DNA from: a virus
IMG/VR virus record: IMGVR_UViG_3300020442_000006
Coordinates: 123,494-187,493 of that record
Length of the DNA stretch: 64,000 nucleotides
Strand: one strand, 5' to 3'
The position numbers and the translations under genes were made by a program. Under the pieces are notes generated by a model. That model worked only from the letters and a program-made list of their open reading frames with translations. It did no database searches and was not told the DNA's origin. Shown one piece after another: positions 1 to 64,000 of the stretch (positions within the stretch are counted from its first letter, which is position 1; the number at the start of each line of letters is the position of its first letter).

Positions 1-317
1 GTAGTGAGATGGAGTGATAAAATTTCTCGTCTGAATCTAGACTTACCGAGTCGCTTAATATCATCAGTAAGTTCAGGGCACGATCCGTAGTATTTTTTCC
101 AGTCGCTTTCAGATGTAACTCTCCTAGACTTACCTCTAGGTTTTCGTTTTTGCCAAAAGTATTTTCTTCCGATGTACTCTCTCCCCGATTCGAGATTTGT
201 AATCCGATAGACAAAACCGAAATAAGAGTTAATGTCCTCAGATAGAAAAGGGGATCCGTTATAAATCCAGGGGTTTTCATAGTCAATCGCAGATTCCTTC
301 TTCGTCGTTGATGTCAC
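1..317 (-). CDS. GIY-YIG-like endonuclease family protein (3' end runs off the window)
   Basis: Translated by hand, not in the ORF track. GTG start at 317: MTSTTKKESAIDYEKPWIYNG...FGFVYRITNLESGREYIGRKYFW...SDWKKYYGS. The FVY..YIG motif pair is GIY-YIG-like. Confidence 0.65.
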   Translation of the reverse strand, partial: MTSTTKKESAIDYENPWIYNGSPFLSEDINSYFGFVYRITNLESGREYIGRKYFWQKRKPRGKSRRVTSESDWKKYYGSCPELTDDIKRLGKSRFRREILSLHLT

Positions 318-450
318 GGTAGGTAGTAGTCCTGTCAGTGTCACCATTAGTTATACGATACGCTGCAGCGTCTGCGTAAACTTCTGATTTTAGTTCTGCT
401 AATGCTTTTTCTATGTCAGCAATGAGAACCTTTAGGTTTCTTTTTTTCAT
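283..450 (-). CDS. Small hypothetical protein
   Basis: ORF track 283..480; the internal ATG at 450 (MKKRNLKVLIADIEKAL...) is the more plausible start. Fits the gene packing. Confidence 0.55.
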   Translation of the reverse strand: MKKRNLKVLIADIEKALAELKSEVYADAAAYRITNGDTDRTTTYRDINDEEGICD

Positions 451-513
451 AGTGTTTGTGAGGATAGACCCCAGTAGCAAAAGTAAGCGATGAGTGAGAA
501 TAAGACAAGTGCC

Positions 514-696
514 TTAAGATAGATCATCAGGTACAACTTCTTCGGGTGCACCTATCATATCAAACTTTTTGACTCCGTGGTCAAATTTGAGGATACGCTC
601 AATATGTCCTTTAACTTCCCAAGGAAATTTGGTCTCCGCTTCCACGAAGACCTCACCAACCTCAGGAATGTTTACCTTCTGTCTCCAAAGTTTCAT
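514..696 (-). CDS. Hypothetical protein, 60 aa
   Basis: ATGA overlap with the talC stop; co-oriented. Confidence 0.6.
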   Translation of the reverse strand: MKLWRQKVNIPEVGEVFVEAETKFPWEVKGHIERILKFDHGVKKFDMIGAPEEVVPDDLS

Positions 697-1361
697 TCGT
701 CTATGTGCAGTTCCTCTTGAAGTTTTGCCCAGTCGTTTTCAAACCTCTCAAGACCATTGTCTGTGAGGATATGTTTGTACATTTTATTGAAGACTTCGTA
801 TGGCATAGTCACAATGTCTGCCCCTGCATCAAAGCAACGTGCGACGTGGTGCACTTCGCGTACAGATGCAGCAAGGATCTCTGTCTCTACATCGTGCATA
901 CGATATACTCTAGAGATTGCTTGGACTAATGAAATACCTGAGAAAGAATTGTCGTTCAGTCTGCCAACAAAAGGAGACATCATAGATGCTCCTGCCTTTG
1001 CAGCGAGGATTGCTTGTGCGACTGAAAAGATTAACGTTACGTTTGTACTGATACCATCTGCTGATAGATCACTACAAGCAATCAAACCTTCACGTGTACA
1101 GGGTAGTTTGATTGTGACGTTGGGTGCGATACTATAGTATTCGTTTGCTGCTTCAAGCATTTCTTCAGCAGTATCACCCATAACCTCTGCTGAAATTGAA
1201 GCATCCCAAGAGAACAGATCACTGATTTCCTGTATAACATCTCTTGGATTTCTACCTGCCTTCAACATAAGAGAAGGGTTAGTAGTAACACCATCGATTA
1301 GAGAAGTCTCCATCGCGTGTTGGATAAGTTCGGGGTCCGAACAATCGAGAAAGATTTTCAT
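693..1361 (-). CDS. talC: Transaldolase (TalC/FSA family), auxiliary metabolic gene
   Basis: MKIFLD..., DGVTTNPSL, catalytic KLPCT, NVTLIFS, SPFVGRL, ILAASVR; 222 aa. Confidence 0.97.
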   Translation of the reverse strand: MKIFLDCSDPELIQHAMETSLIDGVTTNPSLMLKAGRNPRDVIQEISDLFSWDASISAEVMGDTAEEMLEAANEYYSIAPNVTIKLPCTREGLIACSDLSADGISTNVTLIFSVAQAILAAKAGASMMSPFVGRLNDNSFSGISLVQAISRVYRMHDVETEILAASVREVHHVARCFDAGADIVTMPYEVFNKMYKHILTDNGLERFENDWAKLQEELHIDE

Positions 1362-1402
1362 TCGGCAATACCTCTATCATCTTGTATTATATATCTTAGC
1401 AT

Positions 1403-1428
1403 AAAAAAAACACCCTGTGAAGGGTGTT
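1403..1428 (-). terminator. Rho-independent terminator
   Basis: Minus strand reads AACACCCT-TCAC-AGGGTGTT followed by a T-run, just downstream of the DUF4278-like ORF. Confidence 0.8.
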
Positions 1429-1452
1429 CGTTTCACGAAGTTATATCTAAGA

Positions 1453-1596
1453 TTAACTCTTAGATGCGAACTTACGCTCAACCTTGATGCCTCTGTACAT
1501 CATTTCGTGGTTACGATTTGATTGTGCTTCGGCGAGTACCTTTGCTTTGTACTCTTTAGCGTTGTACTTAACGCCTCTGTAAGTAATTAGTTCCAT
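1453..1596 (-). CDS. DUF4278-like small basic protein (glutamine synthetase inactivating factor-related family)
   Basis: Translated by hand: MELITYRGVKYNAKEYKAKVLAEAQSNRNHEMMYRGIKVERKFASKS (47 aa). Two YRG motifs; SD TTAGGAG upstream. Confidence 0.8.
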   Translation of the reverse strand: MELITYRGVKYNAKEYKAKVLAEAQSNRNHEMMYRGIKVERKFASKS

Positions 1597-1630
1597 TGAA
1601 ATACTCCTAAAGTAGTTGGATGTTTTAAGT

Positions 1631-1834
1631 CCGTTCCTTTAGTCGTTTGCGTCCCACGGACATTCAGGAGTTGCCTCTTGAATGACTTGAACCAACTCGA
1701 TCTTCTCCCCAGGGGAGAGTTGTTCGTGCCCCTGTACGTTTTGGATAAACCTCAACGCATCGTGACACTGAATATCGGTGTACATTAACAGCAACAAGTG
1801 CATTAACATAGTTGTTCAAGCATAGGGATGAACG
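1631..1834 (-). ncRNA. Split second glutamine-II-like aptamer (5' half 1834-1825, 3' half 1655-1631)
   Basis: CGUUCAUCCC ... GGGACGCAA-ACGACUAAA-GGAACGG. The 3' half has the same 8+9+7 nt spacing as copy 1. Confidence 0.55.
1639..1809 (-). CDS. Small hypothetical protein (56 aa, ends PECPWDAND) nested in the second riboswitch-like copy
   Basis: Translated by hand: MLMHLLLLMYTDIQCHDALRFIQNVQGHEQLSPGEKIELVQVIQEATPECPWDAND. The start could be 1809 or 1803. Confidence 0.65.
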   Translation of the reverse strand: MLMHLLLLMYTDIQCHDALRFIQNVQGHEQLSPGEKIELVQVIQEATPECPWDAND

Positions 1835-1835
1835 C

Positions 1836-1878
1836 TCCGTTCCGCGACTTACTTGCGTCCTCCAAGGAGGATGAACGT
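1836..1878 (-). ncRNA. Glutamine-II (Downstream-peptide) riboswitch-like aptamer, copy 1
   Basis: Reads CGUUCA-UCCUC(CUUG)GAGGA-CGCAA-GUAAGUCGC-GGAACGG. P1 is CGUUC/GAACG and P2 is a hairpin. This matches my recollection of the Downstream-peptide motif layout, and it lies upstream of a DUF4278 gene. Confidence 0.7.
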
Positions 1879-1903
1879 ATGGATATGATAACATACCCTG
1901 TAT

Positions 1904-1909
1904 TATTTA
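1904..1909 (-). promoter_or_regulatory. T4-type late promoter (TAAATA)
   Basis: CTAAATAATA lies about 25 nt upstream of the riboswitch-like leader. Confidence 0.65.
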
Positions 1910-1952
1910 GCAACATCTTTCTTTTTGTAACGTTTTCTATTCCTACGGATAC

Positions 1953-2582
1953 CTATACCTTTATCTCGTTTAAGATCCCGCTTAAGTTGCCTGAGGAACT
2001 TAAGATGTAGTTTAAGTTGATTATGCATCGATAGTCATTGTACTGCGGATTACTGCTCGCGTGAAAGTTATGACCATCGAAGATAATAAACCTACCTTGA
2101 CGTGGTTCGATCTTAGTTTTCAGCGTCAGTTTCTTACGTGATCCATCGTACATTTCATTGAAGAAGAACGTAGGACCATCTGAATCGTTCACATAATACA
2201 GCAACGTCATATGTGGAAAATCATAATCCACGTGTGGTGTATGGTATAGATGCTTCGATTCTTTCTTAGTTAATAGATTGATTTTGATACGTCTGAACTT
2301 TTCAAAGTCTCCTAGTTCGTCAGCGAAGTTCTCAGAAATATATTTCCACAGTGGTTCCACCACAATATCCCAAGCGTGTTGGGAAGAAATTTCTCCGTGG
2401 TTGTTTACAACTGTGTGCTGAAACTGGGGATCCTCCCCCGACAATTCATCGGGGATAGAATCATTGAACTTAGGGTCATACCCAGTTGTTTCAGTAATCA
2501 TATACCAAGGCCAATACGGACTATTCAATAGTCTTGCCTTGATGGGTTCCGACACAGTGGTCGGGACTTCACCAATAAACAT
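1953..2582 (-). CDS. 2OG-Fe(II) oxygenase superfamily protein
   Basis: HTPHVD (HxD), LLYYVNDSDGPT, distal HAS and R(C)IIN motifs. Confidence 0.85.
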   Translation of the reverse strand: MFIGEVPTTVSEPIKARLLNSPYWPWYMITETTGYDPKFNDSIPDELSGEDPQFQHTVVNNHGEISSQHAWDIVVEPLWKYISENFADELGDFEKFRRIKINLLTKKESKHLYHTPHVDYDFPHMTLLYYVNDSDGPTFFFNEMYDGSRKKLTLKTKIEPRQGRFIIFDGHNFHASSNPQYNDYRCIINLNYILSSSGNLSGILNEIKV

Positions 2583-2584
2583 AG

Positions 2585-3775
2585 TTAAAGTTTGAAACCA
2601 GAGAACGTATCTTTTTTAATGTCTTGTTTGATTGCTCCTACAACATAGGATTCAATCTCTGTTTCCTGTGGTGCATTCTGTTGACCTTTAGAGTTCAACC
2701 AATGATTTGTCCAAGGAAGTGGATTGTTTCTAGCAGGAATATCGTAGATAGGATCGATGCCGATCGCTTTCATTCTACGGTTAGCAGTCCACTCAACATA
2801 TTGTCCGAGAAGTTTAGCATTGAGTCCGATCATTGAACCATCTTTGAACAGATACTCTGCCCAGTCCTTCTCTTCTTCTACACAACGTTGGAACATTTCA
2901 ACAACGTTGTCTTTTTCCTCTTTGATGATGTCGATCATATCAGGATCGTCACCGTCTGCCCACTTGTTAAGAATGTTCTGAGTGATTACGAGGTGCTGTG
3001 ATTCATCACGTGCAATAAGTGAAATGATCTTAGCAGATCCTTCCATCTTTTTAAGTTCACCGAATCCAAAAGAACAAGCGAATGAAACATAGAAGCGAAT
3101 ACCCTCAAGGATATTCACATTCATAACTGCTCTATAGAGTCTACGCTTAAGTTCTTTCTTCTCCCAGTAAGCAGAAGGAGAATCTTTCCAGTCCTTCTTC
3201 CACCAGTTACCTTGTCCCCATTCCTGTGCGTAGTTGATGAACTCATCATACGCTTCAGTCACAGACTTAGCACGTGCAATAATTCTTTCGTCGTCAAGAA
3301 TCGTATCGAAAACCTCTTCTGGATTTGAGTAAACGTTCTTGATGATGTATGTGTAAGAGCGACTATGGATCATCTCCATAAACTCCCACGCAATCATCGC
3401 AGACTCAAGTTCAGGTAGTGAGCAATATGGAATGAATGCCATCCCAGGACCACGACCTTGTACAGAGTCAAGGAGGATCTGGTACCGTAGATTGCTCGTA
3501 AAGATGTGCTTTTGTGCATCAGTTAATTCTTGAAAGTCAGAACGATCCTTTTGGAGAGACACCTCTTCGGGTCTCCAGAAGAATCCTAATTGTGAATTGG
3601 TTAGTCTATCAAAGACAGGATACTTAAAACCATCGTATCTCTGGACACCAAGTGGTTGTCCAAAGAACATAGGTTGTTTCTTAGTATCGTGTTGTGTTTG
3701 ATTAAATACTGTAATTTTATCGATGCCTGTTTTTTTATTGTCTTCGGATGAGACCTTAAACTTTGCAACTGTCAC
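2585..3775 (-). CDS. nrdB: Ribonucleotide reductase class Ia, beta subunit
   Basis: FFWRPEEVSL, EMIHSRSY, EGIRFYVSF, DESQH, NAPQETE di-iron motifs. Confidence 0.98.
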   Translation of the reverse strand: MTVAKFKVSSEDNKKTGIDKITVFNQTQHDTKKQPMFFGQPLGVQRYDGFKYPVFDRLTNSQLGFFWRPEEVSLQKDRSDFQELTDAQKHIFTSNLRYQILLDSVQGRGPGMAFIPYCSLPELESAMIAWEFMEMIHSRSYTYIIKNVYSNPEEVFDTILDDERIIARAKSVTEAYDEFINYAQEWGQGNWWKKDWKDSPSAYWEKKELKRRLYRAVMNVNILEGIRFYVSFACSFGFGELKKMEGSAKIISLIARDESQHLVITQNILNKWADGDDPDMIDIIKEEKDNVVEMFQRCVEEEKDWAEYLFKDGSMIGLNAKLLGQYVEWTANRRMKAIGIDPIYDIPARNNPLPWTNHWLNSKGQQNAPQETEIESYVVGAIKQDIKKDTFSGFKL

Positions 3776-6059
3776 AGTCTTCCTCTGCCTCCAAAAGTTC
3801 GTTTACTAGTTGATCAACGCTTTGCGTTAGTTGTACGGTTGGTTCTTCTTCACCATCTTTCTTATTGTCATAAGTGTTATGATAGTAACTTGTCTTCCAA
3901 CCGTACTTGTAAGTAGTCAATAGGTCCATTGCCATAACGGAAGAGGGGACTTCGTTGTTTTCATAATTGCCTGGATTATAACTCCAGTTGCCACTGATTG
4001 CTTGGTCGAAGAACTTTTGCATCACAGCGACAATTTTAATATAACCTTCGTTGGAAGGCATATCCCATAGTAGGGTGTATTTATTTTTTAAGTATGGAAA
4101 ACCTGGAACAATCTGCTTAAGAGGTCCTTTCTTTGATTTCTTAATGGACAAGTAGTCTCTAGGCGGTTCGATTCCATTGGTAGCGTTTGACACAACGGAA
4201 CTAGATTCCGATGGCATTTGTGCGGACAGAGTGCTGTGCCTGAGTCCGAACTCTTTGATAGAAGACCTAAGACTATCCCAATCATAAGCAAGATCTACGT
4301 TTGTAATTTCATCTACCTCACTCTTATATGTATCGATAGGAAGAATTCCATCTGCATACTTTGTGTGTTGGAATCCATCACACGCACCCTTCTCCATTGC
4401 CAGAGCATTTGATGCCTTGAGCAAGTTGAATTGGAATGACTCAGTTAGTTGATGAACGATGTCATATGCACCCTGATCATCATACTTGAAACCATTCTTA
4501 GCAAGGTAATGTGCAAGACCAATGTAACCAATACCAAGTGAACGACGTGCAAGAGTAGAACGTTCTGCTGCCTTCACAGGATACTTCTGATAGTCAATCA
4601 GTTCTTCCAGACCACGGACTGCAAGGTCACATAGTTCCTCCATCTCATTGAGGTTACGAAGTTTACCTACGTTGATAGCAGAGAGAATACACAATGCAAT
4701 CTCACCACCATCATCATCAATGTGAGAGATAGGATCTGTGGGAAGAGTAATCTCTTGACAAAGGTTAGACATATTAACCTTGTCTTTGAATGAGGAGTGA
4801 GAGTTACAGTGATCGATATTCATAATGTAAATACGACCAGTCTCTGCTCTCTCTTTCAAAAGTGAGAGAATGATTTGGTTGGCGGGGACAGTCCGTCTAG
4901 CAATTTTCTCGTCCTGTTCGTACTTGGTGTAAAGATCGTCAAACAGATCAGTCCCAAAAGCATCATATAGACCAGGCACATCGTGAGGGGAGAATAGGGA
5001 GATGTCTTCACCTTGAATAAACCTTTCGTAGAATAGTTTAGAGATCTGAATACTATAGTCAAGTTTCCTGACTCTGTTGTCTTCAGTACCCTTGTTGTTT
5101 TTAAGAACAAGAATATCTTCTATCTCTTGGTGCCAGATAGGAAAGTGAACTGTAGCAGAACCACCTCTGATACCGTTTTGCGTACAGCATCTGACAGTTG
5201 CTTCAAACTTTTTGAGGAAGGGGACAACACCTGTGTGTTGTACCTCTCCGCCTCTGATTTTAGAGTTGATCCCACGGATCCTGCCTGCGTTAATGCCGAT
5301 ACCAGCACGTTGTGCGACGTATTTACCAATAGCCATATCACTGCTAAAGATACCATCGAGGGTGTCATCAACATCAACGAGAACACAAGATGCAAATTGA
5401 CGCATTGGTGTCCGAACCCCCGCGAGGACTGGTGTTGGGAGGTTGATTTTTCCTTTGGAGGTTGCTGTGTAGTAGCGTTGTACATACTCTAGACGACTGT
5501 TTTTAGGATAGTCTTGGAAGAGTGTTGCCGCAACCATAATGTACATATACTGAGGAGTCTCATATAGAATCCCAGTGCTTCTATCCTGTACTAGATACTT
5601 ATCTACAATCTGTCTCAACCCTGCATAGGTGAAACCCATACAACGTTCGTGATCAATATAACTGTTAAGGCAATCCCACTCTACAGGACTGTACTTATTT
5701 AGAATGTCACCATCGTACACACCTGCCTCTACGCAACGTTGTACGTGGTCGTGAAGATGTGGGTAACCAACTTCGTCTGCCCACTCAGGGAACACCTGCT
5801 TCCTCACATCAAACAGAAGAAGACGAGCAGCAACGTACTGATAGTTAGGAGACTCCATATCAATCAGATCACTAGCAGACCTGATCAGAATCTCTTGGAT
5901 TTCTTTTGTCTTAATGCCATCAAAGAATTGAATGTTGGCATTCATTTCCACTTGTGACTCACTTACACCAGTGAGACCTTCACACGCTAACTCAACCATC
6001 TTGTGTACCTTGTCGAGGTTGAGAGGGACGGGAGTACCGTCTCTTTTAATTACGTTCAT
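3756..6059 (-). CDS. nrdA: Ribonucleotide reductase class Ia, alpha subunit
   Basis: ATP-cone (VIKRDG), QFASCVL, SNLCQEI, SAQMPSESSS, KTSYY. ATGA overlap with the primase stop suggests a start at 6059. Confidence 0.98.
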   Translation of the reverse strand: MNVIKRDGTPVPLNLDKVHKMVELACEGLTGVSESQVEMNANIQFFDGIKTKEIQEILIRSASDLIDMESPNYQYVAARLLLFDVRKQVFPEWADEVGYPHLHDHVQRCVEAGVYDGDILNKYSPVEWDCLNSYIDHERCMGFTYAGLRQIVDKYLVQDRSTGILYETPQYMYIMVAATLFQDYPKNSRLEYVQRYYTATSKGKINLPTPVLAGVRTPMRQFASCVLVDVDDTLDGIFSSDMAIGKYVAQRAGIGINAGRIRGINSKIRGGEVQHTGVVPFLKKFEATVRCCTQNGIRGGSATVHFPIWHQEIEDILVLKNNKGTEDNRVRKLDYSIQISKLFYERFIQGEDISLFSPHDVPGLYDAFGTDLFDDLYTKYEQDEKIARRTVPANQIILSLLKERAETGRIYIMNIDHCNSHSSFKDKVNMSNLCQEITLPTDPISHIDDDGGEIALCILSAINVGKLRNLNEMEELCDLAVRGLEELIDYQKYPVKAAERSTLARRSLGIGYIGLAHYLAKNGFKYDDQGAYDIVHQLTESFQFNLLKASNALAMEKGACDGFQHTKYADGILPIDTYKSEVDEITNVDLAYDWDSLRSSIKEFGLRHSTLSAQMPSESSSVVSNATNGIEPPRDYLSIKKSKKGPLKQIVPGFPYLKNKYTLLWDMPSNEGYIKIVAVMQKFFDQAISGNWSYNPGNYENNEVPSSVMAMDLLTTYKYGWKTSYYHNTYDNKKDGEEEPTVQLTQSVDQLVNELLEAEEDCDSCKV

Positions 6060-7054
6060 ACTTTCTTCCATTGAGATAGTTTTAGTTTTGCTTCTAATCC
6101 TGAGTAGGTATTTGATTCTACCAGGTTTTGTACGTTGTGTCCTGCAAGAACCATATCATTAAGGTCCTTTTGTTGTATTCCTGACGGAAAGATTACTACT
6201 TTGTAACCTCTACCGATGGTGGCGGCGATCCTGTCGGTAATCTCTTTATTCCTTGGTTCGTTATCAAAAACAAAAACACAATCGCTCCAACCAAGCGACC
6301 TAGGATCAAGATCGGACCCACACATAGCAGCACCGTTTTCCAAGAAGAGGGAATCAAACGGTCCTTCCACGAGGTAGACGGTCCGTCCACTGTCCAGTCG
6401 GTCCTGCCCGAATACTTTTGTCTTAGTTTCATCGTATAGAATAGTAATGTAACGGAGACGAGAATTTGGCATTAGGGATCTACCCTGCACACCAAACCAT
6501 TTTCCGTCTTTATCAATCAGAGGAATGATGATACGGGGTCGATCATTCTGGAGGTTGTCAAATGTATGTTTCTGCGAATTGACATACTCTTTGAACTTTT
6601 CTGCATAGTATATAAGGTCAAGTTTTGACCCTGTAATGCCACGTTGTTCAAGGTATTGTCTTGCGGGATGTTCTGTATTTAGACTAGAAATAGTTGGGAG
6701 GTTAGTCCCTGTATTAAATACTGGTTTTGCTTTGAACACATCAGATTTTGGGTTAGCAACCCTTGTCCTTTTGCCTGTCAAACCATCCTTGTATCGCTCT
6801 AAAACGTACTGATCATATATGTCTCGTGCTTGGTCTTTTAAGAAGTTGCCAAGAGTTCTCCCTACCCCACAGTTATGACACTTAAAGATGATGTCATTCT
6901 GTTTAGTAAAGAAATACCCTCTCGCTTTCGATGCCTGCTTCTGGGAGTCTCCACAGTAGGGACATCTAAAGTTGTAGAGGGTAGATTTTTTTTCTTTGAA
7001 CTTATCAAGTCTGCTCCCGACAATGCGAGCATACTTGATGTCAATGAAACTCAT
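6056..7054 (-). CDS. g61: DNA primase (T4 gp61)
   Basis: Zn finger CPYCGD..CHNC, GVQGRSL, TOPRIM VEGPFDS, FDNEPRN, KDLNDM. Confidence 0.96.
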   Translation of the reverse strand: MSFIDIKYARIVGSRLDKFKEKKSTLYNFRCPYCGDSQKQASKARGYFFTKQNDIIFKCHNCGVGRTLGNFLKDQARDIYDQYVLERYKDGLTGKRTRVANPKSDVFKAKPVFNTGTNLPTISSLNTEHPARQYLEQRGITGSKLDLIYYAEKFKEYVNSQKHTFDNLQNDRPRIIIPLIDKDGKWFGVQGRSLMPNSRLRYITILYDETKTKVFGQDRLDSGRTVYLVEGPFDSLFLENGAAMCGSDLDPRSLGWSDCVFVFDNEPRNKEITDRIAATIGRGYKVVIFPSGIQQKDLNDMVLAGHNVQNLVESNTYSGLEAKLKLSQWKKV

Positions 7055-7062
7055 TCAACTTT

Positions 7063-7443
7063 TTATTCGACGCTTCTAATGATACTTGATTGATTGCTTC
7101 CTGTCAACATAGGTCCGATAACTCTCTGTCCTATGGGTGAGAGGATAAAACTGATGACTGTAAGAGCACCTGCGATAGTCCACATCTTTTTCTCTATCAT
7201 ACGGAGTCTTTCATCTACCAGACGGATGTCTCTCTCACATCCTTTCTTGATTGCATCTGTCTCTCTGGTGATGTCTTGATGTATTCTGTCAACTTTTTCA
7301 AACAAAATGTTATCTATCTCGTCTTGTTTGCTTAGTTTTTCATTGTGTACAGCAAGAAGTTGACCCATCTTTACAGAGTTCTCCTGTAATGAATCAACTA
7401 CTCGTTCGAGTCTCTCAATTATAGCGGTGTTAATATCAGACAT
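7063..7443 (-). CDS. Conserved coiled-coil protein with a C-terminal TM segment
   Basis: IIERLERVVDSLQENSVKMGQLLAVH...MWTIAGALTVISFIL; TAATG coupling gives a start at 7443. Confidence 0.75.
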   Translation of the reverse strand: MSDINTAIIERLERVVDSLQENSVKMGQLLAVHNEKLSKQDEIDNILFEKVDRIHQDITRETDAIKKGCERDIRLVDERLRMIEKKMWTIAGALTVISFILSPIGQRVIGPMLTGSNQSSIIRSVE

Positions 7444-9284
7444 TACATTGCTGCCTGGCGTTTCTCCCAATAATAGTGCATCACTTGAGCAGGAAGCATC
7501 CGAGTAATCTTAATACCTTTCAACCTCTCTGGTCTATAAATTTTACGAAGTCTTATCTTGACATCAGCAGGTGACTTACCTTGGAATATAAATTCAACGT
7601 CATCCATCTGCACAAGGAAAGATAGGTATCTTGCCTCGGTAGATTCACATATTTTATTTATGCCATCAGGAGATTTCTTACACTTTGCTTTCTTCTTTGT
7701 TAACTTTGGACCCTTACCTTTCAACTTGGCAGTACCACCCAACGGTTGATCCATACCTGCGGTTGGTCCGTTCTCATCAGCATCAGAGGAGAATCCTGCT
7801 GCACTAGCATTAGATCCTGTACTCATAGTAGGTGCACCTTCCTCGTGCACAAACTTCATACCCTTGATTGCTTTATCCTTAAGTGCCTGACGTTTCTTAG
7901 GATCCATATTCTTTTCGTAGTCTGCTAGTTTAGCAGCAAACTTTCTGTTATCCATCTTCTTGATAACTGCTCTGTCTTTCTTGTCAGGTCCTGTGTATGC
8001 TGCTTCATCAACAAACTTGACAGGCATTGATACTGTTCCTTTTCCTGGAACATACTTTGTAGTTCTAGGTTTCTTAGGATCATCACTCTTGAAGTCCCTA
8101 TGAATCTTAGCGTATTCCTTTTTGGTCATCTTCAATTCTTCTTTCTGGACCTTCTTCTTATCAAACTTCTTACCGATCTTACCACCAATCTTAGATCCAA
8201 CAACACCACCTACCACATCACCTACAGGTAGAGGACCGTCAAGTGCACCAAGAGCAAGTGCTCCACCGATACCACCTACAACAGAACCAATTCTCTCACC
8301 CTTACCAACCTTCTTATCTGCTGCCATCTTATTGATACGCTTCTTAGTGACAGCACTGAACTTCTCCAGTTGCATCTCTTCCTTCACGCCCTTAGTTTTT
8401 ACACCACGCTTTTCCTTGTGTGCTTTGTGTCTCTTATCCATTGCCACAAGTCTCTCAGCAGGATCAGCAGCGTTACCACCTTCACCTGTATGTCTTACGT
8501 TCCTGATAGATGCTTTACCATAGTTAGAACGACCACGTTCCTGACTTAATCTTTGACCGTCACTATCCTTTTGTCTTTCAAGAATAACCTCTTCGTTCTT
8601 TGGTTCTTCTTTTTTCTTTTTCTTTGATGCCAACTTACCACCTGCAATAGCACCTGCAGCACCACCTACACCGTGACCGATTGCTTTACCAACCTGTTTA
8701 CCAATGGCACCACCAACAAGAGGAACAGTTCCTGATCCTACTGCTTGACCAACAGCACCACCAATCTTTCTACCAACTGTAGAACCTACTGCATATCCTG
8801 CACCTGAACCAACTGCCTTACGAACTCTATTACCTTTCTTTGCAGTCAATGCTCCTGCAGTACCTGCCGCTGCTGTTCCTACGAACTCTTTAATATCTTC
8901 TTTCTTTTTCTTCTTACTAATACTTCCCTGTCTGGTGTTGCTATGATCTGCCCCACCTGGAACCACAGTCATTGCTTGTACTGCGTATGCTTCCTTATGT
9001 GTTTTGCCTGGCATTATTGTACCATCAGGCATCTTATGTGCATTCTTCTTAGGACCATAGGTGATACAAGGATCTTTACCACACCCACAGTTCTTTGGTT
9101 TTTTCTCTTCCCCAATCTTCTGAGGTAAATTCTTTTCTTTTGTTTTAGCAAACTTATTAACTGCCTTCGCCCCCATATCTTTTGCAGCACGTTTCAGTTC
9201 GGGCGATGGATCTTTCATCTCTCCCTTCTGGGTGGCACGAACCATTCCCATAAATTTACGTTGTGCTACGGATTTTGCAGGCAT
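7443..9284 (-). CDS. Lys/Gly-rich modular protein, 613 aa (candidate internal head polyprotein)
   Basis: Basic modules separated by xxE/EE motifs; two glycine-zipper segments. Confidence 0.75.
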   Translation of the reverse strand: MPAKSVAQRKFMGMVRATQKGEMKDPSPELKRAAKDMGAKAVNKFAKTKEKNLPQKIGEEKKPKNCGCGKDPCITYGPKKNAHKMPDGTIMPGKTHKEAYAVQAMTVVPGGADHSNTRQGSISKKKKKEDIKEFVGTAAAGTAGALTAKKGNRVRKAVGSGAGYAVGSTVGRKIGGAVGQAVGSGTVPLVGGAIGKQVGKAIGHGVGGAAGAIAGGKLASKKKKKEEPKNEEVILERQKDSDGQRLSQERGRSNYGKASIRNVRHTGEGGNAADPAERLVAMDKRHKAHKEKRGVKTKGVKEEMQLEKFSAVTKKRINKMAADKKVGKGERIGSVVGGIGGALALGALDGPLPVGDVVGGVVGSKIGGKIGKKFDKKKVQKEELKMTKKEYAKIHRDFKSDDPKKPRTTKYVPGKGTVSMPVKFVDEAAYTGPDKKDRAVIKKMDNRKFAAKLADYEKNMDPKKRQALKDKAIKGMKFVHEEGAPTMSTGSNASAAGFSSDADENGPTAGMDQPLGGTAKLKGKGPKLTKKKAKCKKSPDGINKICESTEARYLSFLVQMDDVEFIFQGKSPADVKIRLRKIYRPERLKGIKITRMLPAQVMHYYWEKRQAAM

Positions 9285-9655
9285 CAGAGGTCACTCAACT
9301 GTTTACTTACGGATGCATCAATCTCAACATAATCTAAGGTCCCGCATCCTGTCTCGGGGTATCTATTTAGATAGAGTAAATATGTTTTAAGGATGTCCCA
9401 ATACTGTTTGTCAACCTTGAAGACTAACAAAGGTATGGCAGCATCACCAAATACATTGAATAGTACGATCAAATGATTCAGAATCAAATGGTTACGAAGA
9501 ACCCCAGTCTTTATGTATCTCCCGAAGAGACGCTTCAAATATTTGAAGCGCATCATATCTTCAAGAAAATCATCATAAGTAACTGACTGGGGATTATCGT
9601 AGTGTTTCATAGCGAACATCATAAAGTTGTCCGCTGTGAGTATATCAAATTGCAT
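9284..9655 (-). CDS. Conserved T4-like hypothetical protein
   Basis: MFAMKHYDNPQ...RFKYLKRLF...LILNHLIVLFNVFG pattern, which I recognise from cyanomyoviruses. Confidence 0.75.
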   Translation of the reverse strand: MQFDILTADNFMMFAMKHYDNPQSVTYDDFLEDMMRFKYLKRLFGRYIKTGVLRNHLILNHLIVLFNVFGDAAIPLLVFKVDKQYWDILKTYLLYLNRYPETGCGTLDYVEIDASVSKQLSDL

Positions 9656-9672
9656 TACAAAGAAAGGTTTAA

Positions 9673-10458
9673 TTAACTAACGAAACTTAAAGTAGCGACA
9701 CTACTTACAACTTCTGCGGCACCCTTACTGGTGTTAATTTTAACTCTGTACTGGTTACCATCATTTGCTTCAGTCTGACCTGTCAATGCAAGAGATGCAC
9801 TGGTTGCACCAGATACATTACTGAATCTTCCAGAGGAAGATGTTCTCTTCTGCCACTGATAGGTGATAGTACCTGACTGATCCACAGTTGCTGCAACACT
9901 GAAGGTTGCTGCACCAGAAGATGTGTTTTGGTTAGCAGGTTGAGTACCAATAGTAATGGTCTCAAGCACGTCTGCTGCCACTGTATCATCAGCGTCGTCA
10001 CCAGATACGTTTGCTGCAACTCTAAGTGCTGCAAGTTTTTCTGCCTTGTGACGTGTAGTTCCACCTGCTGTGTTGTATGTTCTATACAACCACCAACCAG
10101 GTCCGTCAATACCACGAGTCTTGTTAGATGCGATACCATCTTCAGTCTCATCAACGAAGATAAGTTGATAGTCTGTGATGCTGTCGCCACCTTTAACTAC
10201 ATACTCAGCAACTGCCTTAGGAGGAGTTCTCCTTACAGCACCAGACAAACCTGCGTTTGTTGAACCTGCATATGCTTTGTGCAATTCGATTGCAGTTGTA
10301 CTTGTAACTTGTTTGACGATGTAAGCGACGTTTGCCAATTCTAGAACATCTCCGACAACAACGGTGTCGGCGGCATTCTTAGTAACTGTTGCGTCACCAT
10401 TTGTGACCGCGACATTATTGGAGAACGTTGCTGCGTCGATTTTGCCCAGAATGGCCAT
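9673..10458 (-). CDS. Virion structural protein with a C-terminal Ig-like domain
   Basis: Thr/Ala-rich; TITIGTQP...ATFSVAA..TYQWQK...YRVKI Ig signature; late promoter upstream. Confidence 0.8.
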   Translation of the reverse strand: MAILGKIDAATFSNNVAVTNGDATVTKNAADTVVVGDVLELANVAYIVKQVTSTTAIELHKAYAGSTNAGLSGAVRRTPPKAVAEYVVKGGDSITDYQLIFVDETEDGIASNKTRGIDGPGWWLYRTYNTAGGTTRHKAEKLAALRVAANVSGDDADDTVAADVLETITIGTQPANQNTSSGAATFSVAATVDQSGTITYQWQKRTSSSGRFSNVSGATSASLALTGQTEANDGNQYRVKINTSKGAAEVVSSVATLSFVS

Positions 10459-10488
10459 CTTGATTTACTCCGAATGTTTCCTATATTT

Positions 10489-10496
10489 TATTTATA
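10489..10496 (-). promoter_or_regulatory. T4 late promoter TATAAATA
   Basis: Perfect consensus about 30 nt upstream of the 10458 start. Confidence 0.85.
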
Positions 10497-10502
10497 CAAA
10501 CA

Positions 10503-10523
10503 CGAAAGGGACCCGAAGGTCCC
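10503..10523 (-). terminator. UUCG hairpin terminator
   Basis: GGGACC-TTCG-GGTCCC followed by TTT; short U-tract. Confidence 0.6.
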
Positions 10524-10537
10524 TAGTGCCTGTGAGA

Positions 10538-10732
10538 CTACCCCTCTACAGGGAATAGTGCCTTCTCAAGTGCCTCAACTAGTTGGTCATCAACAGTGTT
10601 GTCAGTTCTTGAGACTGCTTTCTTTGCTAGAGATACAATAAACTTCTTGATTAGATCGTCTAGATTGTCTGGAATTTTATCAACTGCTGCGTCGATAATT
10701 TTAATTGCGAAAGGTAGAAGAAATTTTGTCAT
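10538..10732 (-). CDS. Small amphipathic helical protein, 64 aa
   Basis: MTKFLLPFAIKII...TDNTVDDQLV; TDNxxDD motif. Confidence 0.7.
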   Translation of the reverse strand: MTKFLLPFAIKIIDAAVDKIPDNLDDLIKKFIVSLAKKAVSRTDNTVDDQLVEALEKALFPVEG

Positions 10733-10768
10733 AATTAATAAACAGAAACCTACTCTATATAGGTGCTG

Positions 10769-11176
10769 TTATGATCCTAAACCACGTCCTTTGTCGTAGT
10801 TATCTTTACCACCGTAACGTGCCATAGTGTTCACGTAATCTTTAGTAGTTTTGAAACCACGTTTCTTAGCATCTGCAGCAGTGGTATCTTTTTGACTCTT
10901 GCGCCTGTCTGCCATTGACTTGTACTTGCCAGTACCTACATCTGACTTAGCACCTTTCTTCTTCTTGATCTGACCAACCTCTTTGCCACCCTGCATATTG
11001 CGTACCATCCGCTTGACGCTTGCAATAGCAGAGTTCTTACCTGCACCACCTTTTTGAGTAGGTGTGCCTGCGGCAGGAGTATTGATACCAGTACGACCAG
11101 AAACTCTGCCAGTGGACTTACCAGTTTCTTTCTCGTACCGATTCAATTCGTTAAGGTATTCTCCGAAAGATTTCAT
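10769..11176 (-). CDS. Basic protein with a capsid-targeting-like N-terminus
   Basis: Starts MKSFGEYLNE; very Lys/Gly-rich. Confidence 0.7.
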   Translation of the reverse strand: MKSFGEYLNELNRYEKETGKSTGRVSGRTGINTPAAGTPTQKGGAGKNSAIASVKRMVRNMQGGKEVGQIKKKKGAKSDVGTGKYKSMADRRKSQKDTTAADAKKRGFKTTKDYVNTMARYGGKDNYDKGRGLGS

Positions 11177-11637
11177 TAGTGATTGTGCGATTCAACAATA
11201 ACCATTTCGAGTTCACTAGCAGGGACTTGACTGTACATTTGCTCTGCCTCATCTACGATGTCGTAGTGAGTGACCTCGTGAGTATGTCCATACTCATCAG
11301 GTTCTGCCATCTCTACCAAAGTATGTGCCTCTGGAATTGTATAGCACAAACCATACTCAGCGTGCTCAACATACTTAGCACACAGATGGGTTTTCTTTCC
11401 CATCGCTTTGGCAACAGTCTTTCTACGATTGATCAGATACTTATCTGACTTATCGTGGTCTCCGTCGTTGTCAATATCCTTGTCTTCTTTACCGACAGGA
11501 TCAAGTCTTGATTTTTTAGATGCTTCTTTGAGGTCAGATAGTTCTGCCTGAAGAAGTGCGCGGATGGATTCCTTCATTAGATCTTCCTTTTTAGGGTTAA
11601 TAATAACTTTTGTTTTTTTGCCCATACTATTTACCAA
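11176..11637 (-). CDS. Hypothetical protein with an EF-hand-like loop
   Basis: DKDIDNDGDHDKSDKYL; C-terminal His/Cys-containing domain. Confidence 0.7.
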   Translation of the reverse strand: MVNSMGKKTKVIINPKKEDLMKESIRALLQAELSDLKEASKKSRLDPVGKEDKDIDNDGDHDKSDKYLINRRKTVAKAMGKKTHLCAKYVEHAEYGLCYTIPEAHTLVEMAEPDEYGHTHEVTHYDIVDEAEQMYSQVPASELEMVIVESHNH

Positions 11638-13732
11638 AGTTCGGGAAGTTCTTCTTGAATAGTTCAGATGCTTCCTTGTGCTTTCCTTTGTTAGTGAGGT
11701 CCTTAGTTTGTTTTAGAACTTCACGCTTCTTCAACTGCTCTGGCGTTGGTTGTTCAGCAATGTACTTGCTGTATGCAAGACGCTCTCTCCAAGAATCAGC
11801 ATCAGGGTTACGTGCCTGTGCGATGTCGTGTTCGAAAGTTTCTTGTGCTAGTGCAAGGCGTCTTACCTTGTCCACTCTTGATTCTGTCATAGTCTCTTCT
11901 CCGAGTTTTCTTGCTAATTTATCAGACCCTTTAGAGATTGCTCTTGAGGTTTTACCAATAACTTTTTTACCAAGATTACCCGCTGCTTGACCAGTCTTCT
12001 TAACAGCACCGCCGACAGCACTACCTGTCTTCTTAACAGCACTACCTGCAGCACTAGCAGTTTTACCAACTACCTTAGCACCTGCCTTAGCAGTGCCTAC
12101 TGCTGCTTTACCACCTGCCTTAGCGACAGAACCTGCTGCTTGTGCAGTTTTACCAACCGCTTTGCCTGCAAGTTTAGCACCACCAACTGCAGTTTTACCT
12201 GCAACTTTAGCGGTACCTACTGCTGCTTTACCTGCAACTTTAGCAGTACCTACTGCTGCCTTACCTGCAAGTTTTGCTCCACCGACTGCCACTTTACCTG
12301 CTGCCTTAGCACCTGCTCCGACTGCCTTTCTAAGTCCTCTGCCGACTGCACCTGCAGCACGACTGAGAAGACCTGGACCTGCCTTCTTCTTAGGAGCGGA
12401 TGAACCACCACCTGACTGAGGTTGTGGTCTGGAGTCTCCACCTGTGGATACTGGTCTGTTGTTTGAGGAAGAGGATCCACCACCACCTGATGATGAACCA
12501 CCTGATGAACCTGATGAACCACCAAGTCCACGCTGTCTGCCTTGAGAGAATTCTCTCTTAGCAGCAGAACCTGCACGTTGTGCAAGACCTGATGCATAAC
12601 CTGCACCACGAACTGCACCTTTTGCACCTGCTTTGGCACCTGCCTTAGCAGCACGTCCTGCCATCCCAAGTCCTTTCTTAACGATAGAACCTGCTTTAGA
12701 TGCAGCGCCTTTCAATCTCTCTGCTCTCTTACCTCTATTGATGCGTGCGGCAGCATCCTTAGATGATTTGACTGCAGAGTCGTAATACTTATCTGATTCA
12801 ACAAGTAGTTCGAATCCATCCAAGATGTCAAGTGCTTCAGATAGATACTGTTCTGATTCGAAATCTAGAAGCGCCTCTACAACAACATCTTGTAGATCCT
12901 GATCTGTAAGGATGTCAAACTCTTCACCGAGTTCGTCTACAACATCCCATACCCATTCCTCGTTAGCGGGTACACAGTTAGGAACGTCCTTACCGTTCTT
13001 TTTCTTGGTACCTTTAGCAACGTAACCGTCCCAACACTTGTCAGCGCCGACGTTCTTACGTGCTTGTTTAAGTCCTTCTTCAACCTGAGTCTTAGGAGTC
13101 GAACCTTTTGCTTTGATTGATCTTTGATTCTCGCATTGAGGATCAACGGTTGACTGCTTTTCCTTAGGTGTATCAATCTTAGGAGATGCAGCACTTGGTT
13201 TGTTGTTCAGTGTTGCTGCATTAGAAGTTTCCTCCTTGATCTTTGCACGCTTTGCCTTTGTCTTGGCAAGGATTCTATCGCGTGCTTCAGATGCTGCCTT
13301 GTTAGGACCATCATATGCCATCGCACCTTTCTGCATTCTTGGTGCTCTGATCTTATCTACACCATCACCTTTGTAGATACCATAGGCACTACCTTCGGTG
13401 ACATCATCTTCGACATCGTGCTCAATAACTTTACCGTTCTCATCCTTCTCGTGATGCTCAACGTTGAGTGTCTTAGGATAATCCTTATCACCTTTCTTTG
13501 CAGGTGCTTCTCCACGCTTTCTCTTAGCGTGAATGTTATCCCATAAACCTTTCTTACCTTCGATGATAACTTCAGCGATTGCCTTCTCTGTTGGAGTGAC
13601 AAGACGCTCCTCAAGATAAGCATAGCGTGCTTCACCAGTGAAGTTATGCTCTGCGTATTCAATAACGTAGGTAACTGATTGTACGTCCGAAGGTGAATAC
13701 TTCAGAAGTTTCGAAGTAATTTCTAAATCCAT
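11627..13732 (-). CDS. Modular 701 aa protein with 11-residue Ala/Gly/Lys repeats (candidate internal head polyprotein)
   Basis: xxE-delimited modules; (AVGTAKVAGKA)n repeats; late promoter at 13755-13760. Confidence 0.75.
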   Translation of the reverse strand: MDLEITSKLLKYSPSDVQSVTYVIEYAEHNFTGEARYAYLEERLVTPTEKAIAEVIIEGKKGLWDNIHAKRKRGEAPAKKGDKDYPKTLNVEHHEKDENGKVIEHDVEDDVTEGSAYGIYKGDGVDKIRAPRMQKGAMAYDGPNKAASEARDRILAKTKAKRAKIKEETSNAATLNNKPSAASPKIDTPKEKQSTVDPQCENQRSIKAKGSTPKTQVEEGLKQARKNVGADKCWDGYVAKGTKKKNGKDVPNCVPANEEWVWDVVDELGEEFDILTDQDLQDVVVEALLDFESEQYLSEALDILDGFELLVESDKYYDSAVKSSKDAAARINRGKRAERLKGAASKAGSIVKKGLGMAGRAAKAGAKAGAKGAVRGAGYASGLAQRAGSAAKREFSQGRQRGLGGSSGSSGGSSSGGGGSSSSNNRPVSTGGDSRPQPQSGGGSSAPKKKAGPGLLSRAAGAVGRGLRKAVGAGAKAAGKVAVGGAKLAGKAAVGTAKVAGKAAVGTAKVAGKTAVGGAKLAGKAVGKTAQAAGSVAKAGGKAAVGTAKAGAKVVGKTASAAGSAVKKTGSAVGGAVKKTGQAAGNLGKKVIGKTSRAISKGSDKLARKLGEETMTESRVDKVRRLALAQETFEHDIAQARNPDADSWRERLAYSKYIAEQPTPEQLKKREVLKQTKDLTNKGKHKEASELFKKNFPNFGK
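12160..12324. repeat. 33-nt tandem repeat, about 5 degenerate units (11-aa period)
   Basis: Units start at about 12160, 12193, 12226, 12259 and 12292, e.g. TTTACCTGCAACTTTAGC(A/G)GTACCTACTGCTG. Confidence 0.85.
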
Positions 13733-13753
13733 CTGTCGAAAATTTGCGTAATA

Positions 13754-14911
13754 CTATTTAGTTGACCCTGTTTTTCTGAAGTCACTGAATTTTTTGACCA
13801 ACTGTCCAGGTGTCATCGCTTGGACTGCGTGTCTATATGTATCAGTGCCGACCTTCCAGGTGTTTCCACTGCCATCGTCTGCTGACTTATGCAGTTCTTT
13901 TACTTCCATAATAGAAGTTAACCAGACATTGAATTTCCAATTCTCTGGTGTCTCAAAGATTACATAATTAGTTCCTCTTCTGATGACCGTACCTCTTACA
14001 CCTGTGTCTAGGTGTTCGACAATACAACCAAGTGGGAATACTCTATCTTCGAAGAACGCTTCACGAAGATTCTCTGAATCAAGTTTAGGAGCGATGTCCC
14101 AAAGTTCAGCAACCTCTTCCTGTTCCTGTTCAACGATACCCATACCTGCACGAACTTCCATCATTAGTTGTTCAGCAAGTTTGATGTCACCACCAGGGAC
14201 ACCTTGGGCAAAACCTTCTAAGTCACCCGCCGCTGCCATTGCTCGCAACTTGGATGCACTCATACCTTCTACACCTTCAGCATCAGGATCTCTTTCTCCT
14301 GCACTGATCACATTGAGTTCTTCAAATTCATATGCCTGACCGTTATACTTCTCAAGTAATGACTTGAATTCTGATACACGATCAGAACCAACAACCATAG
14401 TTACACCTGAGTAACCCTCTTGGTTGAGGTTGGAAAGTACATTGAAGATGTTAGACATATCACCATCGTTGACGATAGCGTCAGCGTGATTAGGGAACAT
14501 CTTTTGCATAAAATCAATCTTAACATCAGGTTCTAGTGGGTTCTTTTTAGGATCCACAGTACGTGATGGATAGATTCTATAGTTATCAGCACCCTGTTCA
14601 GATACAGTGTTCAGTAGTTTCTCGTGACCAACAGTAGGAGGATTAAAACGTCCAAAGGTTAGAGCGATAGTACCCAGACCTTCACCACTATTAATATGCT
14701 CGTCTTCTGCTGCTCCTTGATTGGAGTTCATCTGTGCTTGTTCTGCCTCTTTACCATCGACAGGCACCAGACGATTACCTCCTTCAGACTTAGCAACGAT
14801 GTTACCCTGCCTATCAGCATAGTAACCGTGACCTGCGTGTTGGAGACCTCTCTTAGCAGCAACCTCACCTGCAGCGGTGCGTGCTTCAGTTATAAACTGA
14901 CTGAACTTCAT
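13754..14911 (-). CDS. HIGH-superfamily nucleotidyltransferase (cytidyltransferase/NMNAT-like)
   Basis: ALTFGRFNPPTVGHEKL, MVVGSDR, GMSASKLR. The second ATG (MKFSQFITEA) is preferred because a late promoter sits at 14936-14941. Confidence 0.85.
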   Translation of the reverse strand: MKFSQFITEARTAAGEVAAKRGLQHAGHGYYADRQGNIVAKSEGGNRLVPVDGKEAEQAQMNSNQGAAEDEHINSGEGLGTIALTFGRFNPPTVGHEKLLNTVSEQGADNYRIYPSRTVDPKKNPLEPDVKIDFMQKMFPNHADAIVNDGDMSNIFNVLSNLNQEGYSGVTMVVGSDRVSEFKSLLEKYNGQAYEFEELNVISAGERDPDAEGVEGMSASKLRAMAAAGDLEGFAQGVPGGDIKLAEQLMMEVRAGMGIVEQEQEEVAELWDIAPKLDSENLREAFFEDRVFPLGCIVEHLDTGVRGTVIRRGTNYVIFETPENWKFNVWLTSIMEVKELHKSADDGSGNTWKVGTDTYRHAVQAMTPGQLVKKFSDFRKTGSTK

Positions 14912-14941
14912 TGATATACTGGTGTTTTCCATATCTATTTA

Positions 14942-16135
14942 TCACCCCCAATTTTTTTCTACTGTGAAGTTCGCTCTAGAGAACTCCAAACGATCCACAA
15001 GTTTGAGGGCAGAACCTGATTTGATCGCTACAAAACCCTCTGGTGCAGTAACTCTGTAACCATTGGGTGTCTTAATATATGTACCGATGTCTTGAACCTT
15101 TCCTAGTTGTCTGACAACTACAGTCTTAGCAGCGATCAAATTCATATAGGATGCGACAGTCATATAGACAGCACGTGAATTTGACTTCAAGAACTTCAAA
15201 CCATTTGCTTTGATGGTCTGATATTTTTTCTTGGTTGCTTCTTGTTTCTTAGACTGGATCTCTTTGTCTAGTGCTGCTGAATAGAATGCAGCAAATCCTG
15301 CTGCAACTCTCTGTGCATTGACAATAGGTTTACCAGTACGAATGAATGAGTTGAAATAAACTTTGAACATAGCAGAGAGCATAAACTTACCCTCTCCTTG
15401 ATCCTGTAGGATGTCCAAGAATCTAGATGCTTGCTTAAGAGAACCTTCAGCACGGTTGACTAGCAGATCATACTTACCTCTCTCTGCAGCATTAAACCTA
15501 GATGCATCTGTAGCATCTGTAAAGTCTGAACTAAACACTGCAACGTTGGGTGTTGCCTGCATTCTTTTTACATCAACACCAAACCCAGGTTTCATATCTC
15601 TGAGTGTAGGACCACCAGTATATGTGGTATGAAATACAATACCAAGTTGACTGGTTGCTACCTTCTTACCCATAGGTGTGTTGGTAGGTACAGCATATGT
15701 GATGGTGTTTGGCATAAAAGTATGACACTTCTGACCATTCATCTTCTTTGTTGTCACATCACCTTTGGTGAACAACAAATCACCCTGCAGTACACCATTC
15801 ATAGGTACCTGAGGAAGGAGACGCAAGCACATCTTTAGTTTCTTTGCCAGTTCTCCACTATAGAATCTATCTACATCTTCATCATTCATACAAAGTTTTG
15901 GCATCTTAGCAAAGACACCCTTAGTACCAACAAAAAACCTACCAGTTGAGGGATGCTTGCCACAAATAACAGCAGGAGCACCGTCCCATTTGGTAGTAAC
16001 ACCGACACCTGACACAGGTTCGGTGAGCATCTTGCCAAGTTCCCTTAGGAATGCGATAGCGTTACGTCCTCCGTTCGAACCTTGGTTTAGGATGTCATCT
16101 TCAAGGTGTTCGAGGTGGGTATTTTGCTTTGCCAT
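14942..16135 (-). CDS. Conserved phage protein with covalent nucleotidyltransferase (RNA/DNA ligase-like) motifs
   Basis: TTKWDGAP (motif I KxDG), LQGDLLF, IVFH, PEGFVA..LKLVD (motifs IV/V-like). Start MAKQNTHLEHLED. Confidence 0.65.
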   Translation of the reverse strand: MAKQNTHLEHLEDDILNQGSNGGRNAIAFLRELGKMLTEPVSGVGVTTKWDGAPAVICGKHPSTGRFFVGTKGVFAKMPKLCMNDEDVDRFYSGELAKKLKMCLRLLPQVPMNGVLQGDLLFTKGDVTTKKMNGQKCHTFMPNTITYAVPTNTPMGKKVATSQLGIVFHTTYTGGPTLRDMKPGFGVDVKRMQATPNVAVFSSDFTDATDASRFNAAERGKYDLLVNRAEGSLKQASRFLDILQDQGEGKFMLSAMFKVYFNSFIRTGKPIVNAQRVAAGFAAFYSAALDKEIQSKKQEATKKKYQTIKANGLKFLKSNSRAVYMTVASYMNLIAAKTVVVRQLGKVQDIGTYIKTPNGYRVTAPEGFVAIKSGSALKLVDRLEFSRANFTVEKNWG

Positions 16136-16142
16136 ACCTTTA

Positions 16143-16976
16143 TTATACCTCGTATCGGACCACAATGGCATTTTGACGGACACCTGTAATTTTGTCCTTA
16201 CCCCTGCCCTTCAATGCCATCCTGACACCTGCCTGTTTCATCACACCTCTGACTACTTTCTCATCAATTTCTTTCACACCATCCTCAGTGAGGATATGAG
16301 ACGCTGCTCTGTCATCATTGTTGAATAACATAGCACCTGTCATACACTCGTGTGTAAGATTATACTTGAAGCAATCATATGCAGCAGCACCATCAGGTTT
16401 TGATTTCGAACCTAGCACTTCTTGCAACTGTTCATTCAATCCACCTGCCTTCTTTATATCTGAAAGGATTCTTTTTGCTGTTGGTTGATCAACAGTTCCC
16501 TTTGCGTTCTCACATTTATTACCAATCTGCTCAAGGATCAACTGTAAGTAACCAAGTGTCTGTGCGTTAGTAGATCCACCACCACAATCCTTAGCAGTCT
16601 TTGCTAATACTTTTTGGAATACTGCTACAGACTTATCAATGCCTGCAGATGTCAACTGATATGACTTGCCCCATTTCATAGAGCATTTGTATGTCACACC
16701 ACCTGACTTAAACATAATGTCTGTCTTTGGTTCTTCTCCACCACCAGACATCTTTTGGAATGACTTATAATATTTCTGCCTTGCTTCTATATTATTACCA
16801 GTAGGTGCCATAGACTCAACAATTCTATCTGCAGCAGACTTTATATCATTTGGGATAGCACCAATACGTCCTGATGCATCCTCAAAATCTTTCTGGTTTT
16901 GCGAACTCTTATTAATAATACGACTCGTTGCCGAGTACATCACAGCGTGTTCAAATTGCAATCCTTTGTTTGCCAT
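16143..16976 (-). CDS. Hypothetical protein, possible PD-(D/E)xK nuclease fold
   Basis: N-terminal FE; EPKTDIMF..YKCSMKW resembles a PD..(D/E/S)xK catalytic layout; late promoter at 16995-17000. Confidence 0.45.
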   Translation of the reverse strand: MANKGLQFEHAVMYSATSRIINKSSQNQKDFEDASGRIGAIPNDIKSAADRIVESMAPTGNNIEARQKYYKSFQKMSGGGEEPKTDIMFKSGGVTYKCSMKWGKSYQLTSAGIDKSVAVFQKVLAKTAKDCGGGSTNAQTLGYLQLILEQIGNKCENAKGTVDQPTAKRILSDIKKAGGLNEQLQEVLGSKSKPDGAAAYDCFKYNLTHECMTGAMLFNNDDRAASHILTEDGVKEIDEKVVRGVMKQAGVRMALKGRGKDKITGVRQNAIVVRYEV

Positions 16977-16997
16977 TGCACTAAACTTTTTAAGTAT

Positions 16998-17528
16998 TTA
17001 TGAAACCCAATCTGGTTTACGTTCTGGCAAACGGAGATAGTTATCTTTGACCCAAGGTTTTGAAGCGATATACCTTTTATATGCTGTGAATGTATCTATT
17101 GACTGGTCGTGTTTGAATTCATCGTACATTGCTCTGGCAAAGGGTGTAGGATGCTTCCCGCTCCTGCCAGTAGGATCGCCAGTAGGAAATATTTTACGTG
17201 CGTGTTCAAGAGTGAATTGACACGAGTGAACTTTGCCATAGCGAAGAGTGTATTCATTGCAGAGTGCAAGACCGTGAGTGATTAACCATCGCCAGTTGAG
17301 CACAAAACTGTTTGCCCATACTGTACAGGGATGATTACGAAAGGCACCCTTGTCTGTCTTGTAAGGAGTACCGTCAAGTTTTGGTAGGTCACCGAAACCG
17401 TGACCCCACTTTTCTGATGCGACAATAGAAAGCATCTGACAGGTTTCAAGTGGCATTTTGACAATGTGCTTGTCAGGTAGACTTCTGGCAGATGCTATTG
17501 GATCAGGATCAGTAACGAAGATATTCAT
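16998..17528 (-). CDS. Pyrimidine-dimer DNA glycosylase (DenV-like) family protein
   Basis: MNIFVTD..SA..LPDKHIVKMPLETCQML, HPCTVW, L..EY..RYGKVH; ATG at 17528. Confidence 0.8.
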   Translation of the reverse strand: MNIFVTDPDPIASARSLPDKHIVKMPLETCQMLSIVASEKWGHGFGDLPKLDGTPYKTDKGAFRNHPCTVWANSFVLNWRWLITHGLALCNEYTLRYGKVHSCQFTLEHARKIFPTGDPTGRSGKHPTPFARAMYDEFKHDQSIDTFTAYKRYIASKPWVKDNYLRLPERKPDWVS

Positions 17529-17552
17529 AAACCTGATTATGTAATGGTGTGT

Positions 17553-17740
17553 GGGAGGTAGGAATACATTATACCTACAAGTTATGGGAATCGCTAGTGC
17601 GAAAATTAGTACATAACAACAACAGTCATCCTGGTAAGGACTTCTCCGAAGAGCGGGCACCACCCCTGACCGTTTACATTACCCCGCCTAATTCCAACAG
17701 GGTTATTCAGTCACTCCCGTGTCGGTTGATCGGTCCGACT
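17553..17740 (-). ncRNA. Structured ncRNA or leader, manA-RNA-like
   Basis: Closing GGGAG/CUCCC stem, AACGGUCA/UGACUGUU, CUC(UUCG)GAG, UCGC(ACUA)GCGA and GUAGG/CCUAC helices. The GUGACUGAAUAA and GGUGGUGC blocks resemble the manA motif as I recall it. Confidence 0.6.
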
Positions 17741-17745
17741 CCTAT

Positions 17746-17774
17746 AATATAACCGACTTACTTTCTTTTGTCAA
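17746..17774 (-). promoter_or_regulatory. Sigma70-type promoter
   Basis: TTGACA-17 nt-TATATT, immediately upstream of the structured RNA. Confidence 0.8.
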
Positions 17775-17931
17775 CCCCGAATCTCTTATCCATTTTTAGT
17801 TTGAGATAATACATCCCAAGAATCCATAGAGAGAAAAGAAATCCCTCTCCATATGACATAGAGTTCCAAGCACTGACTGCTCCACCGAGCATAGCAAGTG
17901 TTGTCTTTGCTGCAAGCATTTCTGCACCCAT
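17758..17931 (-). CDS. Small membrane protein, 57 aa
   Basis: Translated by hand: MGAEMLAAKTTLAMLGGAVSAWNSMSYGEGFLFSLWILGMYYLKLKMDKRFGVDKRK; TAATG coupling to mazG. Confidence 0.65.
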   Translation of the reverse strand: MGAEMLAAKTTLAMLGGAVSAWNSMSYGEGFLFSLWILGMYYLKLKMDKRFGVDKRK

Positions 17932-18497
17932 TATCTGTCCCCCTTCTTACGGTTTTCAGACCTGACGACAGTGAACTGACCCTCAGGATAACGTGTGGTC
18001 AGTTTAACTGTGTTACGGAAGACAACTTCATCGATACCTACACCAAGTGCCATACACGCTTGGGCGACATACCACATAACATCACCAAGTTCAATGATGA
18101 GATGCTCTTTGTTGTCATCATTCCAGGGTTTGCCTTGGAACTTAAGTTTCTTGACAATCTCCATAAACTCACCACCCTCAGCAACAAGACCAGAGGCAGC
18201 AGTGTCAAGACGTTCGATGTCACACCCTTCTCCCTTGAGAGTTTCATAGCGTTCCATCAGTGTGTCAAAATCTTTTGACTCTTTGCTAGTAGTTTGATTT
18301 ACAAACTTCAGATAGTTAGCAAGATCGACTGTGAATGGTTCTTTCTTCTTGGCATTCTTGTTACGCTTTTCGTAAACTTCTTTGCCTTTGAATCCCTGCG
18401 GTCCCTTAAATTCTTTAGGGATGCGATCAGCAGGGTTGTCCATAGATTCGGGTTCTGTGTTCACAGATTCCCGAAACTCTGCTTTGTCCTCAGTCAT
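17931..18497 (-). CDS. mazG: MazG-like nucleotide pyrophosphohydrolase
   Basis: GLVAEGGEFMEIVKK, ELGDVMWY, KL..RYP. Confidence 0.92.
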   Translation of the reverse strand: MTEDKAEFRESVNTEPESMDNPADRIPKEFKGPQGFKGKEVYEKRNKNAKKKEPFTVDLANYLKFVNQTTSKESKDFDTLMERYETLKGEGCDIERLDTAASGLVAEGGEFMEIVKKLKFQGKPWNDDNKEHLIIELGDVMWYVAQACMALGVGIDEVVFRNTVKLTTRYPEGQFTVVRSENRKKGDR

Positions 18498-18499
18498 AA

Positions 18500-19876
18500 T
18501 TAAATTTTGAAATCGTTAAAGTTTTGTTTAGAGAAGGTTAGGATGTCAGATGCATCAATCGTTTCCTCTTGTCCAGAGTCCACGATCTTCTTTTGTTCTT
18601 CACAATCATACAGACGCATCTTCGCTCTGTCAATACCCACAACAAATCGTTTGTTTACTGTGGGATCATTGTATCTATTCTTGAGTTGCTTCACCATAAT
18701 TTGATTCAACTCTTCCATCTCCTCAGTAGAGATCAGAGCAACCATAAAGTCTGCAGTAGCAGGAAGTCCAAATGACTCCGAAGTATCTGTCAGGTCAACA
18801 TCACTGTTGCCATAACCACTACGAGTAGTTTGAGTAGCGGATACGATAGGAACATTATGTTCACCTGCAAGTCCACGTAATTCTTCAGCAATGGATTTAA
18901 CAAATGTGTATGAGTTAACTATAGCACCTTTGTATCGTGATGAACTACAAATGTTAAGGTAGTCAACATAAATGATGTCTGGTACAAATGCTTTCTTGAT
19001 AGAAAGTTCTTGCAACAATGCCTTGAAGTGTCCTACGTGTGCTGATGCAGTAGGATATTCCTTAATCAAGAGACGACCCTGTGTTTTGTTTTGAACCTTT
19101 TCGATCTTAGAATCGAACATTGGTTTAGGTAGTGTCTCTAGTTTCTGAACTGGAATGTTCATCAAGTTAGCATCAATACGCTCAGCAATCTTTTCTTCTG
19201 CCATTTCCAACGTGATGTATAGCACGTTATATCCTGCAGCAAGATTAGCAGCAGCACAGTGACACATAAACAAACTCTTACCAACACCTGTACCTGCAAG
19301 TGCTACGTTCAATGTCTTCTTAGATAGACCACCCTTGGTAACTTTGTTGAGTAATTCAATATCAAACGGAACCTTTTCTTCTACCCTGTGATAGAACTGG
19401 TAACGTTGATCAGCATCATCAAGATAGTCGTGACCAACAGAATTATCGAAACTAACAGATAAAGCATTGGAGAGAATAGAAGGGATAGCATCACGTCCCA
19501 TTGTCTCAGACTTACCATCAGCAATCTGGATAGACTCTAGGAGTGCATTGTAGATAGCACGATCACGACACCACTTTTCTGAGGTGTGTACCAACCAGTC
19601 GATTTCGTGTGGTTCTTCAGTGGCAAAATCAAGTGTTTGTTTTACGTCAGTGAATGTAGTTTCATTTAGATCATCACGTGACTCAATCTCAATACGCAAT
19701 GCTTCCTTTGTAGGGAGACTATCGTACTGAGTAAAATAAGAAGACAGTTCCTCAAAGATTACCTTGTTATTGTAGTTCTCAAAGTAATCTGTTTTGATGT
19801 GAGGAAGAGTCTTCCTAGTGAAGTCTGTATTGTGCAACAGAGATGCAACAACCAGATCCTCTACAGAATTAGACAT
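18500..19876 (-). CDS. g41: Replicative helicase (T4 gp41)
   Basis: AGTGVGKS, ITLEMAEE, VDYLNI, ATQTTRSG, SESFGLPATAD, QLKNRY; start MSNSVE at 19876. Confidence 0.97.
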   Translation of the reverse strand: MSNSVEDLVVASLLHNTDFTRKTLPHIKTDYFENYNNKVIFEELSSYFTQYDSLPTKEALRIEIESRDDLNETTFTDVKQTLDFATEEPHEIDWLVHTSEKWCRDRAIYNALLESIQIADGKSETMGRDAIPSILSNALSVSFDNSVGHDYLDDADQRYQFYHRVEEKVPFDIELLNKVTKGGLSKKTLNVALAGTGVGKSLFMCHCAAANLAAGYNVLYITLEMAEEKIAERIDANLMNIPVQKLETLPKPMFDSKIEKVQNKTQGRLLIKEYPTASAHVGHFKALLQELSIKKAFVPDIIYVDYLNICSSSRYKGAIVNSYTFVKSIAEELRGLAGEHNVPIVSATQTTRSGYGNSDVDLTDTSESFGLPATADFMVALISTEEMEELNQIMVKQLKNRYNDPTVNKRFVVGIDRAKMRLYDCEEQKKIVDSGQEETIDASDILTFSKQNFNDFKI

Positions 19877-20426
19877 AATGAATGTAAGTTCCCGCGATGT
19901 ATTTTGCGTTAGAGATTGCAGGTAGTCCTGCGTGAGGGTATGTCCACGTGGGAGGGAACACCAATAGTCTACCACACTTAGGAGTAACTTTCATATGTTT
20001 GAATTCAGTTTCTCCACCCTCTTCGACATCATTTAGATACCAGAACAGTACAAGCATTCTCTTAGCAGACTCGTGGTCACCCACATCAACGTGCCATTTG
20101 AATTCATCGTCTGTATCTGGTTTGTATCTCTTGATTCTAAACTGTTCAAGTGATGTCTTCATTGGAAAGTATTGTCTGCAGTCACAGTCATCCATATATT
20201 TTTGGATGTAATCGTGTGCAGACCTGATGAGTTCTGACTGGATAATATCCCAGTCTTTGTTCTCAGTTTTTTCTATCTTCTCAGTGATGTTGAACTGTGC
20301 AAACGTAGGACGACCGTCTCTATCCCAGACATCGAGTTCTTCTTCCTCGAATAATCTGATTGCATTAGTACAAACTTCCTTGGGCAGGGCATCATCATAG
20401 ACCCTGATGAAATGATTAGGATCCAT
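19869..20426 (-). CDS. 2OG-Fe(II) oxygenase (prolyl-hydroxylase-like)
   Basis: [27 protein letters not shown]. Confidence 0.9.
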
Positions 20427-21438
20427 ATGCGAATTCCTGTTTCGCTGCCTCCTCAAGTTTTGCCATTATTTCCTCTGTGAAATATTTCTCAGGAGAGGCA
20501 AGAACCACAGAAGGAAAAGCGGAAGATTCACCAATAGTAACCCTATTCCCCCTCCTCTCGAAGACTCCATATTTCTCACCCAGTTCCAATAGTCCATAAT
20601 ACTTGTCCAATCCCCTTGCGTCATAGAATAACCTCGTCTCTACTTTTGAATTTTCTTTTGTAAAGCGTGACTTTGCAGTCGTACACTTGATAATATTACC
20701 AACAATCTCCTTTTTGGAGTCACGTTCCTTAGACTTGCTTAGGAAAATAATTGTGCTTGCGGCATACTTAAGACCCGATCCTCCACCCATCTCTTTGGTT
20801 GGAACGTATGCACCTACTACATCATATGTATGGTTGGTGACGATCAGAGGTACATTGCAGCGACCAAGTTCTAGAGTCAGTACACGGAAGATTGCCTTTA
20901 CAACCTGTGCACGTGTCATATCTCTAGTCTCTTTACCTTCTTCGCTGTCAGATACTTCTTTACTGGTAGAAAGCATACCAAGTGAGTCAAGACAGAACAT
21001 CATAGGTTTACGTTCTGACTCATCCATCTTGGAATAGTTCTTCAGAGTCTTGAGTGCTTGTGTTCTGAACTCCTGCACAGTTGTGACAGGTACAACAGCA
21101 ACACGATTAGCATCGATACCTCTGCTCTCTAGCATATCTTTGGAGACAGCAGATTCAGATTCAAAGTATAGTACAATACCATCAGGATTAGAATCCAAGA
21201 AACTCCGAACGACACTAAGAGTAAAAAAAGTTTTCCCAGTGCTGCTCTCTCCTGCAATAGCGGTGATCTTGTTTGAAGGCAGACCTCCATAAATCGAACC
21301 ACTAACAAGGGCATTGAAAATATAAGACCCAGTGTCAACAAAAGAAGACACGTCGCCTGCAGCGACCCCATCGCTAACGACTGAAGCATAGTCATTGCCG
21401 ATGTCTTTAATAATGTCTTTTAGAAAGGATGTAGTCAT
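20416..21438 (-). CDS. uvsX: RecA-like recombinase
   Basis: [33 protein letters not shown]. Confidence 0.97.
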
Positions 21439-23915
21439 AGGAAAAATTCGTCTAGGTTAGCAATCTTCTCTGCTTTCCAGTTGATAGTATCCATAATAAC
21501 CTGTAATGGGTCAAGGAAACTCTTCTGGAATTGTAGGTCATAATCTATGGACTTGTCAAGACCAAATTCTTTCGGCAGAGTCTGAAAGAAACTTACAACG
21601 TTCTCTTGGATTTTGTTTGGGGTCTTCAAGTAGAGGAACTTGACCTTCTCACCCTCTTGGATCAGAGGAAACTTGTGAGATAGTTTGTTCTTCTTGATAT
21701 AGAAATTGTATAGGAGTGCTCCTCTCACGTGGATAGGAGTTCCCTTTGAGTATATTGTAGCAGGATTTGAGAACTTTGACAGACCATTACATCCACGTGG
21801 GAATGCAATCTCTTCTGCTGATAGTTTCTCGAACTTGTCTCTGAAGTTTGAAATGAATTCTTGGGTATCCTCTTCGGTACCATTCATAATCACCTTCATA
21901 GCATCCTTAATTGCTGTCCTGCAGGCAGCAGGTGTGGATGATTTAACTGCCTCAATACCCATCATCTTAAGTTTAGGGTCAGCAAACCTGACTCCTTCGA
22001 TGTCATAAGCATTGAGAATGTATCTTTTCTTGGCAGTCCATATACCTTTGTTGGCAATGGTCTCCCTCTTCATTTTCATTTTTTGGTCATACGCCGATAC
22101 ATACGTCGCGAGGTCCGCGTAAGACTTATCAATGTAGGGTTCAATCTTTTCTTGGCAGATCTTGTCAAGTATCCCCACAACTGCTGCTTTATCGCCAGAC
22201 TTACTATTAAAAAATTTATCAACAAGAGGTCCAAGGTTAAGATAGATTGAGTCAGTGTCAGATGCAATGACATAATCCTCCTTTTCCGTGTTGAGTAAGT
22301 TATTTAGGTAGTCGTTCATACGGTTTTCAATCCAACGGATAGAAACCTGACCAGAAAGAGTGATTGCTTCAGCGTTCGCTAGGTTATAATACCTAAAGTA
22401 TTGGTTACCGATAGCACCATATGCAGAGTTCAACTGGATCTTTCGCGCCATCTGTATATTATTGAAGGCAGAAATATCATCTTGTAACTTTTTGTTACCA
22501 GTCTTCTCATATTCTTTCTTCGCCTTGATCATCTTCTTCTTATAGATCACACGTTCATCGTAGATCTTTTGCATCATTTCGGGGAGAAACCCTTGTATGT
22601 CTTTCCTATACTGTGCTCCGTTGGCGCACACACAGTAATCTCCACTCCCGATTGATACTTTTTGATTGAGCAATCCATCAACACTGGCGGTGGGGTGACG
22701 CTTGTCGAGGAGGGTTTCAGGCGAAATATTATACTGCATAATGAGATGAGGGTACAGAGAGTTAAGGTCAAACGAAACCACCCAATCGTATAGTCCTGGT
22801 TTTGGTTCTTTGACGTATGCTCCTGCGTACTTGTCGTTCTTGTTGCTCTCTTGTCTCGGAGGGACACAGATTTTACGCTCCTTCAGATAGTTGTAGATGA
22901 GTGTATCCCACATACGAACCTGTGAGTAAACATCCTCGAAGTTTACTTTGGCATCGTATGCCATAACCACAGCGAGTTCTAGTAGTTTCATCTTGTGCTC
23001 AAGACGATCTACTAGTTCAACGTCGTGGATGTTGTATTCAACAAACTTCTGCCAGTCCTCAGTATAGAACGCTTTGAAGTTTTCAAACTCGCTATGATCT
23101 AACTTACGTTCATCTAGTTCGACAAACGCAATGTGGTCAAGGCGATATGATTCCTGATTGGTATATGTAAACTTGCGGTATAGATCAAGGTAATCCAGAA
23201 TACTGACACCAAGAATATTGTAAGAAAGATTCTTGCGTCCCTTGATGAATACCTCACGCATATTGACCTTGTTCCAAGGTGATAGTGATTTCTGCCACTT
23301 CTCACCTAGCACACGTTCAATACGACGACAGATATAGGGGATGTCGTACAGATTACAGTTCCAACCAGTGACCACATCTGGAGTGTTCTCTACCCACCAA
23401 GTATGGAAGTTAGACAACATCTCCTGTTCAGTAAAGAAGACACGATACTCTGTGTCAATCTTTGCCTCACGTGTACCCCAAGTGATGTACTTGCCACTAC
23501 TAAGATCTTTAATAGTGATCAGCAGCATCTCTTCTTGACACGCTTCAGTGTCAGGGAAACCATTCTCACAGGCAACCTCGATGTCAATCGTATAGATCTT
23601 CATCTGCTCTAGGTTTGCCCTCATATCCTGAGGGTATTTCTCTGAGATCCACTGATATACAAATCTCTCGTAACCGTGCACCTCAAACCCTTCAACACCT
23701 TTGTACTTCTCGATGAACTCACGAGCACGTTTAGCACCGTCTTGTTTGACAGGTGCCATCTTCTCGCCATCAAGAGTCTTCCACTTACCTTTCGGTGATG
23801 GAACATACAGTGTAGGTTTGATGATCTCCTTATAGGAAATAGGGACACCATCCTCATATCCACGACAGAGGATAGCGTCACCTAGCAATGTTACGTTTGT
23901 ATAAACTGAACTCAA
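21435..23915 (-). CDS. g43: Family B DNA polymerase (T4 gp43)
   Basis: Exonuclease [31 protein letters not shown]; uninterrupted 826 aa. Confidence 0.99.
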
Positions 23916-24148
23916 AGTGCCTTCTTGTAGTTGGTAATGGTCTCTTCAGACGGTTCAACTATAGTCAAAACTACGTCAGAAGTCAAGAAGATGTCACGTT
24001 GATTCGTGTAGAAGGGATACCTCTTGTATTCTCCTTCTTCGATTTTCATACAGTCAGAGATAAGGTAAGAGGGTTCCTCATCTAGTTCTGTGACTGCACC
24101 CATTAGGTGCGTATGATCCTTAAGAAGGATTATCTTTAGTGGTGTCAT
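23912..24148 (-). CDS. Small hypothetical protein (Sm-like fold possible)
   Basis: LKIILLKDHTHLMGAV...; packed operon. Confidence 0.65.
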   Translation of the reverse strand: MTPLKIILLKDHTHLMGAVTELDEEPSYLISDCMKIEEGEYKRYPFYTNQRDIFLTSDVVLTIVEPSEETITNYKKAL

Positions 24149-24470
24149 TACCTTTGATACAAGTTTTCCATTTTGATTCCACCTCAGGGTGTGGATTGTA
24201 GATTGTAGCGACGTTGCTCAATACTACTAGTGTAGCATTATTCGAAGACAATGGGATCCAAGGGAATAGTTCCAAGTTCAGATCGTTGATCTTTTGTGGT
24301 GTCTCCTGTGTCCCTTCGAATAGCATTTCTGCTGCAGCGTGCAGGTTTACCTGATAGGGATCCTTCATAAAATATCCAATAGGAGAGTAAGAATCCTTCT
24401 CGGGATACGCTTCTTGCACATCAGCGATTACGTCTTCTCCGTTGATCATTCTTACGATTTTTACGGTCAT
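24120..24470 (-). CDS. Hypothetical protein (Sm-like fold possible)
   Basis: VKIVRMINGEDVIADV..PWIPLS pattern. Confidence 0.7.
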   Translation of the reverse strand: MTVKIVRMINGEDVIADVQEAYPEKDSYSPIGYFMKDPYQVNLHAAAEMLFEGTQETPQKINDLNLELFPWIPLSSNNATLVVLSNVATIYNPHPEVESKWKTCIKGNDTTKDNPS

Positions 24471-24660
24471 AATTTTCTGTTAGGTTATTGTAAACACCAC
24501 GAACGATGTCTGCGAATGCTCTTCTTGCACTCACGTTATGTTCATCGGCAAGGGTCCTAGCGTATTGTAGCACCTCATCAACATTTTGGGAAGGAACATC
24601 TAGCGTGATCGATTCATAGTCAGTGCTCCCCCTTGGAGCACAGTTCACATAGTGATTCAT
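24421..24660 (-). CDS. Hypothetical protein
   Basis: MNHYVNCAPRGS...; starts right after the terminator hairpin. Confidence 0.55.
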   Translation of the reverse strand: MNHYVNCAPRGSTDYESITLDVPSQNVDEVLQYARTLADEHNVSARRAFADIVRGVYNNLTENYDRKNRKNDQRRRRNR

Positions 24661-24676
24661 TAAAAAAACTCCATAG

Positions 24677-24700
24677 AAAAAGAGACCCGAAGGTCTCTTC
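24677..24700 (-). terminator. Rho-independent terminator
   Basis: GAAGAGACC-TTCG-GGTCTCTTTTT. Confidence 0.8.
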
Positions 24701-24718
24701 TGTTGTACATTATGTAGG

Positions 24719-24889
24719 TTAGTAATCATCCTGTGTTTGTGACTCTACCCACTCAGCATTGTTTCGACAATATGAGTGAACATCTATCTCCATCTTATGA
24801 TGAGCACGAGTATGAATCACTTGTATCATACCGACTGTTCCCACTATCAACAGATTCAAAACTGTCAGTGGATGAGTGACATATTTCAC
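24719..24889 (-). CDS. Small protein with an N-terminal TM segment, 56 aa
   Basis: Translated by hand from a GTG start: MKYVTHPLTVLNLLIVGTVGMIQVIHTRAHHKMEIDVHSYCRNNAEWVESQTQDDY. CTGACA-17-TATAAT lies upstream. Confidence 0.6.
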   Translation of the reverse strand: MKYVTHPLTVLNLLIVGTVGMIQVIHTRAHHKMEIDVHSYCRNNAEWVESQTQDDY

Positions 24890-24901
24890 TGGAATTTGGT
24901 A

Positions 24902-25342
24902 TCAGTCTATATTATATACCTTTCTCTTGTGACTGTCAGGTACGATTTTGTTAAGTTCAATGGTCAAAAGACCATCTTGGTAATCAACACTGCCAATCTT
25001 TACGTCATCTGAGAGTGTGAATGTCCTAGCAAAGGTACGTTTCGCTACACCTTTGTGTAGGTATCCTCTGTGGTCATCGTTCTTCTCTTTGACTGTCCTG
25101 ATTGATAGGACGTTAGTTTCTGTTGCGACCTCGAACTCTTCCTTCTTGAATCCTGCTAGTGCTACTTCGATCTTCCATTTAGTTTCTGATTCTTTGATCA
25201 GATTGTATGGAGGATAGGATGTTTTCTCGTGATCCGCTAGTGCTCGTGCCTCTAGTCTGTGGAAGATGTTGTCGAGTCCGACTGAGTATGACCTAGATGC
25301 CTGTAGGATTTTATCTAGATCACTTGATGTGAAATGGTTCAT
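24902..25342 (-). CDS. hsp20: Small heat-shock protein (Hsp20/IbpA family)
   Basis: YPPYNL, IEVALAGF, YLHKGVAKRTF.RTF, DGLLTI; late promoter at 25398-25405. Confidence 0.96.
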   Translation of the reverse strand: MNHFTSSDLDKILQASRSYSVGLDNIFHRLEARALADHEKTSYPPYNLIKESETKWKIEVALAGFKKEEFEVATETNVLSIRTVKEKNDDHRGYLHKGVAKRTFARTFTLSDDVKIGSVDYQDGLLTIELNKIVPDSHKRKVYNID

Positions 25343-25397
25343 TTGTACTGCTCCTTAAAAGCGAGAGTTTATGTGTTGTCCCTTTCGGCGACATCAA

Positions 25398-25472
25398 TAT
25401 TTATAATGATAGCAATGGATTTGGGGTTCGGTTAAAACGGTATCATATGTACAGTTTATACGACGCTAAATA
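25398..25472. promoter_or_regulatory. Divergent pair of T4 late promoters
   Basis: TATAAATA on the minus strand (25398-25405, hsp20) and TAAATA on the plus strand (25467-25472). Confidence 0.75.
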
Positions 25473-25503
25473 GGCTTACATAGACCTCGTATTTTAGAGC
25501 AAA

Positions 25504-26007
25504 ATGAAAAGAGCAGCGATGCTTTTTGTTATGAGTTTGATGACGGCACCTGCATATGCCGATGTTACACATAAATTATCTTCTTCAGTACAACTTACTG
25601 TGGACGCGGCAGCAACAAATGTACAGCGTGTCGGTACAACCTACAGTGTAAGTGGTAACAACGTGACTACACAATACACACCTAGTGGTGGTTCTGCTAC
25701 GTCATCTATTGGTTCCCTTACTGTCAGTTCAGGCGTTGGAGCAATTCCATCATTGACAGCGACCCAAGCAACTGCAGGGGAAAGTTTCAGTTTTACTCAG
25801 TCATTCTATCAAGGTGACGCCATAAGCACTAGCGCACCCAGTTTAGGTGCTGTTGGTAACTACTCCAACCAGACTTCAACTGCTGCAGGTACAAAAGACA
25901 CATTAGCAGGTACCATCGATACCTCAGGAACGATGGCACTAACAGCAGGTGGTGCAGGTACCAGTGCTGTGGGTCAATTTGTCTCCGAGATTACTATCGG
26001 AAACTGA
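25504..26007 (+). CDS. Secreted Ser/Thr/Gly-rich protein
   Basis: Signal peptide MKRAAMLFVMSLMTAPAYA|D; beta-rich mature part. Confidence 0.8.
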   Translation: MKRAAMLFVMSLMTAPAYADVTHKLSSSVQLTVDAAATNVQRVGTTYSVSGNNVTTQYTPSGGSATSSIGSLTVSSGVGAIPSLTATQATAGESFSFTQSFYQGDAISTSAPSLGAVGNYSNQTSTAAGTKDTLAGTIDTSGTMALTAGGAGTSAVGQFVSEITIGN

Positions 26008-26438
26008 TGAAAAAACTTGTCATCCTGGCACTGTTCACATTCGCTGGAACTCCAGTGATAGCAGTGCCTGTGGTGCCAAATTTTACACAGGGCAGTATGA
26101 CTAGCCACACGGAAACGACTTCCAAGGTGACGGAGACCATAAATTCTATGGACTACGCTACAGGGTGGGTTTATTCGGTAAGTGGTACAAACGTAAAACA
26201 CGATGGTGCATCTATGACACCAGGTGTTCAAAGTGAAAATCAAACTATTGATGGTGTGACTTCAAAATGGACAGGATTAAACGTAAATCAAAAACCAAAC
26301 TGGACACAGAACAATGTGGGTCAGGCATTCCAGTTCACAGAAACCTATTCAGGACCTGGTTTGCAAAATCAAACAATTATTCAGAGAGTGACGGAGGTTA
26401 CAAGCGTAACCGACACTACAAGTATCTTCCAACAGTAG
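26007..26438 (+). CDS. Secreted Thr-rich protein
   Basis: Signal peptide MKKLVILALFTFAGTPVIA|V; TGATG coupling. Confidence 0.8.
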   Translation: MKKLVILALFTFAGTPVIAVPVVPNFTQGSMTSHTETTSKVTETINSMDYATGWVYSVSGTNVKHDGASMTPGVQSENQTIDGVTSKWTGLNVNQKPNWTQNNVGQAFQFTETYSGPGLQNQTIIQRVTEVTSVTDTTSIFQQ

Positions 26439-27286
26439 GAGCAGTTGCTCTATCTCTATTGTCAACACCACTACGTGCAGAGACTGTTGGTGGTGTATCT
26501 GCTACTGCAGCGCCCATCGCAAATAGCAGTGGCTCAGTGACTAATCAGGCAATTCAGGTGTTACAAGGACCATATATTACCAACACTTATGGTAATGGTA
26601 TTCAGTGTCAAGGTAGTACACTTAACATAACACCATTTGTCACTGGTAGTGCATCTGGACAAAAACCTTGGGAAGATCAGTGGTGGGATAATGTATATGA
26701 TATGCGAGATCTAAATGACGATGGAGCACCAGACAATCCTGGGTCTGTGTTATATCAAGTTCCCGTAAGGACAGGACAGAAAGATACATATAACCTATCT
26801 CTTGGTGTAAGTGCTACGTGGTCTATTCCACTTGACAAGAAAGCACAAGATCAATGTAAGAGAGCAGCGACTACACAGAATGATATGCAGAGACAACTAA
26901 TTGCTAACAAGCGATTAGATTTTGAGATCGCGAGACTCAAGAATTGTGGAGAATTGATGAAGGCAGGAATTATGTTCAAACCTGGGTCGAAATATTATGC
27001 TGTATGCTCCGATGTATTGGTTATGAATGTGAATCATATACCACAACATAACCACTTACTTCAACAGTTGCCTACCTCTTCTTCATCTTCCGAAGTTCTC
27101 GAAGTGCCCGAGTCCTCATCCTCTGGTGATCTTGACGGTCCCGAAGTGACTGAAGTTTCGGAACCCGTCCAAACGCAATCCCAATCTTCTGAACCGTCTT
27201 CTTCACAGCAGGTTTCACCACTTTCAGAAGAAGATCGGCAAGCGGTTTTGCGAGCAGTGCAGAGGTGGCAGCAACTGCGGCGATAG
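26267..27286 (+). CDS. Secreted protein with Cys residues and an acidic tail (start uncertain)
   Basis: Signal-like KRNRHYKYLPTVGAVALSLLSTPLRA|ETVGG; mature VSATAAPIANSSGSVTNQAIQ. Confidence 0.7.
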   Translation: MDRIKRKSKTKLDTEQCGSGIPVHRNLFRTWFAKSNNYSESDGGYKRNRHYKYLPTVGAVALSLLSTPLRAETVGGVSATAAPIANSSGSVTNQAIQVLQGPYITNTYGNGIQCQGSTLNITPFVTGSASGQKPWEDQWWDNVYDMRDLNDDGAPDNPGSVLYQVPVRTGQKDTYNLSLGVSATWSIPLDKKAQDQCKRAATTQNDMQRQLIANKRLDFEIARLKNCGELMKAGIMFKPGSKYYAVCSDVLVMNVNHIPQHNHLLQQLPTSSSSSEVLEVPESSSSGDLDGPEVTEVSEPVQTQSQSSEPSSSQQVSPLSEEDRQAVLRAVQRWQQLRR

Positions 27287-27839
27287 ATCCTGTAGTAACT
27301 ACTAACCCTGCTGAAGGGATGTTTTCTACAATCTGTTGTTGAAGATTAAGTTTCTCTGTTACTTCAATACATTCTTTGCCTACGAGTTCGTAAGCAACAA
27401 TCTTTTTATTACCCTCTAGGATCTTTCCTATGGGGTTTTTTAATTCTTGTGCCCTAGTAGGACATTTTGGAATCTCTGTCTTAGGGATTTTTGTCTCAGG
27501 AACATTTAATTCTGGTTTCTGATTCTCAAACTTAGGTGGTTCTACTGGTGGTCCAGAGAGTGTCAACCCTTCAGGACTATAGTCAAGAGGATTGAACGAA
27601 GGAGTTGATGCATCACAATACACCCTCGTTCCTTTAGGGTCATCCTCTGTGAGGTTTTTATTCTTACCATCATCTGCTTCGTGTGCCTCTACACATCCAG
27701 GGATGTTGATGATAGGCACACCAACCTGTGTAGTAACAGGAGGGTAGATCGGTATTGCCTGTGGTGGATTGTTTAACCAGTCAAACGTCCTAATGGGAGG
27801 TATGTCTAGGTTTCTCACACCGATCTCAGGGATTTCCAT
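27072..27839 (-). CDS. Pro-rich protein with a C-terminal TM segment and basic tail
   Basis: PIINIPGCVEAH..YCD..CPT..EC; ATSALLAKPLADLLLKVVKP. Confidence 0.75.
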   Translation of the reverse strand: MEIPEIGVRNLDIPPIRTFDWLNNPPQAIPIYPPVTTQVGVPIINIPGCVEAHEADDGKNKNLTEDDPKGTRVYCDASTPSFNPLDYSPEGLTLSGPPVEPPKFENQKPELNVPETKIPKTEIPKCPTRAQELKNPIGKILEGNKKIVAYELVGKECIEVTEKLNLQQQIVENIPSAGLVVTTGSIAAVAATSALLAKPLADLLLKVVKPAVKKTVQKIGIAFGRVPKLQSLRDRQDHQRMRTRALRELRKMKKR

Positions 27840-27841
27840 AA

Positions 27842-28393
27842 TTACTCAAGCATTTCTTCTTCGCAATCTGCTAATTGTTGTGCGATTTCTCCACCGATGT
27901 CACCACCTTTGTTACCTGCAAAGAGAGCAACACCACCTGCTAGGACTGGACCTACAAATGGGATACCTGATAAAGCGGGAGCAGCAGCAGTTCCGATACT
28001 AGCGCCGATCACTGCACCTGTCTGTTCTCCACCACCTGCCGCCTTGATACACTCGATCTTTTTGGCAGTTAGGACCGACTTTCCCACAGCACCTCCACCC
28101 GTATGGCGAGCACCATCCATTGTGTACTGGTTCTCTTTTCTGATTGTAGATTCACCACCGATACCAAAGAATCCGTTGGTCTTATCAATGAACGTATTCT
28201 CTGCCATCACCTTTGGATCGTTACCTTTGTAGGTTATGCGATACCCATCCTTCTTAACCTCAGCACTGTAGGAACTATAAGGACCTACAGGTGGGTTAAG
28301 AGTTGGAAGAGTTGATTTGTTCGCTATGATACCGATCATTCCTAGATGTGAAATACCTAAGATAACACCTGCACTAGCGTAAAACCATTTCAT
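27842..28393 (-). CDS. Membrane protein with a glycine zipper
   Basis: N-terminal TM segment; GAVIGASIGTAAAPALSGIPFVGPVLAG..GGDIG. Confidence 0.75.
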   Translation of the reverse strand: MKWFYASAGVILGISHLGMIGIIANKSTLPTLNPPVGPYSSYSAEVKKDGYRITYKGNDPKVMAENTFIDKTNGFFGIGGESTIRKENQYTMDGARHTGGGAVGKSVLTAKKIECIKAAGGGEQTGAVIGASIGTAAAPALSGIPFVGPVLAGGVALFAGNKGGDIGGEIAQQLADCEEEMLE

Positions 28394-28644
28394 TTTCCTA
28401 GAGGATTAGAGGGAGCGGGTAGACCAACAGGAGGAATAGCAGGACCACCGATGTTAGGGATCTTAGAATCAACAAGACCAGGGACCATACTGCCCACTGC
28501 TTCAGCGACAAAACCTGCAAGTCTTTCTCTTGATCTTTCTGCAAGTGCTTCTCTATTCACCCAAGTGTAAACACTTACACCAGTGATAGTACCTGCAAAA
28601 ACAAAGTTGAACACAACGAATGTGTTAATTACTTTTTGGAACAT
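28390..28644 (-). CDS. Small membrane protein
   Basis: N-terminal TM segment, Pro-rich tail. Confidence 0.7.
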   Translation of the reverse strand: MFQKVINTFVVFNFVFAGTITGVSVYTWVNREALAERSRERLAGFVAEAVGSMVPGLVDSKIPNIGGPAIPPVGLPAPSNPLGK

Positions 28645-28646
28645 AA

Positions 28647-29090
28647 TTACATCTCATACTTTTTAGGGTCAGTTTCGGTTGTTATTTTCAAAGGTGCTTG
28701 TTCGACACGGATGATCTGTGCAGGAGCAGTTTGTGATGCTGCCTGAATCAATCTTTCCATATCTGCCTTTGTGATGCCCCCACCGTTCGGAGCATCTTTC
28801 CCATTACCATTGTTCTTCTTGGCGGTCTGGACCCCGAAAGTCGCTAAAACCCCAGTGAAGACGCTGGCTATGAAAGTTGGATCGAGATCCTGTTCGGGAA
28901 AGTTGAGTGCCTTTGGCAAGTCAACGTACGCTAAAGTGAGGATACCACCAGACCATACAAGAATACCAAGTCTCACGAAAGTAGATAGAATCGCGAGTTG
29001 TTCTTCCTTATCTTCTGATGCCTCCTTCAAGCGACCAAAGAAACCTTTGGGTTTCTCCTCAGGTTGAGGTTTTTTCTTTTCCTCTGCCAT
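28647..29090 (-). CDS. Two-TM membrane protein
   Basis: FVRLGILVWSGGILTL; DPTFIASVFTGVLATFGV. Confidence 0.75.
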   Translation of the reverse strand: MAEEKKKPQPEEKPKGFFGRLKEASEDKEEQLAILSTFVRLGILVWSGGILTLAYVDLPKALNFPEQDLDPTFIASVFTGVLATFGVQTAKKNNGNGKDAPNGGGITKADMERLIQAASQTAPAQIIRVEQAPLKITTETDPKKYEM

Positions 29091-29121
29091 AGGTACTACT
29101 TTTGGAACTAACTATATATAT

Positions 29122-29544
29122 CTACTCAGCGACCGTACGTTTCTTCCCGATATTATATTTCGACTCTAGGATCCACTCACCCTTGTCCTTGTAAGAGATA
29201 ACCTTGATCTGGTTTAGTGGTGCAAGTTCACCGATCTCTTCTTCAACAATATCTACAAGTCCCCAATCGGATAGTAGTTTAGTAATTCTGTTGCGACGTT
29301 CTACGTCATTAGAAGTTAAGTTCGCGTGCTTTCCATCCAACGCAAACAACTCCTTAAAATGTACAATATAATACTTACCCTTCTTATGAAGAATATGACA
29401 ACTCTGAAATAATTTCTTTTCCTTTCTTGATGCTACACCGATTCTAGTAAGTGTCTCTCTGACTTTCAAGAAGTCGTCAGGTTGTTTGAGACTAACCTCA
29501 ACCATCATATCGGGGGACCAAGAAATCTCGATCTCACCTGCCAT
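29122..29544 (-). CDS. regA: Translational repressor RegA
   Basis: DDFLKVRETLTRIGVA, QSCHILHK, YIVHFKELF. Confidence 0.97.
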   Translation of the reverse strand: MAGEIEISWSPDMMVEVSLKQPDDFLKVRETLTRIGVASRKEKKLFQSCHILHKKGKYYIVHFKELFALDGKHANLTSNDVERRNRITKLLSDWGLVDIVEEEIGELAPLNQIKVISYKDKGEWILESKYNIGKKRTVAE

Positions 29545-29944
29545 TGGTTTTACCTCCAGTATTCATTTTTAATTTAATCAATTCAATCTGATCCTTAGTC
29601 AGAATCCTAAGTGCATCCCGTGCTTTTTCATCTGAATACTTGAAGTATTTTTTGATGAGGTCAAGGTTTTCAATCTTGTCCTTACGTTGCCAGGGAGAGA
29701 AACGACGTTTCTTTCTCAGACTATTTAGATAAAATGAATATTGAAGATCGTTATCAAGTTGGTGAAACTCATTGAGAGCATTGGCATATAGAACTGTCTC
29801 TTTGAATCCGCTAAAACATTTGTTGACGATGAATGGAGGATACTTCTTCATCCAATCATCACCACGCTCACGAAGATCCTCTTTAGTATGGTTAATACTA
29901 TTGAGGTAATCAGTTAAAGGGTAGTCCTTGTGGTGCTTTGACAT
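29534..29944 (-). CDS. g62: Clamp loader small subunit (gp62)
   Basis: YLNSIN..YPPFIVN..RKKRRFSPW..YFKYSDEKA. Confidence 0.93.
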   Translation of the reverse strand: MSKHHKDYPLTDYLNSINHTKEDLRERGDDWMKKYPPFIVNKCFSGFKETVLYANALNEFHQLDNDLQYSFYLNSLRKKRRFSPWQRKDKIENLDLIKKYFKYSDEKARDALRILTKDQIELIKLKMNTGGKTNGR

Positions 29945-30749
29945 AGTTCGTGATGAGAAGTTCTTTACGTTTAGATTGTTCTTTGTTGTAGTTGCCTGTA
30001 GATCTCATTGTATATGTGAGATCCCATTCTGTTTGATTATAACCTGTAAACAGACCACGAGTGTTCTCGTTTGAGTTGTACGTGATCATCCAGTTACAGG
30101 TGGACTCATCACATACACGTGCGAAACGTTTGTGATCGAATCCTTTGTGCATAGAACCCTTGGTTCCATACAGAAAATCTTTGATGTCGTAAGGAGGATC
30201 TAGGAAACAGAATACATCCCTATCATCAGTCATCAATTCTTCATAGTCATTGTTAGTGATCTCCCAATGCTCAATGATCTGACCATAGTGTGCTAGTTTC
30301 TTGATACCTTTCTTACTGAAGTTTGATACTGATGCCTGCTTAGAAAATGAACTGTTCTCTGTCAGTCCAGAGAATGAACACTTATTAAGAATGTAAAAGT
30401 AAACTGCTTGTTGATACTCAGGTACCTTGTCGATGTCCTCTCTACATTTGAGGAATAGATCTTTCGCTTTCTCTTCTGTATCGTGAGCATTCTTGATACC
30501 CATCAGAGTATCACTCAAATCATATCCACGATCTTGTAGTACAACCCAGAAGTTATACAGATAATAATAAGTATCATTCACCCATACAGGTGTGTCTGGA
30601 TTGCACTTAGAGAAATGAATTGCCATAGAACCACCACCGAGGAATGGTTCACGAAACTCTTTGATATGGTCAGGAAACTTAGGATACAGTTTTGCAGCAG
30701 CACGTGACTTACCACCAGGATAACGCAGCGGTGTTTTGTACGATTTCAT
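29910..30749 (-). CDS. dam: DNA adenine methyltransferase (D12 class)
   Basis: LRYPGGKS, EPFLGGGS, FLDPPY. Confidence 0.93.
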   Translation of the reverse strand: MKSYKTPLRYPGGKSRAAAKLYPKFPDHIKEFREPFLGGGSMAIHFSKCNPDTPVWVNDTYYYLYNFWVVLQDRGYDLSDTLMGIKNAHDTEEKAKDLFLKCREDIDKVPEYQQAVYFYILNKCSFSGLTENSSFSKQASVSNFSKKGIKKLAHYGQIIEHWEITNNDYEELMTDDRDVFCFLDPPYDIKDFLYGTKGSMHKGFDHKRFARVCDESTCNWMITYNSNENTRGLFTGYNQTEWDLTYTMRSTGNYNKEQSKRKELLITNYVKAPQGLPFN

Positions 30750-30750
30750 A

Positions 30751-30921
30751 CTACTGGGTGACATCATATTCAATAGTAATTACTTTAGAAGACCGTCCGT
30801 TGGATTCAACTCGACGACTTCTAGTCATCTTACCACCGATTCGCTGTGCTGCATACTCTAGATCTGCAAGGATTTCCTTTTCAAGATCTTCGTATGGATC
30901 ATAAAACCTGTCAACTTTCAT
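30751..30921 (-). CDS. Small hypothetical protein, 56 aa
   Basis: Translated by hand: MKVDRFYDPYEDLEKEILADLEYAAQRIGGKMTRSRRVESNGRSSKVITIEYDVTQ. Confidence 0.65.
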   Translation of the reverse strand: MKVDRFYDPYEDLEKEILADLEYAAQRIGGKMTRSRRVESNGRSSKVITIEYDVTQ

Positions 30922-31561
30922 CTGGGTTTGGTTGCATAATAGGATCGTCTTTGATCAACTTGATGTTGGTCATATTTTGACCGTAAGGACCGAAGTTAAT
31001 AGGACCTGTAGGTAGTGCATTGAATGCAATGTTTGCACGGTATTCATCACCCACGTGCGGTGTTGAGAAGTGAATTAACCAACTCGGCCAGACCACCAGT
31101 GTCCCTGGACGCCACTCAGGGGCGCTACAAGCGTTCTTATACGCTGATGAGACTACTTCCATCTGATTGAAGGAACGGACCCAACAGGGGTCCTGGAACT
31201 GCGTAGGGTGTCCTGCAGTAAGATTGAAGACACCTGACCAGTATGACAGAGGGTGTCTGTGTGGTTGATGCATCCCTTCAGAGTGTGGCATCGATACGTT
31301 GCCCCACATCATAGAGACCTCAAACTTCCCCCACATCTCAAACTCTTGATCAACCTTAATCTCTTCCAGACATTCTTCAATCCAATCTGTAAGTGGTTGA
31401 AATGAAGGAAGGTTTTGAAGGTTACCTTTAGTAGACTGTACAGGATGTGGAAAGTTAAACATACCACGTTCAATAGGATCAAGAGCATCCAAGATAGGAT
31501 CTACAAGATCAGGTCTTTCAAAGGTAAAGATCTCAACAGGAAAGATGTGGTGCTTTTTCAT
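30911..31561 (-). CDS. 2OG-Fe(II) oxygenase-like protein (TIGR02466-like)
   Basis: HQPHRHP, WSGVF, VWPSWLIH, R.NIAFN. Confidence 0.8.
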   Translation of the reverse strand: MKKHHIFPVEIFTFERPDLVDPILDALDPIERGMFNFPHPVQSTKGNLQNLPSFQPLTDWIEECLEEIKVDQEFEMWGKFEVSMMWGNVSMPHSEGMHQPHRHPLSYWSGVFNLTAGHPTQFQDPCWVRSFNQMEVVSSAYKNACSAPEWRPGTLVVWPSWLIHFSTPHVGDEYRANIAFNALPTGPINFGPYGQNMTNIKLIKDDPIMQPNPDES

Positions 31562-31641
31562 TTCTTGAACACTCCGAGTCTAGCGAAAAGATAGACTGTA
31601 AGTGTTGTCCAAAAAACAATTTCTAATCCAATGTGATTCAT
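31558..31641 (-). CDS. 27-aa membrane peptide
   Basis: Translated by hand: MNHIGLEIVFWTTLTVYLFARLGVFKK; ATGA overlaps at both ends. Confidence 0.55.
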   Translation of the reverse strand: MNHIGLEIVFWTTLTVYLFARLGVFKK

Positions 31642-32225
31642 TTTCTCCAAGCGAACATAGAATCATACGTTGCCATATGACTGTTAATTTCATTTATATC
31701 TCTGAACTCTGCTACAGCAACATTCACTGCTTCAGCGTTGTAATCGTGACCGATGCATAGACCACCCTTTTTAATTTTAGGATACCAATCATTCAGTTCA
31801 CGTTTTACTTGTTCGTAATCCAACCAAGCATCAAAGAAAATAAAGTCGAATGTCTCATCGTCACACCTTTCATAAAGGGTATCTGTATTACCCTTCCAAA
31901 GTTCAGAACGTTCAGAGCAACCAGACCATTTGATATGGTGCTTAGCGATCCATTCGTGTGTCTCCATCTGTGCAGGAGAGGTAGAGTTCAAAGGACCATC
32001 ACCGTTAGGATTCATATAATCCGTGTATGGTTCCCAGTTATCAATACCATACAACTTCTTCACGTTAGGACAGTTCTGCAAAATAGTCAGGTGACTTTCT
32101 GCACGAAAGACTCCAAGTTCTAGACCAATAAGATCTTTACCGTGGAGTCCGATCAACAGGATTGCTGATCTAATATCTGTCAGAGCATCTACAAAGTTGT
32201 ACTCTTTTGGATAACGAAGTTTCAT
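31638..32225 (-). CDS. Class I SAM-dependent methyltransferase (Methyltransf_24-like)
   Basis: LELGVFRAES, GID.W, FDFIFFDA..DY, GGLCIGHDY. Confidence 0.85.
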   Translation of the reverse strand: MKLRYPKEYNFVDALTDIRSAILLIGLHGKDLIGLELGVFRAESHLTILQNCPNVKKLYGIDNWEPYTDYMNPNGDGPLNSTSPAQMETHEWIAKHHIKWSGCSERSELWKGNTDTLYERCDDETFDFIFFDAWLDYEQVKRELNDWYPKIKKGGLCIGHDYNAEAVNVAVAEFRDINEINSHMATYDSMFAWRK

Positions 32226-33163
32226 TTGAACTGGCACCTCATCATAAGTTCAGTAAGGAAAGCAACCAAGTTAATCTCTTGGTCAGCAACAAATGCTGCC
32301 TTGTATTGATACTCACCTATCAGTAGGACTGCCTCAGGAATAGACTGAGGTTGAAAGTGTGTGTAGAGACTGTCGTAAACATTCCTAATGATCTGTGTAG
32401 GTTCATTGTCCAGATTCTGAACAACCCACTTCTTCATCTTAGTAAACTCTTTCTCCTTGAGAAACTTTACTAGGTCGTCAAGTTTAGTATCAGATACAGC
32501 AGCAAGAACACCAGTGTCAATCTTACCAATGGAAGAATAACGTTGGAGTTCATTGAGAGTCCTCCTAAAGTCAGGGAAATATTTTTGTACTAGCGCCGCC
32601 AGAACGCGAGGTTCTGAAGTGACCTTGTTTTCGTCAAGGATGGACTGGATGCGCTTGAAAAACTCTGCTGCGAGTTGTTGCTTTTCTTTTCCTGTGATGG
32701 AGAAGTCAACAACTGAGCAGCGAGAATGGAGGGGTGCGATGATTTTGTTTTTGTAGTTGCAAGTGAAGATGAATCTACAGTTGCCACTAAACTCTTCAAT
32801 GCTTGCCCGTAGGAGGAGTTGAACATCAGGGGTTGTGTTATCTGCCTCGTCAATGATGATGACTTTGTGTTTAGCAGTTGCAGTAAGCGATACGGTCGAA
32901 GCGAAATTCTTCGCATTGTTTCTGACTGTATCGAGAAACCTTCCTTCGTCTGATCCGTTGATGACATAATAGTCTGCCTCTAACTGTTCGCACAATGCTT
33001 TTGCTACTGTTGTCTTGCCAATACCAGGAGGTCCAGACAGCAGCAGATTGGGAATCTCACCCTTCTCCACAAATTTGTTTAGTACACTCTTGATATTCTC
33101 AGGCAGGATGCAATCGTCAATCTTACGAGGACGATATTGTTCACACCAAAGAAAATCACTCAT
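32222..33163 (-). CDS. g44: Clamp loader large subunit (gp44)
   Basis: QYRP, GPPGIGKT, IIDEAD, LHSRC, DFRRTLNELQ. Confidence 0.97.
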   Translation of the reverse strand: MSDFLWCEQYRPRKIDDCILPENIKSVLNKFVEKGEIPNLLLSGPPGIGKTTVAKALCEQLEADYYVINGSDEGRFLDTVRNNAKNFASTVSLTATAKHKVIIIDEADNTTPDVQLLLRASIEEFSGNCRFIFTCNYKNKIIAPLHSRCSVVDFSITGKEKQQLAAEFFKRIQSILDENKVTSEPRVLAALVQKYFPDFRRTLNELQRYSSIGKIDTGVLAAVSDTKLDDLVKFLKEKEFTKMKKWVVQNLDNEPTQIIRNVYDSLYTHFQPQSIPEAVLLIGEYQYKAAFVADQEINLVAFLTELMMRCQFK

Positions 33164-33732
33164 AATGAAATAGTATCTCCAGAGAGATGTAGATTAAATG
33201 AAAAGATAATCTTATCCTCATATGCACGATGTGGTTGTGACTGGTGGATAAGATAGGATGGGAAGAAAATTATATCACCTTCCCTACATTCTGGTTCAAT
33301 CGATTCGATTTGTCCAGACCACGGATCAATCAACGGTGAGAAGAATGATGTGGGTTTGTGTGCTCTGCCCAGTTGAGCATAGAACACAGCGGAGTATCCA
33401 ACTGCACCGTGATTGTGTGCAGCGTGACAGGTGTTAGCGGGATACTTTTGGCACCACGCATTAGACACAAATGCTCCTGGGTTCATACTAGCAAACTCTT
33501 GAAGCGGTTCGTGCAAGATTGTCATCAATTCTTCATAGTATTCTGGGTTGCGTCCTTGAGCATAATACTTGTGGAAATCGCTATACCCACCATTGAGATA
33601 ATCATCTTGCATCAAATCCTGACACTCTGGATCGTTCCAGTTAATCTTGTTCAAGAAATACATCTTGATAGTTTCCCAGTCACGAACTGAGTGGATATAA
33701 ACTGGAACTTTGAAGAGGTCAGTTTGCTTCAT
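33160..33732 (-). CDS. 2OG-Fe(II) oxygenase-like protein (TIGR02466-like)
   Basis: HAAHNH, YSAVFY, FFPSYLIH, IFSFN. Confidence 0.8.
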   Translation of the reverse strand: MKQTDLFKVPVYIHSVRDWETIKMYFLNKINWNDPECQDLMQDDYLNGGYSDFHKYYAQGRNPEYYEELMTILHEPLQEFASMNPGAFVSNAWCQKYPANTCHAAHNHGAVGYSAVFYAQLGRAHKPTSFFSPLIDPWSGQIESIEPECREGDIIFFPSYLIHQSQPHRAYEDKIIFSFNLHLSGDTISL

Positions 33733-34412
33733 TTGCCTTTGGGTTCTAGAGCGATGTAGTATTCAAGCGGTGTGCCAGTAGATTGGAAGTGTCCGATCTT
33801 GTTCTTAGCAATACGAACTTTGTAATCACCTGGGAGGAGTCTGAGGTTCTCAACCTTGAAACAATAACAGAACTCATCGTCAGGATCTTTGAGAGTACCT
33901 ACAGGAACACTGAATGTGTTGCTAGTCTCGTTCTTCTTGTCGCATACCATCAGGTTAATGTTCCCACCACCATTGTACAGACATAGATCAGGCACTTGGT
34001 AGACGGAAGCAGCACGGAGAAGGTCAGCAAGAGTATCAGTACGAAGATTAAATTCAACATCTACCCCAGGGATGTCCAGTTCCTTGGACGGAGGTTTCGT
34101 GATGATGTCAGGGTCCGAGTAGTAATACTGCGTCCTCGCTTGGTGGATCTCGTCTTTGATCTCAAGTTTCTGAGGGTCACTGAAGTCAAAAATTGGACTC
34201 TCAAACAACGAGAGACCAGAGAGGAACAGACCCAAGTCATAAATCGGGACCTGCTGAGGGAACTTTTCAGCAACTTCGACAGAAGCATAAATGTTGCGGT
34301 TGACAGAGATCGTACGGATTCTACTGCCAGGATCGATAACGATCGACTTATTGATAGTAGCAAAGTTTTTGAGGATTGATTGAGTTTTTTTAGAGATCTT
34401 GACTGTGCTCAT
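33729..34412 (-). CDS. g45: Sliding clamp (gp45)
   Basis: ILKNFATINKS, IYDLGLFL, FKVENLRLLPGDY, YYIALE. Confidence 0.95.
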   Translation of the reverse strand: MSTVKISKKTQSILKNFATINKSIVIDPGSRIRTISVNRNIYASVEVAEKFPQQVPIYDLGLFLSGLSLFESPIFDFSDPQKLEIKDEIHQARTQYYYSDPDIITKPPSKELDIPGVDVEFNLRTDTLADLLRAASVYQVPDLCLYNGGGNINLMVCDKKNETSNTFSVPVGTLKDPDDEFCYCFKVENLRLLPGDYKVRIAKNKIGHFQSTGTPLEYYIALEPKGK

Positions 34413-34702
34413 TGAGGATACTGTTCAGTGATTTTTTCTTTTTGGGAGAAGTGATATAGAAGGACTGCGTAATGCATCACCTTGAGGAGATCCATTTTAG
34501 AGGATCCCTTCTTATCATAACGAGAGGCATACTTAAGGATGTTGCTCCTACAGAATGCCTCGGCATCACCACACGCTTCAATTAGATCAAGTGTTTGAAT
34601 CTGATCATTGCCTGCTGAATAGTGACCTTGATATGTTCCTGAGATGTAGTCTTTCAAAGTGGTGATAGTTTCACCTTCTTCATACTTAAACGACATAACC
34701 AT
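34409..34702 (-). CDS. DUF3310-like protein
   Basis: TY.GHY, IQTLDLI, FCRSNILKYASRY.KKG, DLLK..HY. Confidence 0.8.
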   Translation of the reverse strand: MVMSFKYEEGETITTLKDYISGTYQGHYSAGNDQIQTLDLIEACGDAEAFCRSNILKYASRYDKKGSSKMDLLKVMHYAVLLYHFSQKEKITEQYPQ

Positions 34703-34850
34703 ACTGTTCGCGTAGAATTTTTTTGTAAGGTTTACCCAATGCTCTTAGTTCAGTAACAAGTTTGAGTTTGTTGTGAAGAGCGGTGTCGCCACCCAGTTTA
34801 AGGGCAGCGACAACAGTGAGGAGTTCCTCATCATTAATTGGGAGGTCCAT
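34686..34850 (-). CDS. Small hypothetical protein, 54 aa
   Basis: Translated by hand: MDLPINDEELLTVVAALKLGGDTALHNKLKLVTELRALGKPYKKILREQYGYVV. Confidence 0.65.
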   Translation of the reverse strand: MDLPINDEELLTVVAALKLGGDTALHNKLKLVTELRALGKPYKKILREQYGYVV

Positions 34851-34876
34851 AGAATACCTTTAGTTTAACAGATTGA

Positions 34877-35968
34877 TCACCCCAAGTCAACATCAGTACC
34901 ACTTAGAGGTACAACTTTGTCACCTTCGGGTGCGAAGTCCGCGTCAATCTTATCATAGAGTTCAAAGAATGCTTGCTTAGTTTCCTCATCGAAACGATTG
35001 ATGGAGAACTTGATAGCATCTTCCTTGGAACCGAAGATATTGAATGCCTTGGCAATGTGAACCAAACGACGAGTAGAGATCAACTCATCGATACCACCCT
35101 CAGCAAAAGTCCTGCGGATGATGGATGCCCAGTCAGCAAGACGCTTGCAGAAGTCAGCATCATCACAGATACCTTTAAGGATTTTAGTTTCAGTAACTAC
35201 AGATGGGTAGTCCTGTTCGAGGGTAATAGCAAAACGCTCTAGGAATGCTTCATTGAGAACATTGGTTCCAACAAAGCGACCGTCATCGCTGCCTTTACCT
35301 TTAGTATTTGCAGTTGCAATAACATTGAATCCAGGGGCGGGTTTTACATAGCGACCAATCTTCTTAAGGAATACACCTTTGCCTTCAAGGACAGACTGGA
35401 GACAGAGAATCTTGTTTGATGCAAGGTCTACTTCGTCTAGAAGCAGCACAGTTCCTTTCTCCAGAGCATCGATGACTGGTCCATTGTGCCAGACAGTATT
35501 ACCATCAACAAGACGAAACCCACCAATAAGATCATCTTCGTCGGTTTCAATCGTGATGTTAACGCGAATCAACTCCCTATTTAGAGAAGCACACGCTTGC
35601 TCGACACCAAGTGTCTTACCATTTCCTGACAATCCTTGGATGTAGGTAGGGTAGAACGCTTTGCTTTTGATAACTTTTTTGATTGTGCTGTAGTTACCGA
35701 AAGGAACGTAGTTAGGATCTGATGCAGGAACAAGAGATACTGATGGAGCAACTGATGCCTCGAACTGCTTACGTGCTTCAGCAACTGTGAGTTGCCATTT
35801 GTTGTATCCAGTTTTGTACTGCTTCATACGCTTCTTGACAGTAGCAAGAGAGCATCCGAAGTGATCAGAAGCAGAGAGAAGGTTAGGAACAGAAACTTCT
35901 GGTCCGAAGTTCTCTACAAGATAGTTGAAGAAGTCTTCGGTTGTGTAAGGGATGGGATCGAAAGGCAT
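34877..35968 (-). CDS. MoxR/CobS-like AAA+ ATPase
   Basis: GLSGNGKT, LLLDEVD, ATANTKGKG, NVLNEAFLERF, ISTRRL. Confidence 0.92.
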   Translation of the reverse strand: MPFDPIPYTTEDFFNYLVENFGPEVSVPNLLSASDHFGCSLATVKKRMKQYKTGYNKWQLTVAEARKQFEASVAPSVSLVPASDPNYVPFGNYSTIKKVIKSKAFYPTYIQGLSGNGKTLGVEQACASLNRELIRVNITIETDEDDLIGGFRLVDGNTVWHNGPVIDALEKGTVLLLDEVDLASNKILCLQSVLEGKGVFLKKIGRYVKPAPGFNVIATANTKGKGSDDGRFVGTNVLNEAFLERFAITLEQDYPSVVTETKILKGICDDADFCKRLADWASIIRRTFAEGGIDELISTRRLVHIAKAFNIFGSKEDAIKFSINRFDEETKQAFFELYDKIDADFAPEGDKVVPLSGTDVDLG

Positions 35969-35998
35969 TTGTTTTAGTGTGTTTGTTTGTATGAATTA

Positions 35999-36054
35999 AG
36001 TATAGGGCATCTGTGGCACAGATGGTAGGTCAGTGTGCCACTTATGCGATTGTC
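35999..36054 (-). promoter_or_regulatory. Early-type promoter with a palindrome and an upstream GACA-N7-AAGTG motif
   Basis: -10 TATACT (35999-36004); inverted repeat CATCTGTG-G-CACAGATG (36008-36024); GACAATCGCATAAGTGGCACACT upstream. Confidence 0.6.
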
Positions 36055-38222
36055 TTACTAAGAGAAGAAAGCATTTTCTTGTTGCTGTTCTTGCCTTTGT
36101 AAAGTTTCTTGAAGGCGGCACGGATCTGCTTGAGTTCTGCACCATCAACAACATCGATAGACTCAGACTCCTCCAGATTGTTTGTAGGCATAACATAGAG
36201 TACATCGTACTTGGACTCATCGATCTGCACGAACTTCTCCTTCTTGAACTTTTCGTGAGCAAGGTCAACCCTCTTGAGGCAACCCATATAACCTAGTTGA
36301 CGAAGGTAAGATGCTGTGTCACGAGGAGAGATAAGACGGAAACCGATAGTAGTTACCTCAGGGAATCTGTCCTTAAGGTTCTCAAGGAAGACGTTGAGTT
36401 GGTAAGAAGGATGATCTTCTTTCTCATAGATCTTGCCGATCTTACGGTCACGAAGTTGGCACCTACGTCCGTATGTATTCTCGAACAACCTTCCAGAGAA
36501 GAGGTTGGTACGCTCAGCGAAGTAGGATGCAGGACCAGACTCACCATCAGTCAAGACTGAGAGAGATACTTTCTGAGCACCAGTCTCCTTCTTGAACTGA
36601 GGGATGACAGAATGCATTGCAGAGATTGCCTCAAGGAGAGGTGTGCCACTAAGACCAAGACCAGGGAGGTGAGGGAAGTTGTAGTGACGACCATACCAGT
36701 GACCGTTGCCGCTGCAGTTAGATGCAACGTTTCTCCAGAATGTCAAGCAAGAACGCTCGAAGTCTTTCTTCTTCTTTGCTTCAGAGGAAAGCATTTCTAC
36801 AAGGCAGAATCCGTTAGCGAATGAGATGTCACCGTACTGTGGTTTGAAACGCTCATCCTGAGGAAGTTCCTGATTGTGGAATGCATTCCAAGCATAGTTG
36901 AAAGCATAGCAACGGAATGGGATGTTGATCTTCCTGCAGAAGTGTGCAAGTTGTAGGACTTGCTTAGCAGTATCGAACAAGCAACCTGCCATAGAACCTG
37001 ACCAGTCAAGAAGAAAGATCATACCGTGGTTCTTACCATCAGGTACAACAGTCACACGCTTGAAGATGTCATCGTTGTACTTGTACTGGTGCAACACAGT
37101 AGTGTTAAGAACACCAGTCTTAGATGTAAGTGAACGTGCATAGGAGTCTGCTGCTTTTCTGCACTCGAACTCCTTGATGAGGAAGTTGATTTCTTTCTGA
37201 GACTTTTTGATGAACTCGTTGTACTCAGTTACAGACTTAGCAAGATCTGCTTTCTCGTGCTCACACTCAGTAGCATTCCAGAAGTCTTCAGACTTTTGAA
37301 CAACTGTCTCCCAACCAACAACAAGTTTGTTGCAGTCAACTTGAGGAATCTGAATGTACTCAGAGTCGTATGTGCTGTCTACAAGTTCCTTGACTGCTTC
37401 CTGGAATGCTTTGTCAGTCAATGCTTCCATAGGATCTGGTGTGTAGTTCTCATCAGAACCTTCGTTTGAAGCACCAGTTGGTTGCTGTGGTGTTTGTGAT
37501 TCACCTTGCTTTACCTCAGAGTCTTCTTGAGGAGCATCGATGTCTGCTTTAGGATCGATGTCTTCTTGGAACTTTTCCTGATCATTGTTAGATGGATCAG
37601 CAGGGATGAAGTCACCTGATGGTGCACCTGACTCAGCACCTTGCTTAGGTGCAGGAGCAGAGACTGTTTCCATCTCTTCTTGCTTCTCCTTCATAAACTT
37701 GAAGATCTCGTTAGCAACGTCACACGCTTCTTGGAAGGTCTCAGCGTCACCAGTCTTCTTTACGAATACCTGCTCTTCAGAAGTGAAAGGAATATTTCTG
37801 TAGTTACCGATCTTGAACTGAAGATTGATACGGTCGATAAGGTTTAGTTTCTCTGGTTCAGATGCTTGGAAGAAATCTTGAGCATCTAGTTCAGCGTATC
37901 CTCTGTAGAAAGTTTTTGGAAGACCTGCATACTTACGCTTCATCAACTTCTCGATACGAGCATCTTCAGTAACGTTGACGTATGACTGAGGGCATTTGAA
38001 CTGGTGCTCTGTCCACTCAGAAGGTGTGAATAGAGCGTGTCCTACCTCGTGAGATACGAGCAAGTCATATACAGTCTCACTTGCTTTGTCCCAGATAGGA
38101 AGAGTTAGAACTCTACGCTTGACATCGAATGATGCTGTCTGGCAGTTCTTGTGCTCGATGATAAGGTCTTCAGTTGCGAGCAACTTAGCGAGTGTACCTT
38201 TGACTCCTGTGTTTACGGTCAT
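36042..38222 (-). CDS. Metallopeptidase-like (HExxH) plus VWA domain protein (CobT-like partner of the AAA ATPase)
   Basis: SHEVGHAL, NVTEDARIE, MIDAS LLDWSGSM, GTPL, LTDGE. Confidence 0.88.
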   Translation of the reverse strand: MTVNTGVKGTLAKLLATEDLIIEHKNCQTASFDVKRRVLTLPIWDKASETVYDLLVSHEVGHALFTPSEWTEHQFKCPQSYVNVTEDARIEKLMKRKYAGLPKTFYRGYAELDAQDFFQASEPEKLNLIDRINLQFKIGNYRNIPFTSEEQVFVKKTGDAETFQEACDVANEIFKFMKEKQEEMETVSAPAPKQGAESGAPSGDFIPADPSNNDQEKFQEDIDPKADIDAPQEDSEVKQGESQTPQQPTGASNEGSDENYTPDPMEALTDKAFQEAVKELVDSTYDSEYIQIPQVDCNKLVVGWETVVQKSEDFWNATECEHEKADLAKSVTEYNEFIKKSQKEINFLIKEFECRKAADSYARSLTSKTGVLNTTVLHQYKYNDDIFKRVTVVPDGKNHGMIFLLDWSGSMAGCLFDTAKQVLQLAHFCRKINIPFRCYAFNYAWNAFHNQELPQDERFKPQYGDISFANGFCLVEMLSSEAKKKKDFERSCLTFWRNVASNCSGNGHWYGRHYNFPHLPGLGLSGTPLLEAISAMHSVIPQFKKETGAQKVSLSVLTDGESGPASYFAERTNLFSGRLFENTYGRRCQLRDRKIGKIYEKEDHPSYQLNVFLENLKDRFPEVTTIGFRLISPRDTASYLRQLGYMGCLKRVDLAHEKFKKEKFVQIDESKYDVLYVMPTNNLEESESIDVVDGAELKQIRAAFKKLYKGKNSNKKMLSSLSKTIA

Positions 38223-38244
38223 TTGTTTCCTTGTCTATGTACAC

Positions 38245-38300
38245 ATTATAAAACCCCTACGTGGTTGCGTAAGGGTTAAGTGGACACTTTATTAACTGTC
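38245..38300 (-). promoter_or_regulatory. Early-type promoter with a hairpin and an upstream GACA-N7-AAGTG motif
   Basis: -10 TATAAT (38245-38250); imperfect inverted repeat 38252-38277; GACAGTTAATAAAGTGTCCACTT upstream. Confidence 0.6.
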
Positions 38301-38935
38301 TACTTCGCGTTGAATGCTATAGAAGTTCGTGGCATATTAGATCTGTTCTCAGATGTTTTATGTTCCAACCAAGATGGAAACAAAACTAAAGTATTGGGTG
38401 TAGCAGGAAAGAACCTGCCCTCCTCAGTACCCCACATTGCCATCTTGGAGAATGGATTTGGATTCATAAAGACGATGCCACCCATCTCTGGTGTGGTCTC
38501 GTGATAATAAACTCCAGATACAACAGAGTTCGCGTGAGTATGAACTGCTTGCTTAGATCCCTTAGGTAATCTATTTATCCAAGACTGAAAAATTTGTGCT
38601 TCTGGATATACTTGTTCCAAACAGTTGAGTACGAATTGGTGGAAGGATGATAGTTCATATCTTTTGAATAGTTGAAGACCATACATCCCGTTGTGGGATC
38701 CTTCGATAATACTTGGTTTTGCACCTGGTGAGAGGTGGGATAGAACCTCAGGATCGTCAGGTATTGAATCAATCTCTTTGATAATCGATGGGTTCTGATG
38801 AGAGAAAACATATAGAGTGGTTGGGAATAACTCTGTCTTGCAATGCTGCAAGGGGTTTAGGAAGTCTTGGGTAAACTTGGAAATCTTACTTCTCGGACTT
38901 TCTGGGGTATTTTCAATGTGAAACTGATTGACCAT
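38300..38935 (-). CDS. 2OG-Fe(II) oxygenase-like protein (start may be TTG at 38851)
   Basis: HTHANSVVSGVYY, LFPSWLEH, RTSIAFN. Confidence 0.8.
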   Translation of the reverse strand: MVNQFHIENTPESPRSKISKFTQDFLNPLQHCKTELFPTTLYVFSHQNPSIIKEIDSIPDDPEVLSHLSPGAKPSIIEGSHNGMYGLQLFKRYELSSFHQFVLNCLEQVYPEAQIFQSWINRLPKGSKQAVHTHANSVVSGVYYHETTPEMGGIVFMNPNPFSKMAMWGTEEGRFFPATPNTLVLFPSWLEHKTSENRSNMPRTSIAFNAK

Positions 38936-39435
38936 CGTTCTTGGTTCTCATAATTTTGTCTGACCTCGTGGTCGTTATAACCTGGCCAGAAGTATAAGTC
39001 ACGCTCTCTTGGGATTTGACAGTGTGTGTATGCCCAATAAGGTTGTACTCTATTTAACGCTTCGACAGAGTGGTTGGGATGATAGAAATATATGTCCCCA
39101 GTGTCGCCTGGTGGTACCTTGAGGTAGTAAGTTCCTGCCATATCCGTATCTGCGTGGTTGTGACGCATTTGGAACCCACCTTTAGGATTGACGTTGACCC
39201 ACATCTGGTAAATCTGGAGTTCTTCATCAAACCCTTGGATATTCGAGAGTACCCAATCTGCAAAGTCTGGATACAATAGATGATATTCAGCGTTAGAATG
39301 AATAGTTGAGTACCCAGTGCCATAGAAAATATTAAAATCTTGACAGATCTTGTCACGATTTTCTAGAAGATCAAACTTCAACTCATCGTGCTTGGCGTAC
39401 CCATTGTTACTAGTGAAAAATGGATGACTAAACAT
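38857..39435 (-). CDS. 2OG-Fe(II) oxygenase-like protein
   Basis: HNHADTDMAGTYY, FWPGYNDHEV, RWSISF. Confidence 0.8.
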   Translation of the reverse strand: MFSHPFFTSNNGYAKHDELKFDLLENRDKICQDFNIFYGTGYSTIHSNAEYHLLYPDFADWVLSNIQGFDEELQIYQMWVNVNPKGGFQMRHNHADTDMAGTYYLKVPPGDTGDIYFYHPNHSVEALNRVQPYWAYTHCQIPRERDLYFWPGYNDHEVRQNYENQERWSISFTLKIPQKVREVRFPSLPKTS

Positions 39436-41153
39436 TATTCGTAATTGAATGATTTACTAAAACCGTTGATCTTTTCAAAACGGATTTGCTTTTCAAACTT
39501 ATCTTGAAGAACCTCACCCTTATGTGAGATAACAAAGAAGTTTGTTTCGTTGCCTAGACTCTTAAGAATTTTTAAGAGTTCATCAGTTGCTTGATTATCT
39601 AGGGATGAATCAAACACCTCATCTAGGATGAGGAGATTAGTGGCAACAGAGTTTTTTAGTTTCGCGATGTATCTCCAAGTGAATAGGAGTGACAGATCGA
39701 TTTTCTGCTTTTCGCCTTCAGAGAATGAGGCATAGGAGAACTTGTCGCGATGACGAGACTTTATCACCTCACTAAACTCTTCGTCAAGGGTAAAATTCAC
39801 GAAGGTATCCATATCACCTAGGTACTTATTGATCCTTTGATTGATGATAGGAATATACTTTGAGATAATCTTTGCCTTAATACCACCATCCTTGAGGAGG
39901 GTACCAACTAGTTTATAATCCAAGGTTTCTTTTGTAACTTTAGAACAAGATTCTTCTTTCTCGTCATAAGTTTGTTGGAGAATAACTAGTTGATCTCTCT
40001 CCTTCTTGATGTCAGGCAATGTATTTAGACGTTGAACGTGAGATAAGATCTCACTGTTCTCCTTCATCAGATTCTTTTCTTCATTATACAGACGGCGGAT
40101 CTCAAATTGATCTTCCGTAAGTTTATCGGTCTTCTCTTTTATGCTAGTTACTAGTGACATAGTATCTGCAATCTGTGTGTCAAGTTCAGATACTGCACTA
40201 CGCATCTCTTCGTATTTCTTGGAATAGATAGAAACCTTCATATTTCTAAATGATTCTTCAATATCCTGAGAGCAGGTAGGACAAGTTGAGTTCTTCTCAA
40301 AGAATGTTTGATCTTTCTTATACTTCTTACCTTTGTCCTGTAGTTTAGATTTGATTTTATTTTGTTTCGTGCAAAGACCTTCGTGTCTAAACAACTCTTC
40401 TTGCATAGACTTGAGTTCTACTACACGAGATTCAACGATGGAGATCTCTTCTTTGATCACCAACATCCTATCTTCGTTCTCTTTGAACTTAACTTGCTGT
40501 CTAGTAATACGTTCATCATTTACTGCTGACAACTTATCAACAGTTCTCTTCTGAGAATTGATTGCTTGTTCTGCAAGTTGTAACTGATGCTCACACTCTT
40601 TCAGTTGTTCTTTGTTATCTTTCATACGCTCCTTGAGGAGCATATTCATTTGCGAGAAGATCTGAATGTCCAGTAGATCTTCGATAACCTCCCTTCGATG
40701 AGGTGCAGACAACTGCATAAAAGGAACAAAAGTTGAACTTCCAAGTATAACAACCTGAGTGAAAGACTTGAAGTTAAGTTTAAGTATTGATTGTTCAAGG
40801 TATTTTTGATAGTCTCGATTCGCAGCGTCTTGATCCACGAGGGAACCATTCCTCCAAATCTCAAATACATTGGGTTTCATTCCTCGTACGACTTTGTACG
40901 AAACAGATCCAATACTAAAGTCTATCTCAACGAGGGTATCTCTTTCGTTAATAGTATTTACCAACTGTGATTTGGACACCTTACGAAAAGGTCTATTGAA
41001 CAATCCAAAACACAAAGCATCCAACATCGTGGACTTACCTGCACCGTTAGGACCAACAACAAGAGTTGAGGAAGTATCGATGAGATCTAGTTCAGTAAAA
41101 TTATTTCCAGTAGATAAAAAATTTCTCCATCGAAGTTTCTCAAATACAATCAT
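39435..41153 (-). CDS. g46: Recombination endonuclease ATPase subunit (gp46, SbcC/Rad50-like)
   Basis: GPNGAGKST, CPTC hook, FSEGEKQ, ILDEVFD. Confidence 0.97.
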   Translation of the reverse strand: MIVFEKLRWRNFLSTGNNFTELDLIDTSSTLVVGPNGAGKSTMLDALCFGLFNRPFRKVSKSQLVNTINERDTLVEIDFSIGSVSYKVVRGMKPNVFEIWRNGSLVDQDAANRDYQKYLEQSILKLNFKSFTQVVILGSSTFVPFMQLSAPHRREVIEDLLDIQIFSQMNMLLKERMKDNKEQLKECEHQLQLAEQAINSQKRTVDKLSAVNDERITRQQVKFKENEDRMLVIKEEISIVESRVVELKSMQEELFRHEGLCTKQNKIKSKLQDKGKKYKKDQTFFEKNSTCPTCSQDIEESFRNMKVSIYSKKYEEMRSAVSELDTQIADTMSLVTSIKEKTDKLTEDQFEIRRLYNEEKNLMKENSEILSHVQRLNTLPDIKKERDQLVILQQTYDEKEESCSKVTKETLDYKLVGTLLKDGGIKAKIISKYIPIINQRINKYLGDMDTFVNFTLDEEFSEVIKSRHRDKFSYASFSEGEKQKIDLSLLFTWRYIAKLKNSVATNLLILDEVFDSSLDNQATDELLKILKSLGNETNFFVISHKGEVLQDKFEKQIRFEKINGFSKSFNYE

Positions 41154-41155
41154 AG

Positions 41156-41428
41156 TTAATCGTCTTCGGGTGGTACCACTACCTGATTAGGTTTTACAAT
41201 AACGTAGTCATAACGATGAGCAAGACAGTTCTGTACTACGAGATCGAAGTCAACCTCAAGGACATCTAACTTACGAGAATAATCGTTTGCCTCTAGCATT
41301 AAATTATAACGTACTGCATCGTCCTTGTCAACAAAAATTTGCACTGCTTTTGGACCCTTAGGATTTTGTTTTCCTTTAGGGGTTACAGCATACACACCTC
41401 CAGTTGAAGCATCAGAGAGAATGAACAT
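41156..41428 (-). CDS. Conserved hypothetical protein
   Basis: GGVYAV..FVDKDDAVRY; lies between g47 and g46. Confidence 0.7.
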   Translation of the reverse strand: MFILSDASTGGVYAVTPKGKQNPKGPKAVQIFVDKDDAVRYNLMLEANDYSRKLDVLEVDFDLVVQNCLAHRYDYVIVKPNQVVVPPEDD

Positions 41429-42483
41429 TATAGATTGAGAGACTCCACGTATAAGGACTTCAGAATGTTAACGACGTTTTTCTTATCAACAGATTCTTCC
41501 AAGTCCATAACGTAAGTTTCTAGGATACTCATCGTATCTTCCATCTTCACGTCTTCTTTAACATCGGGTGCATCTAGTGTCAGATCCTCAATAATTTTTA
41601 GATCTGCTACATCTGCCTGTTGAATTGCTTTAATCATACGATCAAACCACTTTTGATTAGATCGATTCTGAACGATTAGTTTGACGAATGCTCCTTTGAG
41701 TGGAGACAAGTCTGGAATATCATCGTAATCATTTCTAGAATCGTCATAATATAACTTACAGAATATATCGTATGGATTTTTAACAAACGTTAACTTTAAT
41801 GTATCAGTATTTAGGATATGGAACCCACGCTTCTGACCGTAATCATTCCAGTAGAGTTGGTACGGGTTACCGAGGTATTGAATGTTACCTCTCCTAGATT
41901 TCATATGATAGTGACCAGTACAGACTAGAGGGAACCTTTCATATCTTGCAGGATCCTCACCGTGTTCCATCACGTGCCCTGGGACTGCTTCAAATCCATT
42001 GAGTTCCAAGTGTCCAAGAACAATGTCTGCCTTAGAGTTATCAATGATAGCATCACTGGTATCCTTATTGTCAGGACAGATCCAAGGTAGGAATAGGACT
42101 TTCTTATCTGCGAACGTCAGTTCTGTTGGTGTCTCAATGACAGTAATATTATCGTACTCACCCAGTAGATGATTGGGTGCATTCACACGTAGAGTATTCT
42201 TGTAATAGATGTCGTGATTACCGATAAGCATAATCATTTTTACACCCATCTCTTTGAGCGGGTCAAACCACATCTCCTTTGCAGCATCTAGAGATGCAAA
42301 GTTGATAGACTTACGTTTGTCGAATGTATCACCCAGACAAAACACTGTCTTGATTTTATGCTTCTTGATATATGGAACTACAGTATTCGTATAGAACTCT
42401 CTGTACTTCTCTAGGAAGACAGGATGATCGTTACGAACACCGAAGTGTTGGTCAGTAATCAGGAGAACCTTCACTTCTTCCAC
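41428..42483 (-). CDS. g47: Recombination endonuclease nuclease subunit (gp47, SbcD/Mre11-like)
   Basis: ITDQHFG, LGDTFD, IGNHD, TGHYH, GNPYQ. Confidence 0.97.
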   Translation of the reverse strand: MEEVKVLLITDQHFGVRNDHPVFLEKYREFYTNTVVPYIKKHKIKTVFCLGDTFDKRKSINFASLDAAKEMWFDPLKEMGVKMIMLIGNHDIYYKNTLRVNAPNHLLGEYDNITVIETPTELTFADKKVLFLPWICPDNKDTSDAIIDNSKADIVLGHLELNGFEAVPGHVMEHGEDPARYERFPLVCTGHYHMKSRRGNIQYLGNPYQLYWNDYGQKRGFHILNTDTLKLTFVKNPYDIFCKLYYDDSRNDYDDIPDLSPLKGAFVKLIVQNRSNQKWFDRMIKAIQQADVADLKIIEDLTLDAPDVKEDVKMEDTMSILETYVMDLEESVDKKNVVNILKSLYVESLNL

Positions 42484-42695
42484 TCCTTCTTTTCATAATC
42501 ATAGTTGGGATGTGGTGCAGCAGGCACCCAAGGTTTCTTGGATCTATTGTTTATTACAATAAACTTATCAGCAGCAAACGTCCCTGCCACATTAACTTCT
42601 ATCTCATCACCATCTTGCCAGTTAACAGTGCCATCCTTTTTAGTGTGACGCATTGCTTCTTGGATCTTCTCGATAATTTCAGTTGTTAATTCCAT
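42471..42695 (-). CDS. Conserved hypothetical protein
   Basis: HTKKDGTVNW..AGTFAADKFIVI. Confidence 0.7.
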   Translation of the reverse strand: MELTTEIIEKIQEAMRHTKKDGTVNWQDGDEIEVNVAGTFAADKFIVINNRSKKPWVPAAPHPNYDYEKKEWKK

Positions 42696-42876
42696 AGGGT
42701 GTTAAGTCGTATTCTACGAGGGTAATACCTTCGTGGTGTTCTCTGATTGGTTCACCAACCTTTTCTACAAGACGTTTAAGAATATCCTTCTTAGTAATAT
42801 TGTAGGGTGCAGGTGCGTTGCCTACACATATACGAAGACATTGAAGTTCTTCGTCATCAAAAGATAGGTCAGTCAT
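42679..42876 (-). CDS. Hypothetical protein
   Basis: 65 aa; ATGA overlap with pcyA. Confidence 0.6.
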   Translation of the reverse strand: MTDLSFDDEELQCLRICVGNAPAPYNITKKDILKRLVEKVGEPIREHHEGITLVEYDLTPYGINN

Positions 42877-43544
42877 TTGAGTTTAGGTGTATCGAAGAGC
42901 ATCTTATCGATGTAGTCCTCTGCAAACTCTTTACCAAACCACTGGGTCAGAACTGCGAGAGTCTTCTTGTTTTGTTTCTGGGATTTACAGTACCAGATCT
43001 GATCATCCAATCTTAGCATATTATTCACCCATCTGTCATCCCTTTTAGATCTCTTCACCCAGTCACAATATATTAGGAGAATGTTATTGACCAAGTTGAC
43101 AAAATCTTTTTGCTCATTCTCAAGATGCAATCTCTGGAACTTACAGAATGGAGAGAAGATCTCACCCCATAGTGGTAGTGGTCTCTTGTGTGTAAAATGA
43201 TATGAGTTTGCTAGTGGTGCTATACTATAATAAATGTTACCAGTATTATGTACAGGAGATACATCTACAATAGCAGCAGTGACTGTATTCCTAGTTGCAA
43301 TAATGTCTGCACCAAAAATAGGTATAGGGTACTCGAAGTCTGGAAAGAACACACAGTGGAGTACATCTAAATTATTTGTCTTTGCTATTTCAAGGTGTAA
43401 CTTACGAAGACCTTCACACTTGTAGATCTCATTGTGTATGACAAGATCATCTTTGATAATTTCTTCGTGATCTGTTTCAACTTGTTCAGCATCTAGATCT
43501 TCAATCGCAAAACGAATGACAGATGCAAGTTGATCGATAATCAT
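42873..43544 (-). CDS. pcyA: Ferredoxin-dependent bilin reductase, PcyA-like
   Basis: RKLHLEIA, LDVLHCVFFP, PIFGADI, AAIVDVSP, RPLPLWGEIFS, Q.QNKKT..VL..WFG. Confidence 0.9.
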   Translation of the reverse strand: MIIDQLASVIRFAIEDLDAEQVETDHEEIIKDDLVIHNEIYKCEGLRKLHLEIAKTNNLDVLHCVFFPDFEYPIPIFGADIIATRNTVTAAIVDVSPVHNTGNIYYSIAPLANSYHFTHKRPLPLWGEIFSPFCKFQRLHLENEQKDFVNLVNNILLIYCDWVKRSKRDDRWVNNMLRLDDQIWYCKSQKQNKKTLAVLTQWFGKEFAEDYIDKMLFDTPKLK

Positions 43545-44026
43545 TAGTAACGATTGTTCATCTCAATACGGGACTTGATACTATTCAGTTGTGCAGTATC
43601 TCCATCACCATCAGAGTGGAACACCTGATCAAAACCTGACTTCTCAATGATCTTATCTTTAATATCCATCTGTCTCTTCTCTTTAGCAATTCTTCTTAGG
43701 AATGCATAGTAAACGATTTGAGTAAAATATGCAAAAGGATTCCTGCTTTTAGCAGGATCGAAATTGTCAATATACTGAACACAATTCTCAATGCCATCAC
43801 TAATCATATCCTCCTTGTACATATAGTTGATGAAGTTAGGTCTATATGAAAGGTGGGTGGCAATCTTTAGAAAACACTCTCCAATATATTCGTTGATCCT
43901 AGGTTTGGGTTTCTCTTTAATCTTAGCGATCTCTACACGGTCACGATAATCCACGATAGCAGCAAGGAACTTCTGGTTATCTACATAGTGCTGATTTTTA
44001 GTTCTCCGTGCTGCCATTAATGCCAT
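43544..44026 (-). CDS. g55: Late sigma factor (gp55)
   Basis: HYVDN..FL, IATHLSYRPNFINY, DMISDGIENC, NPFAYFTQI. Confidence 0.97.
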   Translation of the reverse strand: MALMAARRTKNQHYVDNQKFLAAIVDYRDRVEIAKIKEKPKPRINEYIGECFLKIATHLSYRPNFINYMYKEDMISDGIENCVQYIDNFDPAKSRNPFAYFTQIVYYAFLRRIAKEKRQMDIKDKIIEKSGFDQVFHSDGDGDTAQLNSIKSRIEMNNRY

Positions 44027-44049
44027 CGGTAGGTTTAATTCATATTGAA

Positions 44050-44078
44050 ATCATAACAGAGAACAGGGTTTTCGTCAA
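44050..44078 (-). promoter_or_regulatory. Sigma70-type promoter for g55
   Basis: TTGACG-17-TATGAT. Confidence 0.75.
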
Positions 44079-44093
44079 TGGATATTGATACCC

Positions 44094-44122
44094 TTGACAA
44101 CACTCTCTGAAACAATTATGAT
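44094..44122 (+). promoter_or_regulatory. Sigma70-type promoter on the plus strand (antisense)
   Basis: TTGACA-17-TATGAT with no plus-strand gene downstream. Confidence 0.7.
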
Positions 44123-44151
44123 CAACACTGTCAGGGTTGCAAAGGATATTC

Positions 44152-44589
44152 TTAGCTATTACCATTAAACAGTTGTTCAAGTTTCTTTCTTGCTTCTTCT
44201 AATGTACCGATAAGTCCCATTTCGTGAGTGAGTTCAACACTCGAATCAGGGAGATCATCGGGAGATTTTTTTAACTCTTGTTTTACAAAGAACTTATACA
44301 TCATTACTGCATCCTGCGACATCGGCGCGATCGTAATGATTCTCTCTTCAGGAATAATAAAGAAATCTTCATCAGAGAAAACCATCCATCTCTTGAGTCC
44401 TACTGCGACCGCCCGTTTCTCGTCAATAATTTTATCAGTAGCGTGCACCTTGGCGGGGTCTTGAATGAATGCACAGTAGAAACCTTTATGCTCCTCTACC
44501 ACAACAATACGTCCAAGCAGTTCCTCTCCAGATGTAAGTTTCATACATCCAAAGAATTCTTCGTCAGGTTTGATGTAATTTAGAGACAT
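44152..44589 (-). CDS. Conserved hypothetical protein (Sm-like fold possible)
   Basis: FFGCMKLTSGEELLG..KRWMVFSDED. Confidence 0.75.
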   Translation of the reverse strand: MSLNYIKPDEEFFGCMKLTSGEELLGRIVVVEEHKGFYCAFIQDPAKVHATDKIIDEKRAVAVGLKRWMVFSDEDFFIIPEERIITIAPMSQDAVMMYKFFVKQELKKSPDDLPDSSVELTHEMGLIGTLEEARKKLEQLFNGNS

Positions 44590-44590
44590 A

Positions 44591-46051
44591 CTATTCTCCT
44601 AGTTTGATCTTTGTGATTGAATAGTCGAACTTCTCATCCTTATAAGTACGAATACGTTCAACTAAATGGTTCAAGGTTGCATTATTAAAATGACCATTGC
44701 TTATATCATCAGCAAAATCATATAGAGTTGCTTGACCTTTCGAGTCGTGCTTCCGTAATGCTCTACCAATAGACTGAAGATTGCGAATCCTAGACTTTGA
44801 TGGAGATGCAAATATTACATTATGTAAGTTTTTTATATTGATACCAGTTGAGAACGTCCCGTACGATGCAAGGATGATTGCATTGTCTGTGTTCTCACAA
44901 ATCTGGCGTGCTTCTTCTCTTTCGTCTGTCGGAACCTTTCCGTGTATAAAGAAGATACGCTTATCTCCTCCCTTGCTATTTATCATTTCGTAAAGAGGTT
45001 CTCCGTGTTTCTCCACGTAGTTGAATAGAACCAGAGTATTCCCAGGTAAGTCTCGCGCAAGACCAGTAATAATTTTATTTCGTTTCTCGTGAGTTATGAT
45101 ATAATTAATCTCATCTTGATAGTCAGCGAAGCGAGTATAATTATGCTTACACAACAGGATGTTTATCTTCAGTTCAGTCAGATGTCCTTTCTTCTGCAGA
45201 TCCTTTGTGCGTATAGCATTATTCACCTTGCCAAACATACCTTCCAGTTGCAGTTGATGACACTGCATACCGTCAAGGGTGCCAGTCAATCCAATTCTGT
45301 ACTTGGCATTGTGGCATTTATTGAGGATTCCTGTTAGCGACTTTGCTTTGTAGAGGTGCGCTTCATCACCGATAACAACATCAAACCTATTAAAGTAATT
45401 TTTAGACTCCTTGTAGATAGATTGCCACGTAGATATGACGACAGGACTCTCTGTATAACGTTCTCTTCCTCCGTAGATCTTGTGAATGGTGTCGCGAGCG
45501 TAGAATCCATACTGTTCAATGTCTTTATAAAGTTGTTCAACCAGTGAGGTTGTGGGTACGATAATTAATATCTCTCTCTTATATTGCAGATGCCACCTGA
45601 GAAGACAATAGATTATGAAGGATTTTCCAGATCCAGTGGGAGAGAGTAATAGTCTACGGTTGTGCCGAAGTGCTGAATAAACACTTTGGAGTTGGTAATC
45701 TCTCGCCTTGAAAGGAGTACCCAGAGATCTAACAAAACCATTAACTGCCTCGGGTGTGATAAGTGTGTTGACTTCACCTGGTGTACCGCAGAATTTGTTG
45801 TCTTCTATTGTATAAGTATATTGCTTTTTCTGTAACCATTCTTCAAGATAGTGGAACAAACCTAAAGGTAGTTCTCCAGTCCCAGGAGAGTATAGACGGA
45901 TTCTTCCGTCCCAATACTTGTATCTCTTTTGGGTTTTAAGGAACTTTGCATCAGGGACCTCAAATGTGAAGTAGTCAGACAACTCCTTATGTACACTGAG
46001 TTCCGCCCTGATTTTCAGGAACGCTTCATTCTTCTTTTCAATGGTTACCAT
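44591..46051 (-). CDS. uvsW: SF2 helicase UvsW
   Basis: RDYQ, SPTGSGKS, STWQS, DEAH, TGTL, STGINI, QSIGR.LR. Confidence 0.97.
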   Translation of the reverse strand: MVTIEKKNEAFLKIRAELSVHKELSDYFTFEVPDAKFLKTQKRYKYWDGRIRLYSPGTGELPLGLFHYLEEWLQKKQYTYTIEDNKFCGTPGEVNTLITPEAVNGFVRSLGTPFKARDYQLQSVYSALRHNRRLLLSPTGSGKSFIIYCLLRWHLQYKREILIIVPTTSLVEQLYKDIEQYGFYARDTIHKIYGGRERYTESPVVISTWQSIYKESKNYFNRFDVVIGDEAHLYKAKSLTGILNKCHNAKYRIGLTGTLDGMQCHQLQLEGMFGKVNNAIRTKDLQKKGHLTELKINILLCKHNYTRFADYQDEINYIITHEKRNKIITGLARDLPGNTLVLFNYVEKHGEPLYEMINSKGGDKRIFFIHGKVPTDEREEARQICENTDNAIILASYGTFSTGINIKNLHNVIFASPSKSRIRNLQSIGRALRKHDSKGQATLYDFADDISNGHFNNATLNHLVERIRTYKDEKFDYSITKIKLGE

Positions 46052-46473
46052 TAGACAGGGAATTCAAACCGCTTTGCATCAATCGCATTCTTCACTTGGA
46101 ATCCGCGATTGTTAATCATCTTTAAGATGTTCTCAATATAATTTATACAGGTTTCGAAATAAGTTACTCTGAGTGATTGCTTCTGAATCTCTTCATCAGA
46201 ATCTAGGAAGGTGCTTAGATCTCCCTTGAGTACCTTAAGGTCAAAGACCTGTCCCTTGTCATCAGGTTTCTTACCGCTGTACCATAACCACTTCTCACGG
46301 TAAACTCTCTTGAGTTTGAGTTTCTCATCCTCAAGGATTAGTTTGTATTTGTTGTAGTAGATGTGATACTTTTGATGTAGACTTGGTATAACCAGTGACT
46401 CGTTGCCCAAATCCGCCTCATTAAAAATAGAGTCCTTAGACCAGGACTCCTGCAACTCTTCAAGTAGCGCCAT
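46051..46473 (-). CDS. uvsY: Recombination mediator UvsY
   Basis: WSKDS..SL.IP.LH.KY..YSGK..INNRGFQVKNAID. Confidence 0.92.
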   Translation of the reverse strand: MALLEELQESWSKDSIFNEADLGNESLVIPSLHQKYHIYYNKYKLILEDEKLKLKRVYREKWLWYSGKKPDDKGQVFDLKVLKGDLSTFLDSDEEIQKQSLRVTYFETCINYIENILKMINNRGFQVKNAIDAKRFEFPV

Positions 46474-46476
46474 AAT

Positions 46477-47040
46477 TTACTTTAAGTTTTTCTTCCTAGT
46501 ACCTTCGAGACTTTGGATCTCATAGGATAGGTAATCAAATGAACAAATTGCTTGGAAATATTCTTGGTCACTGAGAGTGCCATCAAATTCTAATGTGCTA
46601 AGTTCTACAGGTTTCAAGTTCTTGAAGAGAACATTGTATATTGGTTGGAAATTAGAATTCAAGACAGTCAGTGTACCGTCTGCGAAGATTAGATCTTGTC
46701 CTAATGACTTTGCTTTTGACTTTGTGTCTGTTGCATCGATGAACTCTTGACGCTCCTCGAATCTTTCAGGAACACCAAGACCACGGATCCAGTTATGTAG
46801 GATAAGATAGTTCTCCATATCTTCATCTACAAGAAACTGTAGATTAAAACGACCGTAGTCTATAGTACCCTCAATGTAGGTATCTCTATATGGAGTAGGT
46901 TGCTCAACCAAACTTAAAGAGATGTTTGGTATGTTTGCCATTTGTGCCAAGTAACTAACCTTAGGATACTTAGCAAGTGTAAAGCGAAACCCACCTGGTG
47001 AGAGGAAATTCCTATTGCTTATTTGCGTTTGAAAAGACAT
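46477..47040 (-). CDS. g3: Tail tube terminator / completion protein (gp3)
   Basis: NFLSPGGF, ANIP.I, FLVDEDMENY..LHNWI, F..L.P..LS.L.F. Confidence 0.88.
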   Translation of the reverse strand: MSFQTQISNRNFLSPGGFRFTLAKYPKVSYLAQMANIPNISLSLVEQPTPYRDTYIEGTIDYGRFNLQFLVDEDMENYLILHNWIRGLGVPERFEERQEFIDATDTKSKAKSLGQDLIFADGTLTVLNSNFQPIYNVLFKNLKPVELSTLEFDGTLSDQEYFQAICSFDYLSYEIQSLEGTRKKNLK

Positions 47041-47071
47041 TATCTATTTTGTGGTGTTTCGCCAATTCTAT

Positions 47072-47239
47072 TTATTCACGATATTCTTGGAGTATATGAA
47101 GGACACGATTAAGCATAAAGTGGGCACCATCTTCCCAGTCCTTAGACGCTCCGTGATAAGTCCCATTAAAAATTTCTGTTTTTAGTTTGAGAACCTTGAC
47201 GTTCATCTCATCTTTTGTCACGTAGTTACGCCCTGACAT
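47072..47239 (-). CDS. Small hypothetical protein, 55 aa
   Basis: Translated by hand: MSGRNYVTKDEMNVKVLKLKTEIFNGTYHGASKDWEDGAHFMLNRVLHILQEYRE; TAAATA upstream. Confidence 0.65.
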   Translation of the reverse strand: MSGRNYVTKDEMNVKVLKLKTEIFNGTYHGASKDWEDGAHFMLNRVLHILQEYRE

Positions 47240-47272
47240 ATGATACAGTATCTTAATTATACAGTATTTAAT

Positions 47273-47299
47273 AAAAAAAGGACCCCGAAGGATCCTTTT
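47273..47299 (-). terminator. Rho-independent terminator after g23
   Basis: AAAAGGATCC-TTCG-GGGTCCTTTTTTT. Confidence 0.88.
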
Positions 47300-47322
47300 G
47301 ATGACTGAATATAAGCGATCGC

Positions 47323-48690
47323 TTACATAAGGTTGTCAACCAAACTACGTCTGTAGTAACGGTTAGCGTTAGCAGTAAGAGCGCCACTACCCTGAGTTGT
47401 ACCTTCAGCAAATGGGTTTGCAACAAGACCGTATCTTGTCTTAAATCCGATTTTTGGTTGGAAGGTGTCCTGACCAACGGCTCTAACCATTTGGAGAGGA
47501 ACATAAGGACAGTAGAACAGACCTGCATCATATGCAGAACTACCCTTGTAACCTGCGACATAGAAGTGTCTGTCGCTGATGTTAGCAGAATAAGGATCAA
47601 CATAAACCTTGATTCTACCGTTAAGAGTACCAGCAAGTGTGCTGGAGTTGTCATCAGGAAGAAGGTTGCTGTTGCCTGAAAGTGCGGGTGTGTAGTCAAG
47701 AACGCCTGCCATTGACAATGCAGATGCAACGTCAGCAGAACAGATCAGGATGTTACCCTTACCGCGTCTTGTCTCGTGCCCGATGGCATTCATATCTCTT
47801 TCGATGTTGAAGAGAAGACCTTTGAACTTCTCAACTGACCATCTACCGTTGGAGTCAACGTCAAGATCGAAAATACCTGCAGTTGCTGTGTTTGACTGAG
47901 AACCAGGTCTTGCAACCTTGTACACAGTTCTAACAACTTCACGGTTGATCTCAGCAAGAACCTCAGTAGACAAGATGTTTGCCAACTCAGATTCAGCGTC
48001 AAGTCCGTGAACTGCCTTAAGATCTTGAGCAAGTTCCAAACTGTACTCTGCCTTGAGTGCTCTGGACTTCGCAGTCACAGTAACTTTCTCAATGCTGAAG
48101 TTCATTTCAGCGAAGGCATTAGAACCAGTACCGAGAGTCTCAGACTCATCAGTTCTCATTCCTGTACCGTTGGTGTATGTACCAGAGTCATTAAGAAGAC
48201 CTGGGTTTGATCCTGCCTGAGCAGAACCTGCAGAACCGAAACCGCTAGTTCCTGCGGCGTCAGTACCTGTGAATTGTGAATCTGCTTCGTTGAAGAATGC
48301 TTCGTCACCAGATGCTCTGTTAGTACCGTATCTAGATCTCATTGCGAAGATCAGACCAGTAGGACCAGTCATAGGTTGAACGCCTGCAATGTCATAAGCA
48401 ATAAGCTTAGGCATTGAACGTCTGATCAAGGAGATCAGAACAGGGTCGAAACCTGCAACAGGACCAGTTGCTGTAGCGTCAGCAGAGAAACCTGCTGCAC
48501 TGCTTGAAGAACCTGTAGAGTTAGTAGGTGCTGCCTCAGTAAGGATGCCTCTTTCTTCCTTCAGGAATGATTCTTGGTTTTCGAGCAGGATTGCGGTGAC
48601 CGCCTTTTTGTAGTTGTCCTTGATGGAATCAAGACCCTCACAATTAAGAACGGGTGACCACTTCTCCTGCAGATGCTCGGATTTGAACAT
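47323..48690 (-). CDS. g23: Major capsid protein (gp23)
   Basis: KWSPVL, LENQE, FDPVLISLIRR, GVQPM.GPTG, KSRALKAEY, FYCPYVPL, GFKTRYG. Confidence 0.99.
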   Translation of the reverse strand: MFKSEHLQEKWSPVLNCEGLDSIKDNYKKAVTAILLENQESFLKEERGILTEAAPTNSTGSSSSAAGFSADATATGPVAGFDPVLISLIRRSMPKLIAYDIAGVQPMTGPTGLIFAMRSRYGTNRASGDEAFFNEADSQFTGTDAAGTSGFGSAGSAQAGSNPGLLNDSGTYTNGTGMRTDESETLGTGSNAFAEMNFSIEKVTVTAKSRALKAEYSLELAQDLKAVHGLDAESELANILSTEVLAEINREVVRTVYKVARPGSQSNTATAGIFDLDVDSNGRWSVEKFKGLLFNIERDMNAIGHETRRGKGNILICSADVASALSMAGVLDYTPALSGNSNLLPDDNSSTLAGTLNGRIKVYVDPYSANISDRHFYVAGYKGSSAYDAGLFYCPYVPLQMVRAVGQDTFQPKIGFKTRYGLVANPFAEGTTQGSGALTANANRYYRRSLVDNLM

Positions 48691-48741
48691 TTGCTTTATA
48701 CCTCTTTGGGTTTATAGGGAAAAATAGTTTTAATGACTAAA

Positions 48742-49734
48742 TCACTTAGTCCAACGACGGAGTGCATCAACGTACTTAGACATTGAATCCGTCATCTCTG
48801 TATCCACAACAGGTTGTACATCCTCAGCGATCGTTTCTGCTGCAACGCTAGGTTTGCCGCTGAAGTACGACTCTCTAAGAGTCTCGATTTTGCTGCGGAA
48901 TGACTCTTCATCTTCAAACTCAACACCTTCAGAGAGACCTTGGAGTTTCTCTTTCTCGGTAGATGCGAGACCTTCTGCGATCTCACTCACGATCCCATTC
49001 TTAGCGAACGATGCAACTTCATTTGTAAGTGCAATGTTCTTATCAATTTGTTCGTTGAGTTTTGCTTCCATCTCATCTAGTTCAGTCACCATATCGGTAA
49101 TGATGTCTGCTTTTTCTTCGGGAACTTCAATGTGGTTCTCGATGAAAACTTGTTTAAGTCCACTAACTACGCTCTCTGCGATCTCTGCTTTGAGACCAGT
49201 TTCAACAGCGAGTTGGTTAGCATCGATCCATTGCTGACAAGCATATGTAAGATACTCATCTACCTGCTCAGCAAGGGAAGACTTAATGCTTTCGACTTCC
49301 TCTGAAAGAGTAGCAGCATATTCAGTGTGAACACGCTCTAGTTCTTCATTCAGTCTTGATACGACAGCAGCTTCAAAGATAGTTGCTGCTTTTGTTTTGA
49401 ACTCTTCAGAAAGATCTTCGCCTTCTGTAAGAGCAGCAACATCCTGAGAGACATCGATCTCAATAAGATCTTCGCCTTCAGCATTTTCTGCTTCCACTGA
49501 TTCGTGCTTCTTAGGTGAAGCATCGGAAGGTTTTGTCTTTGGTGATGCTGCCTGTGTTTGTGATGGAGTCTTCAGTTTGTTTGACTCATCATCAGGTTTT
49601 GAGTTCTGAGGTGTAGGACCTCCGAGATTCTCAACGCCACCCAAAGAAGAACCGTCAGCAACAGCACCGTCGAATTTTGCTTCGGTGACTTCCTGCTTTT
49701 CTTCGGATGCCATTACTTCATTCTCTTGTGACAT
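48742..49734 (-). CDS. g22: Prohead scaffold protein (gp22)
   Basis: Acidic; LSEEFK.KAATIFEAAV, YL.Y...W...N.LA, F..K...LRESYF. Confidence 0.93.
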   Translation of the reverse strand: MSQENEVMASEEKQEVTEAKFDGAVADGSSLGGVENLGGPTPQNSKPDDESNKLKTPSQTQAASPKTKPSDASPKKHESVEAENAEGEDLIEIDVSQDVAALTEGEDLSEEFKTKAATIFEAAVVSRLNEELERVHTEYAATLSEEVESIKSSLAEQVDEYLTYACQQWIDANQLAVETGLKAEIAESVVSGLKQVFIENHIEVPEEKADIITDMVTELDEMEAKLNEQIDKNIALTNEVASFAKNGIVSEIAEGLASTEKEKLQGLSEGVEFEDEESFRSKIETLRESYFSGKPSVAAETIAEDVQPVVDTEMTDSMSKYVDALRRWTK

Positions 49735-49782
49735 TAGAGTTGTCTCCTTAGTAGTCTTTGCTATTCGTAAAAATATTTATAC

Positions 49783-50433
49783 TCACAGGGAGTTTAAGAA
49801 TTTTGAAAACGCGGAAATCTTCCGCTCTTCAAGAATCTTGCTACTGGCAGCATTGTCAATTTGCCTCTTCATATGGTTAATTTCAGACTCTTGAATGATT
49901 CCGTTATTCCAGATCCATTCTTTGCCTTCCATAATTCCATTGACAAAAGCATCGGGTGCTGAAGGATCAGCAACAATGTCTGCTGCGGTTGCCAACATAA
50001 AATCATCAGCAACTACTTTTGCTCCGTCACGAGTTTCTTGGAGTGAACCAATTCCACGTGATGAAACACCTAGTTTCACGCCTTCACCCAAAAGGTTCTT
50101 AGCGATGTTACCCATAGGAGTATCTAGGATTCTTGCTCTTCCTCTGAAGTTGTTACCTTCTTGGACTAGCGATGTGATCAAATGTGATACACGGTCGAGG
50201 TTAACTGTTGGTCCATCAGGATGTCCCAGTTCGCCGAGGGCGCGACCATTTTTAACAAAAGATTCATTGTATTTATCAACTTCTCTACGGAGTGTGTTGA
50301 TAGGGTACATTCTTCCATTGCGATTTTTGATCTCGCCTTGTAGGAATGTTCCTTCTATGTATAGATTTTTCTTACCGTTCTTCTCCTCAGAAAGGATCTG
50401 AACGTCTTCAATCTGTTCCGTAATCAGTTTCAT
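49783..50433 (-). CDS. g21: Prohead protease (gp21)
   Basis: MKLITE, YIEGTFLQ, NRNGR.YP, GELGHP, GVSSRG.GS, DIVADPSAP. Confidence 0.98.
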   Translation of the reverse strand: MKLITEQIEDVQILSEEKNGKKNLYIEGTFLQGEIKNRNGRMYPINTLRREVDKYNESFVKNGRALGELGHPDGPTVNLDRVSHLITSLVQEGNNFRGRARILDTPMGNIAKNLLGEGVKLGVSSRGIGSLQETRDGAKVVADDFMLATAADIVADPSAPDAFVNGIMEGKEWIWNNGIIQESEINHMKRQIDNAASSKILEERKISAFSKFLNSL

Positions 50434-50602
50434 TTGGTTCCTCTTGAGTTTCAGGTTGCATCCAGTCACCTGCAATTTCCTTTTTCTTTGCTTCTAGAGC
50501 ATCGGCGGTAATTGCTTTCATCGCATCATCAACTTCACTACTGAGATCTTTCGATCCCGAAAAGATTTTGTTGACGATTTCTTTCGCTTGAATTGATGGC
50601 AT
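50408..50602 (-). CDS. Prohead core protein (gp67/68-like)
   Basis: Small helical protein between g20 and g21. Confidence 0.65.
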   Translation of the reverse strand: MPSIQAKEIVNKIFSGSKDLSSEVDDAMKAITADALEAKKKEIAGDWMQPETQEEPNETDYGTD

Positions 50603-50626
50603 AATAAATGTCCTCGTACTTAATAT

Positions 50627-52252
50627 TTAGAATTCTCCGCGTTTATAGTCTGCAGGAGGAATAGACTCAACACCTGTTGGACCCTCTTCTTCCATCTCTT
50701 CTCCCTCCATTCCTTCTGCTCCAGGTGCCATAGGTTCACCTGTCATAGGATCAATAGAGGCAGGATCAGGGATCTTACCCTCTTCAATTTCCTTCTCAAT
50801 CTGATCATCGATCTCATTCATTTCCGCATCAGTATGCTTAAGAATTTGACGACGAATATATTCAGCAGAGAAGTATCTACCAACGAAAGGATCCATTGTC
50901 TGAACTAGGTTTAGACGCTCTGTAAGGATCTCTTTCTCTTTAAGTTCAGAGAAATAGTTGTCAGCAACATAGTCATACTGAATATGCTCTGCCATATCAT
51001 CCCACTCTTCAATGCTGATAACACCTTTCAGAATGAGTTGTGTCTTGAGTAGATCGTGAAGCAGTTCAGAGAACTTCTTACGCAGACGAGTTACGAACTT
51101 TTGGAACTTAATCTCGTCACGTGTGATCTCTGCTGCGCGACCTAGGTTAAAGGTTGACTCTGATTCCAGACGTGACTCAGGTACATTTAATGCACGGTAG
51201 AGTTTCTTCTGGAAGTATTTGACATCCTCAAGTTCTCCAAGATTCTGTCCACCTGGGAGCGTAGTGATTTCAGTTCCTCTACCGCCTTCCCTTCTGGGTA
51301 ACCAGAAATCTTCGAGCATCGACATAAATTTTCTGTCATCTCTGATCTCTCCTGTGTCTGCGTTATAAACCAACTTGTTTCTATAACGAGACATAACCTC
51401 GCGGAGATATTGTTCTGCCTTTTGCTTAGGAAGATTACCAACATCAATATAGAAAATACGACGCTCAGGTGCTCTTGACAGTCTGTAGATAACAAGACTA
51501 TCTTCGATCATCCTCAGTTGGTTGAGTGCCTTGATTGCTTTATGAAGATGTGACATAATCACATTCTTATTCATATCTTTCAAACCACTGTGGGCGAAAG
51601 CGATTGCATCAGGGGCAACCTTGATACCTGCAGTCTCCATTCCTCGGAGACCTTTAGGGTTGTAAACGTAATACTCTGCGGACTTAGGAGCAATCTGTGC
51701 TTCCATTGTCCTTGGGTCAACAAAGGTCTTATCTTTAGGACGCTCTAGTTCAATTACTTTTCTGATCTTTCTAGGATCAATGTATCTGAGTTCTGTGATA
51801 CCACCTCTAGGGTTCTTGGTATCAATCATCTTGTGATAGTAAATCTTTCCGTCAATATACCAACGACGGAAGATGTCGTATGCCTTCTTATCAAAGTCAA
51901 GAAGACGGAGAATATTAAAGAACTCCTCTCTAATTTTCTTCTTAATACCTGCACTGACCTTGAGGTTAGACAACTCAACATCCACAGGAGTGTCATCTAA
52001 CTCACCTGCGATTGCTTCATTAACCACATCATCGATAGCACGATCACACTCAGGGTGGATCGACATTGCGCGGTATCGACGAATCAGGTCGTTTTCATCT
52101 TTGTATGTTCCATCAAGATCGATGGCGGTACCAAAATAACCACCACCTGCAACGGGGGTCGCTGCATCATCTGACTCTTTACGCACGAAAGAAGGACCCT
52201 TCGCAGAGTCCTTCTTGGCACGTTCAAGAGAATAACCAAAAAGTTGGGACAT
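50627..52252 (-). CDS. g20: Portal protein (gp20)
   Basis: RRWYIDG, IEDSLVIYRLSRAPERRIFYIDVGN, EDFWLPRREGGRGTEI. Confidence 0.99.
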   Translation of the reverse strand: MSQLFGYSLERAKKDSAKGPSFVRKESDDAATPVAGGGYFGTAIDLDGTYKDENDLIRRYRAMSIHPECDRAIDDVVNEAIAGELDDTPVDVELSNLKVSAGIKKKIREEFFNILRLLDFDKKAYDIFRRWYIDGKIYYHKMIDTKNPRGGITELRYIDPRKIRKVIELERPKDKTFVDPRTMEAQIAPKSAEYYVYNPKGLRGMETAGIKVAPDAIAFAHSGLKDMNKNVIMSHLHKAIKALNQLRMIEDSLVIYRLSRAPERRIFYIDVGNLPKQKAEQYLREVMSRYRNKLVYNADTGEIRDDRKFMSMLEDFWLPRREGGRGTEITTLPGGQNLGELEDVKYFQKKLYRALNVPESRLESESTFNLGRAAEITRDEIKFQKFVTRLRKKFSELLHDLLKTQLILKGVISIEEWDDMAEHIQYDYVADNYFSELKEKEILTERLNLVQTMDPFVGRYFSAEYIRRQILKHTDAEMNEIDDQIEKEIEEGKIPDPASIDPMTGEPMAPGAEGMEGEEMEEEGPTGVESIPPADYKRGEF

Positions 52253-52296
52253 CTAATTATTAGAATTTTCTTCCCAACTATTTATACGGTTTCAAA

Positions 52297-52971
52297 TTAA
52301 CCGCCTGAGTTACCAGTGTTGATGTCTGTGTCGTAGGTCCAGTATTGTACTTGGAATTCAACGGTGTACTCTTCAGGAGTATCGTTGGTTCCCCAGTCAA
52401 GATCGATTGCAGAAATGTTAGATGGCCAGATACCTTCGAACTTGTAAGTACGAATGATCTTACCTTTTCTATCCATCTGTCTAACCTTTGCTGTCGCTTG
52501 ATAATCAGCGATAGTGTTAGCGTTCTGGAAGTTCTGCTGCAGTGCTTGAATGTTGGTTGACCAAGATTCGAAGAATGCTCTGAACTTGAAGGACTGGTCA
52601 TTAAGAACAGTCACTGTCCAAGGTTCAAAGGTTCTGTCGCCTGCTACCTTGAGGATTCTTCCTCTGTAAGGTACTTCAACAACACCCACTGTAGATGCAG
52701 GGATGTTTGCTGCCTTCACAAGGAAGGTACCGAAAGCGGATGCTTCGGATGCGTTGAGTTGAGATCCACCTGCAGAGTTCTCGGAAGCATCTGCTGATGA
52801 TCCTGCAACACCACCTGATTGAGGTGATACTCCATCCTGAAGGATTGGAGGTGCATAGATTTCTACTTGGAATAGATTAGGACGTGCAAAGTCCTTAACT
52901 TGATCTCGGAAGGAAAAGATGGGAGCGCGGATTGCGCTCTGCTCCACCTGTCCTGGTTGTGATTCTGCCAT
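52297..52971 (-). CDS. g19: Tail tube protein (gp19)
   Basis: ARPNLF, KAANIPAS, YRGR.LK.AGDRTFEPW, WP.NIS.IDL. Confidence 0.97.
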   Translation of the reverse strand: MAESQPGQVEQSAIRAPIFSFRDQVKDFARPNLFQVEIYAPPILQDGVSPQSGGVAGSSADASENSAGGSQLNASEASAFGTFLVKAANIPASTVGVVEVPYRGRILKVAGDRTFEPWTVTVLNDQSFKFRAFFESWSTNIQALQQNFQNANTIADYQATAKVRQMDRKGKIIRTYKFEGIWPSNISAIDLDWGTNDTPEEYTVEFQVQYWTYDTDINTGNSGG

Positions 52972-52999
52972 TGTTTGTCTCCTAGGTTAGTCTCTTGAA

Positions 53000-55780
53000 T
53001 CAGGAAGTAACTTCAGCGAAACTAGAACCAGTTCTAGTTGCAGTGAATGTAAGAGTGATGTAGTTGATAGAACGTGTAGGTTTCACGAAGATCTCCGCGA
53101 AGAACTCTCCTCTATCAATCGCCTCAGGTGGGTTGTTGCTGCTGTCGCAGACAACCAAGAAATCGATAATGCCACGACGTGACTGAACCGAACGGAGGAA
53201 CGGTTCCACGATGTTCTTGAAGGAAGCGCGAGTAAACTCGTCGTTCAATTCGAACAGTTGAGTCTTTGCTGCTTCTGAGATTGCATCTTCAAGTACCAAG
53301 AACAAGCGACGAACGTTAATTCTGTCGAATGCTGATTGATATGAAAGTGCAGTCTTGTCTCCGAAGAGGACAATACCTTGTCCAGGGAATGCAACCACAG
53401 GGTTGACACGAGCAGCGTACAGTCTGTCTCTATGATCCTTCAGAGGTGAGTAAGCAAGTTTGATTGCGTTTCTCAACTGTCCTCTGTTGAATCCTGCAGG
53501 AGAGAACCACGCTTCTGAATTCAGAGTTGCGCTAAGTGTTAGACCTGCAAGGTCAGCGTTACAAGGAAGGTAACGATACTTATCGTTGTACTTGTCGTAG
53601 ATGTACTTGTAGTTGTTATCAAAGACAGCGTATGATGTGCTAGACAGTTTATTGAAGTAATCAATAGTTCTGTTAACAATCACGTTGGTATCGCTAAGAC
53701 CAATCACGTCATTACGTGGAGGTGAAACGAATGCCAAGCAATCCTTACGGGTTGCAGCGATGTCAATGATCTTTTGTGCTTTAGCGATTGTGTCGCTAGT
53801 GTCTGCCATCGAAGGACCCATCAAGATGTAATCAATATCAATGGTTTCCTTGTCAGCGATGAGGTCGTATGAACCGAGGATCTCAGATCTTGAAAGTGTG
53901 TAACCATCAGTACCGCCTTGGAGGTGGTATCTAACAGTAGAACCTTTTGAAGTTCCGATGATCTCGCGACCGAGTGCAGTTTCGGTAGTCTTGATTGCAG
54001 CAGTCTGCTTGATCAAGTCAAAGTGTCTTGAAACTCCAGATGCACCGAAGTCACCGTTAGCACCAGTATCAACATCAAAGATGCTTCCAGTCTCGTGTGC
54101 ACCCCAGTAGATATATTGTGAGATGTTCTTAATAACGTCTCTGTAGAAGATGGTCTCGCCTTGAACGCCTTTAGCATCCATTGACTTAGACACGAAGAGG
54201 AACTTCTCAAGAACCGCACCAGGTGTACCAGTGAGTTTGCCATCTCCATCAAGGACGAGGATGTGCATTTGGTCCTTAGAACCACCACGGTCTTCAACCC
54301 AAGGTGATGTGCCAGGTCTAGGAGCAACGTTTGCCCACTTCTGATTGCCGCCGAAATATCTTTCGTCGTATTCTGATCTTACAGAAGCAACGTTCACGTT
54401 AGGTGAACCTGAAGCGTTGTCGTCTGAGATAGTGTAGTTTGCTTCGAATCTTTCTTGTGATGCGTTAGTGATTGTAAGAAGTTGTCTTTCAACTGCTTCA
54501 ACCTTACCCTTGTCACCAGTTCTAGATCCACCAGTCTCTGCACTCCAGAGAGCGATTACATCGCCAACCTCAAGAACATCAGATGAGAGTGAGTAGTTAA
54601 CATCAATCTCGATCTTTCTTGTAAGAGGATCGTATGCAACCACTTGACCTTGAACAGGAATACTTACAGGGGAAGAAGCGTCTGTTTCTCCTCTCCAGTA
54701 TTGTCCGCTTTCAAAGTCTCCTGCGATGGATGCGGAATCCATTGTGACCACGATTCTATAACCGAAGATCTTACCGCCTGCGTTAGCACCGCTATAAGTT
54801 ACGTCAGTTGTAGTTTCGAATTCCCACTCAGCAGTGGTAGGTTGTGAAAGTGAAAGGATCTGGTCAGCACCCGCGTCGGTCATTACGATGCGGAGGGAGT
54901 TACCATAAAGACCAGGGTGTCTAGCAGCAAACTTCCAAGAGTTAGAAGCGCCTTCAACGTTGCCTTCATACTCTTCGAGATTTCTAACAAGAGGAGCACT
55001 AACACCAGTTGATGTTTGTTCGTTGATTGTTGTCTTACCTGCAGTAACAACCAAACGCTTAATGGACTGACCATCAGTCTGTGCAGCAGCAGTTGTTTCC
55101 AACTGACCACGCTCAACAGTCAGATCATTACCTGCAATAGCAGTCACCTTAAGAATCTCGTCAGAGATCAAGATGTGATCGTTTAGTGCGACAGCAAGAG
55201 AAGCAACAGAAGTAACCGTCAGTGTTGTACCACCTGCAGCAAGCGTACCTCCTTGGTTCATCGTTGTGCTATTACCTGAGTCTTCGATCAGAGTAATAGA
55301 TGCACCTGCTGCGTGTGAAGTTGCTGCAGTTGCAAGTTGACCACGTTGAACAGTAAGGTCGTTACCTGAGACGTTAGTCACTCTAAGAATTTCAGCGTCG
55401 ATCAGAATCAAATCGCTTGTGGCGAAGTCTGTCGCTGCTGTAACTGTAAGAGTTGTGTCTGCACCAGAGAAAGTAGTGACAACAGTCTGTGCTGTGTCAA
55501 TAGCGTTCTTAAGTGAAGAACTGTTTGTACGGATAACTTTTAGTGTACCACCGTACAACAGGAATTGTGCTGCTGAATACCAGTATTCGTAGTTGTAATC
55601 GTTAGGGCGACCGAAGACAGCAAGAAGTTCTTTCTCGCTAGTTACGTCTACAATCTTATTAACGGGACCCTTTTCAAAGGAACCGACTATCACTGCAACA
55701 TTATCTAGAGTCGCGTTAGCAACCGTAGTCAGATCCTTTTCAAGAACAACGACCCCTGGTGAAAGTTGGGTAGATGCCAT
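53000..55780 (-). CDS. g18: Tail sheath protein (gp18), enlarged to 926 aa
   Basis: SPGV...E.D.T, F.KGPV, WFSPAG..RG, L....VNP, GDKT, FDRINVRRLF, KPTRSINYI.L.F.A. Confidence 0.97.
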   Translation of the reverse strand: MASTQLSPGVVVLEKDLTTVANATLDNVAVIVGSFEKGPVNKIVDVTSEKELLAVFGRPNDYNYEYWYSAAQFLLYGGTLKVIRTNSSSLKNAIDTAQTVVTTFSGADTTLTVTAATDFATSDLILIDAEILRVTNVSGNDLTVQRGQLATAATSHAAGASITLIEDSGNSTTMNQGGTLAAGGTTLTVTSVASLAVALNDHILISDEILKVTAIAGNDLTVERGQLETTAAAQTDGQSIKRLVVTAGKTTINEQTSTGVSAPLVRNLEEYEGNVEGASNSWKFAARHPGLYGNSLRIVMTDAGADQILSLSQPTTAEWEFETTTDVTYSGANAGGKIFGYRIVVTMDSASIAGDFESGQYWRGETDASSPVSIPVQGQVVAYDPLTRKIEIDVNYSLSSDVLEVGDVIALWSAETGGSRTGDKGKVEAVERQLLTITNASQERFEANYTISDDNASGSPNVNVASVRSEYDERYFGGNQKWANVAPRPGTSPWVEDRGGSKDQMHILVLDGDGKLTGTPGAVLEKFLFVSKSMDAKGVQGETIFYRDVIKNISQYIYWGAHETGSIFDVDTGANGDFGASGVSRHFDLIKQTAAIKTTETALGREIIGTSKGSTVRYHLQGGTDGYTLSRSEILGSYDLIADKETIDIDYILMGPSMADTSDTIAKAQKIIDIAATRKDCLAFVSPPRNDVIGLSDTNVIVNRTIDYFNKLSSTSYAVFDNNYKYIYDKYNDKYRYLPCNADLAGLTLSATLNSEAWFSPAGFNRGQLRNAIKLAYSPLKDHRDRLYAARVNPVVAFPGQGIVLFGDKTALSYQSAFDRINVRRLFLVLEDAISEAAKTQLFELNDEFTRASFKNIVEPFLRSVQSRRGIIDFLVVCDSSNNPPEAIDRGEFFAEIFVKPTRSINYITLTFTATRTGSSFAEVTS

Positions 55781-55864
55781 TGGTTAGCTCCTTGAAAATC
55801 TCAATCTATTGCTGAAATTATTTAGGAAAAGGTATTGTTCAAGCGGGGAAACGGAACGTGAACA

Positions 55865-56098
55865 TTACCAATCAGGATATGAAGATTCCTTTCGTGGTTT
55901 GGGTTTTTGCTTTCTTGTCTTACTCACTCTTTTCTTCGTACAGTATTTGCACTCATATGAATATGCAGAGGGATTTTGTCCTCTGTCTTTACGTGTCTTA
56001 TAAAAATTATCAGTGAGTGATAGAGTTCTCAAACATTTCCTACACTGTCTATCTACGAATAGGAATGCCTCTAGACTCAGTTCATCTTCAAGACTCAT
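55865..56098 (-). CDS. Small Zn-ribbon protein
   Basis: CRKC...FY...YSYECKYC (HNH-associated-type zinc finger). Confidence 0.7.
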   Translation of the reverse strand: MSLEDELSLEAFLFVDRQCRKCLRTLSLTDNFYKTRKDRGQNPSAYSYECKYCTKKRVSKTRKQKPKPRKESSYPDW

Positions 56099-56273
56099 CT
56101 GCTCGTTCCAGTTCTTCTATTGCATTGACTGGTACCTCGTGTCCACCGACACTATACCAATGCTCTCCTTCCCTAACACCTAAGTATGCTAGATCGCTGA
56201 AGGTATTTTCTCTGAGCATTGCTTGGAGGCGATAATGAATCAAATCACTCTTCTTCACTTTTCCTCGCTGCAT
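56088..56273 (-). CDS. Small conserved hypothetical protein
   Basis: DLIHYRLQAMLREN.F.DL.YLG; the start may be GTG at about 56258. Confidence 0.65.
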   Translation of the reverse strand: MQRGKVKKSDLIHYRLQAMLRENTFSDLAYLGVREGEHWYSVGGHEVPVNAIEELERADES

Positions 56274-56358
56274 AACCCATTACGAATCCAAACGAAAACA
56301 ACACTAATATGAATAGTGTCGTTGCCATCGACCCTAACAGTGTTTCTACTTCAATCAT
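56245..56358 (-). CDS. 37-aa membrane peptide
   Basis: Translated by hand: MIEVETLLGSMATTLFILVLFSFGFVMGYAARKSEEE; ATGA overlap with the g17 stop. Confidence 0.5.
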   Translation of the reverse strand: MIEVETLLGSMATTLFILVLFSFGFVMGYAARKSEEE

Positions 56359-58001
56359 CGATACTCCCACATATAAGAGCGATCACCATATTCATCGGTA
56401 TGCCAGACCTGTCCTTCTGGATCTACGATGACATCATCATTGAGTCCATCATCCATAAATCCGAACGGTGCCATATCCGCTTCAATCGCTTCGCGTTGTT
56501 CTTGATACATTCTAGCACGAATATCGTTATCGTGGAGTTCCTTAAAATAATCCTGAACTGCCAACCACGAGAACATAACCAGACACATAGCAAGGTCATC
56601 GTGGCAACCTTCTTCTGCCTGCCAGGACTGACCCTTCTGAATGAATGTAGTTAGTTCTGCAATGATGTCATAGTCAGTCAACAATAGTTTGTCATCTTCA
56701 ATCAGTGCTTTCATATTGGAGCAACCAACCTTCTTAACTGCGGTTGACATCTTGACACCAAGTTGTACCTTACCACCAGAGAATCCTTGACCAACAACCT
56801 GTCCTGCTCTACCACGCATTGCTGCCATCAGTAGATTGTCATACTCAAGATCATACTGTATAATATCTGCAACCTGACCACCGATGTCATTTACTTCTAC
56901 AAGAATGTATGCGTGGTTATATGCTCTTCCAACCTGACAAATAATATCGGGGAACAGTAATGGTTTTATTTCGTTATTTCTATACTTCGCTACTAATTTA
57001 TATGGTACTGTTGTCGTATCAAATACAGTAAACGCTGAGTAGTCTCCATCAATACCTCTTGCTACGTCCACTGTCATAGTATAATTATGTCCTTCTTCTG
57101 GTTTCTGAAATACATCGAGACCATTCTGTCTTTCAATAGGATCTTCGTAGGTCATCACTCTCAACTTACTTGGAGAGATCAAAGTATCAACAGAGCCCAG
57201 GAACTCACATTCGAACTCAACACGGAATTGTTGTTCACTTGTGTTACGGATAGTCTGTGCTTTCCATTCAGCATCTCTTCCTGGAACCTCAGACCAATGT
57301 ACCTCTGTTGGGATATATTCATTCGTACCACGCTCTGCATCGTGCCAGAGTTTGTAGTACATATTCATCCCGTGTGGAGTAGAGATGATAATAACTTTGG
57401 TAGACTTACCAGATGAGATAGTAGGATAAACAGAACTAAAAAACTGATCTGCAATGTTGTTCGGAACGAACGCGAATTCGTCCAGAAATATGACGTTAAA
57501 AGACATACCCCTGACAGCACTAGCACTAGTAGATGCAGCAAGGAGTTTACTTCCGTTCTCCAGTTCCACTGACCCTTTGTTCCAGCCAATAATACCTTGC
57601 TGCATCCATTTAGGAAGGTTCTCGTAACTGAGTTGTAAACGTCCCAACATCTCTCGGGCAGTCGCTGCTTTGTTTGCGAGGATTGCGACATTGACGTTAT
57701 CGTTAAAGATTACATACCATAGAAGATATGCAGTAACAACGGTTGACTTTCCAGACTGTCTTGGTAGTTTTGCAATATTAAATCTATTCTCGTGAAACCT
57801 GTTGACCATCGTTTCCTGAAAGTCATACAAGTTAAATGGAATGACACCCTCATCCAAAGACACGATCTTAATGTACTTCTTGATAAAGTAAATAGGATCC
57901 TCCGCACACTTGATAAACTCTTTAACCTGTTTAGGTGTGAAGTTAGTATGTACGTTTGCCTTTTTTAGATTGGGATTGCCTAGATACGCATCAAGACTCA
58001 T
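56355..58001 (-). CDS. g17: Terminase large subunit (gp17)
   Basis: YLGNPNLK, PRQSGKS, AILANK, LDEFAF, STPHG, TVDVARG, HDDL.M. Confidence 0.99.
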   Translation of the reverse strand: MSLDAYLGNPNLKKANVHTNFTPKQVKEFIKCAEDPIYFIKKYIKIVSLDEGVIPFNLYDFQETMVNRFHENRFNIAKLPRQSGKSTVVTAYLLWYVIFNDNVNVAILANKAATAREMLGRLQLSYENLPKWMQQGIIGWNKGSVELENGSKLLAASTSASAVRGMSFNVIFLDEFAFVPNNIADQFFSSVYPTISSGKSTKVIIISTPHGMNMYYKLWHDAERGTNEYIPTEVHWSEVPGRDAEWKAQTIRNTSEQQFRVEFECEFLGSVDTLISPSKLRVMTYEDPIERQNGLDVFQKPEEGHNYTMTVDVARGIDGDYSAFTVFDTTTVPYKLVAKYRNNEIKPLLFPDIICQVGRAYNHAYILVEVNDIGGQVADIIQYDLEYDNLLMAAMRGRAGQVVGQGFSGGKVQLGVKMSTAVKKVGCSNMKALIEDDKLLLTDYDIIAELTTFIQKGQSWQAEEGCHDDLAMCLVMFSWLAVQDYFKELHDNDIRARMYQEQREAIEADMAPFGFMDDGLNDDVIVDPEGQVWHTDEYGDRSYMWEYR

Positions 58002-58266
58002 CTGCTTCTTTCCGTTTCAAACTATCTATACGTTCTCTTAATTCTTGATACCCTTCATACTCCTCGTTACTAACCTCGATCTCCCTGAATCTTACAGACA
58101 TTAGTTTCTCTCCACCCTTGAGTTCATCTATCTCAGGGTGTCCTGTCTTAGGTCTTTTTGAGTAACCGCCAAACTCTTTGATTATAAGCAATGCTTGCAG
58201 TGCTAAAGAGACAGCGATTCCCAGTAGAATAAACCAGAATTCTACTGGGAGTGGATATGGTTCCAT
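57991..58266 (-). CDS. Small membrane protein (DUF2973-like)
   Basis: N-terminal TM segment, then HPEI..L..GEKLMSVRF. Confidence 0.6.
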   Translation of the reverse strand: MEPYPLPVEFWFILLGIAVSLALQALLIIKEFGGYSKRPKTGHPEIDELKGGEKLMSVRFREIEVSNEEYEGYQELRERIDSLKRKEADES

Positions 58267-58470
58267 TTATTTTTCGATGTATTTTTCTAGTACCTCTAGT
58301 TGATCGTGGAAGTGTGAGATCTGATCCAACTCACTTTCAATCGCTGCCATAATATCAGGATGCTCTCCGATACCGACAGGATTGGCAAGATAAACCTCGA
58401 TGTTCATCTTATGCTTTTCAATATTACCCAAGGCGTGAAGTTTAACTGCCTCGATAAGTTCCTTTCTCAT
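58267..58470 (-). CDS. Conserved hypothetical protein
   Basis: HA.G.IEKH..N.EVYL.NPVGIGEH.DI. Confidence 0.75.
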   Translation of the reverse strand: MRKELIEAVKLHALGNIEKHKMNIEVYLANPVGIGEHPDIMAAIESELDQISHFHDQLEVLEKYIEK

Positions 58471-58928
58471 TCTACTAAAGTTCCATAAGATCTACGGATT
58501 TCTCTGAGTTCTTCGAAATCCTTTTGTTTTGTACCTCCGTCATATGCCCAAGCATATCCTTCAGTAATCATTTGCTCATTAAGGGACACATCTGAATCCC
58601 CGATGTATAACCAACCGAGTAAGCGACCATACTTACCGACACCACCAACAAGTTCAGTCCGAATAGACAACTCATCATCACCAGAGAGAGTTGATTCCAA
58701 CTTTTCTTTGAGCCAGTTTGTTGCATCGATTCCAAGTTCTTTCTCTTCTAAATTACGAGTTCTCTTCTCAGGAGTGTCAACACCTGCGATTCTTACTCGC
58801 TCTTTTTTATATAGATCGAAACCAAGATCGATTGTTACATCAATCGTATCTCCGTCAAGAACTTTGTTTATCTCGGTCACTCGGAAGTTGTAACAACTCT
58901 TCCGACTCGGGGGGATCATTGCTCCCAT
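58467..58928 (-). CDS. Thermonuclease (SNase)-like protein
   Basis: VLDGDTID, RIAGVDTPE, GKYGRLLG, LNEQM..EGYA. Confidence 0.88.
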   Translation of the reverse strand: MGAMIPPSRKSCYNFRVTEINKVLDGDTIDVTIDLGFDLYKKERVRIAGVDTPEKRTRNLEEKELGIDATNWLKEKLESTLSGDDELSIRTELVGGVGKYGRLLGWLYIGDSDVSLNEQMITEGYAWAYDGGTKQKDFEELREIRRSYGTLVE

Positions 58929-59064
58929 CTTCCAGTTCCTTAAATGATTCTTTTAGTATATAGACGATATACCAAGTGACAATTATGAGGAGTATTAGAA
59001 GCATAATAATAACTCCCCACACAGGATCACCGTAGTCTTCGTGAGTCCTGAGAACTAGATTCAT
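58855..59064 (-). CDS. Small membrane protein
   Basis: DPVWGVIIMLLILLIIVTWYIVYIL; ATGA overlap with the zwf stop. Confidence 0.55.
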   Translation of the reverse strand: MNLVLRTHEDYGDPVWGVIIMLLILLIIVTWYIVYILKESFKELEDGSNDPPESEELLQLPSDRDKQSS

Positions 59065-60410
59065 TGTGGATAATCCCAGTTAGTAATAAACTCTGTCTTA
59101 TGCTGTGGACCCCAAGAACCCTGATGATAGATGTAAGGTGTAGTACGGATAGGACATTTGTCACCAGTACAAATCAAATCATCCACAATACGCCAAGACT
59201 CAATGATCTCCTCTGCGTGTACAAAGTGTGATTGATTGCCATTGATTGCTTCAAACAACAATCTCTCATATCCATCAATAGAGTTCTCTGTTGGATATGG
59301 ATGAGTCAGTGTAGCAGTCTCAACTCCTTCACCCAAACCTGGTGCTTTCATATCCATACGAATATCCAAGTGTGGTGTTGGTTGTAGTCTGATTACAATA
59401 CGATCATTAAATTTATGTCCTTCAAATAGAACCTGAGGTGGTTCCTTTAGTTTGATAACGATCTCTACACACTGATAAGGCATCTTCTTACCAGTCATAA
59501 AGTAAAAGGGTACGCCCTGCCATCTCCAGTTATCGATGTAAATATCACCAGAGGCAAACGTTGGAGTCTTAGTGTGTTGTGCAACACCCTCTTCTTCTTG
59601 GTATCCAATGTATTGACCAAGAACCAACTTCTTTCCAAGACGTGCAGCAGCAAGAACTTTTGTTTTCTCTCTACGAATCTCCTTAGAAGTCAAACGACAA
59701 GGAGGTTCCATTGCAATTAGAGCAAGTAACTGCATCATATGATTCTGCAGCATATCTCTAACAGCACCTGCTGTGTCATAATATTGTGCACGACCATCAC
59801 AACCGATAGTTTCAGTTGCAAAGATCTGTACCTCTTCTATGTAATTACGGTTCCAAAGTGGTTCCAGAAGTATATTGCTGAATCGAGTAGCAAGTATATT
59901 GTTAACAGTATCTTTCCCAAGATAATGATCAATGCGATAGACTTGCTTTTCGCGTAAACATCGCTCCACCACTGACTGTAGACGATCAGCAGATTTATAA
60001 TCGTGCCCAAAGGGTTTCTCGATAACCAATCTAGTTTGATCGGGGTCTTCAAGAAGACCAGAATCTTTGAGATTAACGATTGCACTAGCGTAACGCTCTG
60101 GTGGTACAGAAAGGAAGTACGTGTTATCATCTAGGTAACTTGGTAATTTTTGTAAAGAATCAACGTGCTCCAGATCACACGATTGGTAGTCCAACATCCT
60201 GCAGAACTCTTCTGGATATTCCATACCCAGACTTTCAATCCATTGTTGAGTTGTCCTTTCCCTTCGTGCTGCACCAGTGATAACAAAGTGATCTGGCAGC
60301 AATTCTTTTTCCCAAAGTTTGTAGAGTGCGGGAATTAATTTTTTCTTACAGAGGTCTCCAGTGGCACCAAAAATTACAATGCCTTTAGTGAGCGGTTCCG
60401 TTTCCTTCAT
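59061..60410 (-). CDS. zwf: Glucose-6-phosphate dehydrogenase
   Basis: IFGATGDL, RIDHYLGK, RDMLQNH, RWQGVPF, EKPFG; ATG at 60410. Confidence 0.98.
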   Translation of the reverse strand: MKETEPLTKGIVIFGATGDLCKKKLIPALYKLWEKELLPDHFVITGAARRERTTQQWIESLGMEYPEEFCRMLDYQSCDLEHVDSLQKLPSYLDDNTYFLSVPPERYASAIVNLKDSGLLEDPDQTRLVIEKPFGHDYKSADRLQSVVERCLREKQVYRIDHYLGKDTVNNILATRFSNILLEPLWNRNYIEEVQIFATETIGCDGRAQYYDTAGAVRDMLQNHMMQLLALIAMEPPCRLTSKEIRREKTKVLAAARLGKKLVLGQYIGYQEEEGVAQHTKTPTFASGDIYIDNWRWQGVPFYFMTGKKMPYQCVEIVIKLKEPPQVLFEGHKFNDRIVIRLQPTPHLDIRMDMKAPGLGEGVETATLTHPYPTENSIDGYERLLFEAINGNQSHFVHAEEIIESWRIVDDLICTGDKCPIRTTPYIYHQGSWGPQHKTEFITNWDYPQ

Positions 60411-60516
60411 AGTCTGATGATTCGTAGTACGATATTTCACCCTTAAATCTTGCAAATGCGAATGTGGCACATACAAAGGGTAATGATGTCCAAAGTAAGA
60501 CACTGTGTAATGTCAT
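60385..60516 (-). CDS. 43-aa membrane peptide between gnd and zwf
   Basis: Translated by hand: MTLHSVLLWTSLPFVCATFAFARFKGEISYYESSDYEGNGTAH. Confidence 0.6.
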   Translation of the reverse strand: MTLHSVLLWTSLPFVCATFAFARFKGEISYYESSDYEGNGTAH

Positions 60517-61535
60517 CTAACGTTGTGTCCTCCAAACATATATCTCATACCATTTAGGCATCTATTAGCAAAGTCATTTAACTTTCTTGACGAGAACCTT
60601 TCAAAGAGTGCTGTACTGATAGTAGGAGTGGGTACCCCCAAATCCACAGCAGCGTGAACAGTCCAACGCCCTTCACCAGAGTCTGATACTCCACCATCGA
60701 ATTTGCTAAGTTCGTGATCGCCGCGTAGTACATCAGCGGTAAGGTCAAGTAACCAAGAACCAACCACACTACCACGACGCCATAACTCAGCGACCTCAGC
60801 AACATCAATGTCATAGCAATAATCTTCTGGATGCTCCATAGGAGCGACCTCAGCATCACCTTCCTTGACATACTTAGTACCTGCATTTGCTTCGTGAAGA
60901 ATATTAAATCCTTCAGCGTATGCCTGCATCATTGCATACTCAACACCATTGTGAACCATCTTCACAAAGTGACCTGCGCCAGGAGGTCCACAATGTAACC
61001 AACCGAATTCTGGACTGGTTGCCTTAGACCATTTATCTGTTCTGGGCGCAGCGGACATTCCTGGTGAAAGAGCACGGAAAATGGGGGAGCACACAGATAC
61101 TGCTGTAGTTGAACCACCAACCATAAGACAGTATCCACGCTCCAAACCAAAGACACCGCCACTAGTACCACAGTCAATATATTGGATGCCCAAACGCTCC
61201 AAATATTCTGCCCTTTTCCGACTGTCCTTAAAATTACTATTGCCGTGATCAATAATAATATCTCCCTCACGACAAACCCGTAGTAACTCATTAATTGTTT
61301 CCTCAACGTTTTCAGCAGGGACTACCATCATAAAGATGCCAGGTTTTCCTCCTTGTTTTACTTGTGATGCAAGAGATTTAATATCGACACAGACACCATC
61401 CACGTATCCTTTTTCATACGCTTCTTGTGCCTTCTCATAGTTACGTCTGTAACCCCAAACCTCAATACCATCTTTCATCATACGACGAGACATACCCTCG
61501 CCCATACGACCCAAACCAATTAGACCTACTCTCAT
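60513..61535 (-). CDS. gnd: 6-phosphogluconate dehydrogenase (short form)
   Basis: GLIGLGRMG, IDHGNS, DCGTSGG, GHFVKMVHNGVEY, DSGEGRW, MRYMFGGH. Confidence 0.98.
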   Translation of the reverse strand: MRVGLIGLGRMGEGMSRRMMKDGIEVWGYRRNYEKAQEAYEKGYVDGVCVDIKSLASQVKQGGKPGIFMMVVPAENVEETINELLRVCREGDIIIDHGNSNFKDSRKRAEYLERLGIQYIDCGTSGGVFGLERGYCLMVGGSTTAVSVCSPIFRALSPGMSAAPRTDKWSKATSPEFGWLHCGPPGAGHFVKMVHNGVEYAMMQAYAEGFNILHEANAGTKYVKEGDAEVAPMEHPEDYCYDIDVAEVAELWRRGSVVGSWLLDLTADVLRGDHELSKFDGGVSDSGEGRWTVHAAVDLGVPTPTISTALFERFSSRKLNDFANRCLNGMRYMFGGHNVR

Positions 61536-62038
61536 TTGATCATCTCCATAGCTTTACGTAGTTCTTCAGCATGATTAATTTCATCCTCCATAATTTCATA
61601 GATTTTTTTATCGTCTTTATCTACATGTTGCAGATAATCGCTGTAAGTTTTTGCAGCGTGTTCCTCTACTTCTAAACTTAAATGATAAGCATATTTGGGA
61701 AAAATAAAATAGTAAATTACATTAACCCAATAGTAGATAAGTACGAGGTGTCTAGCAAAGAAGCGATCAATCCAATAATCATTACCACCCTTGCTTTCCA
61801 TATAAACAAGATGTTCTGTTTCATTTACAGATTGTCCAAAGTGTTCTTCCATTAAGTATAGATGATCAGGACCTCGTAATCCCATACTCTCTCTTAAATG
61901 TAAGACGCTTAAAAAAGCAAAATAAGGTGCCCGAGCTATTTCCTCAAGCACCCAGAATCTTTGATAGTGTCTTCCTTTGTAAAGGAAGTCAATGATTGCA
62001 ACAGTGATGTTTAAAACAACAGTGTTGATTGTTTTCAT
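61532..62038 (-). CDS. ptox: Plastoquinol terminal oxidase
   Basis: RFWVLEEIARAPYF, NETEHL, EEHA..TY, DE..H di-iron motifs. Confidence 0.95.
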   Translation of the reverse strand: MKTINTVVLNITVAIIDFLYKGRHYQRFWVLEEIARAPYFAFLSVLHLRESMGLRGPDHLYLMEEHFGQSVNETEHLVYMESKGGNDYWIDRFFARHLVLIYYWVNVIYYFIFPKYAYHLSLEVEEHAAKTYSDYLQHVDKDDKKIYEIMEDEINHAEELRKAMEMIK

Positions 62039-62358
62039 TTTACGTGTACTGTACCGATCATACCAGCACCTTTATGAGGACCACAGTAGAATGTGTAGTC
62101 TCCTGCTTCAGGAAACTCAACATCAAACTCTTCACCAGGCATCATAGCAAGTGCATCGTGTCCTAACTCATCATGATCTTCTACAAGAACATTATGAGGA
62201 GGTAGCATGTTGTTTACAAAGTGGATAGATTCACCTGCATTAATTGTAACTTCAGAAGGTTCAAAGACTAAACCTCCATCATATCCCATTTGAACATCCA
62301 CTGCCCATGCAGGTAAGGCAAGGAATAATGTAGCTAGAAATGCAAAAATAAATTTCAT
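62035..62358 (-). CDS. petE: Plastocyanin
   Basis: Signal peptide, LVFEP, PPHN, YCGPHKGAGM copper ligands. Confidence 0.96.
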   Translation of the reverse strand: MKFIFAFLATLFLALPAWAVDVQMGYDGGLVFEPSEVTINAGESIHFVNNMLPPHNVLVEDHDELGHDALAMMPGEEFDVEFPEAGDYTFYCGPHKGAGMIGTVHVK

Positions 62359-62525
62359 ACTCGTTTTCTTTTTCTTCTAGAAGAGATAAGGTAAATAATG
62401 CCAATAGTAACACCCACTGTCGTACCAAATGTAACTAACAATGTCGGGTCAAATACTATATCTGGTTGGGGTTCCCATGTGCCAGGTAATGTATACACCG
62501 ATGGGTGTGACGCAAATAAATTCAT
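62355..62525 (-). CDS. 56-aa membrane protein
   Basis: Translated by hand: MNLFASHPSVYTLPGTWEPQPDIVFDPTLLVTFGTTVGVTIGIIYLISSRRKRKRV. Confidence 0.6.
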   Translation of the reverse strand: MNLFASHPSVYTLPGTWEPQPDIVFDPTLLVTFGTTVGVTIGIIYLISSRRKRKRV

Positions 62526-62528
62526 AAC

Positions 62529-62675
62529 TTAATCCGTTGAATACTGATCTTGATAAACCTTGAGTTTATTGATCAAAGCTTCGTATTGTTCCCACATCCA
62601 TTCACTACCTGTCTGATCTTGGTAGACCCTACAGGCAGTAATACAACGTAGTATGTCGCTCTCATTTAGACGCAT
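62529..62675 (-). CDS. 48-aa hypothetical protein
   Basis: Translated by hand: MRLNESDILRCITACRVYQDQTGSEWMWEQYEALINKLKVYQDQYSTD. Confidence 0.65.
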   Translation of the reverse strand: MRLNESDILRCITACRVYQDQTGSEWMWEQYEALINKLKVYQDQYSTD

Positions 62676-62755
62676 ATCAATATCAAAACTCATATACTAA
62701 TTATACTTACTTTAGTATTCAATAAGTTATTTTTATAATGTTTTTATAAGTTATG

Positions 62756-63070
62756 TTAGCAATTCCACGCACGTAGTGATTTGTTAATCCTGCTATCAGG
62801 ATCGCTGGCAGTTTTCTTGGAGGTCAACTTCTTCTTCATACCTTTCATTCTAGCGCAGAACGATGCCCTACGGGGATTTCCAACCTTCTTGCTTGGAGCT
62901 TTAAGGTCGCTTCCAGGATTTTCTCTCTCGTAAGATTTTCTGCCTTTCTCGTTAAGACCTCCAGACTTTGACTTGCCAGCCTTCTTTGTCCAGGCTGCAC
63001 CTTCTAAAATTCCGTTATCCTGCTCACTGGCAGACTCAGCGAGTCTTTTAAATTCTTTGTAATTTATCAT
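62756..63070 (-). CDS. Basic protein with a capsid-targeting-like N-terminus
   Basis: MINYKEFKRLAE..ILE/GAAWTKKAGK..GGLNEKGRKSY..SFCARM..WNC; late promoter at 63099-63104. Confidence 0.75.
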   Translation of the reverse strand: MINYKEFKRLAESASEQDNGILEGAAWTKKAGKSKSGGLNEKGRKSYERENPGSDLKAPSKKVGNPRRASFCARMKGMKKKLTSKKTASDPDSRINKSLRAWNC

Positions 63071-63101
63071 AAAGATACCATGTCAGGGTATACGAATCTA
63101 T

Positions 63102-63509
63102 TTAGCGTTTTCCTCCACCCATTTGCTTTAACATCTTCTGCAATTCTGCTGTACTACCAACAAACATAGCGTTATTAGTGACTTTTGAAGGACCTTTCTT
63201 TTCTTCATCTAGGTCTTTCATATTCTTATGTAATGCTTGTAATTTCTCTGTCATGTCTGCAACGTGCTTCATTGCTGCTACAGCAACTTCATACGCTCTA
63301 GGGTGCCCACTTTCCTGTGCCACCTCTAAGGCACCTCTGACCGCCTCCTGACCCTGATCTATGAGTGAGTATAATTCACCACGAGTATACTCATAGTCTT
63401 TCTGTTGATCATCTTTATCTGTTCTAGGACCTGCTGGTTTAACTGGTTCAGATGGAGCATCAACACTGATGTTCAACATCTCTTCCATGTTATCTTCTAG
63501 GCTACTCAT
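63102..63509 (-). CDS. g16: Terminase small subunit (gp16)
   Basis: DYEYTR..LY, A.ESGHPRAYEV, NNAMFVGSTAELQKML. Confidence 0.95.
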   Translation of the reverse strand: MSSLEDNMEEMLNISVDAPSEPVKPAGPRTDKDDQQKDYEYTRGELYSLIDQGQEAVRGALEVAQESGHPRAYEVAVAAMKHVADMTEKLQALHKNMKDLDEEKKGPSKVTNNAMFVGSTAELQKMLKQMGGGKR

Positions 63510-64000
63510 AAGAATTCAATTCCTTCATTAAATCCAAAGTCATCACCAGCATCCACTAATGCATCATCATTTACATCAATGACACCATCAGTGTTGATAT
63601 CAGTTTTTGCTTTGGGTGTATATGTTCTAGTAATAGTTCTACGATTGACTGCTCTATCACCAAGTGTCTCATGTATGATTGCCTTCTTAATAACATCAGA
63701 TGTGTTGTAAGGACCGTATAGATAAGACTTCATTGTGAAGTTTAGAGTGTAGATAATATATCTACGCTCATAAAAACTATCGTCCCACTCATCTTCATAT
63801 CCAACATTATTCAGAACTACAGCAACATCTCTCTTCTCATTCATGTCTGGAATCATGTTGAGAGTGATACTGAATGATGGTTGGAAGTATGGTAATATCT
63901 GCTCAGTAATTTGTAGAGCATCGTCTTGTGACTTAGCAATTACACCAAGTTCAAATGATAGATTGTATGGTACAGGAACATACTGTACTCTTACCTCACC
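63506..64000 (-). CDS. g15: Tail terminator / sheath stabiliser (gp15), 5' end outside the window
   Basis: The frame is open to the window edge: VPVPYNLSFEL..QDDALQITEQILPYFQPSF..YTLNFTMKSYLYGP. Confidence 0.95.
   Translation of the reverse strand, partial: GEVRVQYVPVPYNLSFELGVIAKSQDDALQITEQILPYFQPSFSITLNMIPDMNEKRDVAVVLNNVGYEDEWDDSFYERRYIIYTLNFTMKSYLYGPYNTSDVIKKAIIHETLGDRAVNRRTITRTYTPKAKTDINTDGVIDVNDDALVDAGDDFGFNEGIEFL

Follow-up and report, generated by a model that had tools for sequence, protein, structure and literature searches.

A putative composite glutamine riboswitch in phages with a protein-coding gene inside one of its stems

The window, a 64,000-nucleotide stretch of phage DNA, carries two CGUUCA 5′ elements and two GGAACGG 3′ elements on its minus strand (1877–1631). 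A 56-codon open reading frame (ORF; 1809–1639) lies among them and is flanked by UCCC (1828–1825) and GGGA (1655–1652). Comparison with related loci shows that the enclosed ORF codes for a protein, and that the stem closed around it is under selection at the RNA level. The element as a whole is probably a composite putative glutamine riboswitch, formed by an outer three-way junction of the glutamine-I type and a circularly permuted inner core that is inserted into its P3 and holds the gene.

Organization and recurrence of the locus

All the sequence elements listed in the initial annotation of this DNA are present at the minus-strand positions, in window coordinates, that it had assigned to them (Table 1). 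The locus would constitute a short phage operon on the minus strand, with a promoter at ~1913–1885, the composite riboswitch as leader and a terminator at ~1429–1400. The promoter-like site places the predicted 5′ end of the RNA at the first CGUUC or within a few nucleotides of it, and relatives have a TATAAT 8–10 nt 5′ of the first CGUUCA. Metatranscriptome contigs match exactly across 1572–1737 and 1659–1855; these are assembled contigs that resolve neither strand, ends nor level, and DNA carry-over is possible, which makes the evidence weak. The downstream 47-codon gene contains YRG repeats and matches phrog_5049 (E 5e-22) and, just below the gathering cut-off of 25.3 bits, DUF4278 (PF14105; 24.7 bits, E 3.1e-5), in agreement with the earlier claim that an element of glutamine-riboswitch type precedes a DUF4278 gene.

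Table 1. Features of the locus, all on the minus strand, with helices named according to the predicted composite fold
Feature	Positions in the window	Evidence or remark
Promoter-like site TTGCTA, 17 nt, TG-TATCAT	1885–1913	consensus scan only
Outer P1, 5′ strand CGUUC(1), then A1872	1873–1877	no variation in 55/55 and 23/23 aligned loci
Outer P2 hairpin UCCUC-CUUG-GAGGA	1858–1871	covaries across loci
Junction CGCAAGUA	1850–1857	contains the capping ('linchpin') base C1855 and, as AAGUA, one half of the glutamine-I E-loop
P3, 5′ strand AGUCG, then C1844	1845–1849	covaries with 1641–1645
GGAACGG(1), strand of the inner P1 hairpin	1837–1843	pairs with CGUUC(2) over the 3-nt loop G-A-G; invariant
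CGUUC(2), other strand of inner P1, preceded by AG, then A1829	1830–1834	RNAalifold
Inner P2, 5′ strand UCCC	1825–1828	partner GGGA 1652–1655 beyond the gene; covariation
Micro-ORF MLEQLC, out of frame, ending in UAAUG	1803–1823	window-specific
Nested gene, 56 codons, phrog_504	1639–1809	E 5.8e-17 and coding signature
Inner P2, 3′ strand GGGA, within Trp-Asp codons	1652–1655	covariation
Inner junction CGCAAA, in which C1649 can form a cap with G1837	1646–1651	G:C 23/23, invariant
P3, 3′ strand CGACU	1641–1645	covaries with AGUCG
Junction AAAG (1640–1637), outer P1 3′ strand GAACG (1636–1632), capping G1631	1631–1640	
CUUUAG (1612–1607), partner of CUAAAG (1642–1637)	1604–1612	overlaps Shine-Dalgarno AGGAG (1608–1604)
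DUF4278 / phrog_5049 gene, 47 codons	1453–1596	short IF17-like protein, YRG repeats
Terminator-like hairpin and U-run	1400–1429	ends the ~480-nt unit

Some part of this stretch is matched by 429 phage records. The same arrangement was found in all seven isolates inspected (7/7), which belong to different genera, and in 76 of the 110 genuine IMG/VR loci, that is, those retrieved via the junction motif; its recurrence is far beyond chance. Across relatives the nested genes have 49–80 codons. An ORF occupies neither hairpin in 27 loci, the inner one in 56, the outer one in 7 and both in 17, and the outer P2 hairpin encloses an ORF in 24 of the 110. Metagenome contigs in which a loop of 3–9 nt replaces 1655–1824 coexist with the ORF-bearing form. 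Splicing was considered as the source of the joints that skip 1655–1824 and was ruled out, as the joints also occur in DNA runs and represent ORF-less variants from other phages. A scan of genome_contigs with the junction motif gave at least 120 chance matches, with no aptamer-like one among the matches listed, and is uninformative on hosts.

The enclosed gene and the stem that spans it

The coding nature of the ORF is evident from its match to phrog_504, from the nucleotide entropy at the three codon positions of its interior (1.44/0.96/1.64) and from two invariant cysteines (70/70). The frame is intact in 70 of the 76 loci, at a length of 49–66 codons and despite a nucleotide identity of ~50%, and its indels are multiples of three. 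At the third position, entropy falls from 1.64 in the interior to 0.60 over the final five codons; synonymous change is suppressed only in these codons, where RNA elements overlap the gene. The stop codon UAA (1641–1639) starts on the last base of the P3 3′ strand, and the final W-D-A-N-D-stop is indeed encoded by the 3′ half of the aptamer, as had been read from the sequence initially.

The nested protein is predicted to adopt a three-helix fold (pLDDT 81.6). It has no match in Pfam, the three-helix model has none in the PDB at E <= 0.001, and an Atlas search with the protein returned viral hypothetical clusters only (0.86–0.87). Nested proteins are of two kinds, phrog_504 and phrog_6471, which show no similarity to each other by BLASTP. 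The lack of a Pfam family or fold match would suit an untranslated ORF that serves as a long variable RNA loop or as an additional RNA domain of the switch. We consider this highly improbable in view of the codon-position entropy, the two cysteines, the indels in multiples of three, the retention of the frame in diverged loci, the PHROG family match and the confident three-helix model.

GGAACGG(1) together with A1836–G1835 spells GGAG; in most relatives this is the likely Shine-Dalgarno site for the nested gene. A frameshift of the nested gene in the window was ruled out, because its clade, with the three nearest relatives (L127, L128 and L132), uses the same MLMH start; the spacer between stem and start is variable in this clade (2–14 nt). 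The micro-ORF pointed out in the initial annotation (ATG at 1823, ending in TAATG) exists in the window, but its ATG is absent from the same three relatives, and it is probably fortuitous.

The stem UCCC:GGGA is well preserved across the gene. Pairs 1–4 are canonical in all 76 loci, with three to four pair types each, and pair 5 is canonical in 68 of the 76. Paired cells amount to 302 of 310, compared with a shuffle mean of 245 (sd 6), and none of 5000 shuffles was as high. The covariation count comprises five pairs, all of them double-changed and 97.1% paired, against 28–49% in slid registers. The compensatory double changes are UCCU:AGGA, UCUAU:AUAGA, CCCC:GGGG, UUCU:AGAA and GAUUAUGG:CCAUAAUC. 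The window's own stem has four pairs only, with the nested start codon 15 nt outside it. The proposal of a protein gene inside an aptamer stem is thus supported on both counts, by the covariation of the stem and by the coding signature of the ORF.

The stem could also be what is left of an older double aptamer that was disabled when a small gene entered its hairpin, its halves persisting as the WDAND codons, the stop and translation signals. All four hairpin and ORF combinations occur, which indicates that ORFs have been gained or lost in these loops, and the coexistence of short-loop contigs with the ORF-bearing form fits such a history as well. A relic is nevertheless very unlikely: compensatory double changes on either side of the gene maintain the stem, synonymous change is held back only at sites shared with RNA elements, and P3 and the capping pair described below, which both span the gene, still covary.

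Wiring of the two cores

At the Rfam gathering cut-offs (33 bits for RF01704 and 35 bits for RF01739), the whole window matches manA RNA alone and no glutamine riboswitch. The first element gives local, sub-threshold matches to RF01704 (30.1 bits, E 1.7e-5 in 601 nt) and to RF01739 (28.3 bits), and this RF01704 match is the only one in the entire 187-kb phage record. The split part of the element has no Rfam match, even below threshold; a check of the native sequence against RF01704 thus recovers the first of the two proposed copies, below the cut-off, and not the second. Natural ORF-less relatives stood in for an ORF-deleted version in this comparison. In one of them (L064), the outer wiring scores 37.6 bits with RF01739, above the cut-off, with a 52-nt insert in P3. 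In unsplit relatives, the preferred Rfam match is often to the contiguous 'second copy' by itself (for example, 40.3 bits in L027), which makes a tandem conformer plausible as an alternative state.

The initial annotation had described a tandem glutamine-II-like element. In such a plain tandem, CGUUC(1) would pair with GGAACG(1), and CGUUC(2) with GGAACG(2) over the gene, to give two glutamine-II-like pseudoknots. AGUCG:CGACU would be either P2 in the first aptamer or a contact between aptamers, and CUAAAG:CUUUAG would be P2 in the second. The scores of the first element alone and of the contiguous second element are consistent with this wiring, as is the P2 helix around GGAACGG in the canonical glutamine-II aptamer (PMC6698751). 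GGAACG(1) is also transcribed ~200 nt ahead of GGAACG(2), so that the first pairing would be kinetically favoured.

The distribution of the capping pair argues against it. C1855:G1631 is C:G in 85 loci and G:C in 25, with a mismatch in 0 of 110, and joins the first CG(C/G)AA to the second GGAACG(G/C) in 110/110 loci. Tandem wiring would instead bring together G.G in 25 and C.C in 24 of the 110 loci, and in the unsplit alignment each of its capping column pairs is unpaired in 10 of the 23 rows. The conserved E-loop halves AAGUA and GAAG (AAAG at 1640–1637 in the window, GAAG in 79 of 110 loci) fall in different 'copies', which is consistent with nested wiring and would divide the motif between two tandem aptamers. 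GGAACGG(1) has no conserved local P2 around it. The tandem requires two interleaved pseudoknots and the nested fold none; the constrained energies are −73.6 and −76.0 kcal/mol, respectively, the pseudoknot helix of the tandem not being counted. As a single sequence, 1881–1590 does not fold with unusual stability (z = −1.5). The duplicated glutamine-riboswitch halves thus hold, whereas a simple tandem wiring is unlikely, given that the capping pair crosses the copies; the tandem form may yet occur early, during transcription, or in the ligand-free RNA, and interconvert with the nested fold.

In the nested fold, the outer core would comprise P1 (CGUUC:GAACG), the P2 hairpin, P3 (AGUCG:CGACU), the junctions CGCAAGUA and AAAG, and the C1855:G1631 cap. 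The inner core, circularly permuted and located in P3, would have the local hairpin GAACG-GAG-CGUUC (1842–1830) as its P1, and UCCC:GGGA as the P2 that wraps the whole 56-codon gene. P3 encloses ~200 nt rather than a short loop. The cross-pairing on which it is based had been noted before; it is conserved and covaries, with the variants AGUCA:UGACU, GGACGG:CCGCCC and GCUAACG:CGUUGAGC. Unguided folding of 23 unsplit relatives with RNAalifold recovered the P1 of the outer core and the two hairpins, as well as the P1 hairpin of the inner core (columns 45–49 with 53–57). The outer P2 hairpin is positioned directly after CGUUCA and before CG(G/C)AA, and covaries, as does the inner, gene-spanning one.

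Covariation among the pairings suggested originally extends to P2 and to two cross-pairings; the P1 strands are invariant and the third cross-pairing, UAAGUC:GACUUA, is not conserved. Because CGUUC and GAACG are both present and invariant, P1 pairing and the choice of partner lie beyond the resolution of covariation, and the partners proposed here are suggested by the single capping pair that covaries, by the division of the E-loop motif and by the parsimony of a pseudoknot-free fold. The inner capping pair C1649:G1837 is invariant (G:C in 23/23), and a scan for variants of it with CGGAACGC gave 120 chance matches and no genuine locus. Taken together, the covarying capping pair, the split E-loop and the nested RNAalifold structure make glutamine-I a closer family than glutamine-II units placed side by side.

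Predicted switching and comparison with known systems

Both types of glutamine riboswitch are ON switches that precede DUF4278 or gifB genes and act through melting of a helix that masks the ribosome-binding site (PMC6212724). The helix CUAAAG:CUUUAG covaries across loci (A:U 23, G:C 27, G:U 14, A:C 0) and, as the initial annotation had pointed out, extends over the Shine-Dalgarno sequence of the DUF4278 gene in the window. This masking helix belongs to the minimum-free-energy fold (−81.7 kcal/mol), with the nested fold reachable at −76.0 kcal/mol, and competes with the outer core. In a subgroup with GGAACGC, it is clear of the Shine-Dalgarno site; the expression platform is therefore not uniform. 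The other pairing suggested for this region, UAAGUC:GACUUA, occurs in only 6 of the 110 loci and looks fortuitous.

In the absence of glutamine, the local CUAAAG:CUUUAG helix would mask the ribosome site of the DUF4278 gene. With glutamine, the folded cores would capture CGACU, AAAG and GAACG, and the masking helix would melt and allow translation, giving an ON switch like those of gifB and of a Prochlorococcus DUF4278 leader. The folded state would also hide the GGAG and AUG of the nested gene in most relatives. A ribosome that reaches the nested stop would have to open the inner P2, P3 and the outer P1, so that any one molecule would either sense glutamine or have its inner gene translated. 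Both glutamine binding and its interplay with translation are what we infer from the sequence. A more doubtful extension is a translation-gated riboswitch, in which successive ribosomes on the enclosed gene would open the two cores along with the masking helix. Glutamine level and the translational capacity of the cell would together determine how much of the two small phage proteins is made relative to each other. The hairpin loops would be slots in which small genes come and go while the sensor is kept.

Riboswitch aptamers are usually seen as compact, contiguous and non-coding, and search models assume so. In the present locus, selection appears to maintain a sensor that belongs to a known class, with one stem that spans a coding gene and a permuted second core in another stem. 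Annotation based on Rfam gives a weak single or 'tandem' match at most, though the layout is widespread. A literature search that did not extend to Ames and Breaker 2011 (RNA Biol 8:82) yielded no published nested or gene-bearing form. If confirmed, the element would be a natural RNA on which the sensing of a ligand competes with the translation of a gene inside it. It also bears on how cyanophages, which infect the ocean's main primary producers, may read host nitrogen status via a phage IF17-like protein, and searches for split or permuted aptamers may reveal more hidden riboswitches.

The element resembles glutamine-I riboswitches (glnA RNA motif, RF01739; PMC2864571) in its core, CGUUCA, hairpin, CG(G/C)AAGUA, P3, GAAG and GAACG(C/G). 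It shares with members such as the Synechocystis gifB leader (PMC6212724) the three-way junction and the long-range capping pair, and with the family the position in the leader of a DUF4278 (IF17-like) gene and an anti-Shine-Dalgarno helix that opposes the folded aptamer, the published case being ON. By contrast, P3 here holds a circularly permuted second core (P1 with a 3-nt loop, P3 open), a hairpin (both in some relatives) encloses a whole gene of 49–80 codons, AAAG replaces GAAG in the window and thereby creates the UAA stop of the nested gene, and the window scores below the RF01739 cut-off.

Likenesses to glutamine-II (Downstream-peptide motif, RF01704; PMC6698751) include the pocket nucleotides CGUUC, CGCA and GGAACGG, marine picocyanobacterial settings 5′ of short DUF4278 ORFs, and the tolerance of any loop on the stem-loop beside CGUUCA. 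The capping pair and the P1 loop have been described in the glutamine-II structure, and that aptamer assembles even from two separate RNAs (PMC6698751). The present element differs in that it has no local P2 hairpin around GGAACGG(1), its capping-pair covariation is a poor match to two side-by-side units, and its AAGUA/GAAG E-loop motif is a glutamine-I feature.

The glycine riboswitch is a tandem riboswitch with two sensor cores for one ligand. Tandem glnA RNAs (PMC2864571) likewise have two cores for the same ligand per leader, an arrangement that could sharpen the response; the cores here would be nested and share a helix, whereas those of tandem riboswitches stand in series. Such elements have been classed as plain tandems in published work. 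Group I introns with homing-endonuclease ORFs in phage (PMC3984707) provide another case of a structured RNA that hosts an ORF in a hairpin loop with long-range pairing around it. Theirs is a self-splicing ribozyme with a mobility gene, while a predicted ligand sensor in an mRNA leader and a small-protein ORF on the same mRNA are found here. In eukaryotic TPP riboswitches with long insertions (PMC3597705), helices of the aptamer or the expression platform are similarly closed over a distance, but the insertions are non-coding and act through splicing.

Genomic setting and relatives of the element

The source record is a T4-like cyanophage genome of 187,493 bp, and the window is its final 64 kb. 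The element lies between a 2OG-Fe(II) oxygenase gene and talC, with nrdB and nrdA close by, and together with a DUF4278-like gene it looks like a self-contained unit. The upstream gene has a weak Pfam match to 2OG-Fe(II) oxygenase and falls in phrog_274, labelled 'DNA endonuclease V' by PHROGs; the two labels conflict. The downstream gene (47 codons) scores 24.7 bits against the Pfam DUF4278 model (cut-off 25.3) and matches phrog_5049 (E 5e-22). Because 7 nt separate the -10 box from the first CGUUC, the RNA 5' end probably coincides with the structured element, and in relatives TATAAT stands at an equal distance from the first CGUUC. At many IMG/VR loci (L002, L010 and L047 among them) the -10 box lies within a short palindrome (GGUCUAUAAUAGACC and variants) just 5' of the first CGUUCA, which may represent a hairpin or a site for a protein at the promoter.

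Features of the element and its surroundings (window positions)
Feature	Position	Strand
2OG-Fe(II) oxygenase gene	2582-1953	-
Promoter-like site TTGCTA-17-TG-TATCAT	1913-1885	-
P3, AGUCG:CGACU	1849-1845:1645-1641	-
Inner P2, UCCC:GGGA	1828-1825:1655-1652	-
Micro-ORF MLEQLC	1803-1823	-
Nested ORF	1809-1639	-
Masking helix, CUAAAG:CUUUAG	1642-1637:1612-1607	-
Shine-Dalgarno site AGGAG	1608-1604	-
DUF4278-like gene	1596-1453	-
Hairpin + U-run	1429-1408	-
talC	1361-693	-
manA RNA (RF01745)	17548-17740	-

The initial annotation read the locus as two tandem glutamine-II aptamers with a gene in the P2 loop of the second, and all the sequence elements that it listed were found at their places in the window. 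At Rfam gathering cut-offs no glutamine element was detected in the window, where manA RNA, full length and at 123 bits against a cut-off of 55.2, is the sole family. Under relaxed thresholds the first element matched RF01704 (30.1 bits) and RF01739 (28.3 bits), both below cut-off, as the only match of its kind across the whole phage record, and the split part gave no match.

Parts of the stretch match 429 phage records. The identical layout occurs in seven isolates of seven genera (ACG-2014b, S-SKS1, S-SSM4, S-SSM5, P-RSM1, P-TIM40 and ACG-2014d), in all of which CGUUCAUCCC directly precedes an ORF of 53-60 codons whose last codons, WDA(N/H)D-stop, are encoded by GGGACGCA(A/C)ACGACU(A/G)A. 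At least 110 genuine loci came from searching IMG/VR for the junction motif CGGAACGGNNCGTTCA. In 76 of the 110 listed (69%), the second GGAACG follows 170-225 nt later, beyond an ORF; in the remaining 34 it follows 42-55 nt later, beyond an ordinary hairpin.

Covariation and the architecture of the junction

For scoring, CGUUCA set the start of the gene-spanning stem's 5' strand and CGCA the end of its 3' strand. All 76 loci have canonical pairs 1-4, and 68 of 76 a canonical pair 5; pair 3 occurs as C:G, U:A and U.G, pair 4 as C:G, A:U, U:A and U.G, and the whole stem as UCCU:AGGA, UCUAU:AUAGA, CCCC:GGGG, UCCUC:GAGGA, UUCU:AGAA and GAUUAUGG:CCAUAAUC. Paired cells number 302 of 310 against a shuffle mean of 245 (sd 6), and none of 5000 shuffles reached the observed value. 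When 55 distinct loci were aligned with MAFFT, each of the five pairs showed changes in both strands, and 97.1% of cells were paired, compared with 28-49% in slid registers of the same alignment. These compensatory changes and the shuffle test rule out the reading of the stem as a decayed relic.

The cross-pairing AGUCG:CGACU proposed initially holds throughout: in every locus the stretch before the first GGAACGG is complementary to the one that follows the second CGCAA, and the pairing covaries (AGUCG:CGACU; AGUCA:UGACU in three loci; GGACGG:CCGCCC; GCUAACG:CGUUGAGC; CGACU:AGUUG). Structures of glutamine riboswitches show a long-range capping pair between the third base of CG(C/G)AA and the base that follows GAACG (PMC6698751). 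Between the first-linker base and the base after the second GAACG, this pair is C:G in 85 and G:C in 25 of 110 loci, with no mismatch, so that the outer wiring fits in 110 of 110; a plain tandem wiring would leave G.G in 25 and C.C in 24. The glutamine-I E-loop is split, with its AAGUA half in the first linker and its GAAG half beside the second GAACG. RNAalifold recovered the nested fold unaided from 23 ORF-less relatives, and the Rfam glutamine-I model aligned to one locus (L064) in the outer wiring with a 52-nt P3 insert, at 37.6 bits and above cut-off. Together these data make a nested architecture the best supported, in which an outer glutamine-I-type junction would hold in its P3 a circularly permuted second core, with the inner P1 capped by GAG and the gene in the inner P2.

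The tandem pairing may nevertheless form as an alternative conformer, perhaps co-transcriptionally, since CGUUC, GAACG and the inner capping pair are invariant across loci and the Rfam alignment often favours the contiguous second element by itself (L027, 40.3 bits); a motif scan for a variant inner capping pair gave chance matches only. The published accounts consulted report cyanophage glutamine riboswitches only as Rfam-type matches and mention tandem glnA RNAs (PMC2864571, PMC6212724, PMC6698751, PMC9004378, PMC9964418, PMC12379486), and no published description of a nested, permuted or gene-bearing glutamine riboswitch was found. The element is best read as a variant glutamine riboswitch, whose nested architecture has strong support from sequence comparison.

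Genes within the hairpins

The nested ORF comprises 56 codons and matches phrog_504 (E 5.8e-17). It is intact and in frame, at 49-66 codons, in 70 of 76 loci, with two Cys invariant in 70 of 70. Codon-position entropy in its interior (1.44/0.96/1.64) follows a coding pattern, and the third-position value drops to 0.60 across the last five codons, a drop that overlapping RNA elements would produce. Judged from its sequence, the enclosed ORF is a gene. Three helices are predicted for the protein (pLDDT 81.6), for which no Pfam family, PDB fold match or informative Atlas neighbour was found.

Starting 11 nt past GGAG, the micro-ORF closes with UAAUG, where the nested gene has its second in-frame AUG. 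This small frame is present in the window; its ATG at 1823 is missing from the nearest relatives (L127, L128, L132), and it originates from a 2-nt difference from L127. It may be either a window-specific reinitiation device or chance. The initial annotation is partly supported: a glutamine-type element with a real gene in its stem stands, and so do two of the three cross-pairings. Its tandem wiring is not supported as stated, the micro-ORF is not conserved, and the third pairing, UAAGUC:GACUUA, is present in just 6 of 110 loci.

The outer hairpin is also gene-bearing in 24 of 110 loci; there an ORF of 66-80 codons, either phrog_6471 (E 3e-32) or signal-peptide-like, begins at CGUUCAUCC(A)AUG. 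Its stop falls within the stem's 3' strand or in AAGUAA; covariation is seen in these stems as well. No Shine-Dalgarno site precedes the AUG, and the RNA probably starts only 9-11 nt away from it, which suggests near-leaderless initiation. Such genes (at L012, L020, L024, L031, L037, L044, L053 and L059, among others) are seen 220-250 nt upstream of the junction motif. Neither ORF is present in 27 loci, the inner alone in 56 (the window's state), the outer alone in 7 and both in 17. Contigs that link the two conserved halves through loops of 3-9 nt in place of 1655-1824 (168-nt gene) occur in DNA and RNA libraries (sequencing runs X1 and X15-X17). Splicing was rejected as their origin because DNA libraries carry the joints too; they are ORF-less variants of other phages, so ORF-less and ORF-bearing forms coexist in the same marine samples.

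The masking helix and proposed regulation

The pairing of CUAAAG with CUUUAG, which overlaps the Shine-Dalgarno site, was predicted initially and is upheld by covariation: among the listed pair types, the variable position is A:U in 23, G:C in 27, G:U in 14 and A:C in 0. Some bases of this masking helix also belong to P3, to the AAAG junction and to GGAACG (its first G), so that helix and outer core compete. The minimum-free-energy fold of the window (-81.7 kcal/mol) contains the helix; imposing the nested fold adds 5.7 kcal/mol and imposing the tandem fold 8.1. In a subgroup with CGGAAGUA and GGAACGC (L016, L025, L033, L038, L054, L065, L079, L081, L087; class B loci, e.g., L013 and L021), the following sequence, UCUUUAAC, misses the Shine-Dalgarno site, some 20 nt further on, and the helix stops short of it. 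Among relatives the regulated gene is often a 54-55-codon variant, MNTL..AYRGV..YRG..Y (phrog_545; e.g., L007:655-822 and L012:8288-8449), DUF4278-like with an N-terminal extension; the switch thus serves two forms of YRG protein. Metatranscriptome contigs from two studies, given without ends or strand, agree fully with 1572-1737 and, but for two differences, with 1659-1855, and point weakly to expression of the nested/DUF4278 RNA, DNA carry-over being possible.

At low glutamine the masking helix would hold and DUF4278 would be off; at high glutamine the cores would fold and free the Shine-Dalgarno site. The nested GGAG (the end of the first GGAACGG plus AG) and the stem AUG would be buried in the folded state of most relatives; in the window's clade, the start AUG at 1809 sits 15 nt beyond the stem. 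A ribosome stopping at UAA 1641-1639 would have to unfold the masking helix along with inner P2, P3 and outer P1. Sensing and inner-gene translation would therefore be mutually exclusive on any one RNA, and termination could briefly uncover the DUF4278 site. In the published ON-switch model, glutamine melts an anti-RBS helix before gifB and a Prochlorococcus DUF4278 gene (PMC6212724), and the layout of the masking helix agrees with that model.

Follow-up and report, generated by a model that had tools for sequence, protein, structure and literature searches.

A module-shuffled cluster of basic mosaic proteins in a T4-like cyanomyovirus as a candidate counterpart of the T4 internal-protein system

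The window analysed here is a stretch of 64,000 nucleotides from the 187-kb genome of a T4-like ocean cyanomyovirus, and it contains a probable late gene cluster located between gp61 and gp41. Two large mosaic proteins (p613 and p701), two smaller proteins (p153 and p135) and a neighbouring cytidylyltransferase were recognized there (Table 1). T4-type gp21, gp22 and gp23 are all present in the window, with profile matches to Peptidase_S77, T4_CASP and Gp23 for the head genes, and the T4-like structural block (gp18, gp20-gp23 and their neighbours) is apparently complete. Every open reading frame and motif quoted in a preliminary description of this DNA was found at the place given there. That description extended the cluster over 7443-13732. 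Not every gene in this range is part of the system: p261 is a separate Ig-like virion protein, and the published S-SM1 virion proteome did not include the counterparts of p123 (DUF7207) and p64. The cytidylyltransferase, which is the member with the best support, sits a little beyond the range.

Table 1. Features of the cluster and of the head genes discussed in the text (positions in the window).
Feature	Residues	Position	Strand	Remark
p613, basic mosaic protein	613 aa	7443..9284	-	pI 10.1
M1, DUF3008-like	p613 1-59	9108..9284	-	ends I-G-E
Gly/Ala-rich glycine-zipper-like module	p613 134-236	8577..8885	-	
Second glycine-zipper stretch	p613 332-377	8154..8291	-	
M12	p613 382-427	8004..8141	-	ends V-D-E
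M13	p613 428-481	7842..8003	-	flanked by V-D-E and V-H-E
M14, copy of gp23 maturation site and mature N-terminus	p613 482-520	7725..7841	-	
M15, conserved core of T4-GC426 / phrog_696 family	p613 about 549-613	7446..7640	-	
p135, small basic protein with T4-type capsid-targeting leader		10769..11176	-	pI 10.3
p135 CTS-like leader	p135 1-10	11147..11176	-	F4, Y7, L8, E10
p153, DxDxDG-type acidic module, then His/Cys-rich acidic tail		11176..11625	-	
p701, mosaic protein	701 aa	11627..13732	-	pI 9.75
Helical domain, conserved in p701-type proteins	p701 1-60	13553..13732	-	ends I-I-E; AF2 pLDDT 72-84
M2	p701 59-92	13457..13558	-	
M4	p701 114-164	13241..13393	-	after V-T-E here, after V-E-E in other contexts
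M6, two-Cys beta-hairpin module	p701 220-259	12956..13075	-	
Acidic helical stretch, propeptide-like	p701 260-330	12743..12955	-	6 closely spaced [LIVM]-x-E sites
Basic tract	p701 313-612	11897..12796	-	
11-residue (33-nt) Ala/Gly/Lys/Val tandem repeats	within basic tract	11963..12322	-	
M11	p701 660-701	11630..11755	-	internal CTS-like Y-x-x-Y-I-A-E just before
CTAAATA late-promoter-like motif		13755..13761	-	23 nt upstream of p701
Cytidylyltransferase/NMNAT-like enzyme (p392, T4-GC190)		13754..14911	-	just beyond 7443-13732
Cytidylyltransferase CTS-like leader		14885..14911	-	
GATAAATA late-promoter-like motif		14936..14943	-	25 nt upstream of ATG at 14911
gp23 maturation site (I-L-T-E) and first 37 residues of mature gp23	gp23 site 48-51	48427..48549	-	copied by M14
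gp22 scaffold		48742..49734		
gp21 prohead protease (Peptidase_S77), proposed processing enzyme		49783..50433	-	Pfam PF03420 E 3e-35; T4_CASP E 3e-75

The protein p613 contains 22% Lys and Arg and 13% Gly, and its modules occur in other combinations among homologues. M1 resembles Pfam DUF3008 at 16.3 bits, where the cut-off is 24, and matches phrog_26015 and phrog_28725 (E 1e-12), and its counterpart in S-SCSM1 is a stand-alone 69-aa "virion protein". The Gly/Ala-rich module starts after I-K-E; its inserted form in another protein (L021) starts after I-N-E. The second glycine-zipper stretch matches NCBIfam YiaD glycine zipper (E 9e-7) and Pfam Gly-zipper_Omp (22.6 bits, cut-off 25). M12 is located within the p701-type protein in relatives, and M13 is found with 83-89% identity in P-SSM4, P-SSM3, P-RSM4 and S-TIM4, inside proteins that are otherwise unrelated. 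The only confidently folded part of p613 is M15 (phrog_696, E 6e-24), predicted as beta-beta-alpha-beta-alpha (AF2 pLDDT 86-93); no PDB structure matched this predicted fold with E below 0.6.

The protein p701 (18% Lys and Arg, 12% Gly, 15% Ala) begins with a helical domain, which is followed by several mini-modules and an acidic stretch dense in sites; a basic tract of 300 aa and two C-terminal modules complete the protein. The basic tract has a net charge of +51, 44% Ala and Gly, 42 Lys, just three Glu and no internal site, and TRF reports repeats of period 33 in it at 12159-12313 (4.7 copies) and 11990-12061. M11 is placed mid-protein in P-RSM1. In S-SM1, P-RSM1 and S-SCSM1 the p701-type protein incorporates the modules of p153 (whose own true start is probably the ATG at 11625), and in P-SSM3 and P-RSM1 the C-terminal module of p135 is joined to other modules.

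Both large proteins had been described as strings of modules bounded by x-x-E. The number of [LIVM]-x-E motifs is above chance in p701 (16 against 7.6 expected in this single sequence, about 2-fold, p 0.002; 9.1-9.5 expected with local shuffles, p 0.006-0.011), and at chance in p613 (7 against 6.3 in this single sequence, p 0.43), where the seven sites delimit eight basic pieces of 54-125 aa. For the scaffold gp22, a representative of a known class of substrate, the count is 19 and the expectation 11.4. The pattern originally proposed, (I/L/V/x)-x-E, is too loose because x permitted at P3 lets every Glu qualify. Even the stricter motif occurs 13 times in the folded enzyme p392, where surely not all are cut, and therefore the motif alone is without predictive value.

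The comparison with about 320 related proteins is more informative. About 20 modules of 30-70 aa build p613, p701, p153 and p135 and recur in many ORF partitions in related phages. The tblastn matches are pieces of only 40-60 aa with 75-90% identity, and most of the 1101 representative clusters are single-module matches. Eighty marker orders were found among 321 proteins, M2-M6 and M6-M2 both included. In dozens of independent contexts [VILM]-x-Glu stands directly before a module start. For M6, 52 distinct upstream contexts were compared among distant representatives; 42 of them have Glu at P1, and nine of the other ten do as well once a Gly that belongs to the module is taken into account. 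V, I, L or M occupies P3 in 36 of the 52, while P2 and P4 are variable. In 150 distant representatives M2 was counted 98 times, in nearly all cases 1-3 residues past hydrophobic-x-E, and it begins a stand-alone ORF 11 times. At unbiased all-against-all breakpoints the last aligned residue is Glu in 24.8% (background 8.6%) and a site lies within two residues in 22-24% (12.3%), so that only 22-24% of the automatically called breakpoints fall at a site. Given Glu, hydrophobic P3 is enriched 1.75-fold in the family, versus 1.15 across the rest of the genome. The M12 start and some M2 and M11 contexts are among the exceptions without hydrophobic P3. These alignments are strong evidence that module boundaries coincide with [VILM]-x-E far above chance, and the cross-phage shuffling at x-x-E boundaries that had been named as a check is seen here.

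M14 is a copy of the gp23 cleavage site and mature N-terminus. The gp23 maturation site proposed earlier aligns to the known T4 cut after residue 65 (PMC9546572), and p613 residues 479-520 match gp23 with hhalign probability 97.9% (E 5.9e-13, 41 columns) and 65% identity over 34 aa with tblastn. Reciprocal matches exist in S-SM1 and P-RSM1, and M14 tends to track each phage's own gp23 variant. Stand-alone homologues begin exactly at the copied site with M-N-E and the fused forms are preceded by [LIV]-x-E in eight of nine contexts; therefore, an identical mature end is expected from both.

The reading of the p135 N-terminus as a capsid-targeting sequence (CTS) holds residue by residue. The T4 sequence quoted for comparison was correct, as ipII and ipIII translated from the T4 record confirm. 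T4 mutagenesis assigned leader residues 4 and 7 to targeting, and 8 and 10 to processing (PMC9026906); the leaders of p135 (F4, Y7, L8, E10) and of the cytidylyltransferase, whose true start is the ATG at 14911 rather than 14932, match T4 at all four positions. A genome-wide scan found these two T4-like N-termini only, both in the cluster, against 0.02 expected, a significance that is optimistic because the scan pattern was composed after both matches were seen. Among the cytidylyltransferase homologues, whose overall identity is about 45%, 96 of 96 retain the leader, and it is also found on at least five further unrelated ORFs of the same cluster in other phages. No CTS was found in p613 or p701.

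The genes had been called late, and this is supported by NTAAATA motifs resembling T4 late promoters. They precede p701, the cytidylyltransferase, p277 and p261 by 19-40 nt, and gp18, gp20 and gp22 have them upstream as well. The CTAAATA motif upstream of p701 homologues is conserved in several clades.

The products had also been proposed to be packaged, and mass spectrometry of purified virions has identified homologues or positional counterparts for S-SM1 and S-SCSM1. S-SM1 virions contain T4-GC190, 1454, 1455, 426 and 1453 with 7-25 peptides (PMC3037559 Table S8). Mapping to syntenic genes and BLAST comparison tie them, as homologues, to p392, p701/p153 and the C-terminus of p613; the cytidylyltransferase has 25 peptides and the T4-GC426 (M15) homologue 17 (PMC3037559). 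In S-SCSM1 the syntenic genes are annotated "virion protein", and the counterparts, enzyme included, were found in purified virions. The cytidylyltransferase and the next-numbered gene were detected in S-SZBM1 virions, the latter assigned by its gene number. The published proteomes used fully tryptic searches, and virion detection of this kind is blind to head versus tail.

From these comparisons it is reasonably likely that the cluster is the cyanomyovirus counterpart of the T4 internal-protein system, expanded and combinatorial, with packaged polyproteins whose junctions are cut by gp21. The products are very probably packed within the phage head: two carry the T4-type leader, and the two long basic ones string shuffled modules together through the motif of the head protease. 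The related reading in the preliminary description is partly supported, by late expression signals, virion presence, CTS and module shuffling, and is narrowed in that not all genes in the range belong to it. The genes would be transcribed late. p135 and the cytidylyltransferase would enter the assembling prohead core via their CTS, and the C-terminal part of p613 via its gp23-like peptide, which may bind the same partner as the gp23 N-terminus inside the unexpanded head. The corresponding region of T4 gp23 sits within the unexpanded head, probably contacting the scaffold (PMC9546572). Activated gp21 would remove the leaders and cut disordered junctions. AF2 pLDDT is below 50 around p701 junctions 111-113, 165-167 and 217-219 and around the M14 junction, and these models suggest disordered and hence accessible sites. 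About eight basic pieces of 54-125 aa are predicted from p613; p701 would give several small modules, short acidic peptides leaving the head, and a Lys/Ala/Gly-rich polycation of 300 aa. The basic fragments would remain with the DNA as counter-ions and exit with it at infection.

It is rather unlikely that the proteins are packaged as intact beads on a string, losing at most CTS leaders, with the acidic hydrophobic-x-Glu-Gly junctions serving as flexible linkers or as module caps for folding or recombination. The chance-level motif count of p613, the many breakpoints without a site and the recurrence of acidic E-E-V-E-x-V-E-E-type runs as linkers would fit such proteins. However, the junctions conserve P1 (Glu) and P3 (V/I/L/M) while P2 and P4 are free, and therefore a short recognition motif is indicated, not a structural cap or a DNA-level recombination site. 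This motif equals the T4 gp21 rule (PMC9026906) and the phage's own gp23 and CTS sites. T4 gp21 needs very few determinants and degrades accessible core proteins (PMC9026906, PMC9546572), and therefore disordered sites in a prohead would be hard to protect; the common mature N-terminus expected of fused and stand-alone M14 also argues for cleavage.

Auxiliary core proteins like T4 gp67 and gp68, which would build or size the prohead, be degraded by gp21 and be mostly expelled before packaging instead of being delivered, are very unlikely to account for the cluster, although motif enrichment is alike in p701 and gp22, acidic site-dense stretches exist, and the gp23-like peptide suggests contact with scaffold or shell. 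Several peptides of homologues come from CsCl-purified mature virions, the pieces are strongly basic and Lys-rich like the T4 internal proteins, which are retained and contact DNA through their lysines (PMC3012670), and the extreme module turnover suits arms-race cargo better than an essential assembly factor. A tail, baseplate or neck position instead of the head lumen, or a role as channel-forming, membrane-active ejection proteins whose glycine zippers and amphipathic 11-mer repeats enter the host envelope, is highly improbable. The glycine-zipper matches slightly below threshold, the 11-residue repeats and a weak PHROG similarity to tape-measure and tail-lysin regions point that way, but the PHROG matches are confined to a low-complexity Gly-rich stretch, neighbours bear the head-targeting leader, p613 bears the gp23-derived peptide, and the structural block appears complete already. 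Head packaging would still leave room for membrane insertion after ejection.

Among the closest known systems are T4 IPI, IPII and IPIII, which carry the CTS and are processed by gp21 (Mullaney and Black, reviewed in PMC9026906, PMC3012670), together with CTS-bearing loci that are polymorphic among T-even phages (Repoila et al. 1994, cited in PMC9026906). Both sides have a ten-residue leader in which positions 4 and 7 are aromatic, position 8 is Ile or Leu and position 10 is Glu. They also share small proteins that are basic and rich in Lys, one encoded protease family, late expression signals, and a hypervariable locus with the leader alone conserved. In contrast, one tagged protein here is a nucleotidyltransferase of roughly 385 aa, p613 and p701 are leaderless, the locus sits among replication genes, and multi-module precursors with internal predicted sites replace single gene products cut once. 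The inner-body/ejection proteins of phiKZ, 201phi2-1 and SPN3US receive several S/A/G-x-Glu cuts by a gp21-like protease (PMC9026906, PMC7411985, PMC10052503). They resemble the cluster in short post-Glu motifs with few other determinants in many head-internal proteins (cuts are only predicted here), in propeptide regions with several redundant sites, and in mature parts remaining with DNA, as proposed here. They show no sequence similarity, have small rather than hydrophobic P3, and are large folded paralogues with removable propeptides instead of permuted chains of 30-70-aa modules. T4 gp22, gp67 and gp68 likewise have many L/I-x-Glu sites (cut in T4, predicted here) and acidic site-dense stretches, and gp68 has a basic tail too, whereas they are conserved assembly factors, mostly expelled, and the family here is hypervariable with homologues in mature virions. 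No paper describing this reading of the cyanophage cluster was found.

The C-terminus of p613 (residues 479-613) belongs to T4-GC426 / phrog_696, with 32% identity to the S-SM1 protein over 131 aa, but is fused here behind about 480 residues of other modules. The RefSeq label "major head protein" of this family (e.g., P-SSM3 PRAG_00080 and S-SM1 SSM1_197) is a misnomer: only about 40 N-terminal residues are in common with gp23, and there is no Gp23 domain.

The window belongs to a T4-like cyanomyovirus with a genome of 187,493 bp, and the nearest isolates are P-SSM3, P-RSM1, and P-TIM40. All ORFs and motifs quoted in the preliminary description, which proposed capsid-packaged polyproteins cut by the prohead protease gp21 after hydrophobic-x-Glu, are present in the sequence. 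The cluster is syntenic with P-SSM3, P-RSM1, S-SCSM1, and S-SM1, and every gene of interest in it lies on the same strand. The window also encodes the major capsid protein gp23, the scaffold gp22, and gp21 (Pfam Gp23, T4_CASP, and Peptidase_S77); the matches to Peptidase_S77 (E 3e-35) and T4_CASP (E 3e-75) indicate a T4-type prohead protease and scaffold core in the same phage.

Features of the cluster in gene order, with further features of this genome and of related phages
Feature	Position	Strand	Remark
nrdA		minus	
gp61 primase		minus	
DUF7201 protein		minus	
p613	7443..9284	minus	modular protein
p123		minus	DUF7207
p261	9673-10458	minus	phrog_613 'head protein', Ig-like C-terminus
TATAAATA	10489-10496		promoter-like motif, exact, 31 nt upstream of p261
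p64		minus	
p135	10769..11176	minus	
p153	11176..11625	minus	
p153, C-terminal half	11176-11400	minus	acidic, His- and Cys-rich
p701	11627..13732	minus	modular protein
p392	13754..14911	minus	cytidylyltransferase/NMNAT-like enzyme, T4-GC190
DUF6267 protein	14942-16183	minus	413 aa
p277		minus	
Acidic ORF	50408-50602	minus	64 aa, between gp20 and gp21
gp21	49783-50433	minus	prohead protease
Weaker Ig-like copies	27513-27797; 25756-25983		genome coordinates, outside the window
P-SSM3 PRAG_00080	6276-6815		fetched locus L001; T4-GC426/phrog_696
S-SCSM1 gp279	7001-7210		fetched locus L003; DUF3008-like
Stand-alone virion protein	11591-11809		fetched locus L095; DUF3008-like
P-RSM1 NC_021071	79614-79685		L184, record coordinates; 67-codon ORF, unannotated

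NTAAATA motifs are located 19-40 nt upstream of p261, p701, p392, and p277, and likewise upstream of gp18, gp20, gp22, and a gp3-like gene. The motif upstream of the p701 homologues is conserved across several clades with different flanks. All 12 exact ATAAATA heptamers in the window are on the minus (coding) strand, and seven of them are at most 60 nt upstream of a gene start. Two weaker copies of the p261 Ig-like domain lie at other places in the genome, and p261 may be a Hoc-like decoration protein. In p153, the C-terminal half is kept as one unit in close relatives and is possibly metal-binding. The DUF6267 protein, directly upstream of the head-tagged p392, contains a K-x-D-G motif, which is typical of covalent nucleotidyltransferases (ligases). 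The acidic 64-aa ORF matches DUF7216 just under the threshold, at the position of the core genes 67 and 68 in T4.

When all six reading frames of the genome were searched for T4-like leaders at N-termini, two ORFs emerged, p135 and p392, against 0.02 expected from codon-shuffled genomes, a figure that is optimistic because the pattern was written post hoc. Mutagenesis in T4 assigned targeting to leader residues 4 and 7 and processing to residues 8 and 10 (PMC9026906). The p135 leader has F4 and Y7 at the targeting positions and L8 and E10 at the processing positions. In T4, Asp at position 10 prevents processing and leaves targeting intact. The p392 leader is one residue shorter here, with F3 and F6 (F4 and F7 in most homologues), and continues with I7, E9, and Ala, as in ipII and ipIII of T4. 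These leaders were read in the T4 record, which agrees with the T4 leader quoted in the preliminary description. All 96 homologues of p392 retain the leader, at an overall identity of ~45%. In p392 the leader begins at the second ATG, at 14911, the only start present in relatives; the stop codon of the gene upstream of p392 overlaps with a GATAAATA motif, and a transcript that began a few bases downstream of this motif would lack the first ATG. The leader is also found on at least five other unrelated ORFs of this cluster in other phages. In T-even phages, the capsid-targeting sequence (CTS) is the sole conserved part among diverse internal proteins (PMC3012670; PMC9026906), and the cyanophage cluster has the same layout, a conserved leader on diverse proteins.

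The N-termini of p613 and p701 differ from the T4-type leader and lack its aromatic pair at positions 4 and 7. Inside proteins, complete CTS-like motifs seldom occur, the sole recurrent case preceding M11, a module of p701; thus, the CTS is mainly an N-terminal device and not a general linker. A stand-alone DUF3008-like virion protein of 69-72 aa (S-SCSM1 gp279 and its counterpart in L095) carries a CTS-like peptide, aromatic-x-x-aromatic-L-x-x-x-E, at its C-terminus, not at its N-terminus.

Residues 479-520 of p613, including the module M14 (residues 482-520), align with gp23 residues 48-88, which comprise the cut site and the start of mature gp23 (hhalign probability 97.9%, E 5.9e-13). The gp23 site proposed in the preliminary description falls in register with the T4 cut after residue 65. 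Unadjusted tblastn gave 65% identity over 34 aa, while composition-adjusted BLASTP gave only 16 bits for the gp23-like stretch; the similarity is based on the profile-profile, unadjusted tblastn, and reciprocal searches, and composition-adjusted BLASTP is not relied on. The similarity is limited to 41 columns, located at the gp23 N-terminus and outside the Pfam domain (gp23 residue 78 onward), and no match to the HK97-type Gp23 domain (PF07068) was found in p613. Searches of S-SM1 and P-RSM1 with the gp23 N-terminus also returned the T4-GC426 gene and an unannotated 67-codon ORF. This ORF, between CPPG_00120 and CPPG_00122 of P-RSM1, carries the gp23-like peptide and is probably a missed or truncated gene of the T4-GC426 family.

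Relatives encode the homologous protein as a separate gene, which begins with M-N-E and continues with the gp23-like peptide, and in the fused forms the peptide is preceded by [LIV]-x-E; thus, the predicted cut would give the same mature end in both forms. Within a small sample of five phages, four have a peptide that resembles the gp23 type of the same phage more than any other. The corresponding part of T4 gp23 is internal to the unexpanded head, where it probably contacts the scaffold core (PMC9546572). By this analogy, the gp23-like peptide may represent a second head-targeting device.

The modular proteins are mosaics. With tblastn against isolates, p613 and p701 were matched only piecewise, over 40-60 aa at 75-90% identity, in different proteins, and in 95 fetched loci the same modules shift among p613-, p701-, and p135-type ORFs. 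An exhaustive search with p701 yielded 1101 representative clusters, most of them matched via just one or two modules. Simple markers distinguished 80 module orders in 321 proteins; both M2-M6 and M6-M2 occur, as do duplications and ORFs beginning at a module start. Hardly any isolates outside the T4-like cyanophages carry the modules. Each module occurs once in this genome, inside this cluster, and the comparison of p613 with p701 revealed no modules in common. No Pfam or NCBIfam family was assigned to p701, p135, or p153. In p613, matches to DUF3008 (PF11450; 16.3 bits, gathering threshold 24) and Gly-zipper_Omp (PF13488; 22.6 bits, gathering threshold 25) were below threshold.

The motif [LIVM]-x-Glu occurs 7 times in p613, not above chance (6.3 expected), 16 times in p701 (7.6 expected, or 9.1-9.5 with local shuffles; p 0.002-0.01), and 19 times in gp22 (11.4 expected). 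The folded enzyme p392 also has 13 of them, so the motif alone predicts nothing, and these single-sequence statistics are weak. The position of the motif relative to homology is more informative. Homology breakpoints of p613 peak at residues 59, 427, and 481, which are three of the seven motif sites, and those of p701 pile up at residues 58, 167, 219, and 612; at all these positions they coincide with sites proposed in the preliminary description. Sites 133 and 236 of p613 each recur in a second context. Counted over distinct contexts, modules start directly after [VILM]-x-Glu in 11 of 11 cases for M6, 8 of 9 for M14, 3 of 4 for M4, 6 of 10 for M11, and 4 of 6 for M2. Among 150 mutually distant representatives, 52 distinct upstream contexts of M6 were recognized. 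Glu occupies P1 in 42 of these, and in 9 of the remaining 10 if a module Gly is allowed for; one of V, I, L, and M occupies P3 in 36, while P2 and P4 vary widely. M2 showed the same pattern. In unbiased all-against-all comparison, the last aligned residue was Glu at 24.8% of breakpoints (8.6% background), and a site was within two residues at 22-24% (12.3%). A hydrophobic residue two before Glu was enriched 1.75-fold in the family, compared with 1.15-fold elsewhere in the genome. The junction motif matches the gp23 and leader sites of this lineage, as well as the L/I-x-Glu rule of T4 gp21 (PMC9026906).

In AF2 models, the junction sites are in segments with pLDDT <50. Only the last 65 residues of p613 (M15, residues ~549-613) are confidently folded, and residues 1-330 of p701 show an N-terminal 60-residue helical domain, a weak M6 hairpin, and disorder around the junctions. 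A fold search with M15 returned nothing significant and no PDB relative; the best rows, small anti-CRISPR and UDG-inhibitor proteins at E ~0.6, were treated as noise. Cutting at all sites would divide p613 into eight basic pieces; p701 would yield small acidic peptides and a tract of 300 residues that carries a net charge of +51 and contains 33-nt (11-aa) repeats.

Homologues of cluster products are present in virions of relatives. In purified S-SM1 virions (Sullivan et al. 2010, Table S8; PMC3037559), T4-GC190 (the enzyme) was detected with 25 peptides, T4-GC426 and T4-GC425 with 17 each, T4-GC1453 with 12, T4-GC1454 with 10, and T4-GC1455 with 7. These groups map to the syntenic cluster in the S-SM1 record; by BLAST, SSM1_191 has modules in common with p701 and p153, and SSM1_197 is a homologue of p613 residues 489-613. 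T4-GC198 and T4-GC424, the counterparts of p123 and p64, were absent from the portion of detected Table S8 rows consulted. The syntenic genes of S-SCSM1 are annotated as mass-spectrometry-verified virion proteins and include a 69-aa stand-alone copy of the first module of p613 (M1, residues 1-59). S-SZBM1 virions contain the enzyme and the product of the next-numbered gene, a candidate counterpart only.

The most likely reading, judged rather probable, is that the cluster proteins are synthesized late and enter the prohead core via the leader, the gp23-like peptide, or some other route; gp21 would then cut leaders and junctions, the acidic bits would be lost, and the basic pieces would stay on the DNA and exit with it. 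That the proteins are packaged yet uncut is rather unlikely given that several accessible consensus sites are present and that relatives conserve P3 and P1 of the motif at module boundaries, whereas P2 and P4 change freely. The gp23-like peptide would also suit core proteins that are later expelled, an improbable alternative in view of the detection of homologues in purified virions. Still less probable are tail or membrane-active proteins, to which the subthreshold Gly-zipper_Omp match could point and the head-type leaders do not.

The proposed system resembles both the T4 internal protein (IP)/CTS system and the multi-site-processed inner-body proteins of phiKZ type; the cluster differs from both in its permutable mini-module precursors and gp23 mimic. 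Searches of the available literature found no description of CTS or cargo polyproteins in cyanophages. Internal head proteins are the first molecules of a phage in the cell, and IPI of T4 is a classic anti-restriction weapon. A wider proposal is put forward only tentatively: the heads of T4-like cyanophages, which are among the most abundant viruses of the ocean, might be loaded from a combinatorial library of ~20 mini-proteins. These would be synthesized as permutable polyproteins, separated by the prohead protease, and delivered into the host as ready-made early effectors with an anti-defence, DNA-protecting, or membrane-active role. Targeting would rely on the T4 leader and on a mimic of the gp23 N-terminus, not recognized before, that tracks the phage's own gp23. 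If the cargo reading holds, it would explain the recurrent NAD-type nucleotidyltransferase in virions and define a polyprotein mode of cargo packaging and diversification; the simple rule of leader, hydrophobic-x-Glu junctions, and gp23 mimic would then allow the prediction of injected proteins across thousands of phage genomes from the ocean.

Within the p613 and p701 genes, ORFs on the opposite strand or in other frames had no PHROG match and were regarded as shadows of the low-complexity coding strand. The idea of a frameshift fusion between p701 and p153 was dropped, as homologues begin p153 at an ATG just past the p701 stop. In marine cyanomyovirus proteomes, the cluster products are listed only as 'structural' or 'hypothetical', and some bear the wrong label, either 'major head protein' or 'cytidyltransferase'. 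The former label is given to small T4-GC426/phrog_696 proteins of P-SSM3 and, in RefSeq, of S-WAM1, P-RSM6, S-SZBM1, and S-SCSM1, and apparently rests only on ~40 gp23-like N-terminal residues. No Pfam or NCBIfam match to the CTP_transf_like nucleotidyltransferase domain was found in p701, despite its phrog_764/RefSeq label. The p701-like proteins of metaG-MbCM1, S-SSM4, and S-SSM5 are labelled 'cytidyltransferase' without that domain, a label apparently derived from fusion to the true enzyme or closeness to it.

Follow-up and report, generated by a model that had tools for sequence, protein, structure and literature searches.

The gene for an RNA-ligase-like protein of the DUF6267 family (ORF2) and that for a HIGH-signature nucleotidyltransferase (ORF1) form a linked pair in the 64,000-nt window analysed here, which was taken from the complete 187-kb genome of a T4-like cyanomyovirus (marine cyanophage). 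We consider it rather probable that ORF2 seals nucleic acid and that ORF1 is synthesized late, loaded into the head and ejected, with the neighbouring nuclease-like ORF3 not being obligatory.

The locus and the ligase-like product of ORF2

The three genes are adjacent and co-oriented on the minus strand, as an earlier note on this DNA had stated, and the motifs that it quoted for their products are all present, each at positions that are invariant in the alignment of its family. The stretch is part of a gene island conserved in cyanomyoviruses, flanked by helicase, MazG and DenV genes on one side and a primase gene on the other. Specifically, ORF2 (14942..16135, minus strand) is a gene of the replication module, where the gp41 helicase and gp61 primase genes enclose it, and this placement is syntenic with that in other cyanophages. 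Its start was corrected to the ATG at 16135, giving 397 amino acids; a start at the GTG (16183) would overlap ORF3 and was set aside.

The TAAATA boxes reported ahead of ORF3 and ORF1 are both real and are seen as ATAAATA (16995-17001 and 14936-14942). The first late-promoter-like box (CATAAATA, 16995..17002, minus strand) stands 18 nt ahead of the ATG of ORF3; the second (GATAAATA, 14936..14943, minus strand) overlaps the ORF2 stop codon and precedes the corrected start of ORF1 by 24 nt. In the same window, TATAAATA boxes precede the portal gene, the scaffold gene and one head-protein gene; the motif shows no overall excess in the window (12 observed, 9.8 expected). The published consensus of the cyanomyovirus late promoter is NATAAATA (PMC2984593). 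Additionally, the DenV-like gene is preceded by a sigma-70-like promoter (TTGACA-17-TATATT, 17746..17774, minus strand, 11/12 consensus matches) that may drive early transcription of the entire gene run, between the genes of which no convincing terminator was found.

ORF2 belongs to Pfam DUF6267 (E 1.6e-128), a large, uncharacterised family. The ligase fold, whose presence in a structure prediction had been proposed as a check, was found in the AF2 model (pLDDT 94.8): the best 14 of 48,161 chains were all ligases (VIA-align, Z 6.0-8.9 over 148-197 residues). RNA ligases headed the search (NgrRnl, Z 8.9; REL1, 7.9; Trl1, 7.4; T4 Rnl1 and Rnl2, 6.9) and ranked above DNA ligases. These Z-scores (6-9) are modest. 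A Foldseek search against the PDB returned nothing significant, and a comparison with BFVD gave weak matches to viral RNA ligases.

Across 78 diverse homologues (33-57% identity), K49, D51, G52, D119, E366, G367 and K378 are invariant, and G118-D119 and H169 also fall in invariant columns. K49-W-D51-G52 corresponds to motif I (KxDG), and its lysine (codon 15989..15991, minus strand, within TTKWDG) is the predicted adenylylated nucleophile. Of the earlier assignment of ligase motifs I, III, IIIa, IV and V, motifs I, III, IV and V are borne out and are collinear with those of ATP-dependent ligases. In the hhalign comparison, EGFV..K falls on E227..K240 of T4 Rnl1 (motifs IV/V); PEGFV thus represents motif IV and LKLVD represents motif V, and IVFH is not motif IV. 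A suboptimal hhalign alignment, not significant alone, sets Lys49 opposite K99 of T4 Rnl1. Sequence links to known ligases were weak (E 0.015-0.04). ORF2 itself did not hit Pfam RNA_lig_T4_1 (PF09511, the T4 Rnl1 family), which was weakly hit by 2 of the 78 relatives (best E 6e-4). A short homologue in S-SM1 retains all the motifs. Taken from the model and these motifs, ORF2 shows an RNA-ligase-like covalent nucleotidyltransferase fold with motifs I, III, IV and V.

The closest known systems are the OB-less RNA ligases (NgrRnl/Rnl5, REL1, T4 Rnl2, T4 Rnl1 and fungal Trl1), with which ORF2 shares the nucleotidyltransferase fold (Z 6.9-8.9), the collinear motifs I (KxDG), III, IV (EGFV) and V, and a helical accessory domain in place of an OB fold. 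Unlike these enzymes, ORF2 has no significant match to any ligase Pfam family; its helical domain (residues 216-344, the sole extra domain) separates motif III from motif IV instead of being appended; another residue takes the place of the second Lys in motif V (KLVDR); there is a conserved N-terminal HLEHLED segment; and many DUF6267 members carry a capsid leader. By the secondary structure of the model, the C-terminus lies 19 residues past motif V, and the OB domain and motif VI, to our knowledge common to all known DNA ligases, are absent.

The complete genome yielded neither an ATP- or NAD-dependent DNA ligase nor a relative of gp30; ORF2 could therefore also be the ligase whose absence from cyanomyoviruses has long been noted. 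Both gp30 and rnlA have been described as missing from this group, with distant homologues left possible (PMC2984593, PMC1079782). Together with the position of ORF2 in the replication module and its lack of a head tag in the present clade, this gap favours an unrecognised replicative ligase that would stand in for T4 gp30 and seal Okazaki fragments, with ORF1 regenerating the nucleotide cofactor. Moreover, several of the top structural matches (NgrRnl, REL1 and Rnl2) seal nicks in duplexes. However, the absent OB domain and motif VI and the ranking of RNA ligases over DNA ligases argue against such a role, and a capsid leader, a feature at odds with a replisome enzyme, is carried by 39 of the 120 DUF6267 representatives with a readable N-terminus (22 are clearly leaderless). 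We regard the replicative reading as unlikely. Cyanomyoviruses are among the most abundant ocean viruses, and reviews describe them as being without a recognisable DNA or RNA ligase; with a ligase-fold gene, near-universal and unannotated, now seen in their replication module, this gap becomes directly testable.

ORF1 and its capsid-targeting leader

ORF1 (13754..14911, minus strand, 385 aa) was assigned to PHROG 395 'cytidyltransferase' (E 2.5e-87). Its start was corrected to the ATG at 14911 (Met8 of the mechanical ORF), where all homologues begin, in agreement with the earlier guess of MKFSQFITE/A: the product starts MKFSQFITEA. The protein consists of a leader, a small N-terminal domain, the nucleotidyltransferase domain (14138..14674, minus strand), which holds the invariant columns and the Pfam and NCBIfam matches, and a C-terminal beta-rich domain. 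TVGH and MSASK, previously read as NMNAT/cytidylyltransferase motifs, indeed lie in two invariant motifs of a HIGH-signature, NMNAT-like transferase, FGRFNPPTVGH (HxGH; FGRFNPPxxGH in the family) and GMSASKLR (ISxTxxR-like; GMSASKxR). ORF1 scored 18.1 bits against PF01467 (cut-off 21), for which many close homologues are flagged, and its weak PDB profile matches were all to NMNAT/NadD. Against the NMN/NaMN adenylyltransferase equivalogs it reached only 14.3 bits for NF006479 (cut-off 164) and 11.8 for TIGR00482 (cut-off 112).

By these motifs and matches, ORF1 is identified as a HIGH-signature adenylyltransferase that most resembles NMNAT of the archaeal type; that it uses NMN is a guess. Archaeal-type NMNATs (M. 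jannaschii MJ0541, NadM and NadR) share with ORF1 both GRFxPxxxGH and the second motif SxxKxR, whereas ORF1 scores far under the family cut-offs, has no Nudix or kinase fusion, and differs in its extra N- and C-terminal domains and in its coupling to a ligase-like gene.

The first 20 residues of ORF1 match the capsid-targeting sequence of T4 IPII and IPIII (ipII and ipIII read from NC_000866), a likeness confined to about 20 residues, and thereby bear out the resemblance to such a sequence suggested before. The N-terminus MKFSQFITEARTAAGE matches that of IPII, MKTYQEFIAEARVGAGK, including the (I/L)xE/A cleavage site. A cut by the prohead protease after Glu9 (ITE/A) of the MKFSQFITE leader (14885..14911, minus strand) is predicted, and the expected cutter, a gp21-type head maturation protease, is encoded in the same genome (49783..50475, minus strand; PHROG 207, E 2e-86). 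Only two ORFs of the 187-kb genome carry the leader; ORF2 and ORF3 have no head tag in this phage. Among homologues, the same leader occurs on most ORF1-type nucleotidyltransferases and on many DUF6267 proteins: in 80 related loci, it was found on 70 of 1618 ORFs, 48 of which were DUF6267 or transferase genes. Leader-tagged adenylate kinase and nucleotidase genes were also seen at some related loci.

Homologues have been detected in virions of S-SZBM1, S-CREM2, S-SCSM1 and S-CBWM1, for which the authors proposed an NMN adenylyltransferase-type, NAD+-restoring role and themselves allowed that virion detection may reflect carry-over of abundant proteins (PMC9146016, PMC10665884, PMC9602691). For S-SZBM1, the particle proteome contained the tagged transferase, while the DUF6267 protein encoded next to it, which has no tag, does not appear in the readable part of the table of detected proteins. 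ORF1 is thus probably injected with the DNA, judging from its tag and the particle-borne homologues, and the virion delivery proposed for all three proteins is retained for ORF1 and not for the untagged ORF2 and ORF3. A T4-type head tag would offer a concrete mechanism for the repeated, unexplained finding of a "cytidylyltransferase" in cyanophage particles. T4 IPI-III and the packaged Alt share with ORF1 the leader, the late-promoter-like box, the presence of homologues in virions and a genome-encoded gp21-type protease. Whereas IPI-III are small basic proteins, the cargo here is an enzyme of about 40 kDa with its gene in the replication module; and gp21 processing and ejection with DNA, features of the T4 proteins, are predicted for ORF1.

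No Nampt gene and no polynucleotide kinase gene was found in the complete genome, so the complete NAD salvage route and the heal-and-seal RNA repair route are both unencoded. This bears on the proposal that ORF1 is a genuine NMN adenylyltransferase, injected and acting independently of ORF2 to restore NAD+ against NAD-depleting host defences. Such a role, the one put forward by the virion proteome authors, is consistent with the GRFxPxxxGH motif of archaeal NMNAT, NadM and NadR, with the weak PDB and NCBIfam matches, all to NMNAT or NadD, and with the tagged adenylate kinase and nucleotidase genes. We nevertheless find it rather unlikely: Nampt or another NMN source is missing from the genome, every score is far under the family cut-offs, and the tight linkage or fusion with the ligase-like protein would be left unexplained. 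Unlike the phage NAD+ salvage systems (NadV with NadM/NadR; NARP2), ORF1 has no NadV partner here.

ORF3, an accessory gene with a restriction-endonuclease fold

ORF3 (16143..16976, minus strand, 277 aa) belongs to PHROG 22045 and had no match in a Pfam search. Its AF2 model (pLDDT 86.9) aligned with MspI (1sa3, Z 9.0 over 191 residues), HinP1I (1ynm, Z 9.0 over 182 residues) and HhaI (6uke, Z 6.4); the next match, unrelated, had a Z of 5.2 (VIA-align). The modelled fold is that of a restriction endonuclease of the MspI/HinP1I type, which upholds the earlier description of ORF3 as PD-(D/E)xK-like. In the family alignment, E9, K84-T85-D86 and C98-S99-x-K101 are invariant, giving a putative variant catalytic pattern, E9 ... 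D86-x12-S99-x-K101, with Ser in place of the (D/E)xK acidic residue. We take this (S/T)D...(non-acidic)xK pattern with an N-terminal Glu to resemble the published catalytic motifs of MspI, HinP1I and HhaI. Although the match to these Type IIP enzymes extends over the whole length, sequence identity is 12-13%, and ORF3 is phage-borne and stands without a cognate methyltransferase: no PF00145 or PF01555 match (C5, N4/N6 types) was found in the complete genome.

CCGG does not occur in the 187-kb genome, where 119.5 copies would be expected; by contrast, the HinP1I/HhaI site GCGC is present 59 times. With MspI as top structural match, no methyltransferase of these types and a sporadic gene placed between conserved ones, ORF3 might be a free-standing endonuclease, either selfish or host-degrading, perhaps cutting CCGG as MspI does and tolerated because the phage genome lacks that site. 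We consider this less likely than not. Against it, CCGG is equally absent from cyanophages lacking ORF3 (S-SZBM1, 0 observed, 68 expected; S-CAM3, 0 observed, 9.8 expected), sequence specificity does not follow from fold similarity, and Ser stands where the (D/E)xK motif has its acidic residue. An MspI-like orphan nuclease in a CCGG-free genome nonetheless offers a simple test case of whether a restriction enzyme can be carried without its methylase.

ORF3 was found in only 10 phage records, compared with 468 for ORF2 and 564 for ORF1, and the slot upstream of ORF2 is filled by unrelated genes in other phages. Therefore, ORF3 is a sporadic accessory gene of a variable slot and no fixed partner of ORF2 and ORF1. 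These counts do not support one obligatory three-gene system. A cut/seal/adenylate machine of ORF3, ORF2 and ORF1, packed in the virion and acting together on host or phage nucleic acid, would fit the adjacent, co-oriented genes without terminators between them, the nuclease and ligase folds of the models, and the position of the ORF3 family, which immediately precedes DUF6267 in 9 of the 10 loci where it occurs. Against it stand the disparity in records, the replaceable slot and the missing head tag on ORF3 and ORF2, and we judge it very improbable.

Linkage and proposed working of the ORF2-ORF1 pair

In 59 of the 64 IMG/VR loci that could be assessed, the transferase gene lies downstream of DUF6267 and is co-oriented with it, and DUF6267-transferase fusions in either order exist elsewhere. 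The expected co-occurrence in other phages was found for ORF2 and ORF1; ORF3 is present in few relatives. As for the suggested virion-delivered cut/seal/adenylate system, what stands is a linked pair with one member probably injected; ORF3 is not an obligatory third part and ORF2 is untagged. The literature search yielded no description of a nuclease/ligase-like/transferase combination, in line with the earlier statement that none was known.

In the proposed working of the pair, ORF2 would form a Lys49-AMP intermediate and then seal a broken nucleic-acid strand, with RNA or an RNA-containing nick a likelier target than plain DNA. ORF1 synthesis would be driven late by its own ATAAATA box; the MKFSQFITE leader would bring the protein into the prohead and be trimmed after Glu9 by the gp21-type protease, and ORF1 would be ejected with the DNA into the next host. 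Because the leader has been lost from ORF2 in the present clade, ORF2 probably acts only once made in the infected cell. The likeliest purpose would be early nucleic-acid protection or repair coupled to the supply of an adenylate or NAD-type cofactor, with ORF3, in its variable upstream slot, presumably no obligatory third component.

A bolder version, which we rate as quite improbable, is that DUF6267 is the strand-joining enzyme thought to be lacking in T4-like cyanophages since 2005. It would take AMP from NAD+ or ATP and seal RNA-containing or DNA nicks, the NMNAT-like partner would rebuild the dinucleotide donor on site, and one or both would be preloaded in the capsid. If such a two-enzyme cycle is true, sealing capacity enters the cell along with the genome.

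Relatives encode fusions of the transferase to kinase, Pol-beta-like, RimK and protease modules, and the N-termini are of the delivery type. Because kinases, RimK and other unrelated enzymes are among the fusion partners, fusion may mean co-delivery rather than a shared pathway; it suggests the one as much as the other. Such fusions and N-termini are alike in ORF1 relatives and the polyvalent, injected phage effectors surveyed by Iyer et al. 2017 (PMC5512222), whereas the ligase-fold and HIGH-transferase modules are not listed in that survey, and its hub domains (MuF, metallopeptidase and ArdC) are missing here. In related marine phages, proteins with the head tag include ligase-like ones, kinases, nucleotidases and enzymes of the RimK type. 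This pattern suggests that the injection of a set of nucleotide-handling enzymes is common among marine T4-like phages, which, if true, would add an overlooked layer to the biology of early infection and counter-defence.

Genomic setting and transcription signals

The source record (187,493 bp, rated complete) is a T4-like cyanomyovirus whose nearest deposited relatives are Synechococcus phages, namely S-PRM1 (approximately 60% protein identity for ORF2) and S-IOM18 (approximately 62% for ORF3). On the minus strand, genes for the gp41 helicase (18500-19975), MazG (17931-18497) and a DenV-like glycosylase (mechanical ORF 16998-17663, Pfam match from residue 46) are followed by the nuclease-like ORF3 (16143-16976, 277 aa), the ligase-like ORF2 (14942-16135, 397 aa) and the NMNAT-like ORF1 (13754-14911, 385 aa). 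Then come genes for a 701-aa low-complexity protein, several small basic proteins, a head protein (9673-10458, PHROG 613) with a TATAAATA box ahead of its gene, and the gp61 primase (6056-7054). The order helicase, MazG, variable genes, DUF6267 (the family of ORF2), "cytidyltransferase" (the annotation of ORF1 homologs), large hypothetical protein and primase is common to S-PRM1, S-CAM3, S-SZBM1 and S-SM1. Downstream of ORF1, the region 7443-13732 (minus strand) forms an island of low-complexity and basic proteins together with the head protein.

The three ORFs and two TAAATA boxes described in the earlier note were all located at its positions. One box (CATAAATA, 17002-16995, minus strand) lies 18 nt ahead of the ORF3 ATG, and the other (GATAAATA, 14943-14936, minus strand) 24 nt ahead of the corrected ORF1 start at 14911. 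This start (MKFSQFITEA), which the note had considered probable, is the same in all homologs. The start of ORF2 was corrected to the ATG at 16135 (MAKQNTHLEHLED), just past the ORF3 stop, where its homologs also begin. Enrichment of ATAAATA in the window was considered and dropped (12 found versus 9.8 expected); therefore, the boxes carry weight only by their position. In the window, perfect TATAAATA boxes were found 26-39 nt ahead of the portal, scaffold and one head-protein gene, and the published cyanomyovirus late promoter is NATAAATA (PMC2984593). The DenV-like gene is preceded by a strong sigma-70-like promoter (TTGACA-17-TATATT), and convincing terminators were not seen between the genes of the run, so early read-through and late starts are both plausible, an arrangement reported for many cyanophage genes (PMC2984593). 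Contigs of approximately 95% identical relatives in three marine RNA libraries extend over ORF1, ORF2 and the junction between them (13700-16310). These were set aside as transcription evidence because such contigs can show neither transcription, starts nor levels and might reflect DNA carry-over.

The nuclease-like ORF3 and CCGG absence

No match to ORF3 was found in Pfam, NCBIfam or PDB sequences. Its AlphaFold model (pLDDT 86.9) matched three restriction enzymes over its whole length in VIA-align, MspI (Z 9.0, 191 residues), HinP1I (Z 9.0, 182 residues) and HhaI (Z 6.4), and the next chain, which is unrelated, scored Z 5.2. HinP1I was also the best Foldseek match in the PDB, weak and below significance. 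The nuclease-like character first proposed from a PD-(D/E)xK-like motif is thus supported by the predicted fold. Among 28 aligned homologs, residues E9, E82, K84, T85, D86, C98, S99, K101 and Q107 are invariant; the TD-x12-SxK pattern with an early Glu resembles the non-canonical catalytic motifs of MspI and HinP1I.

The ORF3 family is small (119 clusters and 10 phage records) and occurs in 10 of 80 related metagenomic loci, directly upstream of DUF6267 in nine of these 10. Cultured phages with all three genes include S-IOM18, S-SM1 and S-RS29. The corresponding slot in other cyanophages is occupied by unrelated or barely related genes. Specifically, hhalign found no significant similarity between the ORF3 family and the same-slot proteins of S-PRM1, S-CAM3 and S-SZBM1, for which Pfam searches also returned nothing. 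Because the family is small and sporadic and the slot contents differ among cyanophages, ORF3 is regarded as accessory, occupying a slot that is itself variable. The S-PRM1 slot gene (L001:4075-5001) has a PK.D...S.K...SFQ pattern in common with the catalytic region of ORF3 (hhalign E 0.12, suggestive) and, judging from this pattern, may be a very divergent homolog.

CCGG is absent from the whole genome (0 versus 119.5 expected), in which CATG (12 versus 666), AGCT (13 versus 396) and GGCC (19 versus 71) are also rare, and no C5 or N4/N6 methyltransferase was found in the complete genome. Given this absence, an MspI-like CCGG cutter would do the phage no harm. The S-SZBM1 (68 kb) and S-CAM3 (11 kb) sequences examined contain no CCGG either. 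Avoidance of the motif was rejected as proof of ORF3 specificity since phages without ORF3 avoid it too, and it is therefore a lead to the specificity rather than evidence for it.

The ligase-like ORF2 and its linkage to ORF1

ORF2 matches Pfam DUF6267 from end to end (E 1.6e-128). This family is very large, comprising 2,486 clusters at 50% identity and 468 phage records, and a literature search on the names DUF6267 and "cytitidyltransferase" found no paper. Across 78 homologs (33-57% identity), K49, D51 and G52 (KWDG), G118-D119, Y147, H169, E366-G367 and K378 are invariant. The structural model is very confident (pLDDT 94.8, pTM 0.92). A Foldseek search of the PDB gave nothing significant; in an exhaustive VIA-align comparison, places 1 to 14 were all ligase nucleotidyltransferase domains, led by the RNA ligases NgrRnl (Z 8.9), REL1 (7.9), Trl1 (7.4 and 7.2), T4 Rnl1 (6.9), T4 Rnl2 (6.9) and Rnl3 (6.7), followed by DNA ligases at about 6. 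Among viral models, phage and giant-virus RNA ligases were the best matches outside the family. In profile comparison with T4 Rnl1, taken from the T4 record, PEGFVAIK..LKL aligned with IEGYVAV..FKI, the stretch that holds motifs IV and V; the E-value was 0.038 against the single sequence and 0.015 when 18 aligned Rnl1 members were used. TTKWDG paired with the Rnl1 KEDG in a suboptimal alignment that is not significant alone, and two DUF6267 family members matched Pfam RNA_lig_T4_1. The predicted fold and the collinear motifs thus uphold the ligase reading made from the motifs, and place ORF2 in the RNA-ligase superfamily.

Residues 216-344 of ORF2 form a helical insert, and the protein stops 19 residues past motif V, which leaves no OB domain; in the model, this is the pattern of RNA ligases rather than DNA ligases. 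The S-SM1 homolog is shorter, with the insert trimmed and every motif kept. ORF2 would act on strand breaks, sealing them via Lys49-AMP. No ATP- or NAD-dependent DNA ligase or gp30 relative is recognizable in the complete genome, and reviews describe cyanomyoviruses as lacking gp30, rnlA and pseT, with distant homologs left possible (PMC2984593, PMC1079782). ORF2 is a concrete candidate for the missing ligase function, as an RNA ligase or a replication nick sealer. Neither a polynucleotide kinase/phosphatase nor Nampt was found in the genome, where the only AAA_33 matches were Walker A motifs in other genes; hence neither T4-style heal-and-seal RNA repair nor complete NAD salvage is encoded.

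Of 64 assessable loci, 59 have the transferase gene downstream of DUF6267 on the same strand. The two overlap or abut in the clade whose DUF6267 lacks a T4-type capsid-targeting N-terminus (leader) and are 0.3-2.6 kb apart elsewhere. Fusions of DUF6267 and the transferase exist in both orders, one being a 591-aa protein of S-PM2. Additionally, the transferase is fused to Pol-beta-like, P-loop kinase, RimK ATP-grasp plus Zn-protease and DUF5824 modules (fusions of the first three kinds lie at L080:5537-8674, L064:1737-3788, L050:7183-9924 and L028:6699-8936), and in one case an AAA_33 kinase is joined to DUF6267. Because injected "polyvalent" proteins typically show mixed fusions of this kind (PMC5512222), fusion alone is no proof of a shared pathway.

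ORF1 and its probable head-targeting leader

ORF1 matches PHROG 395 "cytidyltransferase" (E 2.5e-87) and scores 18 bits, just below the cut-off, with Pfam CTP_transf_like; its weak profile matches in NCBIfam and the PDB fall exclusively on NMNAT or NadD enzymes. FGRFNPPxxGH and GMSASKxR are invariant in the family, which belongs to the HIGH transferases. Sequences and family profiles of all three proteins gave nothing significant against PDB chains and nothing above the NCBIfam cut-off, and the ESM Atlas returned only the query's own family and no structure for the query protein. ORF1 consists of the leader, an N-domain of approximately 50 residues containing Gly and His, the transferase domain and a C-terminal domain whose S-CAM3 counterpart is a separate small gene.

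The N-terminus of ORF1 (MKFSQFITEARTAAGEVAAK) resembles those of T4 IPII (MKTYQEFIAEARVGAGKLEAA) and IPIII (MKTYQEFIAEASVV, both from the T4 record), both of them T4 capsid cargo. The likeness extends beyond the ten-residue targeting sequence and takes in the (I/L)xE/A site, at which the T4 prohead protease cleaves. Genes for a gp21-type protease, a scaffold protein, a major capsid protein and a portal lie in the window. A pattern search found the leader on only two ORFs of the whole genome, ORF1 and a 135-aa basic protein (10769-11176, minus strand, starting MKSFGEYLNE) in the same island. The major capsid protein (47323-48690, minus strand) has an ILTE/AAP site approximately 50 residues from its N-terminus, a predicted cut at the expected place that resembles both the predicted ITE/A cut of ORF1 and the T4 gp23 maturation site.

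Published virion proteomes include the transferase homolog of S-SZBM1, S-CREM2, S-SCSM1 and S-CBWM1 (PMC9146016, PMC10665884, PMC9602691). The transferase detected in S-SZBM1 begins MRFRQFIIEA, and the untagged DUF6267 beside it begins MAKNTHLEHLED; the latter is absent from the legible rows of the proteome table, as the tag hypothesis predicts. Products encoded just downstream of the transferase, namely S-SZBM1_139 and S-CREM2 ORFs 155, 156 and 160, were also detected in these proteomes, consistent with a small cluster of genes for capsid cargo. We infer that ORF1 is packaged in the head, has its leader trimmed off and is injected. Of the three-part, possibly virion-delivered cut/seal/adenylate system proposed in the earlier note, what stands is a linked ligase-like and NMNAT-like pair with one probably injected member; the nuclease drops out as an unrelated accessory gene.

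Among 120 DUF6267 representatives with a readable N-terminus, the leader precedes the conserved HLEHLED in 39 and is clearly missing from 22; members of this phage's clade begin directly at M-A-K-N-T-H without it. Across 80 related loci, the leader occurs on 70 of 1,618 ORFs, 48 of which are DUF6267 or transferase genes. The remainder include an adenylate kinase (Pfam ADK, E 2e-37), AAA_33/Zeta-type kinases, HAD/NT5C-like phosphatases and DUF6321 proteins. Tagged genes lie next to DUF6267 in related marine contigs (L023:1244-1831, L038:7348-8022, L081:7483-8202, L085:4544-5074 and L032:7393-7680), and from their predicted families these enzymes look like a kit for nucleotide handling. A DenV-type glycosylase gene adjoins capsid-cargo genes both here (16998-17663) and in T4 (L086:2940-4416), where denV adjoins ipII and ipIII, a parallel that may be coincidence.
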